Positions 1 through 64,000 are shown, numbered from the stretch's first letter. The stretch: 64,000 nucleotides of DNA from Amphiscolops sp. MND2022 (GCA_964187785.1 OZ076411.1:54250001-54314000), one strand, 5' to 3'. Notes: a model not told the origin generated them from the sequence alone. Program-made: numbers and translations.

Positions 1-587
1 GTTGTTTTACTGATTCTAATCTTATGTGGACTTGACCAGAAAAATTGTTGACACCATCTGATTTTGATGATGGTGGTGGTGTCCAGTATTTTTAAAGAAA
101 CGTATGATCTATACGTGAAACAATTAAACAAAGGGGTGACAATCTATAAAATTCACAGTAATGGAAAGTTCTATGTTCGTGAGCACCTAGAAATGTCAAA
201 TACGAGACGTTATATCCAAAAATGCGAAACTGGCCCTTCGGAAAACGTTTTTTAGTCGGCGCTTTTCTAAAGGAAAAGTCGACTATAGTCAAGGCTTTTC
301 GTAATTTTTTTGTCGATACACCTGAACTGTTCAAAATAGTTCTACCAGAAGTTCTTCAGTTTTGGCAATGTCCCCTTGGCAATCGACATACTACATTTGA
401 GCTGTAAAAAGTGCTAAGGAGTCCCCTTGGACAATAACACAACCCATACTGGATTTAACGCTTCTTGGATAACGTTTCTTGGATAATTTTTCAATGATAC
501 AAAAGGGTTTTTAGAGTTTTAGGATATTTAGAGTTGATACAGATACAGAATCATTAGAAGCCAAAGGGTGCCCGTGAGACCTTATTA

Positions 588-974
588 TTTTTAGTCGGCG
601 CCTTTTCCCTTAAGGAAAAAAGCCCGACTCTTACAGTGAGTAGTTTTTTTTTTTTTTTTTTTTTTTCAGTTGACAATCTCACTCTGAGTGGTCCACTTTT
701 TACAATTTGTTCATCTTGTTCATCTTCGACTAAGTTTCTGAAGCCGGAGAGCGGGGGTTCGATTCTCGCACTAAACCATAATATTTTTATGCTTCCTAAA
801 GTACTCTTTTTGAGTTTTTCGGCATTGTGCGACTTTCTAAAAAAAATTTTTTCGAAAAAAAAATTTTCTAAATTTTTTTTTAAAAAATAATTTTTCCAAA
901 TGTTTCCAATAGTTGTTCTTTGAATATTTTTGAGCCTTAGATATGGCGCCGACTTGAGACGATCCCGTCTTGTT
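588..974 (+). mobile_element. Non-autonomous Helentron-type element (HINE/DINE-1-like), family A
   Basis: 5' subterminal repeat AGTCGGCGC with an adjacent partial inverted repeat (GCCCGACT); 3' inverted copy GCGCCGACT (946-954) followed by stem-loop AGACG-ATCC-CGTCT and TGTT. Confidence 0.7.
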
Positions 975-3892
975 CAATTTAAACGAAAAGCTGTTATATA
1001 CTCTCTAATTTATCATACTTTGTTGAAGCTTTTTTTCAGATCAATTTTGTCGTGAAAACGAGTGCCTACTGAAAAATTCAGATATTTTGTTCGGCAGTGA
1101 GTATAAGCGTGAGATTTAAATTTCAAGCTGCCGACAATTCGTTTCTCGTGCGAAGGAACGAGCGAGTAGTAATTATGCTTTCGTACGCCGAGTTGGTGAG
1201 ATGAAGCGAACGAGTTTTAATTATTCGTTCGCAGAGAGCTTCGCCTGCATTCAAATGCGAATGCGAAACTTCGTCTACGCTTTGTAGTTATACTTTCTTC
1301 AGTCCGAGAAGAATTGAAGGCAGTGATTAATTGTGCGCTATGTAAGTGATTAAGATATGCCTCCGTTATTGAACATGAAAGCCTAAAAGCAGAAATAATA
1401 CTGTACCCCGACGGGACCTATTTTCGAAAAATAGATTTTTTGTTTCCAGTCAGGGAATATGTGGCTTCCTTGTGTTATGCGTACCCTTTGAGGTATTTTT
1501 CGGCACTGTAATAGTCCGGCACATTTCATTTTAAAATCCGTAAACTATAAATACGTGTTCTGTTTTAGAAAACAACTACTTGAACAACTCCGACAAAAAA
1601 CTTGAAGACTCCATCAACCGGGACTTCATTGTAAACAAGCCGGAATCGGGGCCCGTTCAACATTCAAAAAGAGCAAAGTGTTTCAATTATGCCATGGGAC
1701 AATTATTGAAAACTTTTGAAATCAATATCACAGTTCCGAAATAGTTTGAAAATTGAAAACTACATTTTTCTGAGGTGGAAACAACTGAAAACCCAAAATT
1801 TGAGAAAAAAATCGAAAATCTCTTCTCAAAAAATGTTTTCCCAAAAAAATTCGTTGTTCCGAAAAACCCAATAAGTGACCTTCTAAACTTGCAAAACTAC
1901 TCGTATCTGCGTTTTTACGAAGCTGTTATAACTTGGTGAGCCCGTACTGTAGCGACAACGGGATTCGAGTACTGGGTGAATGCGTTGAGAATACGGCCTG
2001 TATGCATAACATGTATGACGTTATTTAAAAAATACCACCAATTTTGATTTTCCCATGAATTGGAAACATGGTTGTTACGGAGCACAAAACCCCAGATGCC
2101 TATGCCTTGCGTCTAGAACAACTTGGTTGAAAGAAAAATAACCATGTGTCGCATTGCGTTCTTCTGCTCCTTTTGTTTTATCGTGTATCCATTGCAGAAT
2201 ACGTTGCCAAGTTATCGGGAATTCCATATGATAATGACCCTCTCGGTTAAAGATGGTTTATTTACCAACATCTCCAGCGCTGTAGGAAACAATTTCTCAG
2301 TGAAGAAACTAAATGGGCGTTATTAACTGCCTGCTTCAATGAAATCATGTTTTGCAGAATTTTTCATATTTTGGCAGCACCCTTTTCTACTCCGTCTAAA
2401 CCTTTTTACCATGACGAATTCGATGACAAACCATAAAAATCCCATCATGAACGATTTATGCTGAATTCGACTTGCTAATTATTCTATTATATTCTTCACT
2501 TTGATGCTGCAATCTTAGCGCTCCGGAATTCATCAAAGATATCGAATAAGTGCTCATATCAAGCGACATCTCAAATCGAAAAAGTGATGGCTTATCAATC
2601 AAAACCCGGATCAGAAAGTTGAATCATGTATCAGGAAAGCTTAAAGAATTTATTCCGAATAATTAGGAATTATCATTTGATTGATAAGCAATTATTAGGA
2701 AATGCAAAATAGTGATCGGTTCATTATCACACCTTGATTAAAATGCTTGCAGAGAAAATACAATCTTTTGACAAATCTGATATAATCGCCTGATAAGTAA
2801 TAATGGCTTTTTTGATTTGATATGAGTTGTTGCCTAATCTGAGTTGACACCTGATAAGTTGATGAGTTGTCGCCATGCCCGAATGAAGTGTATAATCATT
2901 TTGTAAGGAAGTCAGTGGCTTCAACAGCGCCGATCGCATTCAGGTGAGCAACTTTCAATAAATTGAACTACCGAGGAACCTCCCACTGCTCTCTGGTGAG
3001 TATATACCAAAGGAAATTTTTTATGACAACAAAAACGAGTTTCTTTCGAAATGTTTTTTTCTGAAGGAGTGATCCAGAGGATTGTAGTGAAAATCATGAG
3101 ACTGAAATGCTTCAGAACATTGGAGGGTCAAGTTCGAAGTCGAGTTTTTCCAAGGATTTTTAATCGAAATTTTCACGACAGAAAAAATTGTTCCGAAGTA
3201 TTGGATCGCCCAGTTATATATATTTTTTCGACATCAAAATGCCAAAACTTTCACCTTAAATTGAAAAATAATTTTCAAAATTATTCAATTTTCTGGTTTT
3301 TTCCCTAGATTACTCTTTCGCTTTGAATATTTTTCGCTATGAATATTTCGCCATAAATATTTTTGTTATGAATGCATCAAGGAGTTTTCGGATATTTTTG
3401 GCAGAAAAAACCTAATCCAATAGCTACTTTTAACAAATGTTTTATTCTTTCAAGGACGAGTGTTTTAACTGCTACATTTTTCAATTGTTTCAGGTTCCTA
3501 ATTTGTACGTAAGGTTGAAGACTGACTTAAAAGTTTGTATTTTGCCTCATCTTCTCCATGAATGAGCTTTAAAATGTTTCGAATTGGTGTGTCATGTTAT
3601 TAACAATGTTTCATAAAGTAGTAGTAGTAATCAGCTACGTCTCATTTAGCTTTCTCATTTAAAAAAAGTTTACTTTGCTGAAGTGCTATCATTTGCATAG
3701 GTATTTTCTGTCCGTGTTTACAGGTTCTTTTCCAAACTTGGCTTTTCAAAACTACTTTCGTAGTGAAAAGACGTGAAAAAAATTACCTTTATGCAAGAAC
3801 TAAACTGTTGATTGTAAAAAATGCCTTGGTTCATTTTCAACCATCTTTCTTTCACTTTTCAACTTTTCCAAGTAACTTTTTCTGCGCAATCT

Positions 3893-3940
3893 GCAAGCCG
3901 GGACCGGCATAAGTCGGCGCCATATCTAAGGCTCAAAAAT
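3893..3940 (-). mobile_element. Isolated 3' end of HINE family A
   Basis: Stem-loop GCCG-GGAC-CGGC, then AGTCGGCGC-CATATCTAAGGCTCAAAAA, the reverse complement of 930-970. Confidence 0.55.
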
Positions 3941-6543
3941 AGCAAAAGGATATGAACGTGTCAGAAAATTCCAAGTATCAAACTCACAAAAAGAGTATGA
4001 AACTCACGAAAAACCCAAACGAACCGACTCGTATATGAACCGAAAACTGAAAATTCATTTCGGTTCGGTTTACATGTACTCAGTTTAAACCAGGGTGTAG
4101 TGAAATATGCGGCGTATATCGCAGCATATAACCTTGCATTTCTTAGAAATAGAACAACTAACAACAACTGCTGCTCGCCTTATTTTTTATTGATCAATTA
4201 TAATCCAACCAGTTTCATTGATTCAGAAGTTCAATTGAATTCTTCCACTACACTAGATCCCAAACACTAGATTTTAAACTTTTAGACTTTCAAGATTTTA
4301 GACTTGAAAAAACTGAACCGAAGTTGAAAACCGATTTTTTGGCCCAGACCGAACCGAGTTTGAAATTTCCCGAACCTCCGACGCCTAGTTTCTAATTTGC
4401 TTGGCACATTCTTCAGGCAGAAAGAATAATTTTCCCTGAAATTTCCCCAGTGCTAACGTTGGTTTTCGAATAATTTGCTTCAGAGTTTTAAAAAAAATCA
4501 AAATCTCTTTTAGCATCCATATGCTTTTTGTAGCTGAAATACCAAAAGAAAATTCATCGCAATTTTACTGTGTGAGAATTTTATCACATTCAATTTTTCA
4601 GCAGAAGAATTTACTTTTTGTGCCTGATATTTCTAAAAAATGAATTAGTTTATGTAAAAAAAATTATGTTCGTGATTTAATAAATATGTTTATTGATTTG
4701 TAACGATGTTATAAATTTAATTAAAATTTTTCAAATATGAAAAAAGAATTTCTGGAAACCAAAAAAATGTCAATGTCTCCGACAGATTTCACAGGATTAA
4801 TTGAGCTCGAAAAAGCTTTAAAAAAGTTTTATGCAAGATGAAAAGTCTCAATTTTCAACTTTTCGAATTTTCTCAGTATTTTACTTATTGGAGTTACTTC
4901 AAAATTTTTGCTCTTGCAAAAATATTGATGACTTCCTTTTCATTTATGATCGATTATGACTACTAGTCTACTAGTTGAGACTAATGAAAAGTTCTATCAA
5001 ATGTATAATGTAGTTCCATAGTATCTGAATATCGCTCATTTTCAAAAAAAGCTTCTTTCGCTTTTTCTAAAGAAGCATTTACAAAATAGAAAATCAAACG
5101 TCCGATTTTTTCATGGTGAACTGGGTCATTTAATGGCTTTCCGGTCATTGAATGAGGAAGGCCGAAACTCTAGAACTTTGAAAACCACGTAAAAATGTAA
5201 TCTCTTTCAAGTTTTAAAAGATCATAGTATTGCGGAAGTGTTTGGGGGGGGGGTGTTTGTGGGGGTTTCTAACAACTGTTGGAAAATCTTGTGGTTTAAC
5301 CTTAAGTTGACCGGGAAAATTTTGGATCCATCCAAAAATCGGGTGCTTAAACTTTAAACCGCAATATCTCCTAAACTATTCAAGTCGGACAAACGATTTA
5401 TAGAGCTTTCGAAAGAGGAGCATCAGGGCTTTCAAATCAATTTTTAAACTGCTGGGCTGGGGGACTTCGCCGCACTGGCTCCGGATTTTGCGCCAAAACT
5501 TTGCACGCGTCGTGTCTCTGATTGCTTTTCAGCATGTTTCAAAAGAAGCTGGGGCCACTTTGACCCAATGTTGATACCAGTGGGATAAAAGGGCCACGAA
5601 CGAAAACTGGAAAAACGGAAATTCTGCACTCAATTTTTTTGATTTTGTGGTCCCATTTTCTGGATTTCGGAGACATCATGTCAATATTCCGTGAAAAGGC
5701 GCCGAATGCTATGCAATATCGTCTGAAAATCCTATTCAAGAGTTTTCTTTACCATACAATCAGCTGGTGCGTTTAGAATTTGCAGAAACTAAATGTGCCA
5801 AATTTGGCACAGTGGCCAAGTTAAGGTTAAATAATATCAAAGATGAAAACTGTTTTTGAATTCAGGAGTATCCGATAGATATTCACAACACGTTAAATCC
5901 TTGTTTCTTTTAGCAAAGACGCATAACTTCTGTGACTCACTCTTAATTCCAAATTGTTGGAACAATTTGAAAATGAAGAGTACTAATTACATATTATTAA
6001 TCAGTAAAATTTATTGAAAATTTTCTTGCAAATTTCTTGATTGACATAATTTTTTTGAAGATTCCCCATCCATGATAACCAGTAAGAACATTGATGTTTA
6101 GAGTGTTGGCTCTGCACTTCTACCACGGTATGGTGTTGTGGTGTTTTGAGCTTGTACAAGTATTACACATAGATTTAATTGTGCCGTGGTTACCATTGAG
6201 ATAATTGTACAAAAGCTACAGCCTGGTATTGGCCTAAAAGTACCATTGGACTGTTGCCACAATTGTTAATGCTAATTTTACAACGACCATCGTGATTAAA
6301 CAACCAAGCAACTTTTAATCCTTTATATCGCCTGCATTCATAATCAAAGTACCATTTTCTCTTTCAGACCATATATGCTAAAGCTAAAGCCAGACCTACC
6401 AAAGTGTAGTTGATGTTTAGATCTTAATTTAATAACTTGTACTAACTTAGTAGAGACTTCCCAGCGTACCTGGGATTGAATAACACTCAAACTGCTTCAA
6501 ACATTCTCGAGGACCGATACCCACTCAGAGTTGAGTTGAAAAA

Positions 6544-6681
6544 ATGCTGAATCATCTCCTGGATTTGATCCGCGTTAACACGAAGGAGAATAGCTACAAC
6601 ACTGACAGTGTCGACAAGTTCAACAGCCGCTATTGCGCAATCACTCTGCTGGTTCTTGCCACCTTCGTTATCACAAACCAG
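6544..6681 (+). CDS. inx: Innexin exon 1 (MLNHLLDLIRVNTKENSYNTDSVDKFNSRYCAITLLVLATFVITNQ; TM1)
   Basis: ATG at 6544; matches the innexin N-terminal D..D+.N..+ pattern followed by TM1; donor GTTTGA at 6682. Confidence 0.88.
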
Positions 6682-9600
6682 GTTTGAATCTTACTTTTTT
6701 AAAAAACCAGAGTATCGTTTTATTGCTCTTTTGTGTCGGATAGTAAATCCGTGTCTTTTGTGTCGCATAGTAAACGCCCCAGACAAAAGCGCCCATTTTA
6801 CCCAGTTATAAGCGCCCCAATGCAAAACTTCCTACTTGTTTTATAGTTGATTTCACTCACCGCCTCTAATTAAATTTAATTTAAGGTGTTGAAAGACAAG
6901 GAAAACCTTTTGGTAATGCCAGATTTGACATTTTCAAATTAATTTTGGCATTTCTGAACTAACTATATTAATTGGTTGATGAATCACTATGTCAATACAC
7001 TGGTTTGAGATGAAATACTGATAATTATTTAATTGGACTGAGGACGTAATATTGGTGGTGGAAAAAGAATCAGCAAATCCTCTGTAGTCTTTGATTGGGG
7101 CGCTTTTGACTGCGTATTTTGGGCGCTTTTGTCTGGTAACCAGTAAATCAATCTTTACGAATCTTGTTATTTTACGAATGGAAAACGAATAAATGAAAAA
7201 TGAAACCATGAAAAACAATGCATTTGGAACGATTTCAAAAAAGAATAAATGTGTTTTGAGGAATTTATATAACGATACCCATAACACTGCAATGTTTACC
7301 GTCTCCAAAACTTATAACTGTAGAAGAATGTGAAATTTGTGACTTTTAGCTTGTCGGTGACGTCATAGATTGCTGGACGGAGGCGCAGTTCAATGGCCAA
7401 TGGGTGAAGTACACGGACCAAATGTGCTGGGTGTCCAACACATACCATTTGCCCATCCACATCACGCCCGAGGCAGGCAGGGACTCGGACCACATTTACG
7501 AGATCAAGTACTACCAATGGGTACCCATCATATTAGCCAGTTAGCAGTGATTAATTAGCCTTCTATTCTGCGGATTCCCAAATAACATATGAGCAAATAA
7601 CGAAAACTAATTTAGTTTCAAATAACAAAAGTGAAATGAGTTTCACTGAACATAAAAATATTTTTTACGAGAAAGTTTCATTGTTCAAAAGATTCACTGA
7701 AAAAAGTGTGAAAATTACAGGTAAAATTACGTTAGTTCGACTGTTTAACCTAGTATTCAGTTTTATTTGTGTTAAATGAAACTAATTTCATTTTTGTTAA
7801 ATGGGACTAATTTCGTTTTTGTTATTTGCTCTTACGTTATTTGGTACGTAATCTTCTATTCTCGCTCAATCCATGTCAACATTTTTTTTCACTGTCGAAA
7901 ACCGAACAAAAAGTTTACTTAGCCTGAGGTTAATTATCTGGATTACACAAATTAGGCAGCGACCTTTGTCCAAAAAAGCCTTGCGATTGAAGATGTAGAT
8001 ACTTGCATATTGAAAACCCAATTTGAAACTAAACTATAGTGAAAGGTTGTGTGCATCAAACATTGTTAGTGCTGATTTGATGGTGTTTTTGACCGTTTCT
8101 CGCAAGTTTCTCCATTTTTGCATTTTTTGCTGTTCTGTGAATTTGAACTTTAATTCTACAAAATGAGTCACAGACTATACATCTGAGAGAAATTACAATC
8201 AAAGCGGTTCTTCCCTTTCTTCTTCTTAACCTTTATCATTCGCGTCCTTATTCATAGAACTTAATGCGAAACTTGCTAGGGGTTGTTTTTTGTGGTATAC
8301 GGAAAACTCGTCGAGAACAACTCGCCGAATGCAACTTTTCGAAAACAACTCGTCGAAATTAAAGGGCGCAAAACTGGTCGAAAATTAACTCGTCGAATAA
8401 TATTTGAGTGCAAACTCGTCTAATAATTACGGATTACCTACAGGGATGATCCAATGCCAATTATGGATTAATTTTCGTTAATTGATACGTGAAATTTGTA
8501 GTTTTACGCATAATTTAGCTTTTTAGTTATATAATTGCTTGAAATGTTTCACTTTTATAGTTTACAGTGCAGTACTTCATAATAATTTAGAACTTCATAA
8601 CACGGTATGATCACAAAGTTGGGACTATATTTGCCTGAGATTATTATTTTCCGCCCATATTTCATATGGGAAAGGAAAATATTTAAATCAAACGGGTTTT
8701 TTTTTTTTTTTTTTTTTTTTTACAAAATTTGCCAAGATTTTATTTATATTTAAATTTAAGGGTGTTACCCATAGAATTCAACCCACATAAATTTAGCTTC
8801 GTGCGATATGTATTTGTAGAGATTTTTGAAGTTTTTTTAAAAAATGACGAAAATGACGAAAATGACCCCTTAATGACAAAATGACCCCGAAAATGACAAA
8901 AATTCCCAAATTTCTCATTTTTAAACATTTTTATGCAATTTTTGCCATTTTTTGAGACACCGCGAATTAGAAAAATGGACAAGATGAATCGAAGCTTTCT
9001 TTTCTTCGAACTTCTCAGCGTTTTTATAGTGCATTAGTTATTCTTGAGCCTCAAATTTATGTAGTTGTAGAACAGTTCGGGGCGGAAAATATCCCGCTCC
9101 TCAGCGGGCGTCTTGTTATCTGTTCTTTCGACGAGTTTTCCGCTGGAGAATTTTCGACGCGTGTTCCCCCTAGTATTTTCGAAGAGTTGTTTTCGACGAG
9201 TCAGGGCTGTTATGTCAAATAACAATGTTAATTAACAAGCCTTTTTAAAACTGTTTTTAACACCAGTTTTTGAAACAATGTTATCAAAATGTTAAAAATT
9301 TCATGGGTTCTAGTCAAAAACTAAAGTGTTTCCCATGACATGGGTCGTGGAAAAAGTGAATATATGGATTCATTTTGATGCCAACGAAGATATCGTATGA
9401 ATGATTAACACTCGTTCGCGTCATTAATGCGGTGGCGGACGCTCGCTTTATGCCAAAGATTCTTTTTGTTGAGAAGTCCGGTAAACTGGCGTTTATGTAC
9501 CGCCAAATGAACAAAAAGGGTTACATGACATTTCGTCCTATACATTTTCAGCCTATGCAATTTCAACCGCTCAGAATTTCAACCTATTGCATTTTCAATC

Positions 9601-12600
9601 GTCCGCAATTTCGACCTAAACTAATTTTGGCTATTTAGTCTTAATTCGGTTGAGCTATTATTTCAGTACAATAATTACAAACGAATCAACAAGCCTTAAT
9701 TAATGGTAATTATTCATGAAGAAGCCAAAACTACCGGTCGAAATTGCGGACGGTTGAAAATGCAATAGGTTGAAACTGTGAGCGGTTGAAATGGCAACGG
9801 TTGAAATTGTGAGCGGTTGAAATGGCAACGGTTGAAATTGCATAGGATGAAATGTCCTGACACCAACAAAAAGTGATGGAATTGCTTTGTGAAAGCATTT
9901 TTTTTTATGTTATTATTTTTACATTTTTAACAATTTACATGTTTTTTTTTCATTTTAACTTTTTAACTGTTAAAAATATTTTTAACTAACAACTTAGCCC
10001 TGCGACGAGTTTTCCTAGATTCGTTTTTTGTTTCCAGTGCAAGCACTTCTTTTCTTCTTGCCCAGTCTGGTGTGGAGTGCGGCTGCCGACAGCTCCATCG
10101 ACATCTCCAACATCGTCTCGGCCCTCAACGACAAGAGTCTCGTGCTCGAACCCGAGAAGAGAGACAAGTCCGTCAAAAACCTCGCTCTTCAGTTCCACAG
10201 GTAGGTCAATGAAACGCATTTCCTGCTGTTCATACTCATTTTGATAATTTTGAAGATCTGCTATCCAAAACCACCTTTCAAATATGCAATACCGAGGGCA
10301 ACGTTTTTGCTGTTAATTCACACAGAAGTTGTCACTAGTTTTTGAGACAAGGAATTTTTTCTAATTCAGTATTCGATATCATACGGTTTTGTATGTTTAA
10401 TTTGTAATTTTTCAACAGTTCAACCAAATTTTTCTGCCAAAAAACAGGTCTTTCGGTTGCATGCAAACGCATACATTTCGATTGTTAAATGCAGGCTTGA
10501 CATTTAAAAATCTCAAAACTGATTTGGAACTGTCTATAAAATAGGGTTTTCTTTTTGCTTTATAATTTAAAAACATTGGCTGATTGCATCGAAAATGGTT
10601 TGGTGCTTATTTAAAATAATAATAAACAATTTCTGGACCGATTTCAGTCGTTTGAGGCTCTAGATCTTAGCACTTAGATTTTGAATAATTCCTCAGTGTA
10701 TTTCATATTTTTCAACTGATTTTTTTTCTTAGCTTCAACATAAAAGCTGAAAGAACAATTTTAGCATGATTTTTTCCCCAAAAAACACCCACCAGCCAAC
10801 CCTGGTTAAATGCTGATTCCCTTCATTTTTCTTCAGATATATCAAAAACCGACGACAGTATTCACGCTCGAATCTCAACGAAGTGAGACGTAAAATGAGG
10901 GAGACAAACAGTTTTTGTCTGGCGTGTGGCAGTAGATACGGAAACTATCTGGGACTGATCTACCTCCTGGCTAAAGCCCTCTTCGTCTTCAATGCCTGGG
11001 CTCAGCTCTTCTGTCTGGACTCCTTCTTGGGGCCCAAGTTCCACGCGTATGGCTTCGACGTTCTCCAGAGCATGTACGAGGGTGTGGATTGGACCAATAG
11101 CCAGCGATTTCCAAGAGTCACTCTCTGTGATTTCGAGGTTGGATTTGCTTCCTGATAATAGAAGCAAGTTGAGAACGTCTCAAGCCGGCGCCCCGCTCAA
11201 GGCTCCAAAAGTGCCAACCAAATATGCTAAAAGGCTGTTTTCATGAAAATTCTGAAAATCTCACAGTGCCGAAAAATTTCCTTTCTACTTAAAAGAGCTT
11301 TTCTTTACTGGGGAAATTTTGAGAATTTTCGAAAAAGTCGCACGGTGCCAATAAAAATGAAAGTGCATTTTTGCCCTAGCAGTTTTTTTGCTTCGCAGGT
11401 AATGTAAAACTAAGGAAAATTTGAAGCGAGGACCCCTTGCTCTCTGTCAGTACACTTCAGTTATTAGGCTAGAAAGTTTGTAAAAAGTGGATCTTTCAGA
11501 GTGGAAGTTGTTATCTTATAGAAAAAGAATAAAATCTTGTTACTGTAAGATTCGGGCACTTTTGCTTCAAAAATTTTCTGTCGACTAAAAACAAGCAGAA
11601 AACGTAGTATCGGCGGCTTTGTCAAGACTCAAAACGCTATAAGTACCTATATTACCAAGTCGCCTTTGGACATAGAAAAGGCTAAAACATAACCAGGCTA
11701 ATATAAGGGGAATAACCAACAAGCAGGGAACGGCCCAAGTCGATAAAAATAAATTGGAAAAAAGTCGCATAATACCGAAAAACGCTGGCTTTTAACAAGA
11801 TTTGAATAGTATTGAAAAAATTATTTGTTGATATGTATCTATATCTAAAAAACCTAATAAAGATAAAGATAAAAAAGCCTAATACCAGACAAAAAATGGG
11901 AATTTTGAACAGTCTCATAGTGCTAAAAAATCTGAAAGGGGGGACCCTCCCGGATTTTTTTACATCCAATTTGTTGCAAAATATCAAAAAAATGAAGACG
12001 GACCCTTTGGAAACATTAAAAAGTTTTCAAAAAAGTCTCACAAAGCCGAAAAAAGGGGGATGGAAGTCTCATAGTGCCGAAAAAAGGGAAAGGGAGATCC
12101 TTCTGCTTTGGAATGGTTTTGTATTTCATGTTAGAGGCTTTGGATGCGTTCAAAATCAAATACAAAGTACTTATGGAAATAGTGCACTGTGCACTAAAAG
12201 TGGACCGATCGCGCTGAACTGACGAAATAAAAAGCCACTGTAAGAGTCGTCCTTTTTGTCCGAAAACGCCGACTAAAAATGAAGTAGAAAAATTGGATTT
12301 TCAACACCGAAGTAATTGAAATTTTTGCTGTTTCCTGTGGAAAAATTTATCAGGGGAAAGTCGCACAGTGCAGAAAAACCCACATATTGGAATAAAAGTC
12401 TCAAATTTTGAAAGGGAAGACTCGTTGAAACATTTTTAACCTCTTTAGATCTAAGGCGTTTTGTAGATATTCGTAGGTGATATTTGTTGACTTTGACTGG
12501 ATTTAACAAACTCACACGAAAAGCCGCTATAATAATCGTATTTCACTTCATGAAGCGCGGACAAAAAAAAACGAAATCCTAGGATTCTATCGATTCTGAT

Positions 12601-15600
12601 TGGTGCAAATTTTGAGAGAGGATTATTTAGAAGTTCAGAAACGTCTGAAACGTTTTGGAATACTACTGAATAAGAAATTTTTCAGTGTATGGAATTTGAA
12701 AAAAAAAATAAAATTTTCAACTCTGAGAAAGTGTTTTTAGTCGGCGCTTTTCCTAAGAGAAAAGTGGCCGACTATTACAGTGGCTAGTTTTTTTCTTTTT
12801 TTGCCAGAGCACAGAGCACGCCTTGTCTGTACCACTTTTTAGTACAGACTTTAATCGCCCGGGTTGACCCTCTTACTAGCATCTTGGCTGACTTGGCAAA
12901 AATGCGTGAAAAATTACGATAACGTATTCTGGCTTCCGAACTTTTAACGAGAATCCTAATAAGTCCTCACCTGTTTAAGACTGAGAAATGCGAATGTACC
13001 AAATGAAAGGTCATTTCAAGGGCTTTCCAAAACTTGTAATTCATCACTCCTGTCGATTCCAGAGACGGAGAAATATGCTCTCAAACGTCCAGACCCACTA
13101 TCGGAAAGTTACAAAGAAAAGACCTTAAAATCCGGAAATTTTTGTAAAAATCATATTTTTAGCTTTCTTAGAGCCTGTTTCAGCAGCCTAATTACTGCTA
13201 GAAACGGCGGTCATTGCACTAATTTGGGTAATGATTCAGCTCAAGGCTTTTCTGACGCCGTTGTTGGCGACGGTTTTGCAATTGAAAGAACAATTTAACC
13301 AGCCTTCCTAAATAGATATCTCTTCAAACAAATTTTATACATTGCTAACAGAAGTTTTACTGTCTAACAATATAAATCTGCAGAAATGTTGATTTTTGTT
13401 GACTTCCTTTCAGATTTTTTCTTTCCAAATAGGATTTTACAATAAAAGATTTCTTGGAAACATGGCTCTCTTGATAAGATCTTACCATGACATCTTGCAA
13501 TTCTTGCCAATATCTTGGCAAGATTTTAGCTAAGATTTTTCCAAGATCTTACTAAGATATCCATGGAGGGTCGACCCGGGCGGTTTAGGAACCCAGCGGT
13601 GATATTTTGTAACAAACTGGAGTTTCAAAAAGCCCAAAGGGTCTCCCCTTCCATATTTTTTGGCACTATGAGACTCGTTCAAAATTTTCATTTTTTGTCT
13701 GAAATTAGGCTTTCTCATTATATACTCACAAATATATTTTTTCAAAACTATTCGAAATTTTGACCCAATATACGAAGTAAAGCGCTCTATCCAAATTTTT
13801 GACGTTTTATCCGAACTATATTGCGTTTTACTAAGGAGGAGGCGGGGGATCGAAAAAAGCGCTCGCATTTGTCTCAGCATGCTATTCGAACTTCTGAATC
13901 GTTTTTCGAGCACGAAAGGCATCGGTGTTTCGAAACGTTTTCTGAGTTTTTCATGAACGAAAGGCATCGGTTTGCCTTTCGTTCATGAAAAAAGGCTCCG
14001 AAAAAGGCATCGTTTTTCGAGCACGAAAGGCATCGGTGTTTCGAAACGTTTTCTGAGTTTTTCATGAAAACGTCCTGGGCATATTTTAAAAGCCGCGGTT
14101 TTTGAGCCTTAGATATAGCGCCGACTTTAGACGTTTCCGTCTTGTTTCCTTTCATTTTTACAAGCAACAAAGCTTGCTGCCACTATGGCTTCTTGGGAAA
14201 TGGCTGCCGCAAGACTGTAGTTTTTGTGGTATTTTTAAAAGTTACCTTTGTTTAAACTTCCTCAAAGCGTTGGATTTCACCTCTTTTGAGTTACATCCAC
14301 TATAATGCGTCTGAAATATCAAAGAATTTCATTCCAGTCAATGGAACCTGGATCCTTCAGCAAAAATCAAATGTCTATTAAAACACGATGTTGAAAACCA
14401 TTTTTGGTGTCACGAAATTATGAAAAACGAGTGTTTTGGTGTGAAAACCTTGTCTAAATGAAAAAACTTTGAGACTAATGAACGGGCACAAAAACTAGTG
14501 CTTACATCTTATCTTGTTTCAGGTTCGCAAGATGGGAACGGTGCAGCCAGTGACGGTGCAATGTGTGTTGTCCATCAATCTGTTCAACGAGCGCATCTTC
14601 TTGTTCGTATGGTTCATGATCATGTTCATGGCCATCATCAACACTACCAACTTCGCTGTGTGGCTGTGGAGGATCATCCTGAGGAAGAACAGATACGGAT
14701 ACATCCGCAAACACCTCACACTCATGGACAAAATCACCTCCTCCAAAACTCTGGTAAGTCGCAACCCCCCCCGCGCTTTTCCACAAATCAATCCCCACGA
14801 CAGCGATCCGCGTCGATCTTACAGGCAAACATAACATTAACTTCGGAATCAGTTTCAAAATTTGGACTTCCTGAATTTCATTATTAACGAATTCCGATTC
14901 ATTTCATTATCATCAGCCAACCCTGACTTACGATTATAGCATAATTTTAAATGCTAAATGGTTAATAATAATAGCATCATAAATCATTTTTTTTAAATAT
15001 TTCCAAAAGTTCAAACTTTCCCGATCTCAACTGCAGGAGTCTCGAAGTACTGTGCCAGTTGGTAATTTAACGTGAATCCGAATTATATACCTCATATCCT
15101 ATTTATATTACGTATACGTTTAGAGTTCAATATGAAATAGGCAAGAACGTTTGGCTTTGAGCCGGCTTCAGACAATAACGCCCCTACCTTAATCACTAGG
15201 CCAAGTGGCGGAACCTTGTCACAGCTGTCATGTCTGCGGACTGACGAAAAAGTAACAAAAAGTGCCCGAACTTATAACGACACTTTTTCGTCAGTCTTCA
15301 CACAAGCCCGTCATAAGGATATCGGGGCACTCTTTTTTGCACAATGCCCCGACTGAAAAGAAATGCGAATTTAATGATAACCTGTTTCAGGTTTGTAGAG
15401 TGACTACAGTATAGGTCGGCTGGTGTTTTCTTTGAAATATATCGAAGCTTTGCATCATCAACAGTTTAGAGAGAAACTAATTTGCGAGCGCGTTTTCACG
15501 ACGAATCGTTCGAGCTTGCAACTTTGTTGGGGGTACTGTCGATATTAATATATGGTGCAGGTCTAATAATGTTTCAGGCGTCGGCTGGTGACTTCGTGGA

Positions 15601-16562
15601 CAGATACTTGCAACATGATGGTGTGTTCGTTATCCGACTCATGTCCAAAAATGCCACGTCCCTGGTCATTTCCGAGATGGTCGCTGCTCTTTTCGACACT
15701 TACCAGGAAAACGGAGGAAAAACACTCACCGAGGAAACACTGCTTGGTTAGTTCTATCTACCGTTCTATGAAAGAACGCTTCTTTTCTCCAACGCAAGAT
15801 TTTTCGTACATCTGTTGTAGATATACGCAACATTTCTTCTCTTTTCTACTTTATCCCTTCTTTATCTTTAAAATTACAAGGATCGTGCATACTGAAACCC
15901 ATTTTTCATGTTGGGAAAACATGCGTAAAATTGCAAGATTCCTATACATATGCATGTTTCTATCGCGACTTATAGCTGGCTTGGGATATTGACTTTCCGA
16001 CCTTTTTGATAATTTCTTTGAATAACGTCACATATTTTCGCGAGAAATTTGAGTTCAAGTGAAACGAAAGTGTCAGCTTTATTCAATTCAATCATTTTCA
16101 GCGTCACCCAAAGGCTCCAGCACTGGACTGAGTAGCCGCAAGGGCTCCTTGCATAGATCTAACAATGGACGCAAAGGCTCCCAGCCTCCTGCCTACCATT
16201 ACAGCTACCGACATGCTCCATTCGGCAACAAAACCGACAGCGGAGTCGATGACATCGACGATCTGCACAGCGGGGCCTCCTCTGAGAACGGAACCCATTA
16301 CCCGCAAATCAACCAATCGGATCCCGCCATCACTGCCGAGGAGCTTGCATTCATCAGACGTATGTTGCGAAGTGAAAAGAACCCTCAGAGGTCCAATGTA
16401 CCTTCTGCTCCTCCGGTGACCTCAGTTGCCAATTTGTACACCGCCGCACCCACTCTGTCGAATAACAGTTACCCACTTTTCGCTCACGAAGACCCAAACT
16501 TCGACCCTGATAACCACCCTAAAGCCCGCGAGGCTGCCCAGCCCGGAACGACTCAGTGTTAA
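6544..16562 (+). CDS. inx: Innexin (invertebrate gap-junction protein), 7 coding exons: join(6544..6681,7350..7539,10038..10200,10837..11137,14523..14753,15578..15746,16102..16562), 1653 nt, 550 aa
   Basis: Manual splicing gives one open frame with GT-AG introns and matching phases (0,1,2,0,0,1). It shows the innexin signatures YYQWVP, FPRVTLCDF and VQCVLSINLFNERIF, four extracellular Cys (DCW, MCW, TLCDF, VQCVL) and four hydrophobic TM segments. The paralog cannot be assigned. Confidence 0.95.
7350..7539 (+). CDS. inx: Innexin exon 2 (extracellular loop 1 to YYQWVP)
   Basis: Acceptor TTTTAG ends at 7349; reads LVGDVIDCWTEAQF...MCWVSNTY...YYQWVPIILA; donor GTTAGC at 7540. Confidence 0.95.
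8641..9117 (+). mobile_element. HINE family B, short copy in innexin intron 2
   Basis: 5' hairpin ATTTTCCGCCCATAT-TTC-ATATGGGAAAGGAAAAT; 3' inverted subterminal repeat GGGCGGAAAAT, stem-loop CCCGCT-CCTC-AGCGGG and terminal TCTTGTT; both ends recur inverted at 35858 and 39160. Confidence 0.65.
9519..9864. mobile_element. Mutator (MULE)-type foldback MITE
   Basis: ~100-bp inverted arms built of GGTTGAAAT/ATTTCAACC subrepeats, starting GG and ending CC; 9-bp target-site duplication AACAAAAAG at 9510-9518 and 9865-9873. Confidence 0.75.
10038..10200 (+). CDS. inx: Innexin exon 3 (TM2 and cytoplasmic loop)
   Basis: Acceptor TTTCCAG; reads MQALLFFLPSLVW...LALQFH; donor GTAGGT at 10201; not in the ORF track on this strand. 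Confidence 0.92.
10837..11137 (+). CDS. inx: Innexin exon 4 (TM3, FPRVTLCDF)
   Basis: Acceptor CTTCAG; reads GNYLGLIYLLAKALFVFNAWAQLF...WTNSQRFPRVTLCDFE; donor GTTGGA at 11138. Confidence 0.95.
11162..12279 (-). mobile_element. Two head-to-tail degraded HINE family A copies (11162-11591 and 11590-12279) in innexin intron 4
   Basis: Both end in ...CGACTAAAAA (reverse-complemented 5' end) and carry the family internal GGGGACCC/GTGCCGAAAAA motifs. Confidence 0.55.
12734..14146 (+). mobile_element. HINE family A, long or composite copy in innexin intron 4
   Basis: 5' TTTTTAGTCGGCGCTTTTCC...GAAAAGTGGCCGACT; 3' GAGCCTTAGATATAGCGCCGACT plus stem-loop AGACG-TTTC-CGTCT and TGTT; may be two ends from different copies. 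Confidence 0.55.
14523..14753 (+). CDS. inx: Innexin exon 5 (TM4)
   Basis: Acceptor TTTCAG; reads VRKMGTVQPVTVQCVLSINLFNERIFLFVWF; donor GTAAGT at 14754. Confidence 0.95.
15578..15746 (+). CDS. inx: Innexin exon 6 (FVDRYLQHDGVFVIRL C-terminal domain)
   Basis: Acceptor TTTCAG; conserved F+..YL..DGVF++RL innexin motif; donor GTTAGT at 15747. Confidence 0.92.
16102..16562 (+). CDS. inx: Innexin exon 7 (Ser/Pro-rich cytoplasmic tail to TAA)
   Basis: Acceptor TTTTCAG ends at 16101; the phase-1 join G|CG puts it in frame with ORF 16059..16562; GC-richer coding-like composition. No family motif confirms it. Confidence 0.72.
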
Positions 16563-18496
16563 GTGCTGAACTTTAGTGTTAAGGTCGGAGCCTCGAAGTT
16601 TGAAAACGGGTACTTAACATAACACTTCAATGGAGCTTAAAAATAAGTTTTAAGGCAACTACCATGCTGTTTACTCGATTATTCATCTTTCTCTGTGATC
16701 TCAAATAGCTGTTCTTCTCAACGCCGCAGTTGCTACAAGATTTTTAGTCATGTACTTTGTTTTAGATGGACACTAACAATTAACTTGCAGTGTTTTCTGT
16801 AACTGACTCTTGGATTGTATTAGTATTTGGAACCAAGTTGTATTATTAGTGCTATGGACTTCACGTTAGTGTGATAAAGCATAGTTTGCCGATAGCGGTG
16901 CTTCTCAGATTTTCATGGTTATTTTTTTCCACCTATGAAAATCTGAAACTGAGCCTTCATCGATTCTCTCGTATCTCAAAAATATAACGAATCCGAATTT
17001 TTGTGGTCGTGGAAGTTATGTTTGCATTTTGAATGCAATCTTATACATCTTTTCATTGTATACGATTTTACTTTGATTAACTAAGTAGTGTTTAATTGTC
17101 TCTTAATATTGCTAGTCGGGTTGTTCCGATTTCTTTCACAATATTATTTTGAGGCTATTTTCAATTGTTTTTGATTCTTTGGACCAATTTTCGTTACTAT
17201 CACCGGACCCAACGTTCAATTGAAAAGCGTGCCCCTTTTTTATCCAAACTTTCCAATGGTATTTTTAGTGATAACGTTTCTAAGACTAAAAAGTTGATGT
17301 TGAGTAAAAGCTCAGTTTTGAAAGCATTTGAAAACAGCCTAATTTTTCATCTTTTTTATTAGAATCTTTAGTATATCTTGTAGCCATATGGGCTGTTTTA
17401 CCTTTTAATTAGCTGGAGAATGAGTTCTCCCCTAGTTATGATAATTAGATTGATAGTAATATTGTGGTTGTGTTTATTTGTTAACTTTGTCAACAACGAT
17501 TGTTGCTAGTCGGATAAATGATCGGTAAGAGTCGGGTTTGTTTTAGATGCTCTTTGATTTCTTGTTAGATGACTTCCTAAGGTATTACATTGTGTTTGTC
17601 CGTGTCTATTATACTTGTGTGCGTAGTTTAATATACGAGAAACTTGTTTTGATTTTCCCTCTATCAGAGGTTGAGCCACAGAGGTACGATCGAGGAAACT
17701 TCGAGATGTAGTAAGAAACGTTTTTTGTCATTTTTTGCTGATCGAATTGCTCAAATGTTTTTCTCAAGCTTTGCTTCCAACCAAAACTTTTCTGGAAGAT
17801 TATTCAACTTGAAATTTTCAATTGCGACAACTTCGTCTGAGAAATATGGTAGCAAAAATGCCAGAATGCGCAAATTGACTATTTCCAAAAGAATTTTTCT
17901 TGAATTTAAATTCTCGAATAAAAAACAAGTACCTGGAATCTGATTAGTTGGAGCTGATTTTTTTGAGATTTCGTTCAATTTTGAGGAATATTTGTATGAA
18001 TATTAAGGTAAGTTAAGCTTGGATTCATTAAAGTATATGTCAGCAGACTTCAGATGAAAAGCTTCGAACAACAAAATCGCTTTGCATGATGAACCTTTCA
18101 GCTGTTACAAGAGATTGGAGTAACTACATTTTGCAAAAAATCTGTTGAATTGGAAGTTTGTTCCTTCGAGTCATATCATAGGATCTGAACAATTTCAACA
18201 AAAATTGCAAAATCTTTCATATAAAAAAGAGTTATTGACAGTGCTAATTGGGTTCGTGAGCTCTCACATCGCTCTTCAGCGATGAAAAAATGGCTTTATG
18301 AGGCACCTAGATCGGCATAGAAAGCAGAACATTTTGATGATTATAGTAACAAAAAGGTGAAAACTTTTTCTCGGAACTTTTCGAAAAATGTCTTCAGAAA
18401 GTGGCACAGAGCGAAAAGTCCCCAAGAGAACCTCTATGCTTTGTATCTGCTACAAATTGAAAAGGTTAGTTTGTTTTCTTTAAAAATTGCCTCATG

Positions 18497-18999
18497 TGTT
18501 GTAAACCGGTGATTTTAGTTACTTAGGACTCGCTTTCTAACTTTGCAATAAGTCTCAAAAAATTGTTATAAAGTGAAGGTAAATTAGAAGTGGGGTGTTT
18601 ATAAGATAGAATAATTTTCTAAGTCGAGCATTTCAGACTTTAGAATATTTCTAAGTTAAAATTCAGGACTCTTTGTCAGCTGAATTTAAGGGAGAGTTTT
18701 AAGTCAGAGAGCAAAGTAAGGAAAGAAAGAGAGGAGAAGAGAGCGAGTGAATTCTCAGTGTTCCGCGTTGGAATGGGTACCTGTATTTCTCTTTCCAGCT
18801 CAGGACAGTTCTACTGTCGCGTGGCTTTTTCCTATTGGCTGAGCATTAAAGGAATTTGGGAATTGCAATTTCCTTTTAGCGCGTTGCTATTCGCTTAGAA
18901 ATTAAAATGCTCTAATAATTCCGCTTTGGAAATTATTGTCTCTGAGTCAATTTCCTCTGTTGGGAAAATGAACTAAATTAGAAATAGCGCATTGCTACA
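18497..18999 (-). repeat. 3' LTR of the Gypsy element (503 bp)
   Basis: Direct repeat of 30220-30724, differing by about 3 substitutions and a 2-bp indel on visual comparison; CCAAT box AGCCAATAG on the - strand near 18833-18841. Confidence 0.95.
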
Positions 19000-19012
19000 A
19001 CTCACCCCAGTT
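19000..19012 (-). promoter_or_regulatory. Polypurine-tract-like sequence (AACTGGGGTGAGT) abutting the 3' LTR
   Basis: G-rich run immediately 5' of the 3' LTR start TGTAGC on the - strand. Confidence 0.55.
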
Positions 19013-19212
19013 GACAGAGAAGACTGCATTAGTCGTAATACCAAAATCAAATAATGGGTATAATGGTTATAAAATGGATATAATGAATAATGGGTAAAGC
19101 TTTATGTAAAGTTTACGTTAAGGTAAAGAAATTTTAAAAGTTAAATATGTTTAAGCAAATTATCATATTAAAAGAGTTTCAATTTTTGTTGAAGAGCAGT
19201 TTATAGGGGCTT

Positions 19213-20772
19213 TTAATGATTCTTTCCGGTTGGGACTTGTTTCGTGTTGACAGGCCAGGGTAGTCTAGTGCATTTGGTTTTCCATTCTGGATCCTTGTCG
19301 AAGTTATAGGTGATGGGGTAGTATACAGTTGATAGTCTGGCTTTTACATTTCCTCGTTTTAGGTTAAATATGGAATACTTCTCATACTGTTGCCAATCCC
19401 AGTGGTCTGCATGGGTTAACAGGGCGTGTAGGCATTTTTCTAATTTTTCATATTGTTTCCCATCTACTGCTTGGATTAACTGGATAGCCTCTGCACGTTG
19501 AATGTCAATCTCGACTCTCATTATTTGCAGTTGTTTGATCAATTTGTCGATGTTAGCTTGGTCTTTGAGCCTGGTGTCCTTTTTATCAAGGATCTCCTTG
19601 AACTGTTTATTTGCCTCATCGAAGGCATCAAGTTTTTCTTTGAGAAGAATGTTTGTTTTGTTGGACTCCAAGAGTTGACTTTGAAGTGACTCCGCTTTGG
19701 AGGTCGCTTCTTCAATTTGGCTCTTCAGTTCCTTGTTCTCATCGAAAAGGTCTGATGTTACTCTTTCGGAGATCTCTAACTTAAATTCTGCTCGAGTTGC
19801 ATTCTCTTTAGCCATTGCTCGTGATCGATTGGCAGAGCAGAGGGCATTCTTTAAGTTGGCTAGTTCGATATTCAGACTACGGTTTTGCTGTTCAAATTCG
19901 GCAATTGCGAATTCAGTTTTCCAGAGTGCAGCGGTAAGATTGGTATCAGGTGTGTCTATCCACTCTTCATTTTTTGTTTGTGTGGTCGCATTGACTGTTG
20001 GTTGTTTGTTGTGTGAGATTTGGGAATTATCATGATGTGATTCCTTGGAAGCTGGTGTACTGATTGACGAGCTACAAGTACTGGCGTTGTCGTTAAACAG
20101 GGGGTTTGGGTCGTCAGGAAACGCGGTGATTACACCAAAGGGGGCTTTAATTAGAGAATCAATTTGATGGTTGTAGATTACGTACTTCCTTTCTTCGGGA
20201 AGACGATCTTTTAGTCTCCATTGATTCATTTCCTTTGGTAAATTAATGTTTATAGCGGGGCAGCGTTCAGGGGGAATGACAATGGAACAATTCAACTTCT
20301 TGTTAACAAGTTCAATTCCTTGTTTAGGTGTGGCAAGGAACCATTCATTATGGTCCTTCCTTATACCATACTTCAGTAATTGAATGAATTTTGGGTCGTC
20401 TGTATCTATATTTGTCTCTCGGGACTTTTGGATATCAAGTCTTTCTTTAAGGCTTGGAAACCATTTTTTTTCTTTGGGTAACCCGTCGTCGAGTCTCATT
20501 GACACGCACGAGGGGCCTTTAATTTTCCCATCACCGAGTCTCTTTGACAGGCGGTTAGGGTCTAAGTTCATATCATTTTCCAATTTGGATGTCTTTTTCG
20601 GCCAATTTGGCTCAGGAGCTTCAGAGGCTATTCTTTTGTTAGCCTGCCTGAAGGGTTTGGGGAAGCAGGGCTTTACCCGCTTAGTTTTTCGTGATCGGAA
20701 GTTGACATTAGGAGGGCGTAAGTCGTTGGGGATAAAACCTTCAGGTTCGAACAAGTCAATAGCATCCGACAT
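19213..20772 (-). CDS. ORF4 of the Gypsy element: intact 519-aa protein of unknown function with a long central/C-terminal coiled coil
   Basis: ATG-initiated uninterrupted 1560-nt ORF between env and the 3' LTR, same sense as gag/pol/env; heptad-like L/I/E/K/Q pattern about aa 280-445; no signal peptide or TM segment seen. Confidence 0.85.
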   Translation of the reverse strand: MSDAIDLFEPEGFIPNDLRPPNVNFRSRKTKRVKPCFPKPFRQANKRIASEAPEPNWPKKTSKLENDMNLDPNRLSKRLGDGKIKGPSCVSMRLDDGLPKEKKWFPSLKERLDIQKSRETNIDTDDPKFIQLLKYGIRKDHNEWFLATPKQGIELVNKKLNCSIVIPPERCPAININLPKEMNQWRLKDRLPEERKYVIYNHQIDSLIKAPFGVITAFPDDPNPLFNDNASTCSSSISTPASKESHHDNSQISHNKQPTVNATTQTKNEEWIDTPDTNLTAALWKTEFAIAEFEQQNRSLNIELANLKNALCSANRSRAMAKENATRAEFKLEISERVTSDLFDENKELKSQIEEATSKAESLQSQLLESNKTNILLKEKLDAFDEANKQFKEILDKKDTRLKDQANIDKLIKQLQIMRVEIDIQRAEAIQLIQAVDGKQYEKLEKCLHALLTHADHWDWQQYEKYSIFNLKRGNVKARLSTVYYPITYNFDKDPEWKTKCTRLPWPVNTKQVPTGKNH

Positions 20773-21020
20773 TATAAATTATATTTGTAGTTGAATATGA
20801 AAAGTGAATATCAAAAGCAAGAGAACTGGATAAGTGGAGTAACTGGAGAATAAATAGTTGGCATTAGGCTTGAGGTTAAGTAGTTGGCGACTGTACTAAA
20901 TTTTAGAAAGCGAGTTATATAGGGTTTGTAAGTTAATTTGTGTTTGTGTCATTATGTTTGTGACCAGAAGAAAAACATCAACAATCACAGTGGTATCTAT
21001 TCCAAGAAGCCTTATCACTT

Positions 21021-23419
21021 TTAAGTAAGAGAAATTTCACTAAAGAGTAAACGTTTTTTGTAAACTTTATGGTGGGGTAATGGAGCATTTCGATTACTGT
21101 TGTTATTTGAGGTACTAGGAGCATTTTCATTGACAGTAGTCGGAGCATTTCCAGAACTGTTATTGCCATTGTTAATTTGTAAAAAGGTATTTAATGTACT
21201 AGGAGCATTTCCTGTTTGATTTAATACATTTGAGTCAGCTCTTTGTCTTTCATTAAGAGTAGAACCAATCGCAATCGGATTGTTCAAGAGATGTACTTGA
21301 GGATACAAAAGAGTCGGATTTTCTTCGTACATTGGTGCAGCTATAGGTCTATTGCCTGCAGGGTTCTGCGAGAAACCATTTGAAATCCTTTTATTTTCCT
21401 CATTTTCGTACATTGGAGTCTGAAGTGAGAGAACAAATAAATTAAAAGTTGCGCCTACATAGTTCTGACAAAACCAAAAGTGGCACCAGAAACTTTTCGA
21501 ATTTCAAGTCCTCGGAGGACGATGACAACAACATCAATAACGAACTTTACCAAAAGGAAACAAGCAAAAAAGTTTCCTAAACATTGGATAATATATCCCA
21601 ATTCGCCAAAAGTTTCCTTGAATTTATCGACGAAAAAAGAAGGCGTCAACAAGTGATCCAACAGAAGTCTATCATTTAGACTCAAAAGACGTTCCAAGTT
21701 TCCCGATTCGGAAATTCGAACTGAGTTACCTCGAGTCAAAATAGTCCGAGTAAGCTTCTTCAATAATGTATCAGAAGCAGAGTTGTGGATTACATTATCC
21801 CAAAAATTTTTCATTTGATTTGGGGTGTACATTCCAGCACGCTTGGTGTCGAAAGTTGGAAACTGAGTAATATGTCCAAGTTCAGTTGGCTTGAACAACA
21901 AAGGTTTATTGAAAGGCATGGGCTCAGGTAAAAGTTGGTACCAGGAATTGTCATTTTCGAGATCAAGTTGAAACACATTTGTGTAATCTCCCAAACAGGG
22001 TATCTCGGATGCAAAATCATAAGTCTGACGGGTGATAGGATCTACAAATTTCGTAGACCGTTCAAACATGATCGGGATTCGATCATAACATTTATCAAGC
22101 ACTTTCAAGGGCGACAAAAACTTCGGACAATGGTACAACCATGCGACACTTCCATCGGTGTCAAGGAACATAGACCTGTTTCCAGTTAACATGTAACCGG
22201 CAAGTCTTGTGTTTTGCATTGCTAACATTAAAATAGTTAACATTTGAGTTCGTTCGAGTTCGCATTGACTCTGCAGAAGTGTCATTTCAGAATGCCTCAA
22301 TTGCTTCGCATTGAAGTACATTATATAGTCTAACTTTGTTCCCAAGTGCAATTCATAATCAATTTCATCCGCGCCGACGGTATGCCAAGGCTGTGCACCA
22401 ATCCATTGGCCATTTGATTTGCTGAAAGATAATGACGAATAAGAGACCTGGCTAGAGTTGTCAATGGAAAATTGGTAGGCGTTAAAAGCATGTTCTTTAG
22501 TTCGTAGTTCTCCACCTGGCATTGCGAAACCTCCTTGGTAAGTCACGAATAGACTCTCAAAATTTGTTTTGAACAATCGTTCAGGTTTCCCACATAGCTC
22601 ATAGCTTTCAGGGAAGACTTTTATTTTGAGGTTCATTCCTCTGCCAGTCACATTATATTCGCTGATTAGGAAAAATTGGTTTTCGTTTCTGTTCGTTGAC
22701 AATGGATACTTAAGCATTTTTGCTTCCTGAGTGAGGATTTTTGTCATCACGCAGTTTTCGGGAGTATCCCACGTGTAAGCGAATGGGTCTAAAGTAGTGG
22801 TCTCGCAACCACCCTCCATTAAAAGACATGGCAATTTTTGTTTATTTGGATTGGAAACCTCTTTGGTTCCGTAATCGAATGTCAAATTCACACGTTGCAT
22901 GAACGTCTCGAAGGTATAGTGCTGTACTTGACCACTTGAGCAATGAATGGTTGTGCGGACAGATTGTCCATCATTGAAATTCGATTGTTTCTTTGTATCG
23001 AATTCAATTGGGGCATCGAAGTTTTCGCTAAAAGACGAAATTTTAATTTTGTTCGTCTTTGATGCCTGTCGGCACATTTCAGGGGTAACGATGAGGTCAT
23101 ACGTTATACTATTTTGAGTATGAACGTAGGACGAATGCGAAAACATTCCACAGTTGTAGCGGAAGACATGGGCCTTGACAGAACACATTGTTGCTGCCAG
23201 GTCAGTCCGGTAGTTCTTCTGATAAAGTGTGATAGTAGCCGGCGTGACATACAAGTTTTCTGGTGTAATCTTGCATTCTGCTACCTTATTCAGGGAGTAC
23301 ATTCGATTGTCTTGCATTTTTGTGCAATCATAATGAGATACAAACAAGTTCTTTGACACATTGTCAAAGTCATCACTTGCACAAGAAAAAGGAAAAAGGA
23401 AAAGAATAAAGTAAAACAT
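21021..23419 (-). pseudogene. env: env-like glycoprotein (chuvirus G / herpes gB-type, class III fusogen-like); about 799 aa when a 1-nt deletion near 21456 is repaired
   Basis: Signal-peptide-like MFYFILFLFPFSCA; Cys-rich ectodomain with YDC, CGMFSH, QCELER, WLYHC and CYDRIP motifs; C-terminal hydrophobic anchor. ORFs 21455..23419 and 21021..21413 join as RTM-L-GATFNLFVLSLQTPMYE if one base is restored. Confidence 0.8.
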
Positions 23420-23530
23420 CTTGTATAAATAGAGATAGAAACAGTAGAAAGTTATACAAATGCGCTTTGCATAGAATTTGTTTGGAATGATTTGGCGAGA
23501 GAGAGTAGAAAAAGAGAAATGATAATAATA

Positions 23531-26500
23531 TTAGAAATAAGGCTTTCCGTACCACTCTCTAGGAAGGTTTCGTAACGTTCCAGTGTTTCTTGAGCGTGGA
23601 GCAGCGGCAGTGCTATTTGAAGGAATATTGTTTGGGTTAGTACTAAAAGTGCGAGGCAAAGGACTAGGTGTGATTGGCTGACTGGTTATTGCTGGCGATT
23701 CTCTTTGAAATGAAATAGGGGTTTGAGGAGATGACTGCGGGATGCCAGAGTCGGGGGAGCTCGCTAAGAAATTCGGTGTCGAATGAGCAGAGCCGCATTT
23801 AGCAGGCGAACTATAAGTCGTGTTCATCCTGGATGGACCAGGAGCGTCGGGAAAAATAGGTAAGTATTCTTGTACGTGCTGTCGTTCAGCAAGCGTTTCA
23901 ATTGGTTTGTTCAATTCGGAGAGTCGATTCTTTGCATACTCGTTGTAAAAACGTTCGGTTCTGTCGTCGTTGACAGGCTTTTCGTAATTGGACAATAAAG
24001 TCGGTAAATCATTGTCACGAGGGAAGACTTCAACGAGATGATTACGATGAACGACTTGAATCCTCGTTGGATCCGAATCGAGCGCGACTTGGTAGTTCAC
24101 TTTCGTGATCACTTTAGTCACAGTGTACGGTCCACTTCGGAGCTCGCACAACTTTTGTGATTTCCCGAATGGGACTTGATGATTTTCGAGTAGTACTTTT
24201 TGTCCAATTCGTAATGGTTTAGCGAGTTTGTACTTGTTTCGGTACGGCAGAGATCGATGATTCGCTTTACGAACTTTGGTATATACTTTTCTGTATATGT
24301 TTTTGAATTGTGTTTCTCTGTGTAACAAATCCAACGAACACTTTGACGTCAGTAAGGAGTCAATGCAAGAATGATTCGTGTCTTTATTCATGTGTGAATG
24401 GTCAGGTAAAGACTGACAGAATTCGGATTGACACAAATCATTGTCGTCTCTTACGAGACCTAGTTTCAACGAAATCGGAATTTGTGGTTCAAATCCGAAA
24501 GCAACTTCATAGGGAGTTGCTCCTGTACTGGCGTTCACTGAAGTGTTATGAGCAAAGGCGAATTGAGGAGCCAGCTTGGCCCAATTATTTCCTGCTTCGG
24601 AAAGATAGCATCGAAAGTATCGACTGAGGTGTTTGTTTTGGATTTCAACCTTGCCGTTAGTCCAAGGGGACCATTTAGTTTTTGGGGCATGCGTTATGCC
24701 TAAATCCAAGAGAAAGGTTGAGAAATCAGTGCTCATGAACGACGTAACTCTATCATATACAAGTTTTTGAGGAATACCAAATGAAGTAATGAAAGAAGTC
24801 ATGGCTTCAATAGTATTACTTGCATCAGTCGACTTGACTGGGTAAACTTGTATGAATCGTGAGAATGCGTCAATCACAACTAAACAGTGATGTTTTCCGT
24901 CACTCATGGGATTCAAAGGTCCTTTGTGGTCGATGTGAACAGTGTGGAAGGGATAAGGAATTTCTTCTCCCCATTTTTCGTTGGGAGCGGTGTTTTGATC
25001 CTTTCTGATTTGTTTATTTTTTCGGCAGATCAGGCAGCTCTTCGTTAGAGTCCTTACCCATTTGTACATACCAGGCCAATAGAAAAATCTTTTCAGAGAC
25101 GAAAGTGTCTTTTCACATCCTGGATGTCCTGAAAGCCGATGATCGTGTGCAACATTGAAAGCTTCAATGAAACAGTTGCGGGGCAGACATATTTGTCGTG
25201 ATGAATGCTTGCTAGTTTTACAAACAAGGTGTGTTTCTTCGTCAATGAACAATTTTTCAAATTGATTTGAATAACCGAGTAATCCTTTGCATTGTCAGGA
25301 CTCAACATCTTTTGACGGCACTTTGCCTTTAATTATCCATGATTTAACAGTGTTCAGGCTGGGTCATCCTGTTGGTTTGCCAAAATATTGTTTAAATCTA
25401 GATTATCGGTAACGAGTTTCAATGGTTGTAGTGAGTCTTGAATGGTGAAAATGGAGAGGATGAAAGGAACATCTTCTTTAGATGCATTTACAACCTCTGT
25501 GTTCAATAGAGGATCTTCGTCAGAAGCCTCATTGTCACTATTGTCAGTTTCGGAGTCAATTTCGGAATAATGATTTTCCTGAACTTCGGCTTCCACTACC
25601 ATTGGTGGGGTTTGCCATTTACGTCGAATGTTGATGTCCTTACCTTCACGGAAGGAGTCAGAAACATCAAAGAGCGCTTTCGGAGAGTTTGGATCGTATA
25701 CCGTACAAATAAGATCTGTACCATCATTTTTCAGGTGAAGTTTCTTGGTTTCACCCAGGTGAGTGCAAACAATTGGGTAAAAATCATCATTGGCGCTTTC
25801 AGCAGGGCTGTTGTGGTCTATCAGATACTGAACTTCGTGTCCACTTTGCTGAAGAACTTTATATCTTTTGGAATTTCTTTGTGAAGTAATTGGTGACCGT
25901 TGAGATCTTTCAACGACACATTCCTGCTCAGCAAATCTGGAAACGCTAAATTCTTTCCAGGGGTCCAAATGATTTGCAAATTAGTGAACTGAGTGATAAT
26001 CACTTGGTAGCGGAAGAATCTATGAGATAATCTTCCTCTGCGTGCCCATAGATACAGGAGGGGCTTGTGATCACAGAATACCTTGATGGGATGCCGAGAT
26101 CCAATTATGAAATGCTCATACGTTTGTAGAGCAGAAATGATTCCACACAGTTCTCGATGTAGCGTTGACATCTTTTGTTCATCCTTTGTAAAGACTCGCG
26201 AATTGAAGGAAACTATACGTTTCCCGGAAGGAAAATCTTGAATTAAGATTGATCCCGTACCAATACTGGAGGAGTCGACATGGATGTGGAACGGATACTT
26301 TGGGTTTGGTACAGCTAAGATGGTTTCTTCGCTGATTCTATTTTTTATGTCTTGGAACAAGTTCTCATGCTCTTTTGTCCATTTGAATGGAGTGTCATCT
26401 CTCAGAAGTTCGTAGAAAGGTTTCGAATCTACATGTAGATTTTTGATGAAGGTGCTGTAGAAACCTAAACTTCCTAAGATGCGCATTACATCTCTTTTGT

Positions 26501-28472
26501 TCTCAGGGCTTTTCAGGTTTTTCAAATCTTGTACCTTTTTGGCTACTGGCTGGATTCCTTTGTCGGAAACAATGTGTCCAAGAAACTGAACTTTCCTCAA
26601 GAACAGTTTTGTTTTGCTCGGTGCAGCTTTCAGACCTGATGATCTCAAGCACTTGAAGTATGAATCCAAATTATTCCACATTTCTTGTTTGGTTTTTGCC
26701 TGTAAGATAACATCATCAATATATGTTATCACTTGTTTCTTGGCTATCATTTCAGCGAAATGAATAGTCATTATCCGGCTGAAGAAGTTTGGTAGTCCGC
26801 AAAGACCATAGAATCCTCGTTCGAACATGTACTGTTTTCCACCAACAATAAAGCTTGTCAACTTCTTCGTATCCTCGGTGAGGGGTACTTGGTTATAGGC
26901 GGAAGCTAAATCACTCGTTGTGTAATAAACTCCATCAAGTCGTGTCAGTAACATTTGTACTGGTTCAAGGGGCCATGAGTAGTTAGTCAAGTCAGTGATT
27001 GAGTTAAGATAACGTGCGTCAATCACAAGCTTCACGGTATCTCCTTTTGGTAAAATGATGATAGGGTTTGTGAATAGGGAACCCATTTCCACATCATTTC
27101 CCATTTCTCGAATGATTCCAGCTCGTTGCAGTTCATTCAGAAGAATTTCAAGTCGGTCTCTGTAGTGCAGAGGGACTTTTGAGGGCTTTTGTTTTCGTAA
27201 TTCGGCGTTTTTCTTCAATTGTACATGAAATGCTTGTGTGATTTTTCCAACGTCATAAGTAAATTTTGAAAACACGTCATTGTTTTCAACTAAAACTCGG
27301 AGAAGATGTTGTAATTCACGGTCATTTATATCAGATTCAGAAAAGTCGAACTTTTCTAAAAAGTTGCGTTCGGCGGGACTAAACTCGGCGTAAAATTCAT
27401 CGTCGAGTTGTTTCCTTTTAATATCGGAAGCAATTTTGGGCATTTTCGGTTGTAATGATTTCACCTCATTGGAGAAATCAGTAGCCAATTCATTTTGCGA
27501 AATAGCGCTTTCGGCCATTTGTTTCCGTGAATCAATTTCCGCTAAGGAATAAATATACGGTTCGGTCGAACAAACGTGTAAATCCTTGTTCCATTGAGAC
27601 TCAGAAGTTTTGAGATACTCAATGAAAGCGACATTGTCAACGACACTCATCAATTGCGAGGTCTCTTGGACGCTGTCGAGCAATGTGTATCCAAGAATTC
27701 CTTTACGAATAGTAATACTATTCGGGTTCGGATTGTTCAGCATTAAAGGATATTTCGACTCGTCTTGTGAGCAATACACGTGATACGTGTAAATGCCAGT
27801 ATCTAAAATGTCTTGGTGTAAACGGAAACTTGTTCCCTGTTTGAACAAATGTTTATCTTCATCTCTAGCAATTAAACTCAAAACTCGGGTCGAATACGGT
27901 GCAATTGTAATGTCTTGAGTCAATTCTACTGAATTAACCTGGGAGAAGTAGGGAAAAGGCTTGTCTAAATAAGGTGACAGTTTAACACATTTGCCGGGGA
28001 AGACCGTTAAAATTAGCATTGGATTTCTCAAGGTAATGAATTCACCAAAATTTGCCAAAAAATCCATTCCAAGAATGTTCATTCTCGCCTCGGGGGAATC
28101 AGACACATAAACAGTGTGTTCGATCACACAAGAATATTCTACGTCAAACGCAGACTGAATAATAGTTTTCCCTTTCATGGGCATTGCGTGTCCATTAGCA
28201 GCTAAAGGCGATTTCTCGAGAGGCGTTACAACTAAAGGCTGAATTTTGTTAATCTCAGTGAATGTCTCAAGGTTGATAATGGAGCACGTTGCGCCAGTAT
28301 CTATGAGAAATTGGGTGCTAAGGCCATTATTTTTATTTTTGTCTCCGACGGCGTATTGAAATAATTCTATATAAAACTGTTGGCCGGACGTTCCAGCAGT
28401 TGGAATGTGAGGGGTTTCATTTGATTCCTCACTTTGTTGGTTCGGAGACTTGATTAGTTTAAAGGATTGCAT
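23531..28472 (-). pseudogene. pol: Gypsy pol (aspartic protease, RT, RNase H, integrase), disrupted
   Basis: Protease FLIDTGAT; RT YIDD; RNase H VDSS...ELCG...CDH; integrase H-H-C-C (HDHRLSGH...CLIC), D-D-E core (HIDHKG, VYDR, NGKVE) and GPY. Lesions: frameshifts near 25855 and 25360, TGA at 25295-25297. Confidence 0.95.
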
Positions 28473-29557
28473 GACTGCAGAGTGTCATACAAAGAATTCA
28501 CCTTGTCAGGCCTTGCTTCGAACCGAACAGCTCCAGAGTAGCTGTTACTTCTGCTTCGATAGCCATTTGAAACATAAGGACTATTACTTCTGCCTCTTTG
28601 GTCGTTGGACCGATTGTCCGATTGTGATGTGTTATTATTCGGAGACTTGGGTCGACTTGGATAGTTTTGCGCATATGTTTCTTTTGGTTGGGGAGGAGGT
28701 TTTTCCTCGTTTTCTTTCTTCTTTTTCAATGTCCAACAGTACTTGATTGTGTGTCCGGATTTTTTGCAATAGTTGCAAAATCTAGTAAAGTCTTGTTTCA
28801 TTTTTGGGTTGTTCGGGTCATAGGTAGCATTGATTTGATGATTTTTCACCATGTTGGTGATTTCATTCAATGTTTTCTCTATGTTAGTGAAACGGGCGTC
28901 CATTGTCCCTGTTGAAGTTTGGGAACTTGAAGGTTGCAAGCCGGACATTTCGGCACTCACAACTAAACTCATATCTTTATTTATGATAAGAGTCTGTAAA
29001 GCGTCCCATGATTTGTTGGGATCTTCAATCATTGCTTGATGGGCTTTCTGTTTAAGACCCGGGGGCATTAAGCCTCTTATGAAGTAGTCTTTGTACTTCC
29101 CAATTCTCTGATTTTCGCATGCTGTGATAGCCTCTTGATTCGCATTTGACGGTGTTGGCCAGCCTTTGTCTACCAACGTTTTTATTCTGTGGATGTAACT
29201 TTTTATATTTTCATCAGGCTGTCTTTTCAGATTCTCGGCCTAAATTCGGAATCTATATTGCATTTTTCCGTCCGTGAACCTGTTTATGAACTGTGTTTTC
29301 ATTTCTTCCCATGTTAACGCAGCGTCTAGTGAATCAAACCACTCAGCCGCAGGTCCGCGTAGGACTGATCCAAAAAGTGCTTTTCTACGGTCGTCATAAA
29401 CGGTTTGTTGGCCGTTCTCATTTGCCGTAGGTCTACTTCCTAGCGAGAAGCTGATTTTCTTTTCTAACAAACGAATAAAGGCAGTTGGATCTTCACTTGA
29501 GTCAATTCCAATGAATTTTTCTAATGCTAAGTCAGGGTACGCTACAGTGTTTGCCAT
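28454..29557 (-). pseudogene. gag: Gypsy gag with one in-frame TAG (29240-29242) and a CCHC zinc knuckle
   Basis: Retrotrans_gag-like LRGPAAEWF...TWEEMKTQFINRF; knuckle CNYCKKSGHTIKYC (CX2CX4HX4C); ORFs 29240..29557 and 28454..29176 are in the same frame across the stop. Confidence 0.9.
28457..28463 (-). promoter_or_regulatory. -1 programmed ribosomal frameshift heptamer U UUA AAC at the gag/pol overlap
   Basis: Gag ends CCT TTA AAC TAA; X XXY YYZ heptamer in the gag frame, with the pol ORF open in the -1 frame (F-K-L-I-K-S-P). Confidence 0.8.
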
Positions 29558-30199
29558 TTGTCTATTTAATCACGTTTATTTTGCTCCTTTTTTTCACAAT
29601 TTACAATTTTTGTTATTATTTCTGGCAATAACAGACTGGTTTTTTGTGTAGAAGTTTCTTTGCTCCAATACACATATAGAAATTGTTCACAAAGGAATCT
29701 CTTTGATCCTTTCGCAAATATATATTTTTGGAGTTTTGTTGCTCCTTTGAAACGGACAGTTTCTGCGTATTTAAGCCTTAACACGGAATGCTAGATTCCA
29801 AGGCAGCAGGCGAGGTGAAATATGGACTTTCCAATTTCTTGCGAAACCTCGCTGGGATCGTGCAATTTAAGGAACACTCGTGTGTCAGAAATAAATTTCG
29901 TCCACGGAACCCGCACACGCTAATACCGAAGCTAGCGTTAGTGGATACTGTTTAGACTCAGTACCAAGAGTATGAATTTTGTTTAGTATCTGCTTTAGAT
30001 TACTAAATGTTGCAAAAATTGAAATTTTGTTTAGTATCTGCTTTAGATACTAAGTGTTGCAAAAACAAGAATTTGAATTTTCTCAAAAATATTTGCTTTA
30101 AATATTTCAGTTTTGCAAAATAGGACCCACCACAGGGAAAAGAGATTTATTTTGTACGCTCGGTTTTATGGTCGTACAAATTGCGGAGTGATTTTGTTC

Positions 30200-30217
30200 T
30201 TTGCTCTGGTCGCACCA
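30200..30217 (-). promoter_or_regulatory. Primer-binding-site-like sequence TGGTGCGACCAGAGC 2 nt after the 5' LTR
   Basis: Begins with TGG (complement of tRNA CCA) directly downstream of the LTR end ...ACAACA-TC; cognate tRNA not identified. Confidence 0.7.
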
Positions 30218-30219
30218 GA

Positions 30220-30724
30220 TGTTGTAAACCGGTGATTTTAGTTACTTAGGACTCGCTTTCTAACTTTGCAATAAGTCTCAAAAAATTGTTATAAAGTGAA
30301 GGTAAATTAGAAGTGGGGTGTTTATAAGATAGAATAAATTTCTAAGTCGAGCATTTCAGACTTTAGAATATTTCTAAGTTAAAATTCAGGACTCTTTGTC
30401 AGCTGAATTTAAGGGAGAGTTTCAAGTCAGAGAGCAAAGTAAGGAAAGAAAGAGAAGAGAAGAGAGCGAGTGAATTCTCAGTGTTCCGCGTTGGAATGGG
30501 TACCTGTATTTCTCTTTCCAGCTCAGGACAGTTCTACTGTCGCGTGGCTTTTTCCTATTGGCTGAGCATTAAAGGAATTTGGGAATTGCAATTTCCTTTT
30601 AGCGCGTTGCTATTCGCTTAGAAATTAAAATGCTCTAATAATTCCGCTTTGGAAATTATTATGTCTCTGAGTCAATTTCCTCTGTTGGGAAAATGAACTA
30701 AATTAGAAATAGCGCATTGCTACA
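30220..30724 (-). repeat. 5' LTR of the Gypsy element (505 bp)
   Basis: Near-identical to 18497-18999; TG...CA ends; flanked by the CATG TSD. Confidence 0.95.
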
Positions 30725-30767
30725 CATGCAAGAAACCAAAAGATTTTTTGCACGTTTGCAAGCATAA

Positions 30768-31260
30768 ACAATACGGGAATGTCGGCGCTATATCTAAGTC
30801 TCAAAAAGGGCAAAGTTTTTGAAATTGTAAAAGAGGGACCTTTTGGGCTCTTTGAAAATCCAGTTTGTTTGCAAAATATGAAAAGAATTGAACGTAAAAT
30901 GAGAACTGTGAACAGTCTCATAGAGCCGAAAAATGTAAAAGAGGGATCTTTTGGGCTTTTTCAACATCCATTCAGTTGCAAAATATCAAAAAATTGAAGG
31001 AGGACCCTTTGGAGACATTAAAAGATTTTTGGAGAGAGTCTCACAAAGCCGAAAGGGACGGGGAAAGTCTCATTGTGCCAAAAAAATGGAAAGGGGGACC
31101 CTTCTGCTTTGCATTTGTTTTGTCTTTCATATTAGAGGCTTTGGATGTACTTTTGGTAATAAGTACTTTTGGTAAAAGAGCACAGTGTACATACAGGGTG
31201 AGAAAAAACTAGCCACTGTAGTAGTCGGGCACTTTTCACTAGGAAAGCGCCGACTAAGAA
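30768..31260 (-). mobile_element. HINE family A copy
   Basis: GTCGGCGCTATATCTAAGTCTCAAAAA at the left end; AGTCGGGCACTTTTC...GAAAGCGCCGACTAAG at the right end. Confidence 0.65.
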
Positions 31261-33141
31261 TATCGTCTAGCGCAGGGTTCGAACTCACACGCAACGAAGA
31301 GAAACTTGCGTTATCATCTGGCGAACAGGACGTTATGGGAAAGACGTTGAAGCTCCAGGTCAAAAAGAAGAGTTTGTGACAGTTTTGGTGAAGAAAAAAT
31401 TTCGTAATGCTTCATGGACAAATTCAAGATTTATTGCTTCAAAAAAAGAAAAGGAATAATAATAATAATATAATTGAATAAATGTTACATTGAAGACTAA
31501 ATGAGAAACACCATAAAAAGAACCACCTGAAAAGAATTACAGAAAAATACAAAAGAGAAATGTGTATAACAAAAATCCTGTTTTTCAATTTTTGTCAAGG
31601 TTTGTGTTTCTTGGGTATATTTTATGTTTTTGGAGTTTTTTGTTTTTTTTTTGCAGTGAAATTGCGTGATAACATTTTTCTACTTGCTTTCTGTCATGGT
31701 TATTGTACAACTCAGAAATTATATTTTTGTCAAAATGCAAACTCAAAGGTTTGCAACTATTGCAAGAAAGACTTTCAAGGTCTCCAAATTCTAAGTTTGA
31801 TTTACTTGTGCTTTTTTCTAGAAAACGACACGCTTAGTTTTCGTGAAGTTACAATGAACACCATTTATTTTCATGCCACTTCGTATCGAACTTGTACACG
31901 TTGATCTTGGAATGGATTTTTCAATCATAGCAGTGCCATCTGCGTCACGTGTGAGGTCGCCCTAGATGAGAAAAACAAACAAGAAACAAACAAGGGATTC
32001 AGTAATGATCCCTGTGAGACCCCGCAGTTTATCGGTTGAAATTCGAACATTCGTCTTCAATTTTCAAAATCTGATTTTATCTGCCTCAAATTTGAAAAGT
32101 TTGAAAGTGTTGACTCTGACACCGATATGTTACTTCATTTTATATGGCGGTTATGGCCAGCATGGTCAAATGTTTTTCTGAAGTCAATAAAGTGCATTTT
32201 GCAATAAAATTGTATAACCAGTTTGCGAGTTTTTTGCAAGTGCGATAGTGCTGCATGTATCGACTCTCTTCTTCGCGAATCTGTAATCATTTTCAGGACG
32301 AACTCGAATTTTCTAAAAGTTATCAGTTTTCTTTGGAGACCTCGGACAGTTTCATAAGTTCAACCAATAAAGAATTAAGTCTGTAACTGTTTGCTAGTTT
32401 TTTTCCGGCTTCGTAGATTCTTACTTTTTGGGGGAACGCCTTCTGAAAAGCATTTATTGAATATGCAGTTTTCAACGAACAACCAACAATATTAGCCACG
32501 TGCCTCAGTTGCTGACTTTTCGAAAACTAGCCTCCAATGTGATTTTTTAGGTTTCAGTAGCTGTATTGGAATATTGTCTTCAGTCATCAACGGATAACTC
32601 AAATGCTTTTTTTCACTTGACTGCATACTCCTCCGATAGTTTACAAAAAAAAACAGAAGAGTTCTTTTTGAATATTTCAACGGATCTTGTTCTGAACATC
32701 TTTCCGTTTTGCAATCCTAATTACCATGTTGATTTCGTTGTTCGGTTTCGTTTTATATCTATTGTAACGCTTTCGTGTTCTCAAAATGAATTGATGGTCC
32801 TTTATCTCTTATTACGATGTGTCCTTTGTCACCTATATGTGATTCGTTACTTCCCGGGTTCGCGTTTTCATTTCTTTGAGCGGGAAGTAAAGATTTGTTT
32901 CTCGTTTGAGTGTTGTTGCAATATTTTTACTTTCCGCCCATATATGATGGGAAGAAAATCATAATCTGTGTTGCGTTTTTTTTCCAAATTCTTCCAAATC
33001 TCCACGATCTCCATCCACTCAACTAAAATAGTCAAGTAACAAAAAAAGACTATATCAGCAACTAGTATTTAATATTGCGTTTTACTAAGGAGGAGAGGAT
33101 GATGACGAAGATCTATGATATCTGATAGTGGAAAAATAGAA

Positions 33142-33637
33142 AACAAGACGAGAACGTCTAAAGTTGGCGCTATGTCTAAGGCTCAAAAAGCGCAAAACTT
33201 TTGTAGTGGAAAAAAACTTGAAATTTTTGAATTTTTTTCTCTTTCGAAGAATGTCGCATAGTGCCGAAAAATGTAAAAGGGGGACACTTTTGGATTTATT
33301 AACATACATTCTGTTGCAAAATATCAAAAAACTCGAAGGGGACCCTTTGAGGACTATAAAAAATTTTCGAAAAAAAGTCGCACAGTGCCGAAAAAAATCA
33401 AAAGGGGGGACCCTTTAGTCTCGTGTCCGATTCTGTCGGTTACGTTAAAAAAGTAAAAAAAAATGAAAGGGGGGACCCTTTGCACTAAATTTGGCTTGGC
33501 CGGACTTGGCTTTAGGTGGTTTCAGGAATGTATCTAAAAAGTGGACCGATCAGTGTGAGGTCTGTGGTCTGAAGAAAAAGAGGTCAACGCTATAGTCGGG
33601 CCTTTTTTCCTTAAAAGGAAAACGCGCCGACTAAAAA
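33142..33637 (-). mobile_element. HINE family A copy
   Basis: AACAAGACG-AGAA-CGTCT stem-loop plus AGTTGGCGC at the left; AGTCGGGCC...GCGCCGACTAAAAA hairpin at the right. Confidence 0.7.
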
Positions 33638-35857
33638 TAAGGAAAAAAGGAGGAGGGAAATTTTCGATCAAGTGTCTATTGTTAGCCAATTGAAGCCGGA
33701 AAATATCCCGGTGCATAGCGAGCGTCTTGTCAAAGTATAGTTATTTTCATTTTCCCCCTCAACTTTTAAAATCAGAGTGTGGCTCGAAAAGAACATTTTG
33801 ACAATGACGACGTTCTTCCAATTCTCTCAAGGAACTAACATGCTTGAAAAAACACGTTGGATGTGCCGAACTGATGGCCAATCGTGTCACTGTAATTCAG
33901 ACGGGAATAAAAAAATACCACCTATAGCCACCTGAATCCTGGCACCTCAATCTATGCAAGACTAGAACCACCGCTAAGATGTTGAACTTTAGAAGAACGA
34001 AAAAATTTCAGGGTGATTGAGAGTTATTGCGCTTGTAGTCTTGAACCAGGAAAAACTTTTGTAAATGAGCAAAACTTTCAAACCGGGTGTTGTTAACCGG
34101 CTTGCCGTTCGTACGAGGATGAGTGAGCTGGTAGTTTGTCGGATTAAGTACCTCAATAGTTCTTTAATGCAGCTTGTGTTCGAGCAACCATGAGACGTGT
34201 TCGAGGGAAGTGTGCTCACTGGAACAAAATCGAAGTACTTTGGTCGAATAGAACTAGATCGAATGACTAAATTCGATCGCAATTGAATCGACTTACGCAA
34301 ATGAGTACAGTGATTTTGTTGTTTTAATCTGAGCATATCGACATCTTTCTGCTACCTGGATTTATCTTTTTGTTGAAAAAAGCAACCTTCACGTCCTGCA
34401 TTCTTTGTTCACGTTCACCTGATTATCGTGGTTCTGTATTAATTTTGCTGAGGCTAAATCTCACAATCGAACGGGGCTGAGAATGGCATCAGTAGTAGTT
34501 TTTTGTTAGCATTACACCTTAACGTTTCTTCCTTGCTTGTAGATCACAGATTTTTTCCTCACCACCCCAACATGGTGATCAACAAGTCACTGCAATAAAA
34601 ACGACAATCTATGCCATCCGAGAAAATGAAAAATCAAAATCTATCCTTTTTAGGAAGGTTTTCAGGAAAAGTTTGTGGCAGAACTACAACATATCCGCGC
34701 ATATTTCTCCAGCGTGTTCATTTTTTGAATGGAGGCCAACTTTTGAAGTTACTGGCTTGTTTAACGTACAAACTTCTTCTCATTTGGAAGAAGTATATCT
34801 ACGTCTACGCTGTTTGTGAAAGTGAAAAAGTGATCATGTGATCTGTGCTATTGTTTGATTTGTGGAGCAGTTTGGCTGGGGCTCTCTGGTGAAATTTATG
34901 CTCCCCTTACCCAGGCAGTGAGCCAGCTCGTAATTCATGTCGTACTGGAGATTGGCCAGATTTGTTCCTACCTTTTCCTGCTGGTCACTTTCTTCATTTC
35001 TCCAGATTGAAGACCCTCGCATTGACCCTCGCTTGAAACTGCTTCAGAAAGTTGGAGAAAACGTCTTCTCGACCGCTTAATTTGTCAAAAATGTTGTACT
35101 GTCGTCATGGTGACCGCGATCTGCGCTGATGATGTTGTAATCAGGTGAACAGACGGCACAGACTGTTAAACATCTGTGTCCCGAACTTTAAAAACAGGCT
35201 GGCTCTGAATGAAGAGGTTTTTCAATTATCATTCGACTTGGTTCAAATTTTCAATTGTGAAGTATAATACAAATGAATACGCATTGCGTAAACATAGCAC
35301 AAAAACAGTTGCGTGTTAAATTAACGAAATCAAACCTAACGTCATGAAAGAACTTTGATGATCAAAAACCAGAGCATTTTGTGTCAAGATGCTAGAACAT
35401 CTAAACAACGACTAGGATTCTGAATTGAACACAAAAATTGTTCAACCTGGGCCCGTTTGTCAACTAGAGCGTTAAAAAAATATGAAACGTACCACAAAAA
35501 CGAAGAAAATAGTGTAAAGGGCATGCATTTTGAATCCCTCTTCGCAAGGAGCGAAAGCTGGATCCTAAACGTTTCACCAGTTGTCTGTTTCATACGACAT
35601 TTCCATTTCCCATGCTCTATTGACAAAAAGTGAACAACAAAGACCTGCCTCAAGTTGAGTTCGCAACTGGCTCTTGACACCACTTTGAACACCCGCTCTC
35701 CTATTCAAGGATGCCAGCAAGTCCTTAATGAAACCCGCAGAACAAAAAGGCTTGAAATTGCCACCACATTTTTAGTATGTTTTTTTAAGCAGCTTGATAA
35801 AATTCGTTTACAACAGGGAAATATTTTTGCATGAAACTTTCTGTAAGAGTTTTAGAG

Positions 35858-38800
35858 AACAAGACACCCGCTGAGCAGCGAGATAATTTCCGCCCCAAAC
35901 TGTTCTAAAACTATTTAAACTTGAGGCTCAAGAATAGTCAATGCACTATGAAAAAAAGTTCGAAGAAAAAAGTTTTGATTCATCTTAGTCCAGTTTTAAT
36001 AGCAACATATAATTTATTGTTTCTGCAATAGCTTCCCACTTTTTGTATTTTCTGCACTATGCGACATACCGCGTGAAGAGAAACTTTTCGAAGACTATTT
36101 TCGAAAAACATCTTTCGCAAATTTTAGTTTTTGAGGTTTTCTGAAAAGGAAATATGTTCCGCGATTCTTGGAGGTGACCACTTTGTCACTTTTGATACTT
36201 TGGAACTGATGAGTTTTCTTGATGATTGTGGAAAATGCCGCTTTTCATTTTTGCTTTTCGGTCATTCTCAGGTTTTCTTCTCTTTTCCCTTTGAAGGTTT
36301 ACTCCATATTTAGTTAATTTGCATGGATCTTTTCGAATATTAAATATTTCACAAATAATGTCGAAAAAAAAATTTACGTTTTCATATAAACTTTTTGAAA
36401 ATTAGGCACAAAAACTTGTCTGATATCTTTCCGAAACACTACCCGGCAGCTACACGTTTCAATCCTGAGCCTATGGGTTTCCTGACTGAAGTTAATTTTC
36501 GGAAAGGTTCCAAAGATGTTACTTGGTTGTCGAAAATTGAGAAAATTCGGAAATTCTGACACCTTTGTTGTAAACTCGAAGAACTTCATCGTACTTTCTT
36601 TCCCAAATTGCGTTTTGAATACCGCATTGTTTCAAAGTTTAGGTAAATGGAATTTCTATTCCACAAAATTTTTGTGGTTTGAAATAAAATTTGGATTGAT
36701 TTGTCGAAAAAAGTGCTTTTTTGTCGTTTGTTGGATTTTGGGGTGTTTTTGAGGCCAATTCCAATATCATTGCAGTTATATATTCAAAAATGCCTACTGG
36801 ATACCGGGATTAGTCTATACAGAGTTTTGTAAACCTCGTTTTGCAAGGAAGTAGCTTAAAAGTTGTACAAAAAGGTGCATAAAATGTTTTAAAAAATGAA
36901 AATTCTCAGTTTTTGAAGTATTTGGGTAATTCTGAGCAAGTTTTCTGTCACAAAATATGCCAATTTCTCTTCAAAAACGTGCTTCGGACATAAATTTATC
37001 ATCCTGAAGTTTTGGAACTTTTATCTTTATAGTTTTCCAATGTCAAAATGTTGTAGTCCCAAAAAAATTCATTTGAAATGCCAGTTATAGGCAAAATTTC
37101 TACTTTTTGCGGTCATTTTTGACCATATTCCAAACCGAAGACTGCAGGTGTTTCCTCAACAGCCTACTGGATTATGATTTCAATCATTGTTGAACGTTTG
37201 CTAACATTCTGACTCCAAAACGATTCAAAAAGTACATATAATATGCATAAAAAATGAAAAGATGAACTTTTTCGAATTTTCGACTCATTTGGAGTCATTC
37301 TGGAGTGTTTTTGAAGCAAAACGCTGCATCGTACTCTTGAAATAATGTACTGCATAGCTTTTGTTTTTCGTTTTGACTGTGTTAAAATTTAGAACGGAAG
37401 CTCTCGGAAATTGTACAGAAATTGCATCAAAAGGACAGAAACTTTAAATTTATTTTTTTTCTGAGTCAGTTTGAGGCAATTTGTGTTAGAAATTGTATTT
37501 ATCTCTCAACTGAAGCTAACTGAAACGAGGATTCTTTCTATTGTTTTTAACGGCTTGATTGACAAAAAGCGCATAAAAACACTGAAAATTTGAAATTTTG
37601 GGTTTTTTCTCATTTTGTGTGTCAATTTGAAATACTTTTCACTTAAAAAACAGCAATTATCTCCTCGGAAACGCTTCTGGACAACAGATTTTTGTCAAGT
37701 TGAGTGTGTTCAATATTCCAATCCACGAAGTCTGTCATAAATTTGACAAAAACTGCATAAAAACTTAAAATTTTGGGTTTTTTTATTTCGGTGCGATTTG
37801 AGATATTTTTCACTTTGAAAACCGCAATTATCTCTTCATAACACTACTGGACACTTTAATATGAAGACAGTTTTCTACATTCCAATCAACGGAGTCCGTC
37901 GAAAATTTGATGAAAATTGCATAAAAACTTTGAAAAGTGGAAAACTTTGGGTTTTTGTCATTTTCGGTTCCAATTTGAGATATTTGAAAACAGCAACTAT
38001 CTCTTCGGGAAAGCCTACTGAACAACGAATTCCTGCCATGTTGAGCCTTTTCAACATTCCAATCTACGGAATCCGTCGAAAATTTGATAAAAATTGCATC
38101 AAACTTTGTAAATTGGAAAACTTTGTGTTTTTTGTGAAATTCGGTGTCAATTTGAGATTTTTTTAAACTTAAAACTGCAATTATTTCTTCATAAATGACT
38201 ACTGGACAACGAATGTTTACCTTGATGACCGTTTTTGACATTCCAATACACAAAGCCTATCGAAAATTTGGCAAAAATTGCATGAAAGATTTGAAAAAAT
38301 GAAAATTTTGGGTTTTTGTCATTTTCGGTTCCAATTTGAGATATTTGAAAACAGCAACTATCTCTTCGGGAAAGCCTACTGAACAACGAATTCCTGCCAT
38401 GTTGAGCCTTTTCAACATTCCAATCTACGGAATCCGTCGAAAATTTGATAAAAATTGCATCAAACTTTGTAAATTGGAAAACTTTGTGTTTTTTGTGAAA
38501 TTCGGTGTCAATTTGAGATTTTTTTAAACTTAAAACTGCAATTATTTCTTCATAAATGACTACTGGACAACGAATGTTTACCTTGATGACCGTTTTCGAC
38601 ATTCCAATACACAAAGCCTATCGAAAATTTGGCAAAAATTGCATGAAAGATTTGAAAAAATGAAAATTTTGGGTTTTTGTCATTTTCGGTTCCAATTTGA
38701 GATATTTTTCATTTTGAAAACAGCAACTATCTTTTCGGGAAAGACTACTGAACAACGACTTCCTTCCATGTTGAGCCTTTTCAACAATCTAATCCACGAA

Positions 38801-39160
38801 GTCTATCGAAAATTTGACAAAAATTCATAAAAACGTTTAAAAACCAAAAACTTGGGATTTTGGTCATTTTGGGGTAATTTTTCTATTAAAAAACCGCAAT
38901 CATCTCTTCATGAAAGACTACTGGACATCAAATTTGTTGCTTGTTGACTCGTTTCAACATTCTAATCCACGATGTCTCTCGAAAAAGTGACAACAATTGC
39001 ATAAGGGCGTTGAAAATTGGCAAAAATATCTACAAATACATATCGCAGGAAGCAAAATTTACGTGAGTTGAGTTCTACGGGTAACACCCATTAAGGTAAG
39101 TATATTTTTTGAAAAAAAATATTTTCCTTTCCCATATGAAATATGGGCGAAAAATAGTAA
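35858..39160 (-). mobile_element. HINE family B, long copy carrying an internal tandem array
   Basis: Left ~140 bp is the reverse complement of about 8975-9117; right ~110 bp is the reverse complement of about 8641-8790. Confidence 0.6.
37559..39000. repeat. Satellite-like tandem array, about 8 monomers of 164-185 bp, with a near-identical 361-bp dimer duplication
   Basis: Monomer starts (TTGA/GCAAAAATTGCAT-like) at about 37559, 37743, 37907, 38084, 38268, 38445, 38629, 38814 and 38987; 37947-38345 is nearly identical to 38308-38706. Confidence 0.9.
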
Positions 39161-39230
39161 TATTGAACACTGATGGCAACTTTAAAGTGTTTACAAAAAG
39201 TTCAAGCATTTTCAACTACGTTAAAACTTC

Positions 39231-39504
39231 TGTTGAATTTCATTCACTATTTCAAACTCGGACTGAAAACATTAAGTACTTCAAGCTCGGACTGAAAACT
39301 TTTCGTACTTCAAGCTCGGACGGAAAACATTTGGATTGACTTTAGTATATTTAGTATTCATTCATTTCTGATTCATTCTGTGATGTTACATTCAATCTTG
39401 TTACATTGAAAAGCTCTTACGAATCGAAGACATTAAGAATAAAATAGGGAACGATTATTCCCGAAAGCTAAAATTGCCCTAAAAGAAACCTTTTCTCTGA
39501 AACA
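39231..39504 (+). repeat. 5' LTR of the Pao element (three internal ~29-bp CTCGGACTGAAAAC repeats)
   Basis: Direct repeat of 46055-46299 and 51860-52104. Confidence 0.88.
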
Positions 39505-39515
39505 TGGCACTCAAA

Positions 39516-42500
39516 ATGGCAAACTAGATTACCACCAAAATTGAAAAAACTCTATGTAACGACAATGCGTCAGCCGAAAAGAAAAAAAACGCGGAGAAAC
39601 AAACTTAGTAGTCTGAAAAAAAAGAAAAAAAACTTTGCGGAAATGAAACACTCCGTCAAAAGAGTTGAAAGCAAGCAGCTTGGTCACATGAATGTGATAG
39701 CAAAACTGGTAAAAGAAGTAGAAACACTAATTTCTGACAGAAATGACTTTTCTAAAAACAATATCTCGTGTGAGAGCGGCAAGGAAAAAGTTGTTAGATT
39801 CTAGGGTAGCAATGGAAAAATTAGATGAGGAAAAGGATGAAGCCTTAGCGGAGGAAGGAGACATAGAAGAAGAAGCGGTAACAGAAAACGTAGAGCGGTG
39901 TCAAGAAGTACTAATGCTTTTGGAAGAGTCATTGTTCAACATTGAGGATTTTGAGGAAGAAATTGAGAAAAGAAAGGTTAAGGAAGTTCTGGAGGAACAA
40001 CAGGGGGCGGCGGTAAACGTGGTTTCGGACACAGGCGATCAGGCGCAACGGGATGTAGCAGTAGTAGAGCGGGTAAATGATTCAGCGGAAAACTTCGTAT
40101 CGTACAGATTGGGCGGTACAGAGCGAGCTTTCACGGAAAATTCGGTTGACGCGGCGGTAGCGGAGGTTCAAGCAGGCGGAAGACGACTGGTCTTTAGTAG
40201 AGATGAGGTTCAACGAGATACAAGTCCTGGCTTGCAATCAGTCGAGGACGGAGATGACAAGGCAGCCGTTTTGGCACATTTCGATTCTTTGGGGCGTAGC
40301 GGAAACACTTTTCAAGGACATCACAGCCAACCGAGCGCACTGGGAACGACAAATTTGAAAACATTGGAGCTTCAAAGTGTAGCGCAGTCACGATTGTGGA
40401 GCAACAATGTGTTGTTGAATGACTATTTCAACCTTGGCGCTGAATTCGGCGGGAATTCCGTTTGGAGTTCATCGAGACCATCCATATCAACAAGCGGTCA
40501 GAGGAATAGAGGAGCTTCAACGATCTCGGAAAAAATTCGGAGTAAAAGTCATCATTTCGAACACAAAGAAGGTGATGTTGGAAGCGTTCGGAGAGCTGGA
40601 GAAGTTGGCGATCGGAGAGATGGAGATGTTGGAGTTGTTGGCGGTTGGATATTTGGAGATATTGGAGATGCTGGTGCAGGCGGAGATGGAAACGCTACTG
40701 ACACAATGCAAGACAAACGCGGCAAAACAAAACGCAGCAAAGCTGCCGTCCTGTTTTCAAACGACAAAGAAGACAGTTTCACAACTTATGCAAAATCTAA
40801 AAGAGAACTCGACAAGCGGAAAAGAACAACCAGAAAGAGAGAAGATGAAGAAAAAGACGACGACGGCCGCGAAGCAGAAGATGTAGAAGAAGATGCAGCA
40901 GAAGGAGAAGAAGAAGAAGAAGAAGAAGAAGAAGACGACGACAAAAATGACGAACAAAACAGCAAAACAGCAAAATGAAGAACAGCAAAAAGGAACAAAA
41001 CAACTCAAAAAGAGCTTCAAAACGTTCTCAAAGCGCGTCAATGTGAAACTTCCAAAAGTGGAACTGCCTAAATTCGACGGATCAGTCACGGAGTGGATGA
41101 GTTTCCGAGACTTTTTCGGAAATGCAGTTCACCGAAACTCATCATTGTCAAAAATTGACAAGTTTACCTACTTGAAGGCAAGCTTGACAGGGAAAGCAGC
41201 AGAAACTATTGCTGGTTTGCCACTCACAAGTGCAAACTACGACAGTGCGTGGGGGCTTTTGGAAAAACAAATCGGGGACAAGCAGAGGTTAATAGCAAAT
41301 TTTATGAAAAAGCTCGTCAAGATTTCCAGTGTAGCAGAGAACAGAGATGTGGCGAGGTTAAGGGGACTTTTAGGACAGGTTGAGGTTATCATTCGAGGTT
41401 TGCAGTCATTGTCAGTTGACGAAAGTACATTTGGTTCTCTTCTCATTCCAATCTTGTTAGAGAAGTTACCTGAAGATATCAAACTGCAAGTAACGCGTTT
41501 GATTTCATCAGAGATTTGGGATTTGAGGGAACTCTTACAGCTTCTCAGCAAAGAGATTGAAGCAAGGGAGAAGTGTGCTTTCTCAACAAACAGGGATAAT
41601 GTATCGGGACAGTCAGGAAAACCATTTGCAGGTGATTACACTACTTCATCTTTTGTAAGTAAGACACAGGAAAACGGATGTGTTTTCTGTTCAGGTCAAC
41701 ACAGTAGTCATAGATGCTTAGTAGTACAGTCACCACAGGAAAGAAAAAAGAAACTGATGCAGAACGGACGGTGTTTCAGGTGTTTGTCTTCTGAGCATCT
41801 ATCGCGGGTTTGTAAGGTGGAACGAGGTTGTTTTAAGTGCGGGCAGAAGCATCATCAGGCTATTTGGTTCAAAATTATGTCAAAAACGAGAGCAGAGGGG
41901 AACAATTCAGACAAATCATGCAAGGGTCGAAATTGGGAAAACAGTTCTCGTCCGGCGGGGGCCGAGGACAAATTTCGAACAGACAAGGTTTCGAAGGGCA
42001 GCGATCGTGAGCAGACATCTTCTCTTTGTTCCAGCTCTGGTACTTTGGTACTATTCGAAACGGCAGTTACCGGAGTTTCTAATGGCAAGGATGAAGCATG
42101 TCGAGGGAGAATACTTCTTGACAAGTGTTCGCAACAATCTTACATTACGGAAGAGTTTGCAGGTCGGTGTAGGTTGAAGGTCGTAGGTCGCAATGTTTTT
42201 GCGGTGAACGCATTTGGTTCTAATGCGGTTCAACAGGTTGAGCAGAACGTATACGAGGCTTCAATTCAGACTTTAACTGGAAAAATGGTTGTTCATCTGG
42301 TGGTGATGAACACTATCTTTTCTCCGTTGCTGAGTCCATGCAACGTTCATGCTGTCAAGGTGCAGCATCGTTACTTGAGCAACCTTCAATTGGCGTACGA
42401 TTTCAACGATGACGTCGTGGGGGCGTTGTCTGTCAATGTTCTGATTGGTTCAAATTTCTTTTACAACTTCGTGACATCGCGAGTCATTGTCGGTTGCTAC

Positions 42501-45500
42501 GGTAATAAACTTAGTGCGGTCAGCAGTAAGTTTGGTTGGGTTTTGTCGGGGCCTTTGCAATGCGGGGATGAGCAATCGGAAAGTTCGGTGGGAACTTTCT
42601 TGAGTTCTGTACAGGGTGAGATACTCTGTCGGAAAAGGTCGAGTCTTTCTGGAACTTGGAAAGCTTGGGAATTAAGACAGAAGAAGACACTATGCTCGAG
42701 GATTTCCGAAAAAACAGTTACTTTCAACGGGGAAAGGTACGTAACTAAGCTTCCGTGGAACGGGAATGAAGAGTTTTTACAAGATCACAAGAAGCTAGCA
42801 ACAAGCAGGATAGAGTCAACTACGAGAAGCATAATTGCTAAGGGTCGGTTGATGGAATATGATGATGTTTTGAGGGAACAAGTGGGGGCTGCTATCCTGG
42901 AGGAGGTGCCAGAACAGGACATTAACACGAGCAACAGTTGTCATTACTCACCTCATCATGCAGTCATTAGAGAGGACAAGGCAACCACCAAGCTCAGGGT
43001 GGTGCTGGATGGTGCAGCGTGGTCATCAAAGTTTGACTTTTCAATTAATGACTGTCTTTCTAAGAGTCCAAACCTATTGGTGTCCTTGTTTGCTATCTTA
43101 CTAAGGTTTAGGTTGTTTCAGGTCACAGTTCTTGCCGATATTGAAAAGGCGTTTCTTCAGGTTTGTGTGCATCAAGACCACATTGATGCGTTGAGGATTC
43201 TTTGGTATAAAAATCCGTTCGATCGCAACAGGAAGGTGGCAGTATTTAAGTACTTAAGGGTTGTTTTTGGCTTTGTTTGTAGTCCATTTCTTCTAAACGC
43301 AACAATCAGGTATCATCTACAATGGTGTCTAGAAACGGCACAGAGTGAAAAAGATAAAGTCATGCTGAAGTCATTGATCGACAGCTTTTATGTTGACGAT
43401 TTGACTCTCAGTATTCCTACAGTGGAAGAAGCGGAGAGGCTGATTTCACTCTCAGAAAAGGTGATAGGTGAGGCTGGCATGAGACTGAGGAAATGGGTGA
43501 CAAATAGGTCGGAAGTTTCTAAGTTCTCGGAAACGAAGAAGCTGGTGGAAAGCATTTCCGAAGGACAGGTAGGCATGAAGGTGTTGGGGCTTTCATATCA
43601 AGTCAAAGAGGATGAAATACATTTCGATTTTTCCACATTCTTGAAGTGTATAGCAGAAAAAGACAAGTTGACGAAACGAATAGCGCTGGGAGTAGTTTCT
43701 AGCGTCTACGATCCTTTGGGGTTAGTTTCAGCAGTAGTGGTGGAGCTCAAGTTAGCAATTCAGGATCTTTGGAAACTGTCTCTGGGTTGGGACGACGTTT
43801 TGTCAGAAGAAAGTGGTAAGACATTTCAGGAGGTCTTCAGGGAGTGGAGAAACGAAATGTTGGTAATTCCAAGGCAGTATGTTGAGGTACAGGGTAGGTA
43901 CGGAATTGAGCTTCATAGTTTTGTAGATGCGTCTCAGCGGCTTTGTGCGGTAGCTTGTTATGGTCGTGCGGTTGTCGCAGGAGAAATCAAAACCTTTTTG
44001 ATTGCGTCGAAAACTAAGTTGAGTAGCTTGAAATCGGGAACCATTCCAAGGTTGGAGTTGGTTGCTGCACTTTTGGCTGCTAGACTGACTAAAAGCGTGG
44101 AGGTCGCTTTAGGTGAGGTGGTTCGAGGGAGTAACTTCTGGTCGGATTTAGCCAATTGTTTTGTCATGGATCAGTCACGGGCAGTTCATCCAACGTAGGT
44201 TGCTTGAGATCAGAGAGCTAACTGATGTCAACTCATGGTACTACGTACCTTCAGAAGAAAATCCGGTGGACATTCCGTCTAGAGGTTTGAGAATAGGTGA
44301 TCTTAGGGAATGTCGGCTCTGGTGACAAGGGCCAGATATCTTGAAACACGAGGAAGGGAAGTGGTTATCGAATGAGGTAGGAAAGGAAGAAGTTTGTACA
44401 ACAGTTGCAGTTGTTGAGTGTTCACCGGAGGTTAGGTTACTAAGTGTAGTAGACTGCAGGCGGTAAAGCAAATACTCCAGGTTTGCTCTAGGACTTCTAC
44501 TGAGCGTATTGGAGCGTTTGCGGAAGATGCGGTTTAGAAGGAAAGAAAGGCAGGCGGAGAACATGATTCTTTCGGCAGTACAAAAGGCAGGTTTGCAGGA
44601 GGAGTTGCGATTTCTCGCGAAGCAGGAGGGCATTCAGCCTTCGAGGGTCAAAGAGCTTCGGCTTTTTCTATCAACGGACGGGTTGATAAGGTGTCAGACA
44701 AGGTTGGCGGAGGCTCAGTTTTTGTCGTTCGACGCCAAAAATCATATTCTTTTACCTGCAGGGGAGTACATAACAGACCTAATTATCATGCATTTTCATG
44801 AGAGGATCAATCATAGGTCGGAGCGGTCTACAGTCAGCATACTCAGGGAGAAGGTTTGGGCAGTCAAGGCGAGACAGCAGGTTCGACGGGTGATCAGGCA
44901 ATGTACGTTTTGCAAGCATTACAATAGAAGAAGTTACAGGGATCCAGCAAAGGCAAATTTGCCTGTGGAGAGTTTGTCTCAAGCGGCAGCTTTCACTCAC
45001 ATCGGGGTAGACTTTGCGGGACTCTACCTCAAGTATTTTGATCCTGAAGCTAGAAGCAATAAGGCGTACATCTGTCTCTTCACTTGTGCGTCGTCAAGAG
45101 CAGTTGATTTGGAGACACACAAAGTCTCACAGTGGTAGCTTTTTTGCGGGCTTTCAAAGATTCGTGGCAAGAGGGGGCACTCCAGTGACAATATATTCAG
45201 ACAACGGAAGGACATTCAGAGGGGCGAGCGAAGATGTCAAGGCCTTTGTGTCTTTCCTTTGCCAGATTTTTTCCCATCCTGGAGTTGACTGGAAGTTCAA
45301 CGTGGAATTAGCACCCTGGTGGGGAGGTTTCTGGGAACGACTAGTGCGATCGGTCAAGGAACCACTCAGAAAGGCGTTAGGTCGTAATGTTATTGGGTAC
45401 GACGAACTGGTCACAGTAGTCACCGAAGTTGAAGCAGCAGTCAACAGTCGACCACTAGGATACCTCTATATGGACGACCCATCAGAATGTCTTCCTTTAA

Positions 45501-45885
45501 CGCCTTCCCATCTCGTCAACGGCAGAAGTCTTTTGGGTTCAGCCGTCGAATTCCCTGAAAGCAGTCTGCATTCAATCCAACGACGACAACAATTTCTGAA
45601 AACACTGGTCGATCAATTTTGGGCAGTGTGGTCAAAAGAGTATTTGATAGAGCTGCGACAGTTTTTCAATTCCCATCAAAAAATTTGTCGAACCCGCGTC
45701 CAAAAGAAAATGACATAGTATTGTTGCATGAAAAACGCCCTCGTCATTGTTGGCGCATTGGAAAATTGTCAAAATCAATTATCGGACGAGATGGTCAAGC
45801 CAGAGCTGCTGAAGTGATTTCATCTGAGAAAATTTTCCGGAGGCCACTGCAATTGATTTCACCCCTTGAAATAATTCAAGAATAA
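39516..45885 (+). pseudogene. Pao gag-pol polyprotein with multiple stops and frameshifts
   Basis: DUF1759-type KLPKVELPKFDG...KFTYLKASL; three Cys-His knuckles; degenerate protease LLDKCSQQSYI; RT DIEKAFLQ and YVDD; Pao RNase H FVDAS, TIPRLEL; integrase VDFAG, SDNG, WWGGFWERLV; DUF5641-type WSKEYL tail. Confidence 0.92.
40905..40935 (+). repeat. (GAA)n microsatellite inside Pao gag
   Basis: Run of about 9 GAA units, producing the poly-E and poly-K stretches in the ORF track. Confidence 0.85.
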
Positions 45886-46054
45886 CAATTTTTGCTCTGA
45901 AAATTAAAACTAACATGAAACAAGGTGAAATCAATTGGTACGGTAAATTTGCTTTATCTTGCATTCATATCAACAAGTGGAATCTTTAACAACCTGCCGC
46001 GCCTTTTGTCAATGTGGCTTTGCACCCATTCCTTCTTCAATGCTGGCGGGAGGA

Positions 46055-46299
46055 TGTTGAATTTCATTCACTATTTCAAACTCGGACTGAAAACTTTTCG
46101 TACTTCAAGCTCGGACTGAAAACACTTGGATTGATTTCAGTATCTTTAGTATTCATTCATTTCTGATTCATTCTGTGATGTTACATTCATTCTTGTTACA
46201 TTGAAAAGCTCTTATGAATCGAAGACATTAAGAAAAAGATAGAGAACGATTATTCCCGAAAGCTAAAATTGCCCTAAAAGAAACCTTTTTTCTGAAACA
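46055..46299 (+). repeat. 3' LTR of the Pao element
   Basis: Follows the PPT; lacks one of the ~29-bp subrepeats present in the 5' LTR. Confidence 0.88.
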
Positions 46300-49200
46300 C
46301 TTCATATGAGAAATCAGACAAATGGTGAAATTTTTTGCAATTTGCGTTGTTATGCGATTTGAAGTTTTTGCGTATAACGAAACAATTCAAGTGGAGTTGT
46401 TTTTGTTCAGTAGTTCCTAAGGTAAAGCAATATCCGAAAATGGTTTGGAGAATTGAGTGTAACTATAATGTGGCATTTTAGCTGCTAAAAGGCATTGTAA
46501 AAATTACACTGAAGTAAGAGAAGTAAAAAAAGCAGTTTTTTGGGCCCTTTCCAATATCTTACCAAGAGTTTCAAGAGAAAAGTTAACAAATGTGAACGGA
46601 AAAAACCGTCGCGAATTTTGACTTGATTAGCATACCTATTATGCCGCAACCGTTCACGCAACCAACTAAGCTATCCCATTCTGAATTTCAATAATTTGTG
46701 CTATCCTGTATTTACCACGTCAATGAATGACAGTGAAGCAGGTAGTGCAAACAAAAGCAAATCGATTGTAAACAATGAAATTGTTTGTTTCATCACTTTT
46801 TCAATTTCTTGAAACTTTTGATAGGACTCTTACCATTCCTATTAGGAAATAAAATAGTTTTGTGTGAAGCGAGAACAAATAAGATTGTACCAAAGCTTTC
46901 AAGAGTAAACGGGAATAGAATATGCAAGATCTTGGCAAGAGCTTCAAGTTCCACTTCAAAGTGGCAAGAGCATCAAAGTCCCAACAGGGAACATGAGTTG
47001 GGTTTAGACCGTCGTAGGACAGGTTCGTTTAACCCAATCGTAACACTTTTGATTCAACTCGTTTGGCAAAAAACTAGAATTATTCTGTTCTCTTTGAACC
47101 AAGAGGACAGCAATCAAAACTTATACGAACTAATTTTGACTAAAAGGGCACCACTTGTTTGTCAACTTCAGTTTGTCATTTACTTGAATAGAGTAAATTG
47201 TTGACGGATTATTCTTTGTTCAAAACTGCAAGAGTGGTGAAACATTATTGATGACCAGATATAAACCCAGAGCTACTATTTACTGCTACAACAATTGACA
47301 ACTACCCTCAACTTTTCGAACAAACAATTCTGTGGAACTGTATGAAATGAATTGGTGCCTTTTAAAAACTATATTACTGACTGAGATTGTTCTATCTGGG
47401 CTGAAGGGCTGTCTCGGCATAATCGGGGGAAGAATTACTACACGCGAAAAGTATTTCGTTACAATAGAAGGTGGCTCTTTCTGTGTTTCGCGCATCCAAT
47501 TCACTTCCATTTTTGAGAAAAAACCGTTCGAAAAACGAATCGCCCCCAAAGAACCAAGATTCAAATACCATTACGTCGACATCATTTTCGATGGAATTTC
47601 GGTCCAGCGAAATAATTGATGTCGACATAATCTGATCTTACACATCAATTCCCAGTTAAGAGTTGCCCATTGTCTTTCATGGTGAAAAAACTTGCGTCGA
47701 AATGGGGGCCTTTCTATACGGTTTTGGTTTGTTTCAGGTGTGAAATTTTGCTACTTTGGACAATAATATCAAAAAATCAGGGTAATTTTCACGGCACTTG
47801 TCAATACAGATGTAGAGATAATCCACTAAGTATTAGTAAACAATAAATATTTTTATTCGTGCAAAAATTGTACAAGAATGAAAGGTGTTTCTGTGTTATT
47901 GGTGGTTGGAATACGAAACGAAATTTACATGTGTGGAAATATGGTCCCATTTGTCATGAAGAGATCTTGTGTTGACGTATCCTTCATAAGATCAAATGTC
48001 GGTCCTGACCTTGCTAAAATTTTTCCGAGCAATTTTTTGCAAGCACCTCAACTCATGTCCAAAAAATTTTAAATGAGTTTTGGGAAAGTAGGGAGCAAAA
48101 AGGAAGAAAGAGTTTCTAGGTCCTGTGCATGTTTGTGGGGGCACCCTTATAGACTCAGACATAGTTGTCACAGCAGCCGAGTGTCTATACAATCTGCCCC
48201 TGTCACAAATAGACCCCTGGATTTTTGGCCATACCTACACAAGGGCATCACGACTCGAAATCACAAGACCCAGTGATGGAGGTCCCGCGTGTTGAAAAAT
48301 AAATCCTTCTGAAAGACTTTTCGAAACATTGAAACACAAAACCTTTTTACCAGAAGACATGCTGTTTTACACTAATTTACCTTTGAATAGTGCAATCAGT
48401 ACAAAACTAAAATCCATAGAAAAACCTACAAAAAATGTCAATCTTTATGAAAATAGCCTGACACGTTCTTGTGTCAAAGTATTGTCTCATGGACTACTGA
48501 AAACAGTCCAATATTTTCCTATTTTGTCAGAATCAGCGCCAGCAACAAAATTTCAACTGTTCCAAATTTGGATTAACATCACGTCATATTGAAATACTAA
48601 AAACTGCCCAAAACAAAGTATATAGCAACTTTCAACTCGGGGTCTCTAGGGCAGTATACCTGTGAACGATATTCAATTCACCCTCGCTATCCAGAATGGC
48701 GTGACGCAGATAGTCCTCTATTCAACATAGCAGTGCTGAAGTTGGCACAATGTGTTCACTTGAGTCTGGCCCTTGCTCCATGTCCAAACTTACCCTATCA
48801 CGAAGGATACGCCATTGGCATTGGTTGGAGACGAAGGCAGCGCAATGGAGAGTATCAGGTCTCATTTTTGATTACCCAAAGGAAAGATATTTCAACTTCC
48901 ATTCACTTTTCTAGTTTTCAACTCTTTTTAGGAATGAATCAAAAGGAGGTTTTTTGTTATATATAGGCATTTTGGGGGGTTCTTTTTGCAAGCTGGGCAC
49001 ATTTTGTGGATACATCTTTCATTGTGGTGATATATAGCATAGCAAAAATAAAGTTTGACAACTTCAATTGATCGCAACGCTTGCTTGTGACTTTGAGAAC
49101 GTAGTAGTCCTCAAAAAATACTACCTCAGGTAACAAAGTACGTTTCGAAAACAAAAATTGAGGTCTTCTTTGAAGACATAGTTTTAAACTACAATTTAGT

Positions 49201-50829
49201 TCGCTTCAAACTACTAAAATTCGTTTGGATTTTGCTAAGGTTTACTTACACTGTAGGAAAGTTCGAGCTTTGACACATATTCAGTGGTCCTGCGATCTGA
49301 AAAAATAACACTGTTTCTTTTGTCAATTTTTTGTTTCCGTCTATCCACCTTTCCATATTTTTCAAGGAAATTCATTTTTCAAAACTTTCTCATAATATAA
49401 ACTCAATTGGTTAATATTTTCATGCTTTTTGTTTTTACTGATACAAGTACACTCGTAATCTGGACTGTCAATTTTTTTGAGCAATGCGAAACAAATTTTG
49501 CAACTTTATTATTTGTGTTACATAAAACACGAAACTGGAACAAAACCAAAAGGTGTAATTTCATCCTGAAAAAAAACGTAATTGAAGTTCTCGTACTTGG
49601 AAAAAAAACTGGATAATGACAGTTTGAAAAAAGTTGGTGAAATAGTAAATTTTAAAAAAATATACAATAGACTTTGGACTCATAATCAAAAATACAACTC
49701 CTTCGAGATGTTTCCGTTGGAAGTCAAACTACAGAAAGATCCCCAATGCCGACAATTCAGTGGCCAAACTGTTCAGTCATCTCTGCCAGGAATTTATAAA
49801 GAATTCTGTTTCGGCACTCATGTCATTGCTGATTTCGCCCAGACTCAAACCATACCGGGACTATTCGTTGGTGACATAGGTCGGCGCTCTGAACAAACTT
49901 TTAGGTGCCAAAATGAAATTTTCCGCTTTCTAATTCTCTTAGATTCGGTAAATGGTTTGTAAAAAGTTTGTAAAGATGCAGACAACACCAAGGAATTTTT
50001 GTAAGGAGTTTAATGATCGAAAACTTCTAACAAATATTAGAGGGTTCCACAGAAAGTTGATACAGAACTTTCACTCGATGAACAAAATCTGGCTCCAAAT
50101 TTCTTCTGTATTGAGAATTCCAAGCACTTATAATTAAAATCTATACATTGAAAATGTTCTGAACTTTATTAACGAAATACGGACTGTTTATATTCAACCA
50201 GAAATGAGCTAATCAATCATGTGTAACAAATATGAATGAATTAGGATTTTTCTGAGCTGTCGACTGTAGGTGGTCCTCTTGTTCACAAGAGAGTCTCAAC
50301 CCATGAAGCCGAATGTCTCATTGGAATTGCCAGCACATATCTTACTTCCTCCGATGGGTCTAAAATCACCAACGTTTTCACCAGTGCGGCGGAATACCAT
50401 ATTTATTTGGGAGAAACCATTGAGCAGCTTCACATGTCATCACGATGTGAAATTATGAAATGATGTCGGAACATTGCTCTAATTATCATACCAACAAAGT
50501 ACTTTTTCAATTTAGGAGTAACTGTATTGAAAATATATCAAAGGCTCTGATCATACTACGCTACAGACGGTGAACTATGGTTTTGACGGGAAATTAAATC
50601 ATCCTTCATCTATTGATTTTTTTAAATATTGAACTGTGAGCAGATTCGTCCTGGTATACCATTTATAATTCGAGTGGAACGTTTCGGACATTCAAGTAAA
50701 ACAAAGGGAACGTTAAATTGAAAATTGAGCTCTTCTGGAAGCTCAAGTGAAAGAATTTATATAAATACATTTGCATATACAAAAAAATTTATAATTCAAC
50801 AAAAAACCATCAATGTTGTCTCTAATCAG

Positions 50830-51570
50830 GCACTGTGGCAAATAAGAAAATACCCGCATTGTCCCTTTCTAGACATTTATCAAACGTCACCGCCACCTTT
50901 GTAGTGTCCAATATTTCATCAATAACATAGGATCGATTTTAGCTAGGGTTCTTCTATTTCTAATATCACCGGTGATGAAATGAACTCGTTTTGTCACTGT
51001 GCCAATTGTTTTTCAAACTCAGATTTCCAACATGAAAATGCATTTTCAGCAACATTCAGAAGAAGGCTAAATCTGGGAAGCCTTTTCAAATTCATGTTCA
51101 ACTCAACAGAATCAACTTTACTATGTGCAAGTGCATTGGCCAATATAAAATCATCAAATAAAGTGCCTATATATTCGAAGACTAAGTTACCTGCACAAAT
51201 TTCCAGAAACTACCCGACACGAGATTTTTCTCAAGCCTCCTTGAAAGATTTCAAAATATGCTAGGCCATATTCAGCACATATCCCTATACAAACAGTGAC
51301 AACGACGCCCGCTGCGAAAAACATTGCTTCATACTTTAGTATTCCTCGCGCTTCTACCCATTGTACGTTTTTTGTAAACTTTGACTCCAAATTCGTCTAT
51401 ATACACTTTGTACTGTTCACCACCTCCGCACATGTGAGCCATTGAACACATTCAAATTGGTCATCTTTAACTTGGTTCGAACCAACTTTTAACTTGGTTC
51501 GCCATATCAGATCCATCAAAATGATTGAGAAATTTCCCCTATGATCTCTCCAGTTGTAAGTTGCATATCG
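50830..51570 (-). pseudogene. IS630/Tc1/mariner-superfamily DDE transposase remnant (copy 1)
   Basis: Across frames it reads YIDEFGVKVYKKRTMGRSAR, VTVCIGICAEYGL...EIFQGG, FILANALAH and LPRFSLLLNVAENAFSCWK, matching the IDE..G / DNA..H / LP.YSP.LN.IE..FS.WK pattern. Confidence 0.75.
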
Positions 51571-51859
51571 CTCTCAGAATCAATTATCGGACGAGATGGT
51601 CAAGCCAGAGCTGCTGAAGTGATTTCATCTGAGAAAATTTTCCGGAGGCCACTGCAATTGATTTCACCCCTTGAAATAATTCAAGAATAACAATTTTTGC
51701 TCTGAAAATTAAAACTAACATGAAACAAGGTGAAATCAATTGGTACGGTAAATTTGCTTTATCTTGCATTCATATCAACAAATGGAATCTTTAACAACCT
51801 GCCGCGCCTTTTGTCAATGTGGCTTTGCACCCATTCCTTCTTCAATGCTGGCGGGAGGA

Positions 51860-52104
51860 TGTTGAATTTCATTCACTATTTCAAACTCGGACTGAAAACT
51901 TTTCGTACTTCAAGCTCGGACTGAAAACACTTGGATTGATTTCAGTATCTTTAGTATTCATTCATTTCTGATTCATTCTGTGATGTTACATTCATTCTTG
52001 TTACATTGAAAAGCTCTTATGAATCGAAGACATTAAGAATAAGATAGAGAACGATTATTCCCGAAAGCTAAAATTGCCCTAAAAGAAACCTTTTTTCTGG
52101 AAAA
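51860..52104 (+). repeat. Duplicated copy of the Pao 3' LTR with upstream PPT and 3' end of pol
   Basis: Part of duplication unit 2; same sequence as 46055-46299 apart from a few substitutions. Confidence 0.88.
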
Positions 52105-55100
52105 CTTCATATGAGAAATCAGACAAATGGTGAAATTTTTTGCAATTTGCGTTGTTATGCGATTTGAAGTTTTTGCGTATAACGAAACAATTCAAGTGGA
52201 GTTGTTTTTGTTCAGTAGTTCCTAAGGTAAAGCAATATCCGAAAATGGTTTGGAGAATTGAGTGTAACTATAATGTGGCATTTTAGCTATAAAAGGCATA
52301 GTAAAAATTACACTGAAGTAAGAGAAGTAAAAAAAGCAGTTTTTTGGGCCCTTTCCAATATCTTACCAAGAGTTTCAAGAGAAAAGTTAACAAATGTGAA
52401 CGGAAAAAACCGTCGCGAATTTTGACTTGATTAGCATACCTATTATGCCGCAACCGTTCACGCAACCAACTAAGCTATCCCATTCTGAATTTCAATAATT
52501 TGTGCTATCCTGTATTTACCACGTCAATGAATGACAGTGAAGCAGGTAGTGCAAACAAAAGCAAATCGATTGTAAACAATGAAATTGTTTGTTTCATCAC
52601 TTTTTCAATTTCTTGAAACTTTTGATAGGACTCTTACCATTCCTATTAGGAAATAAAATAGTTTTGTGTGAAGCGAGAACAAATAATATTGTACCAAAGC
52701 TTTCAAGAGTAAACGGGAATAGAATATGCAAGATCTTGGCAAGAGCTTCAAGTTCCACTTCAAAGTGGCAAGAGCATCAAAGTCCCAACAGGGAACATGA
52801 GTTGGGTTTAGACCGTCGTAGGACAGGTTCGTTTAACCCAATCGTAACACTTTTGATTCAACTCGTTTGGCAAAAAAACTAGAATTATTCTGTTCTCTTT
52901 GAACCAAGAGGACAGCAATCAAAACTTATACGAACTAATTTTGACTAAAAGGGCACCACTTGTTTGTCAACTTCAGTTTGTCATTTACTTGAATAGAGTA
53001 AATTGTTGACGGATCATTCTTTGTTCAAAACTGCAAGAGTGGTGAAACATTATTGATGACCAGATATAAACCCAGAGCTACTATTGACTGCTACAACAAT
53101 TGACAACTACCCTCAACTTTTCGAACAAACAATTCTGTGGAACTTTATGAAATGAATTGGTGCCTTTTAAAAACTATATTACTGACTGAGATTGTTCTAT
53201 CTGGGCTGAAGGGCTGTCTCGGCATAATCGGGGGAAGAATTACTACACGCAAAAAGTATTTCGTTACAATAGAAGGTGGCTCTTTCTGTATTTCGCGCAT
53301 CCAATTCAATTCCATTTTTGAGAAAAAACCGTTCGAAAAACGAATCGCCCCCAAAGAACCAAGATTCAAATACCATTACGTCGACATCATTTTCGATGGA
53401 ATTTCGGTCCAGCGAAATAATTGATGTCAACATAATCTGATCTTACACGTCAATTCCCAGTTAAGAGTTGCCCATTGTCTTTCATGGTGAAAAAACTTGC
53501 GTCGAAATGGGGGCCTTTCTATACGGTTTTGGTTTGTTTCAGGTGTGAAATTTTGCTACTTTGGACAATAATATCAAAAAATCAGGGTAATTTTCACGGC
53601 ACTTGTCAATACAGATGTAGAGATAATCCACTAAGTATTAGTAAACAATAAATATTTTTATTCGTGCAAAAATTGTACAAGAATGAAAGGTGTTTCTGTG
53701 TTATTGGTGGTTGGAATACGAAACGAAATTTACATGTGTGGAAATATGGTCCCATTTGTCATAAAGAGATCTTGTGTTGACGTATCCTTCATAAGATCAA
53801 ATGTCGGTCCTGACCTTGCTAAAATTTTTCCGAGCAATTTTTTGCAAGCACCTCAACTCATGTCCAAAAAATTTTAAATGAGTTTTGGGAAAGTAGGGAG
53901 CAAAAAGGAAGAAAGAGTTTCTAGCTCCTGTGCATTTTTGTGGGGGCACCCTTATAGACTCAGACATAGTTGTCACAGCAGCTGAGTGTCTATACAATCT
54001 GTCCCTGTCACAAATAGACCCCTGGATTTTTGGCCATACCTACACAAGGGCATCACGACTCGAAATCACAAGACCCAGTGATGGAGGTCCCGCGTGTTGA
54101 AAAATAAATCCTTCTGAAAGACTTTTCGAAACATTGAAACACAAAACCTTTTTACCAGAAGACATGCTGTTTTACACTAATTTACCTTTGAATAGTGCAA
54201 TCAGTACAAAACTAAAATCCATAGAAAAACCTACAAAAAATGTCAATCTTTATGAAAATAGCCTGACACGTTCTTGTGTCAAAGTATTGTCTCATGGACT
54301 ACTGAAAACAGTCCAATATTTTCCTATTTTGTCAGAATCAGCGCCAGCAACAAAATTTCAACTGTTCCAAATTTGGATTAACATCACGTCATATTGAAAT
54401 ACTAAAAACTGCCCAAAACAAAGTATATAGCAATTTTCAACTCGGGGTCTCTAGGGCAGTATACCTGTGAACGATATTCAATTCACCCTCGCTATCCAGA
54501 ATGGCGTGACGCAGATAGTCCTCTATTCAACATAGCAGTGCTGAAGTTGGCACAATGTGTTCACTTGAGTCTGGCCCTTGCTCCATGTCCAAACTTACCC
54601 TATCACGAAGGATACGCCATTGGCATTGGTTGGAGACGAAGGCAGCGCAATGGAGAGTATCAGGTCTCATTTTTGATTACCCAAAGGAAAGATATTTCAA
54701 CTTCCATTCACTTTTCTAGTTTTCAACTCTTTTTAGGAATGAATCAAAAGGAGGTTTTTTGTTATATATAGGCATTTTGGGGGTTCTTTTTGCAAGCTGG
54801 GCACATTTTGTGGATACATCTTTCATTGTGGTGATATATAGCATAGCAAAAATAAAGTTTGACAACTTCAATTGATCGCAACGCTTGCTTGTGACTTTGA
54901 GAACGTAGTAGTCCTCAAAAAATACTACCTCAGGTAACAAAGTACGTTTCGAAAACAAAAATTGAGGTCTTCTTTGAAGACATAGTTTTAAACTACAATT
55001 TAGTTCGCTTCAAACTACTAAAATTCGTTTGGATTTTGCTAAGGTTTACTTACACTGTAGGAAAGTTCGAGCTTTGACACATATTCAGTGGTCCTGCGAT

Positions 55101-56630
55101 CTGAAAAAATAACACTGTTTCTTTTGTCAATTTTTTGTTTCCGTCTATCCACCTTCCCATATTTTTCAAGGAAATTCAGTTTTCAAAACTTTCTCATAAT
55201 ATAAACTCAATTGGTTAATATTTTCATGCCTTTTGTTTTTACTGATACAAGTACACTCGTAATCTGGACTGTCAATTTTTTTGAGCAATGCGAAACAAAT
55301 TTTGCAACTTTATTATTTGTGTTACATAAAACACGAAACTGGAACAAAACCAAAAGGTGTAATTTCATCCTGAAAAAAACGTAACTGAAGTTCTCGTACT
55401 TGGAAAAAAACTGGATAATGACAGTTTGAAAAAAGTTGGTGAAATAGTAAATTTTAAAAAATATACAAGAGACTTTGGACTCATAATCAAAAATACAACT
55501 CCTTCGAGATGTTTCCGTTGGAAGTCAAACTACAGAAAGATCCCCAATGCCGACAATTCAGTGGCCAAACTGTTCAGTCATCTCTGCCAGGAATTTATAA
55601 AGAATTCTGTTTCGGCACTCATGTCATTGCTGATTTCGCCCAGACTCAAACCATACCGGGACTATTCGTTGGTGACATAGGTCGGCGCTCTGAACAAACT
55701 TTTAGGTGCCAAAATGAAATTTTCCGCTTTCTAATTCTCTTAGATTCTGTAAATGGTTTGTAAAAAGTTTGTAAAGATGCAGACAACACCAAGGAATTTT
55801 TGTAAGGAGTTTAATGATCGAAAACTTCTAACAAATATTAGAGGGTTCCACAGAAAGTTGATACAGAACTTTAACTCGATGAACAAAATCTGGCTCCAAA
55901 TTTCTTCTGTATTGAGAATTCCAAGCACTTATAATTAAAATCTATACATTGAAAATGTTCTGAACTTTATTAACGAAATACGGACTGTTTATATTCAACC
56001 AGAAATGAGCTAATCAATCATGTGTAACAAATATGAATGAATTAGGATTTTTCCGAGCTGTCGACTGTAGGTGGTCCTCTTGTTCACAAGAGAGTCTCAA
56101 CCCATGAAGCCGAATGTCTCATTGGAATTGCCAGCACATATCTTACTTCCTCCGATGGGTCTTAAATCACCAACGTTTTCACCAGTGCGGCGGAATACCA
56201 TATTTATTTGGGAGAAACCATTGAGCAGCTTCACATGTCATCACGATGTGAAATTATGAAATGATGTCGGAACATTGCTCTAATTATCATACCAACAAAG
56301 TACTTTTTCAATTTAGGAGTAACTGTATTGAAAATATATCAAAGGCTCTGATCATACTACGCTACAGACGGTGAACTATGGTTTTGACGGGAAATTAAAT
56401 CATCCTTCATCTATTGATTTTTTTAAATATTGAACTGTGAGCAGATTCGTCCTGGTATACCATTTATAATTCGAGTGGAACGTTTCGGACATTCAAGTAA
56501 AACAAAGGGAACGTTTAATTGAAAATTGAGCTCTTCTGGAAGCTCAAGTGAAAGAATTTATATAAATACATTTGCATAAACAAAAAAATTTATAATTCAA
56601 CAAAAAACCATCAATGTTGTCTCTAGTCAG

Positions 56631-57430
56631 GCACTGTGGCAAATAAGAAAATACCCGCATTGTCCCTTTCTAGACATTTATCAAACGTCACCGCCACCTT
56701 TGTACTGTCCAATATTTCATCAATAACATAGGATCGATTTTAGCTAGGGTTCTTCTATTTCTAATATCACCGGTGATGAAATGAACTCGTTTTGTCACTG
56801 TGCCAATTGTTTTTCAAACTCAGATTTCCAACATGAAAATGCATTTTCAGCAACATTCAGAAAAAGGCTAAATCTGGGAAGCCTTTTCAAATTCATGTTC
56901 AACTCAACAGAATCAACTTTACTATGTGCAAGTGCATTGGCCAATATGAAATCATCAAATAAAGTGCCTATATATTCGAAGACTAAGTTACCTGCACAAA
57001 TTTCCAGAAACTACCCGACACGAGATTTTTCTCAAGCCTCCTTGAAAGATTTCAAAATATGCTAGGCCATATTCAGCATATATCCCTATACAAACAGTGA
57101 CAACGACGCCCGCTGCGAAAAACATTGCTTCAAACTTTAGTATTCCTCGCGCTTCTGCCCATTGTACGTTTTTTGTAAACTTTGACTCCAAATTCGTCTA
57201 TATACACTTTGTACTGTTCACCACCTCCGCACATGTGAGCCATTGAACACATTCAAATTGGTCATCTTTAACTTGGTTCGAACCAACTTTTAACTTGGTT
57301 CGCCATATCAGATCCATCAAAATGATTGAGAAATTTCCCCTATGATCTCTCCAGTTGTAAGTTGCATATCGCTCTCAGAAGTTTGATATTATTGATCCCA
57401 TGGTTGTTTTGATGTCGACACCAAATGATT
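56631..57430 (-). pseudogene. IS630/Tc1/mariner-superfamily DDE transposase remnant (copy 2)
   Basis: Duplicate of 50830-51570 within unit 2. Confidence 0.72.
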
Positions 57431-57439
57431 GTATAGGTA

Positions 57440-60400
57440 GTCCTCAGGTTGAATTTCAAGGTTTTAGCCACATCTAAGGAGTTTCTCCAGTCAGAAATGT
57501 CTAGATAAAGGGGTAGAAGACTTCCAGATTCTATATTGAAAATCTTTCAATTTGCATTGGCCGGTGAGCATTTCCGATATGTTCCTCACGGACGTGCGGC
57601 TAAGTGATGTTGGGAGGAGCGGCTTCTTGATTCTGTGGAAAGGGAGGAAGGTAGGTTGGGCCGAGTCAGTTGCAGACCCGACTGCAATCTATTGATAAGA
57701 TAGTTTCTGGAATCTGTCAAAGGGTATTCTGTGGCATAATCCAGTCCGGTAACTCTAACAGTTGATTTGTGACTTTTAATTAGACTCCAGGTAGTTGAGC
57801 AATCTGCTTGGTTCAGTGCTTGTGCGCAGAGATCACCTGATTTGGCGTCTTCGTGGAAGAACTTCGCTTGTGATAACTCGATTTAGATGTCTATGGGCGT
57901 TATAGAGCAGATTACTTCCAGCTTGTCAAGGGAGTGTTTGTACTGCGAGTTACATACTGTAGATAGGAAATTGTACCAAAGATGATTTTGGCGGAACCCG
58001 AGTTTTTGTGACCAAATATGGACAAAATATGTCCAAGTAGGGCTAACGATCCTTCTGAAGAGCTTCACAATTGTTTGCGTGTTAATTTTTGGCAGCTATG
58101 GTATTGGATCGAGTGAATTCCAGATCCGTGTGGATTTGATTGTGGCGTTCGCGAACTAGGTGCGAATGTTAGTTTTTCGTCAAAGGTTATGCCAAGCGCT
58201 TTTGAAGATTTCGATCGTCGGATTTACTCTCCTTGAATTTTCAGGCTTTTCACAATGTAGTCACTCTGTCCAGGTTCAAGGAGCCGAATCTCTGGTTTGC
58301 TGCTGGAGGCGTTTTTTGCAATTTTTTAACCACGCATCAATTTTGTTGCAATCTTCTTGTTTTGTCAGATGTGTATCTTCTACCGCTGTTATGGGTGAAG
58401 CGTCACTTGCGTATTTAAAGGGTTTACCGACACAGTCGTTGAACATGTCTGCGCAGAAAAAGGTGAATAACAGCGGTGTGACAGTACACTGACTTGTGGC
58501 AGACCCATTTTCGGCGGGTAGATTTCGGATATTTCATCATCTATCTTCATGATTGCTTTCCGTTCGAGTTGGAAGTTTCTAATGATTTCAAAGAATATCC
58601 CTGACACGCCAGCATTCATTAATATACACAGCAATCACCTAACCAAATCGAATAAAAAGCTTTCTCCAGATTAATGAAAAGTTCGATCTTGTTCAATTTC
58701 TGCTCTTTCTTCGACTTGAAGTAATCGATTAGTGTGTAATTGTAACGACCCGTGCTCCTTTTTTTCCTGAAACCTTCTTGTTCATCATCGGGCAGCAACT
58801 CTGATTCCGAATGTTTTCTTAACGGACTGTCTAGGACTCTATCGAACAGCTTGCCGACATATGTTGTGAGGGTTTTTGGACTATAGCTGCTGGCGGTTTT
58901 GTAATCAACTTTATTAGTTTTCCGTAAGAAGATAACTTCCTTTTTGTTCCAGATGTATATACATTTCTCAAAGCAGATGAAGAGGGACAGTCCAGAGGTA
59001 TCTGAAGTGTGGAGGGACCAGTGTTTTTTAACATGAGAGTATGTGTTCCGTCCGGATCCAGTGCTTCATCAGAACGTTTGATGTTTCGTGTGCCCAAAAT
59101 CACTTCATTCTCTAGAATGAGGTCGTTGAGGACATCGTTCTAGTGTTCTGAGTTATTGGAGGAACATAACATTCTTTCTACGAGCATCTTCCAAATTTCG
59201 TCGAAGTTCATTTTATTAGAGTGATTTCCTGTTAAAAAATACTTCACGGAGGTAGTTGAACTTTTCCTCCGTTGTGTTTAGACAACCCAGGAATAGACTA
59301 ACTCGGTTGAGTTATTTTGTTTTTCAATTTCCAAAAAGGATCTTCTTTGGTTTGGTTCAGTTGTTTGGCCATATCTTTGAGGATATCAGCTTTACATGAT
59401 TCCAGTTTGTCTTTGAACCGGATTCTGATGATTCCGTACTGTGCTGTTGAATGAATCTGTTCTTTTTTTTCATTTTTTTCCTGATTTCCCTGAGCTGCTC
59501 GGAAAATCGCGCCTACTCTTCTGTAACGTAAGCCTTGCTCTGTATTGAAATGGCTTTCTTTGGAATTAGTCTGTCTTTGGCACTGTGCATTACGTCTAGT
59601 ACTGTTTGCCGTAGTGTCCCTGGTTCATCCGGATGCAGCCTGTGCTCTGATGACCAGCTTTTTGCTTCTTCATCCAGCTCTTCATAGAAAATAGTCCAGT
59701 CTGTTTTCGTCCAATTTGGCTCTTCTCTGACGTTTTTTTTGTTCTGGCAATTGAAGACTGCGATCACTGGGAGGTGTCTTCGGTTTGGAGCCCCAGTGAA
59801 GAGTTCGATCTCATCGTCTACACTGGTGTTACTCCATTTTTTCTTCAAACTGTTCGTTGCAAGTACTAAGGCAAATTTACTGGAGCCATCCAACGAACAA
59901 GAATGTAGCCTGATCGTTGTTGAGGATGTTCAGATTATTTTTTCTCATCAATTCTTCTAGTTTTTTACCATTATTATTGTTTTTCTCATCCCATATGACT
60001 GTCTTGCTTTGAAATTCCCCAGTAGTAGAACGTTTTGGATTCCGATACTTGGGCTAGTTTTAATCCTTTGGTTATTTTGTCTAGTATTCCTTGATATGAG
60101 TTACTGTATGTTTGCACTTTACGACAGTCGCTGTTGTGTTGCCGAAGATATTTTTGGCCATTTCTTCATCACATGGGAGGCAGTTTCTTGACTATCGGTT
60201 TCTGCGGTGATTCTGCCGTCTGTGATTTTCATTGTGTTAGTTTCATTGTGTCAGTCATTCTCACTCTAGGAAATTGCTTACTCAAGGCGAATTCGATTCT
60301 GCTGGAGTCTCGAATTTCCGTGTGGTTTTTGATTTTGGTGATAAAGAACGAGTTTTGCGGTGACCATTTCGTCAGTTGTCTTGGGGTTGGCTCAGGCCTT

Positions 60401-60570
60401 GCAATCACTTTTGCGGCGTAGCTTTCATGTTGTTTGCTGCAGGTTGATTGAATGTTCTGTGCTGTCTCCTGACGATGGTTTATTTTGGGGTTCATATCTC
60501 AAGTAAATTCCTCTATGGATTCCTTCATTTAAAGGATCACACTTTTCAGAGTCTTTTGGTCACATCTGTC
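57440..60570 (-). mobile_element. Decayed non-LTR retrotransposon (LINE, APE-RT type): ORF2 remnants and part of ORF1
   Basis: RT-like fragments SYSPKTLTTYVGKLFDR, GFRKKRST, EKAF, MGLPQVSVLS and FKYASD; post-endonuclease HLPV...NWTKTDW (59513..59893); many stops. Confidence 0.75.
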
Positions 60571-60575
60571 CAGAA

Positions 60576-61410
60576 CAGGGAATTCGAATCGAATTCGATT
60601 ATTCCGTCGAATAGTCAAAGCTTCGCGTTGCTTTCGAATGTCGATTCGAAGCTTCGAACGGTTGTTGAATATCGAATCGAATATCGAATAAATCGTGCGA
60701 ATAATGAGATATCTCTTCGAATATCGAACATTGTTCGAATAATTTTCACAAATTACAATAAGGAATAATGCAAGCAAAAATATTGGGTTGCACATGAGCG
60801 GAAATAGTAAATGGCGGATCGTTACGGACCGTCGAAGTAAGGCATACGATCAATTTTACGTGGACCTTAAGGACAACATCCCTTCCAATTGGCGAAAATG
60901 CAATAAATGCTCGCATTTTTTGCAATGCAAATCAACAACTACAACTTCAATGATGAATCATTGGAAATTATGTTCGACTAAAGAGAACCAAAATCCGAAT
61001 CAACCTGATAATGTTAGTGAGATACAGATACAACGAACTTCTTCGTCGCAAGTTCACTATGGACTGCATGAAGCGGCGGCCCTTGTTTATGAAAATCACT
61101 TCCCTACTACAGCTGTCGCAAACACCAAAAATTTGTTCAACAAGGGTCTTTGTTGCATTTTTGAAGGATCAGTTCAGCGAACATATAACTGCTGACAGTG
61201 ACATCAGTGCCCATGACTATGCGCCAACCGAGGCTCTTACCCTGATTAAGTACTTACGTTCTGGAAATGTCAAGAATGACAGTTTCGACATAAGTGAGCA
61301 TTTACCAAACTTTAAGCCCACTAGCGTTGACCCGGAACTGCTATTTTCACTTGCTCGCATATCAAAAACTCATTTACAAGCCAGAACGCTGCCAGAAACT
61401 CTCGCTTGAA
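60576..61410 (+). mobile_element. hAT-like DNA transposon left end with a BED zinc-finger transposase fragment
   Basis: Starts CAGGGAATTCGAATCG; ~170 bp dense in CGAAT/ATTCG subterminal repeats; ORF 60788..61195 has CNKC...TTSMMNHWKLC (BED-type); no right end found. Confidence 0.6.
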
Positions 61411-61549
61411 ATGTATTTCTATCGCAAAACTCGCCACTGTTTCCAAGGAACACAAATAAATTTACAGATAATCCGACATTTCGAAATTGAAAAAGGCAAA
61501 ATGTCGAAGGTTCGTACAACTGGTACAGAATATTGAGGACTTTCATGTT

Positions 61550-61678
61550 TTTAAGTGAAACTCCCGACATGAGACAGTTTGCATGGAACCAACTGCCACA
61601 TGTGTCACATTCTATTCCATCAAATACGTTAACAGAACACTTATTGCAGTGTACTTTTTTCACATTACTTTTTGTCAT
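61550..61678 (-). pseudogene. PHD-finger fragment, probably the N-terminus of a LINE ORF1
   Basis: CNKC...IECDTCGSWFHANC; same strand as and upstream of the LINE ORF2 remnants. Confidence 0.6.
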
Positions 61679-62411
61679 GTTCGATTGATGTTCAACACAG
61701 GTCTCCGCTTACCTGAAAAAAGAGACACTTAAAAAACTAGTCACTACAACCACGGTAGCTAAACCAGGTCGCTGTTATTAGTCTCAAAAGTCACTCGGTT
61801 GTTCTTTTCTTCGGGCTTCTCTCCCCTGACAGCCTATTATTGGGGTGTCGTTGTTGTGTAAGCTTTTTCAAGTTCCTCAGATTATTATGGGAAATAATTC
61901 GAAATGTTCCGAGTTCAACGTTGCCCCTCAAATGGAAATTGGAATCGACTACAATGGTGGGTAGCCGTCTTTTTCTTTTCGGCAAAAGATCGCTGGCTAC
62001 ATTGATCACGAATATTCCAGATTTTTGCAGCTGTGGATAGATCTGGTCAGATCTGTTTATTCTTGGGCAGTAAACAATAGCTGCAATTCTGTTCGGATAT
62101 TCTGAAGGACCTGAAGGAGTTCCTCTAACGACAGAGGCTTGCTGTTGGTACTAGTGTGCTCGGAAAATGAATTACTAATAACGTCGTTCCGGATCAAATT
62201 TTCTCGATGTGGCAGGAAGTTCGATAATTTGACGTTGAACTGATTTCGGGTGTTCACTGAATGAGGGTTGAGGCTCTGGCCTGGTATTGCACGAGAACAC
62301 GTTGCGATAGCTGCCGCTGTTGTTGTTTGTGTAGGGTTTTCAGGGCGTGATAGAGGGAGCTTGCGCCGAGGATGAAGATTATTGTCGTGAGGGAAAACAC
62401 TACTTGCAGGA

Positions 62412-64000
62412 TGTTTCTATTTGATACGCATTGATCTGAAGCATACATACAACATTTGGGCTGACATAAATAACACAACGACATTATATACCAGTATTAT
62501 TAACTACGTTTATATTACATTCATAACATTCCTTCCCGCTTCTGAAGTCTCTAGTTCGTCGCCAACACAAAATCGCCCAGGTATGAAGGCGGTTTCCTGT
62601 TCCTTGCCCAAAGTCGCAATGGGGGAGCAGGAGAGTCTGGACTGGTTTGAGATTTCTTTACTGGTTTCACAGATTCAGGTGGCTCACACTGGGTTCCGAT
62701 GTGGGAGTCAACGTTAGTCTCCTTGTCTCTGCACTGATTGCCTGGTTGCGAGGTCGTTCCTTCGTTGTCCACATCCGGCGGTCGTCGAGAGAGGTCCCTG
62801 GTAGAAACCCTGTCAACTCGCCCATCGCCAAAGGAGACTGGTGCAAGGTGAAAGAGGTTTTTCTCGGATATCTGTAGAGGCACAAATGGAGCTTGGTCTT
62901 TTGCCCTTACAAATTTCGGAGGAAAGCGAGTGTCTCTGCCTTGAGCCAAGGTAGAAGGACGGATCAGCGGCTCACCGCGTTTGAAACAAAAGAAGCGGCC
63001 ATGCGGACTCTCTTTGGTGACTGTATTGATGAGTGTCCGGATCGACGAGAGCGTTGATGGTAGGACATTTTTCCAGTCAGAGAGTGGGCGGTTAGCGGAG
63101 TGTAACAGGCACTGAACGGCATTCCACACAATTCCGTTGTAGCGTTCGTTTTGGCCATTGTCTTGAGGATAGTAGGGCGTAGTTTTGGAGGTCGCGGAGG
63201 TTTTGGCGGCGGAAGTTTTGGGATTCCGATGACACGAACTGTGTGCCCCGGTGGGAGTGAATGAGCCCACGGGTTCCGAAGATGGTAAAAAGTGTCGAAA
63301 GACATTTGATGATGCTACTAGACGTGATGTTCCGGAGAGGGAAGGCGAACATAAACCTACTAAGCTTATCCACCACTGAGGGAAGGTATTGGTTTTTGCT
63401 TCGAGTCATTGGTTTAGGGCCAACAATGTCGATTGATGGTCGCTCCCAAGGTTTGGAGGACTGGATATGATCGCTGCTGGGCAGCCGCAAATGTGCGGTT
63501 TCTGAGAAAACGGCTGCTTGGCCGCAGCTATAGTTGAAGATTCAGCGCTGCGAAAAGTTTCGAAAAGTCACTGGATAGTTTGACTGTACATGCAAGCAAT
63601 ATGCAACTATCGATGTCGGCCTTGGAGTCTTAAAGCTCCAATTGTGTTGCCCGAATGTCATCAGACCTGAACCCTGATATTAAAGCGTCTCGTACCAGAT
63701 AATCTTTATGTGCTTGGACGGTCAGACTGGTGCTTTCGCAGTTTTCAACAAGTTGTTTCAGCCTCCAGAAAACTGTACGATGGATTCGTTGTTCTTTTGA
63801 CTGGCACTGAGCATTTGATGACGGGCAAAGAGCACTCTTGTGGGCTTCACAATCTGCCTGTCCATTGTTCTCAGTGAGTCTGCAAACGTTGCAGAACTTT
63901 CGAGGAGTGTGAAATAGTCGGAGCCGACAAAAGTACGAAGGAAAACTAATTTGTCAGCATCTTCGGTGGTGCCATTGACACGTAAACCTTCCTTGAAACA
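62412..64000 (-). mobile_element. Gypsy-type LTR element fragment: gag remnant (about 63540-64000) joined to integrase (62551-63500), PPT and probable short 3' LTR (62412-62528)
   Basis: Integrase PWERPSIDIVGP, IHSHRGTQF and TTPYYPQDNGQNERYNG; gag-like FARHQML...QKNNESI; purine tract AGAAGCGGGAAGGA before TGTTATG; runs off the window end. Confidence 0.75.

What the first reader, a model, noticed from the sequence alone, without database searches (positions are those of the whole stretch)
19213..20772. Orphan 519-aa ORF4 downstream of env inside the retroelement
Seen: an uninterrupted ATG-to-TAA ORF between env and the PPT. It has a basic, likely disordered N-terminus (RSRKTKRVK, NLS-like), a probable globular block at about aa 100-225, and a Ser/Thr-rich linker. 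These are followed by a ~165-aa heptad-rich coiled coil and a Trp/Tyr-rich C-terminal module (HADHWDWQQYEKY...DPEWKTKCTRLPWP). There is no signal peptide or TM segment, and I recognise no family. Inference: an oligomeric accessory protein, such as a silencing antagonist, a transactivator or a matrix/phosphoprotein-like factor co-acquired with the glycoprotein. It is the best candidate for undescribed biology in the window.
Basis: partly seen in the sequence, partly recalled or inferred. Interest (0 to 1): 0.82.

Follow-up and report, generated by a model that had tools for sequence, protein, structure and literature searches.

The report
Conserved fourth gene of env-bearing retroelement
A 519-codon gene after the envelope gene of an endogenous retrovirus-like element is real, kept by strong purifying selection in several old lineages of the element, and matches no known protein family, so it is an undescribed accessory gene whose role (my best guess: a nuclear regulator of the element) is still to be shown.

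Summary
The ORF exists exactly as described (window 20772..19213, minus strand, ATG to TAA, 519 aa). It lies inside a 12.2-kb Ty3/gypsy LTR element (18497-30724) that has a class-III, gB/chuvirus-like env (Pfam PF24664, 4e-40).

- In this copy gag, pol and env are broken and ORF4 is intact.
- In all 10 related loci with enough context, ORF4 homologues sit downstream of a PF24664 env on the same strand. These loci cover at least four deep lineages (28-37% identity; pol and env about 50%) in three marine-type ENA assemblies and one SRA run.
- dN/dS is 0.07-0.23. Only the Ser/Thr linker is relaxed.
- Predicted architecture: an acidic/hydrophobic N-terminal motif, a K/R cluster, a confidently modelled beta-rich domain (pLDDT 83) with no fold match, a variable linker, a roughly 160-aa coiled coil, and a conserved aromatic C-module. 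There is no signal peptide or TM segment.
- Pfam, PDB, Foldseek (PDB and BFVD) and IMG/VR give nothing. No member carries an informative name.

Verdict: a genuine, undescribed accessory gene that gives these elements a complex-retrovirus-like layout. Its function is inferred only; I favour a nuclear oligomeric regulator. Co-capture with env from an RNA virus is unsupported.

The parts
30220..30724 (-). 5' LTR (505 bp, TGT...ACA). The 4-bp target-site duplication CATG lies at 30725-30728 and 18493-18496.
   Evidence: LTR pair alignment with 3 mismatches and one 2-bp indel..
30204..30217 (-). Primer-binding-site-like TGGTGCGACCAGAG, 2 nt after the 5' LTR.
   Evidence: sequence read directly. The tRNA was not identified.
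28454..29557 (-). gag, with a capsid-like region and a CCHC knuckle. Broken by 1 in-frame stop.
   Evidence: tblastn with the intact 367-aa gag of L003 gives 98.6% identity and 1 stop; weak Retrotrans_gag hit. CX2CX4HX4C motif visible.
23531..28472 (-). pol (PR-RT-RNaseH-IN, Ty3/gypsy order). Broken by 2 frameshifts and about 3 in-frame stops.
   Evidence: RVT_1, RT_RNaseH, Integrase_H2C2, rve and Integrase_p58_C; counts against the intact 1647-aa pol of L003, 96.6% identity.
21021..23419 (-). env, a class-III gB/chuvirus-like fusion glycoprotein with signal peptide and TM segment. Broken by 1 frameshift, so the Asn/Ser-rich cytoplasmic tail appears as a separate 130-aa ORF.
   Evidence: PF24664 Monjiviricetes_fusion, 4.4e-40; compared with the 777-aa and 796-aa env of L002 and L008.
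20773..21020 (-). env-ORF4 spacer with a pyrimidine-tract plus CAG acceptor-like site about 75 nt before the ATG.
   Evidence: a TTTCAG acceptor-like site 12 nt before the ATG in 4 of 4 L002-type copies. L001. Inference only.
19213..20772 (-). ORF4, 519 aa, intact. This is the finding.
20497..20772 (-). ORF4 aa 1-92: predicted disordered. It carries an acidic/hydrophobic motif at the extreme N-terminus and a K/R cluster at aa 26-34.
   Evidence: pLDDT below 40; the motif-plus-basic-cluster pattern appears in all lineages; omega 0.08-0.22.
20110..20496 (-). ORF4 aa 93-221: conserved N-domain (one helix plus seven strands). 29 columns are invariant across four deep lineages (DDGLPK..FP..RL.IQ..RE, TAFP).
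   Evidence: pLDDT 83, pTM 0.75; no PDB fold match, best E 0.067.; omega 0.04-0.12.
19954..20109 (-). ORF4 aa 222-273: Ser/Thr-rich variable linker.
   Evidence: omega 0.13-0.49; length and sequence vary.
19471..19953 (-). ORF4 aa 274-434: long coiled coil. Its C-terminal end (aa 408-433, RAEAI motif) is highly conserved.
   Evidence: single helix 276-434, pLDDT above 90; period 3.5; omega 0.04-0.08..
19216..19470 (-). ORF4 aa 435-519: aromatic C-terminal module (short helices plus a hairpin, ending in LPWP). 17 columns are invariant.
   Evidence: pLDDT 50-60.; omega 0.06-0.25.
19000..19212 (-). 3' untranslated stretch ending in the polypurine-like GGGGTGAG (19001-19008) next to the LTR.
   Evidence: The same GGTGAGT|TGTAGCA junction occurs in the deep lineage L010.
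18497..18999 (-). 3' LTR (503 bp).

Best explanation
ORF4 is a real fourth gene of a clade of Ty3/gypsy endogenous retrovirus-like elements that carry a gB/chuvirus-type envelope gene.

Shown:
- It was already present, just 3' of env, in the common ancestor of lineages whose pol and env are now only about 50% identical.
- It has been kept by purifying selection over its whole length except one linker.
- It encodes a soluble protein with no membrane segment.
- The predicted layout is: an N-terminal acidic/hydrophobic short motif, a K/R cluster, a beta-rich domain whose fold matched nothing in the PDB, a variable Ser/Thr linker, a long coiled coil, and a conserved aromatic C-terminal module.

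Inferred:
- It is translated from its own subgenomic, probably spliced, mRNA, as genes 3' of env are in complex retroviruses.
- The protein enters the nucleus through the basic cluster and oligomerises through the coiled coil.
- It regulates the element's own expression. It could activate the LTR, which would fit the acidic/hydrophobic N-terminus resembling an activation motif. Or it could help the unspliced genomic RNA leave the nucleus, as Rev, Rex or the CERV protein of Cer1 do.

My confidence that it is a functional accessory gene is about 0.9. My confidence in the nuclear-regulator mechanism is about 0.35. The figure given in the confidence field is for the whole statement.
For: Gene reality and age:
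- 111 homologous clusters were found, about 24 of them full length.
- The order env then ORF4 on one strand holds in L001-L008, L010 and L013.
- Deep lineages share 28-37% identity in ORF4 against 49-54% in pol and env.
- 8 of 9 members of the P0260 cluster, and 11 of 15 listed members of the P0006 cluster, are full or nearly full length.
- L005 has intact gag-pol, env and ORF4, and L003 has intact gag, pol and ORF4. Both have 100% identical LTRs.

Selection:
- omega is 0.07-0.17 by NG86 and 0.09-0.23 by LWL85, YN00 and ML (apart from one outlying ML estimate of 0.57). Third-position differences are 3-5 times those at positions 1 and 2.

Architecture.

Nuclear-regulator inference:
- The acidic/hydrophobic N-terminal motif followed by a K/R cluster recurs in every lineage, although the sequences around it differ.
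- There is no signal peptide or TM segment.
- Acceptor-like sites lie just before the ATG.
- The position 3' of env is that of the tas/bel and tax/rex genes (established knowledge).
- CERV of Cer1 is a 517-aa, NLS-bearing, multimerising accessory protein of an LTR element that is needed for export of genomic RNA (PMC10309623).
Against: - No homology or fold match to any known regulator, or to anything else.
- There is no expression, splice or localisation data.
- Short acidic motifs, K/R clusters and AG dinucleotides are weak predictors.
- No recognisable nucleic-acid-binding motif was found.
- The faint SH3/Tudor-like resemblances of the N-domain are below significance (E at least 0.067).
- In the window copy, an intact ORF4 beside broken gag, pol and env is not significant on its own. 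With about 7 lesions in about 8.4 kb, I expect about 1.3 lesions in 1.56 kb, so P(0) is about 0.27 (my arithmetic).
Confidence: 0.4

Rival explanations
1. ORF4 is a structural or assembly adaptor, playing a matrix- or tegument-like role. As a coiled-coil oligomer it would link the Gag shell, which in Ty3/gypsy lacks a matrix domain, to the long cytoplasmic tail of the gB-type Env. Alternatively it would tie particles to a cellular transport system.
For: - ORF4 always travels with a PF24664 env.
- Env in these elements has a long Asn/Ser-rich tail.
- A long coiled coil with a conserved terminal module is the layout of many adaptors (the comparison is general knowledge).
Against: - There is no membrane-binding or lipidation signal and no similarity to any matrix or tegument family.
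- The N-terminal acidic motif plus K/R cluster fits a nuclear protein better.
- L003 has an internally deleted env yet keeps intact gag, pol and ORF4 with 100% identical LTRs. This is a single case and I selected it for its intact ORF4.
Confidence: 0.2
2. ORF4 is a counter-defence factor. It would antagonise host small-RNA (piRNA/siRNA) silencing or an innate restriction pathway.
For: - The 3' block holding ORF4 is 3-4 times more diverged than gag-pol-env in every pair of copies.
- The linker is relaxed and variable in length.
- The weak fold hits include Tudor, Agenet and SH3-like barrels, but they are not significant.
Against: - omega is low in all structured parts, with no sign of positive selection at the resolution available.
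- The fold hits are not significant.
- The higher divergence also affects synonymous sites and the neighbouring non-coding DNA, so it is not evidence of adaptive protein change.
Confidence: 0.15
3. ORF4 is a gene of an RNA or DNA virus (phosphoprotein-, nucleoprotein- or matrix-like) that was captured together with the glycoprotein.
For: - It is adjacent to a Monjiviricetes-type glycoprotein gene in all lineages.
- The layout (short N-terminal motif, disorder, oligomerising coil, small C-terminal module) recalls the phosphoproteins of Mononegavirales. This is my knowledge and not a test.
Against: - No Pfam viral family matches any of 31 members at E up to 0.1, and none matches 10 members at E up to 1, apart from coiled-coil noise.
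- No BFVD fold match.
- No relative in 2.9 million IMG/VR contigs.
- A phosphoprotein without its partner nucleoprotein and polymerase has no obvious role.
- The beta-rich N-domain has no counterpart in phosphoproteins.
Confidence: 0.05
4. ORF4 is a chance ORF, or a host gene recently captured by this copy, with no function for the element.
For: None was found.
Against: - The chance of such an open frame is about 5e-14.
- The position is conserved in deep lineages and omega is about 0.1.
- None of the hits whose context was examined lies outside such an element. Only the best 150 of the 211 hits in the 1.84-billion-protein library were listed.
- ORF4 is not a copy of gag, pol or env.
Confidence: 0.02

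Closest known systems
HSV/gB-type env-carrying Ty3/gypsy elements ('ancient errantiviruses'; Chary & Hayashi, eLife 2026, PMC13524379), and the chuvirus-like glycoprotein captured by mosquito BEL/Pao and gypsy elements (Dezordi et al. 2020, PMC7642597)
   Same: LTRs, a 4-bp target-site duplication, gag, pol in PR-RT-RH-IN order, and a class-III glycoprotein gene 3' of pol.
   Different: Those descriptions list three ORFs. The eLife paper mentions no fourth gene and states that other ORF arrangements were not searched for. Here a fourth, conserved gene follows env.
Regulatory and accessory genes 3' of env in complex retroviruses (tas/bel1 and bet of spumaviruses, tax/rex of deltaretroviruses)
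   Same: The position between env and the 3' LTR, the lack of a membrane segment, a basic cluster, and probable expression from a subgenomic mRNA (inferred).
   Different: There is no sequence or fold similarity. ORF4 is larger and is built around a 160-aa coiled coil. Its function is untested.
CERV protein of the C. elegans LTR element Cer1 (PMC10309623)
   Same: It is an accessory protein of an invertebrate Ty3/gypsy-type element. It is about 517 aa, has a candidate NLS, multimerises through a leucine zipper, consists of globular domains joined by flexible linkers, and has no homologues outside its host group.
   Different: CERV is made from five exons that share the gag reading frame. Cer1 has no functional env. 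Homology to ORF4 could not be tested because no comparator sequence was available in the tools, and nothing suggests it.
Additional ORFs of other LTR retrotransposons (ORF3 of bdelloid rotifer elements, PMC5408684; plant aORFs, PMC7264820)
   Same: They are extra, lineage-specific ORFs 3' of pol, often of unknown function.
   Different: By their titles and abstracts, those ORFs were captured repeatedly or belong to plant elements without an env. I did not read these papers in full.
Phosphoproteins of Mononegavirales
   Same: Only the general layout is shared: a short N-terminal motif, disorder, an oligomerising coiled coil and a small C-terminal module (my knowledge).
   Different: No Pfam or BFVD match, an extra beta-rich domain, and no partner N or L genes.

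Membership tests
Ty3/gypsy (Metaviridae) LTR retroelement | Two LTRs with TG..CA ends flanked by a short target-site duplication | tested here: met
   LTRs of 505 and 503 bp, TGT..ACA ends, 4-bp CATG duplication.
Ty3/gypsy (Metaviridae) LTR retroelement | pol domain order PR-RT-RNaseH-IN, with a gypsy-type integrase | tested here: met
   gag-asp_proteas, RVT_1, RT_RNaseH, Integrase_H2C2, rve, Integrase_p58_C and SH3_Tf2-1, in that order along the strand.
gB-type env-carrying Ty3/gypsy ('ancient errantivirus') | A class-III (gB/chuvirus-like) fusion glycoprotein gene 3' of pol | tested here: met
   PF24664 at 4.4e-40, with signal peptide and C-terminal TM segment visible. The fold itself was not modelled here.
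gB-type env-carrying Ty3/gypsy ('ancient errantivirus') | Placement in that clade by pol phylogeny | not tested
   No reference pol set was available in the tools.
Retroviral regulatory proteins (Tas/Bel1, Tax, Rex, Rev) | Sequence or fold homology to one of these families | tested here: not met
   Pfam; PDB sequence and profile; Foldseek PDB; BFVD.
Retroviral regulatory proteins (Tas/Bel1, Tax, Rex, Rev) | Encoded between env and the 3' LTR | tested here: met
Retroviral regulatory proteins (Tas/Bel1, Tax, Rex, Rev) | Made from a spliced subgenomic mRNA, located in the nucleus, and acting on an LTR or RNA response element | not testable with these tools
   Only acceptor-like sites and a K/R cluster were seen.
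CERV (Cer1) | Sequence homology to CERV | not testable with these tools
   No comparator sequence could be fetched. The paper reports that CERV has no homologues outside nematodes.
Mononegavirales phosphoprotein, nucleoprotein or matrix protein | A match to the corresponding Pfam families or viral structure models | tested here: not met
Coiled-coil oligomer | Heptad periodicity over a long uninterrupted helix | tested here: met
   period 3.5 with one register over about 13 heptads; helix 276-434, pLDDT above 90. The oligomeric state was not determined.

The most novel reading that the evidence does not exclude
These elements are 'complex' errantivirus-like retroelements. ORF4 and the neighbouring U3 would form a fast-diverging, recombining regulatory cassette. 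ORF4 would be either a transactivator matched to its own LTR or an antagonist of host small-RNA silencing, built on a protein fold not seen before. That would be the first regulatory or counter-defence gene described for an env-bearing Ty3/gypsy element of invertebrates, arising independently of the accessory genes of vertebrate retroviruses.
Probability: 0.15. Interest if true: 0.85.

Novelty: new variant of a known kind. Interest (0 to 1): 0.62.

Why it matters
Env-carrying Ty3/gypsy elements have just been shown to be ancient and widespread in animals, and they are described with three genes.

A fourth gene that is conserved and selected over a divergence as deep as 50% pol identity means that at least one clade has a gene content like that of complex retroviruses. 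It would have reached that state independently.

The protein has a confidently modelled domain with no detectable fold relative, so it is also a candidate new fold or family.

Knowing its role would say how such elements control their expression or evade host control in marine invertebrates. The gene also gives annotators a marker for this clade.

Tried and rejected
Family and fold searches that found nothing:
- Pfam on ORF4 and on 31 plus 10 family members gave only sub-threshold coiled-coil noise. One member hit Herpes_BLRF2 at 0.0024, which is not significant after 31 scans.
- PHROGs gave nothing.
- PDB by sequence and by profile gave only coiled-coil hits at E of at least 0.036.
- Foldseek of the full model against PDB and BFVD gave nothing at E up to 0.001.
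- Foldseek of the better N-domain model against PDB gave a best E of 0.067.
- The IMG/VR scan found no relative.
- Profile and single-sequence searches for more distant or named relatives added few clusters and no informative name.

Hypotheses tested and dropped:
- ORF4 as a copy of gag, pol or env: no similarity.
- An editing gradient towards the PPT (G-to-A) as the cause of the high divergence of ORF4. The substitution spectrum shows no G/A excess, and the lower Ts/Tv ratio points to older divergence instead.

Host identification failed:
- No tRNA or Rfam hit in the window.
- The accession numbers appear in no paper.
- What is known: the window is ENA ERZ25074608, contig ctg185777. A BEL/Pao element in the window points to a metazoan host, from established knowledge of BEL/Pao distribution. 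One relative comes from a Tara Oceans marine metagenome.
- My recollection that the JGI contig Ga0126343 is from a coral sample is unverified.

Splice donor: I looked in the leader by eye and found nothing convincing.

Full report
**Observation**

The ORF is real and at the stated coordinates, but on the minus strand: 20772 down to 19213, ATG to TAA, 519 aa. From the sense-strand base composition, an open frame of this length has a chance of about 5e-14.

- a basic cluster at aa 26-34;
- a structured block at about aa 93-221;
- a Ser/Thr-rich linker at aa 222-273;
- a helix of about 160 residues with exact 3.5-residue hydrophobic periodicity and one heptad register over about 13 heptads;
- an aromatic C-terminal module;
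- no hydrophobic segment (maximum hydropathy 0.66).

**Context**

The ORF lies in a 12,228-bp LTR element on the minus strand, 18497-30724.
- The LTRs are 505 and 503 bp with TGT..ACA ends. They differ by three mismatches and one 2-bp indel and are flanked by a 4-bp CATG duplication.
- The gene order is gag, pol (PR-RT-RNaseH-IN with a gypsy-type integrase), env, ORF4, a purine tract, then the 3' LTR.
- Env matches Pfam PF24664 (Monjiviricetes_fusion) at 4e-40. This is the gB/chuvirus-like class-III glycoprotein type recently reported in Ty3/gypsy elements across Metazoa (PMC13524379; PMC7642597).
- Counted against intact relatives, this copy has 1 stop in gag, 2 frameshifts and about 3 stops in pol, and 1 frameshift in env. 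ORF4 is unbroken.
- An unbroken ORF4 in this one copy is not significant by itself. I expect about 1.3 lesions in 1.56 kb.

**Relatives**

A search of 5.8 billion proteins gave 111 clusters. All come from ENA assemblies except one from an SRA run. None carries Pfam domains or a source name. About 24 are full length (510-519 aa) at 60-86% identity.

The exhaustive HMMER search of 1.84 billion representatives gave 211 hits. The best 150 appear to be mostly fragments of this family. More distant full-length relatives are P0111 (418 aa), P0306 and P0307 (416 and 432 aa) and P0260 (587 aa), at 28-37% identity.

I fetched 10 related loci with enough context (L001-L008, L010, L013). In every one the homologue lies downstream of a PF24664 env, or its remnant, on the same strand. 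Where the 5' part is present, it lies downstream of a gypsy-type pol.

Further points on distribution and age:
- The window comes from ENA ERZ25074608. That one assembly holds two deep lineages (window and L003; L010).
- ERZ26859043, ERZ25071359, SRR24961302, a Tara Oceans contig and one JGI contig hold others.
- Between deep lineages, pol and env are 49-54% identical. ORF4 is therefore as old as that split and evolves faster than they do.
- L005 has intact gag-pol, env and ORF4, and L003 has intact gag, pol and ORF4. Both have 100% identical LTRs.
- IMG/VR holds no relative.

**Selection**

- For pairs with unsaturated dS, omega is 0.07-0.17 by NG86 and 0.09-0.23 by LWL85, YN00 and ML, with one ML outlier.
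- Third-position differences are 3-5 times those at positions 1 and 2.
- By region, omega is 0.08-0.22 for the N-terminal tail, 0.04-0.12 for the N-domain, 0.13-0.49 for the linker, 0.04-0.08 for the coil and 0.06-0.25 for the C-module.
- These values match those of gag, pol and env (0.03-0.2).

**Structure and family**

- Across four deep lineages 62 columns are invariant: 29 in aa 96-224, 11 at the end of the coil (aa 408-433) and 17 in aa 435-507.
- The full-length AlphaFold model is poor overall (pLDDT 63), but it is clear on the long helix.
- The N-domain modelled alone is good (pLDDT 83, pTM 0.75): one helix and seven strands.
- Foldseek finds nothing significant in PDB or BFVD. The list holds small SH3-, Tudor-, Agenet- and KOW-like barrels at E of at least 0.067.
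- Pfam, PHROGs and PDB sequence and profile searches give only coiled-coil noise.
- ORF4 is not related to gag, pol or env of the element.

**Mechanism (inference)**

- All lineages start with a short acidic/hydrophobic motif, followed by a K/R cluster placed before the conserved DDGLPK start of the N-domain. The surrounding sequence is otherwise not conserved.
- Acceptor-like sites precede the ATG. The clearest is TTTCAG, 12 nt upstream in 4 of 4 L002-type copies.
- Taken with the position 3' of env and the oligomerising coil, I favour a nuclear regulator of the element's expression. It could be a transactivator, or an exporter of unspliced RNA as shown for CERV of Cer1 (PMC10309623).
- The rivals are a Gag-Env or transport adaptor, a counter-defence factor, and a virus-derived gene co-captured with env. 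The last has no support.

**Unexplained**

In every pair of copies, the block of env tail, ORF4 and U3 is 3-4 times more diverged than gag-pol-env.
- Nucleotide identity is 76-89% against 93-97%.
- dS is 0.6-0.95 against 0.10-0.25.
- The window against L003 gives 87.7% against 97%.
- There is no G/A excess, and Ts/Tv is lower in ORF4. This suggests older 3' cassettes exchanged by recombination rather than editing, but it is not resolved.

- My first notebook entry lists the bounds of the ORF pieces of the broken gag and pol.
- The output of my script lists block coordinates of nucleotide comparisons.
- From both, the places of breaks in this element and in one relative can be read.
Consensus lines printed by the alignment tools were not used.

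Noticed in passing
window 39743-45718 (+): A second retroelement of the BEL/Pao type: ORFs of 411 and 1101 aa with DUF1759, DUF1758, RVT_1 and Peptidase_A17, followed by integrase zinc-finger fragments. This is the high-GC, high-skew stretch seen.
   Followed up: partly
window 45769-51579 and 51574-57380: A 5.8-kb direct tandem duplication at 99.2% identity, directly after the BEL/Pao ORFs. Its nature is unknown. It could be very long LTR-like repeats or a segmental duplication.
   Followed up: no
window 37559-39002: An internal repeat of about 1.1 kb at 83% identity, offset by about 350 bp, suggesting a tandem array.
   Followed up: no
window 21021-21413 (-): The 130-aa Asn/Ser-rich ORF is the cytoplasmic tail of env in another frame. 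Relatives have one env ORF of 752-796 aa.
   Followed up: yes
L002, L006 and L008 (about 9500 to the 3' LTR); window 18497-21400: The env tail, ORF4 and U3 are 3-4 times more diverged than gag-pol-env between the same copies, at synonymous sites as well. The window against L003 is a clear mosaic: gag-pol at 97%, LTRs and the 3' block at 84-88%.
   Followed up: partly
L003 (ERZ25074608 ctg184766): This copy has 100% identical 507-bp LTRs and intact gag, pol and ORF4, but an internally deleted env. It suggests recent copying of an env-defective, ORF4-bearing element.
   Followed up: partly
L002, L006, L007 and L008 at about 9830-9900; L001 at 5345-5405: Long A-rich, purine-rich tracts lie in the env-ORF4 spacer of two lineages. 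They could be internal polypurine tracts or a polyadenylation-related signal. The window copy has an A/C-rich stretch instead.
   Followed up: no
window 19001-18993; L010 11620-11636: The junction of purine tract and LTR start (GGTGAGT|TGTAGCA) is the same in lineages whose ORF4 is only about 35% identical.
   Followed up: no
window 30822-30977, 30915-31029 and 33253-33367: Short dispersed and near-tandem repeats lie just outside the 5' LTR. The element may have inserted into another repeat.
   Followed up: no
L004 (ERZ25071359 ctg24255): In this decayed copy the ORF4 homologue lies about 4.8 kb after the env remnant, with many short ORFs between them. There may be a nested insertion.
   Followed up: no
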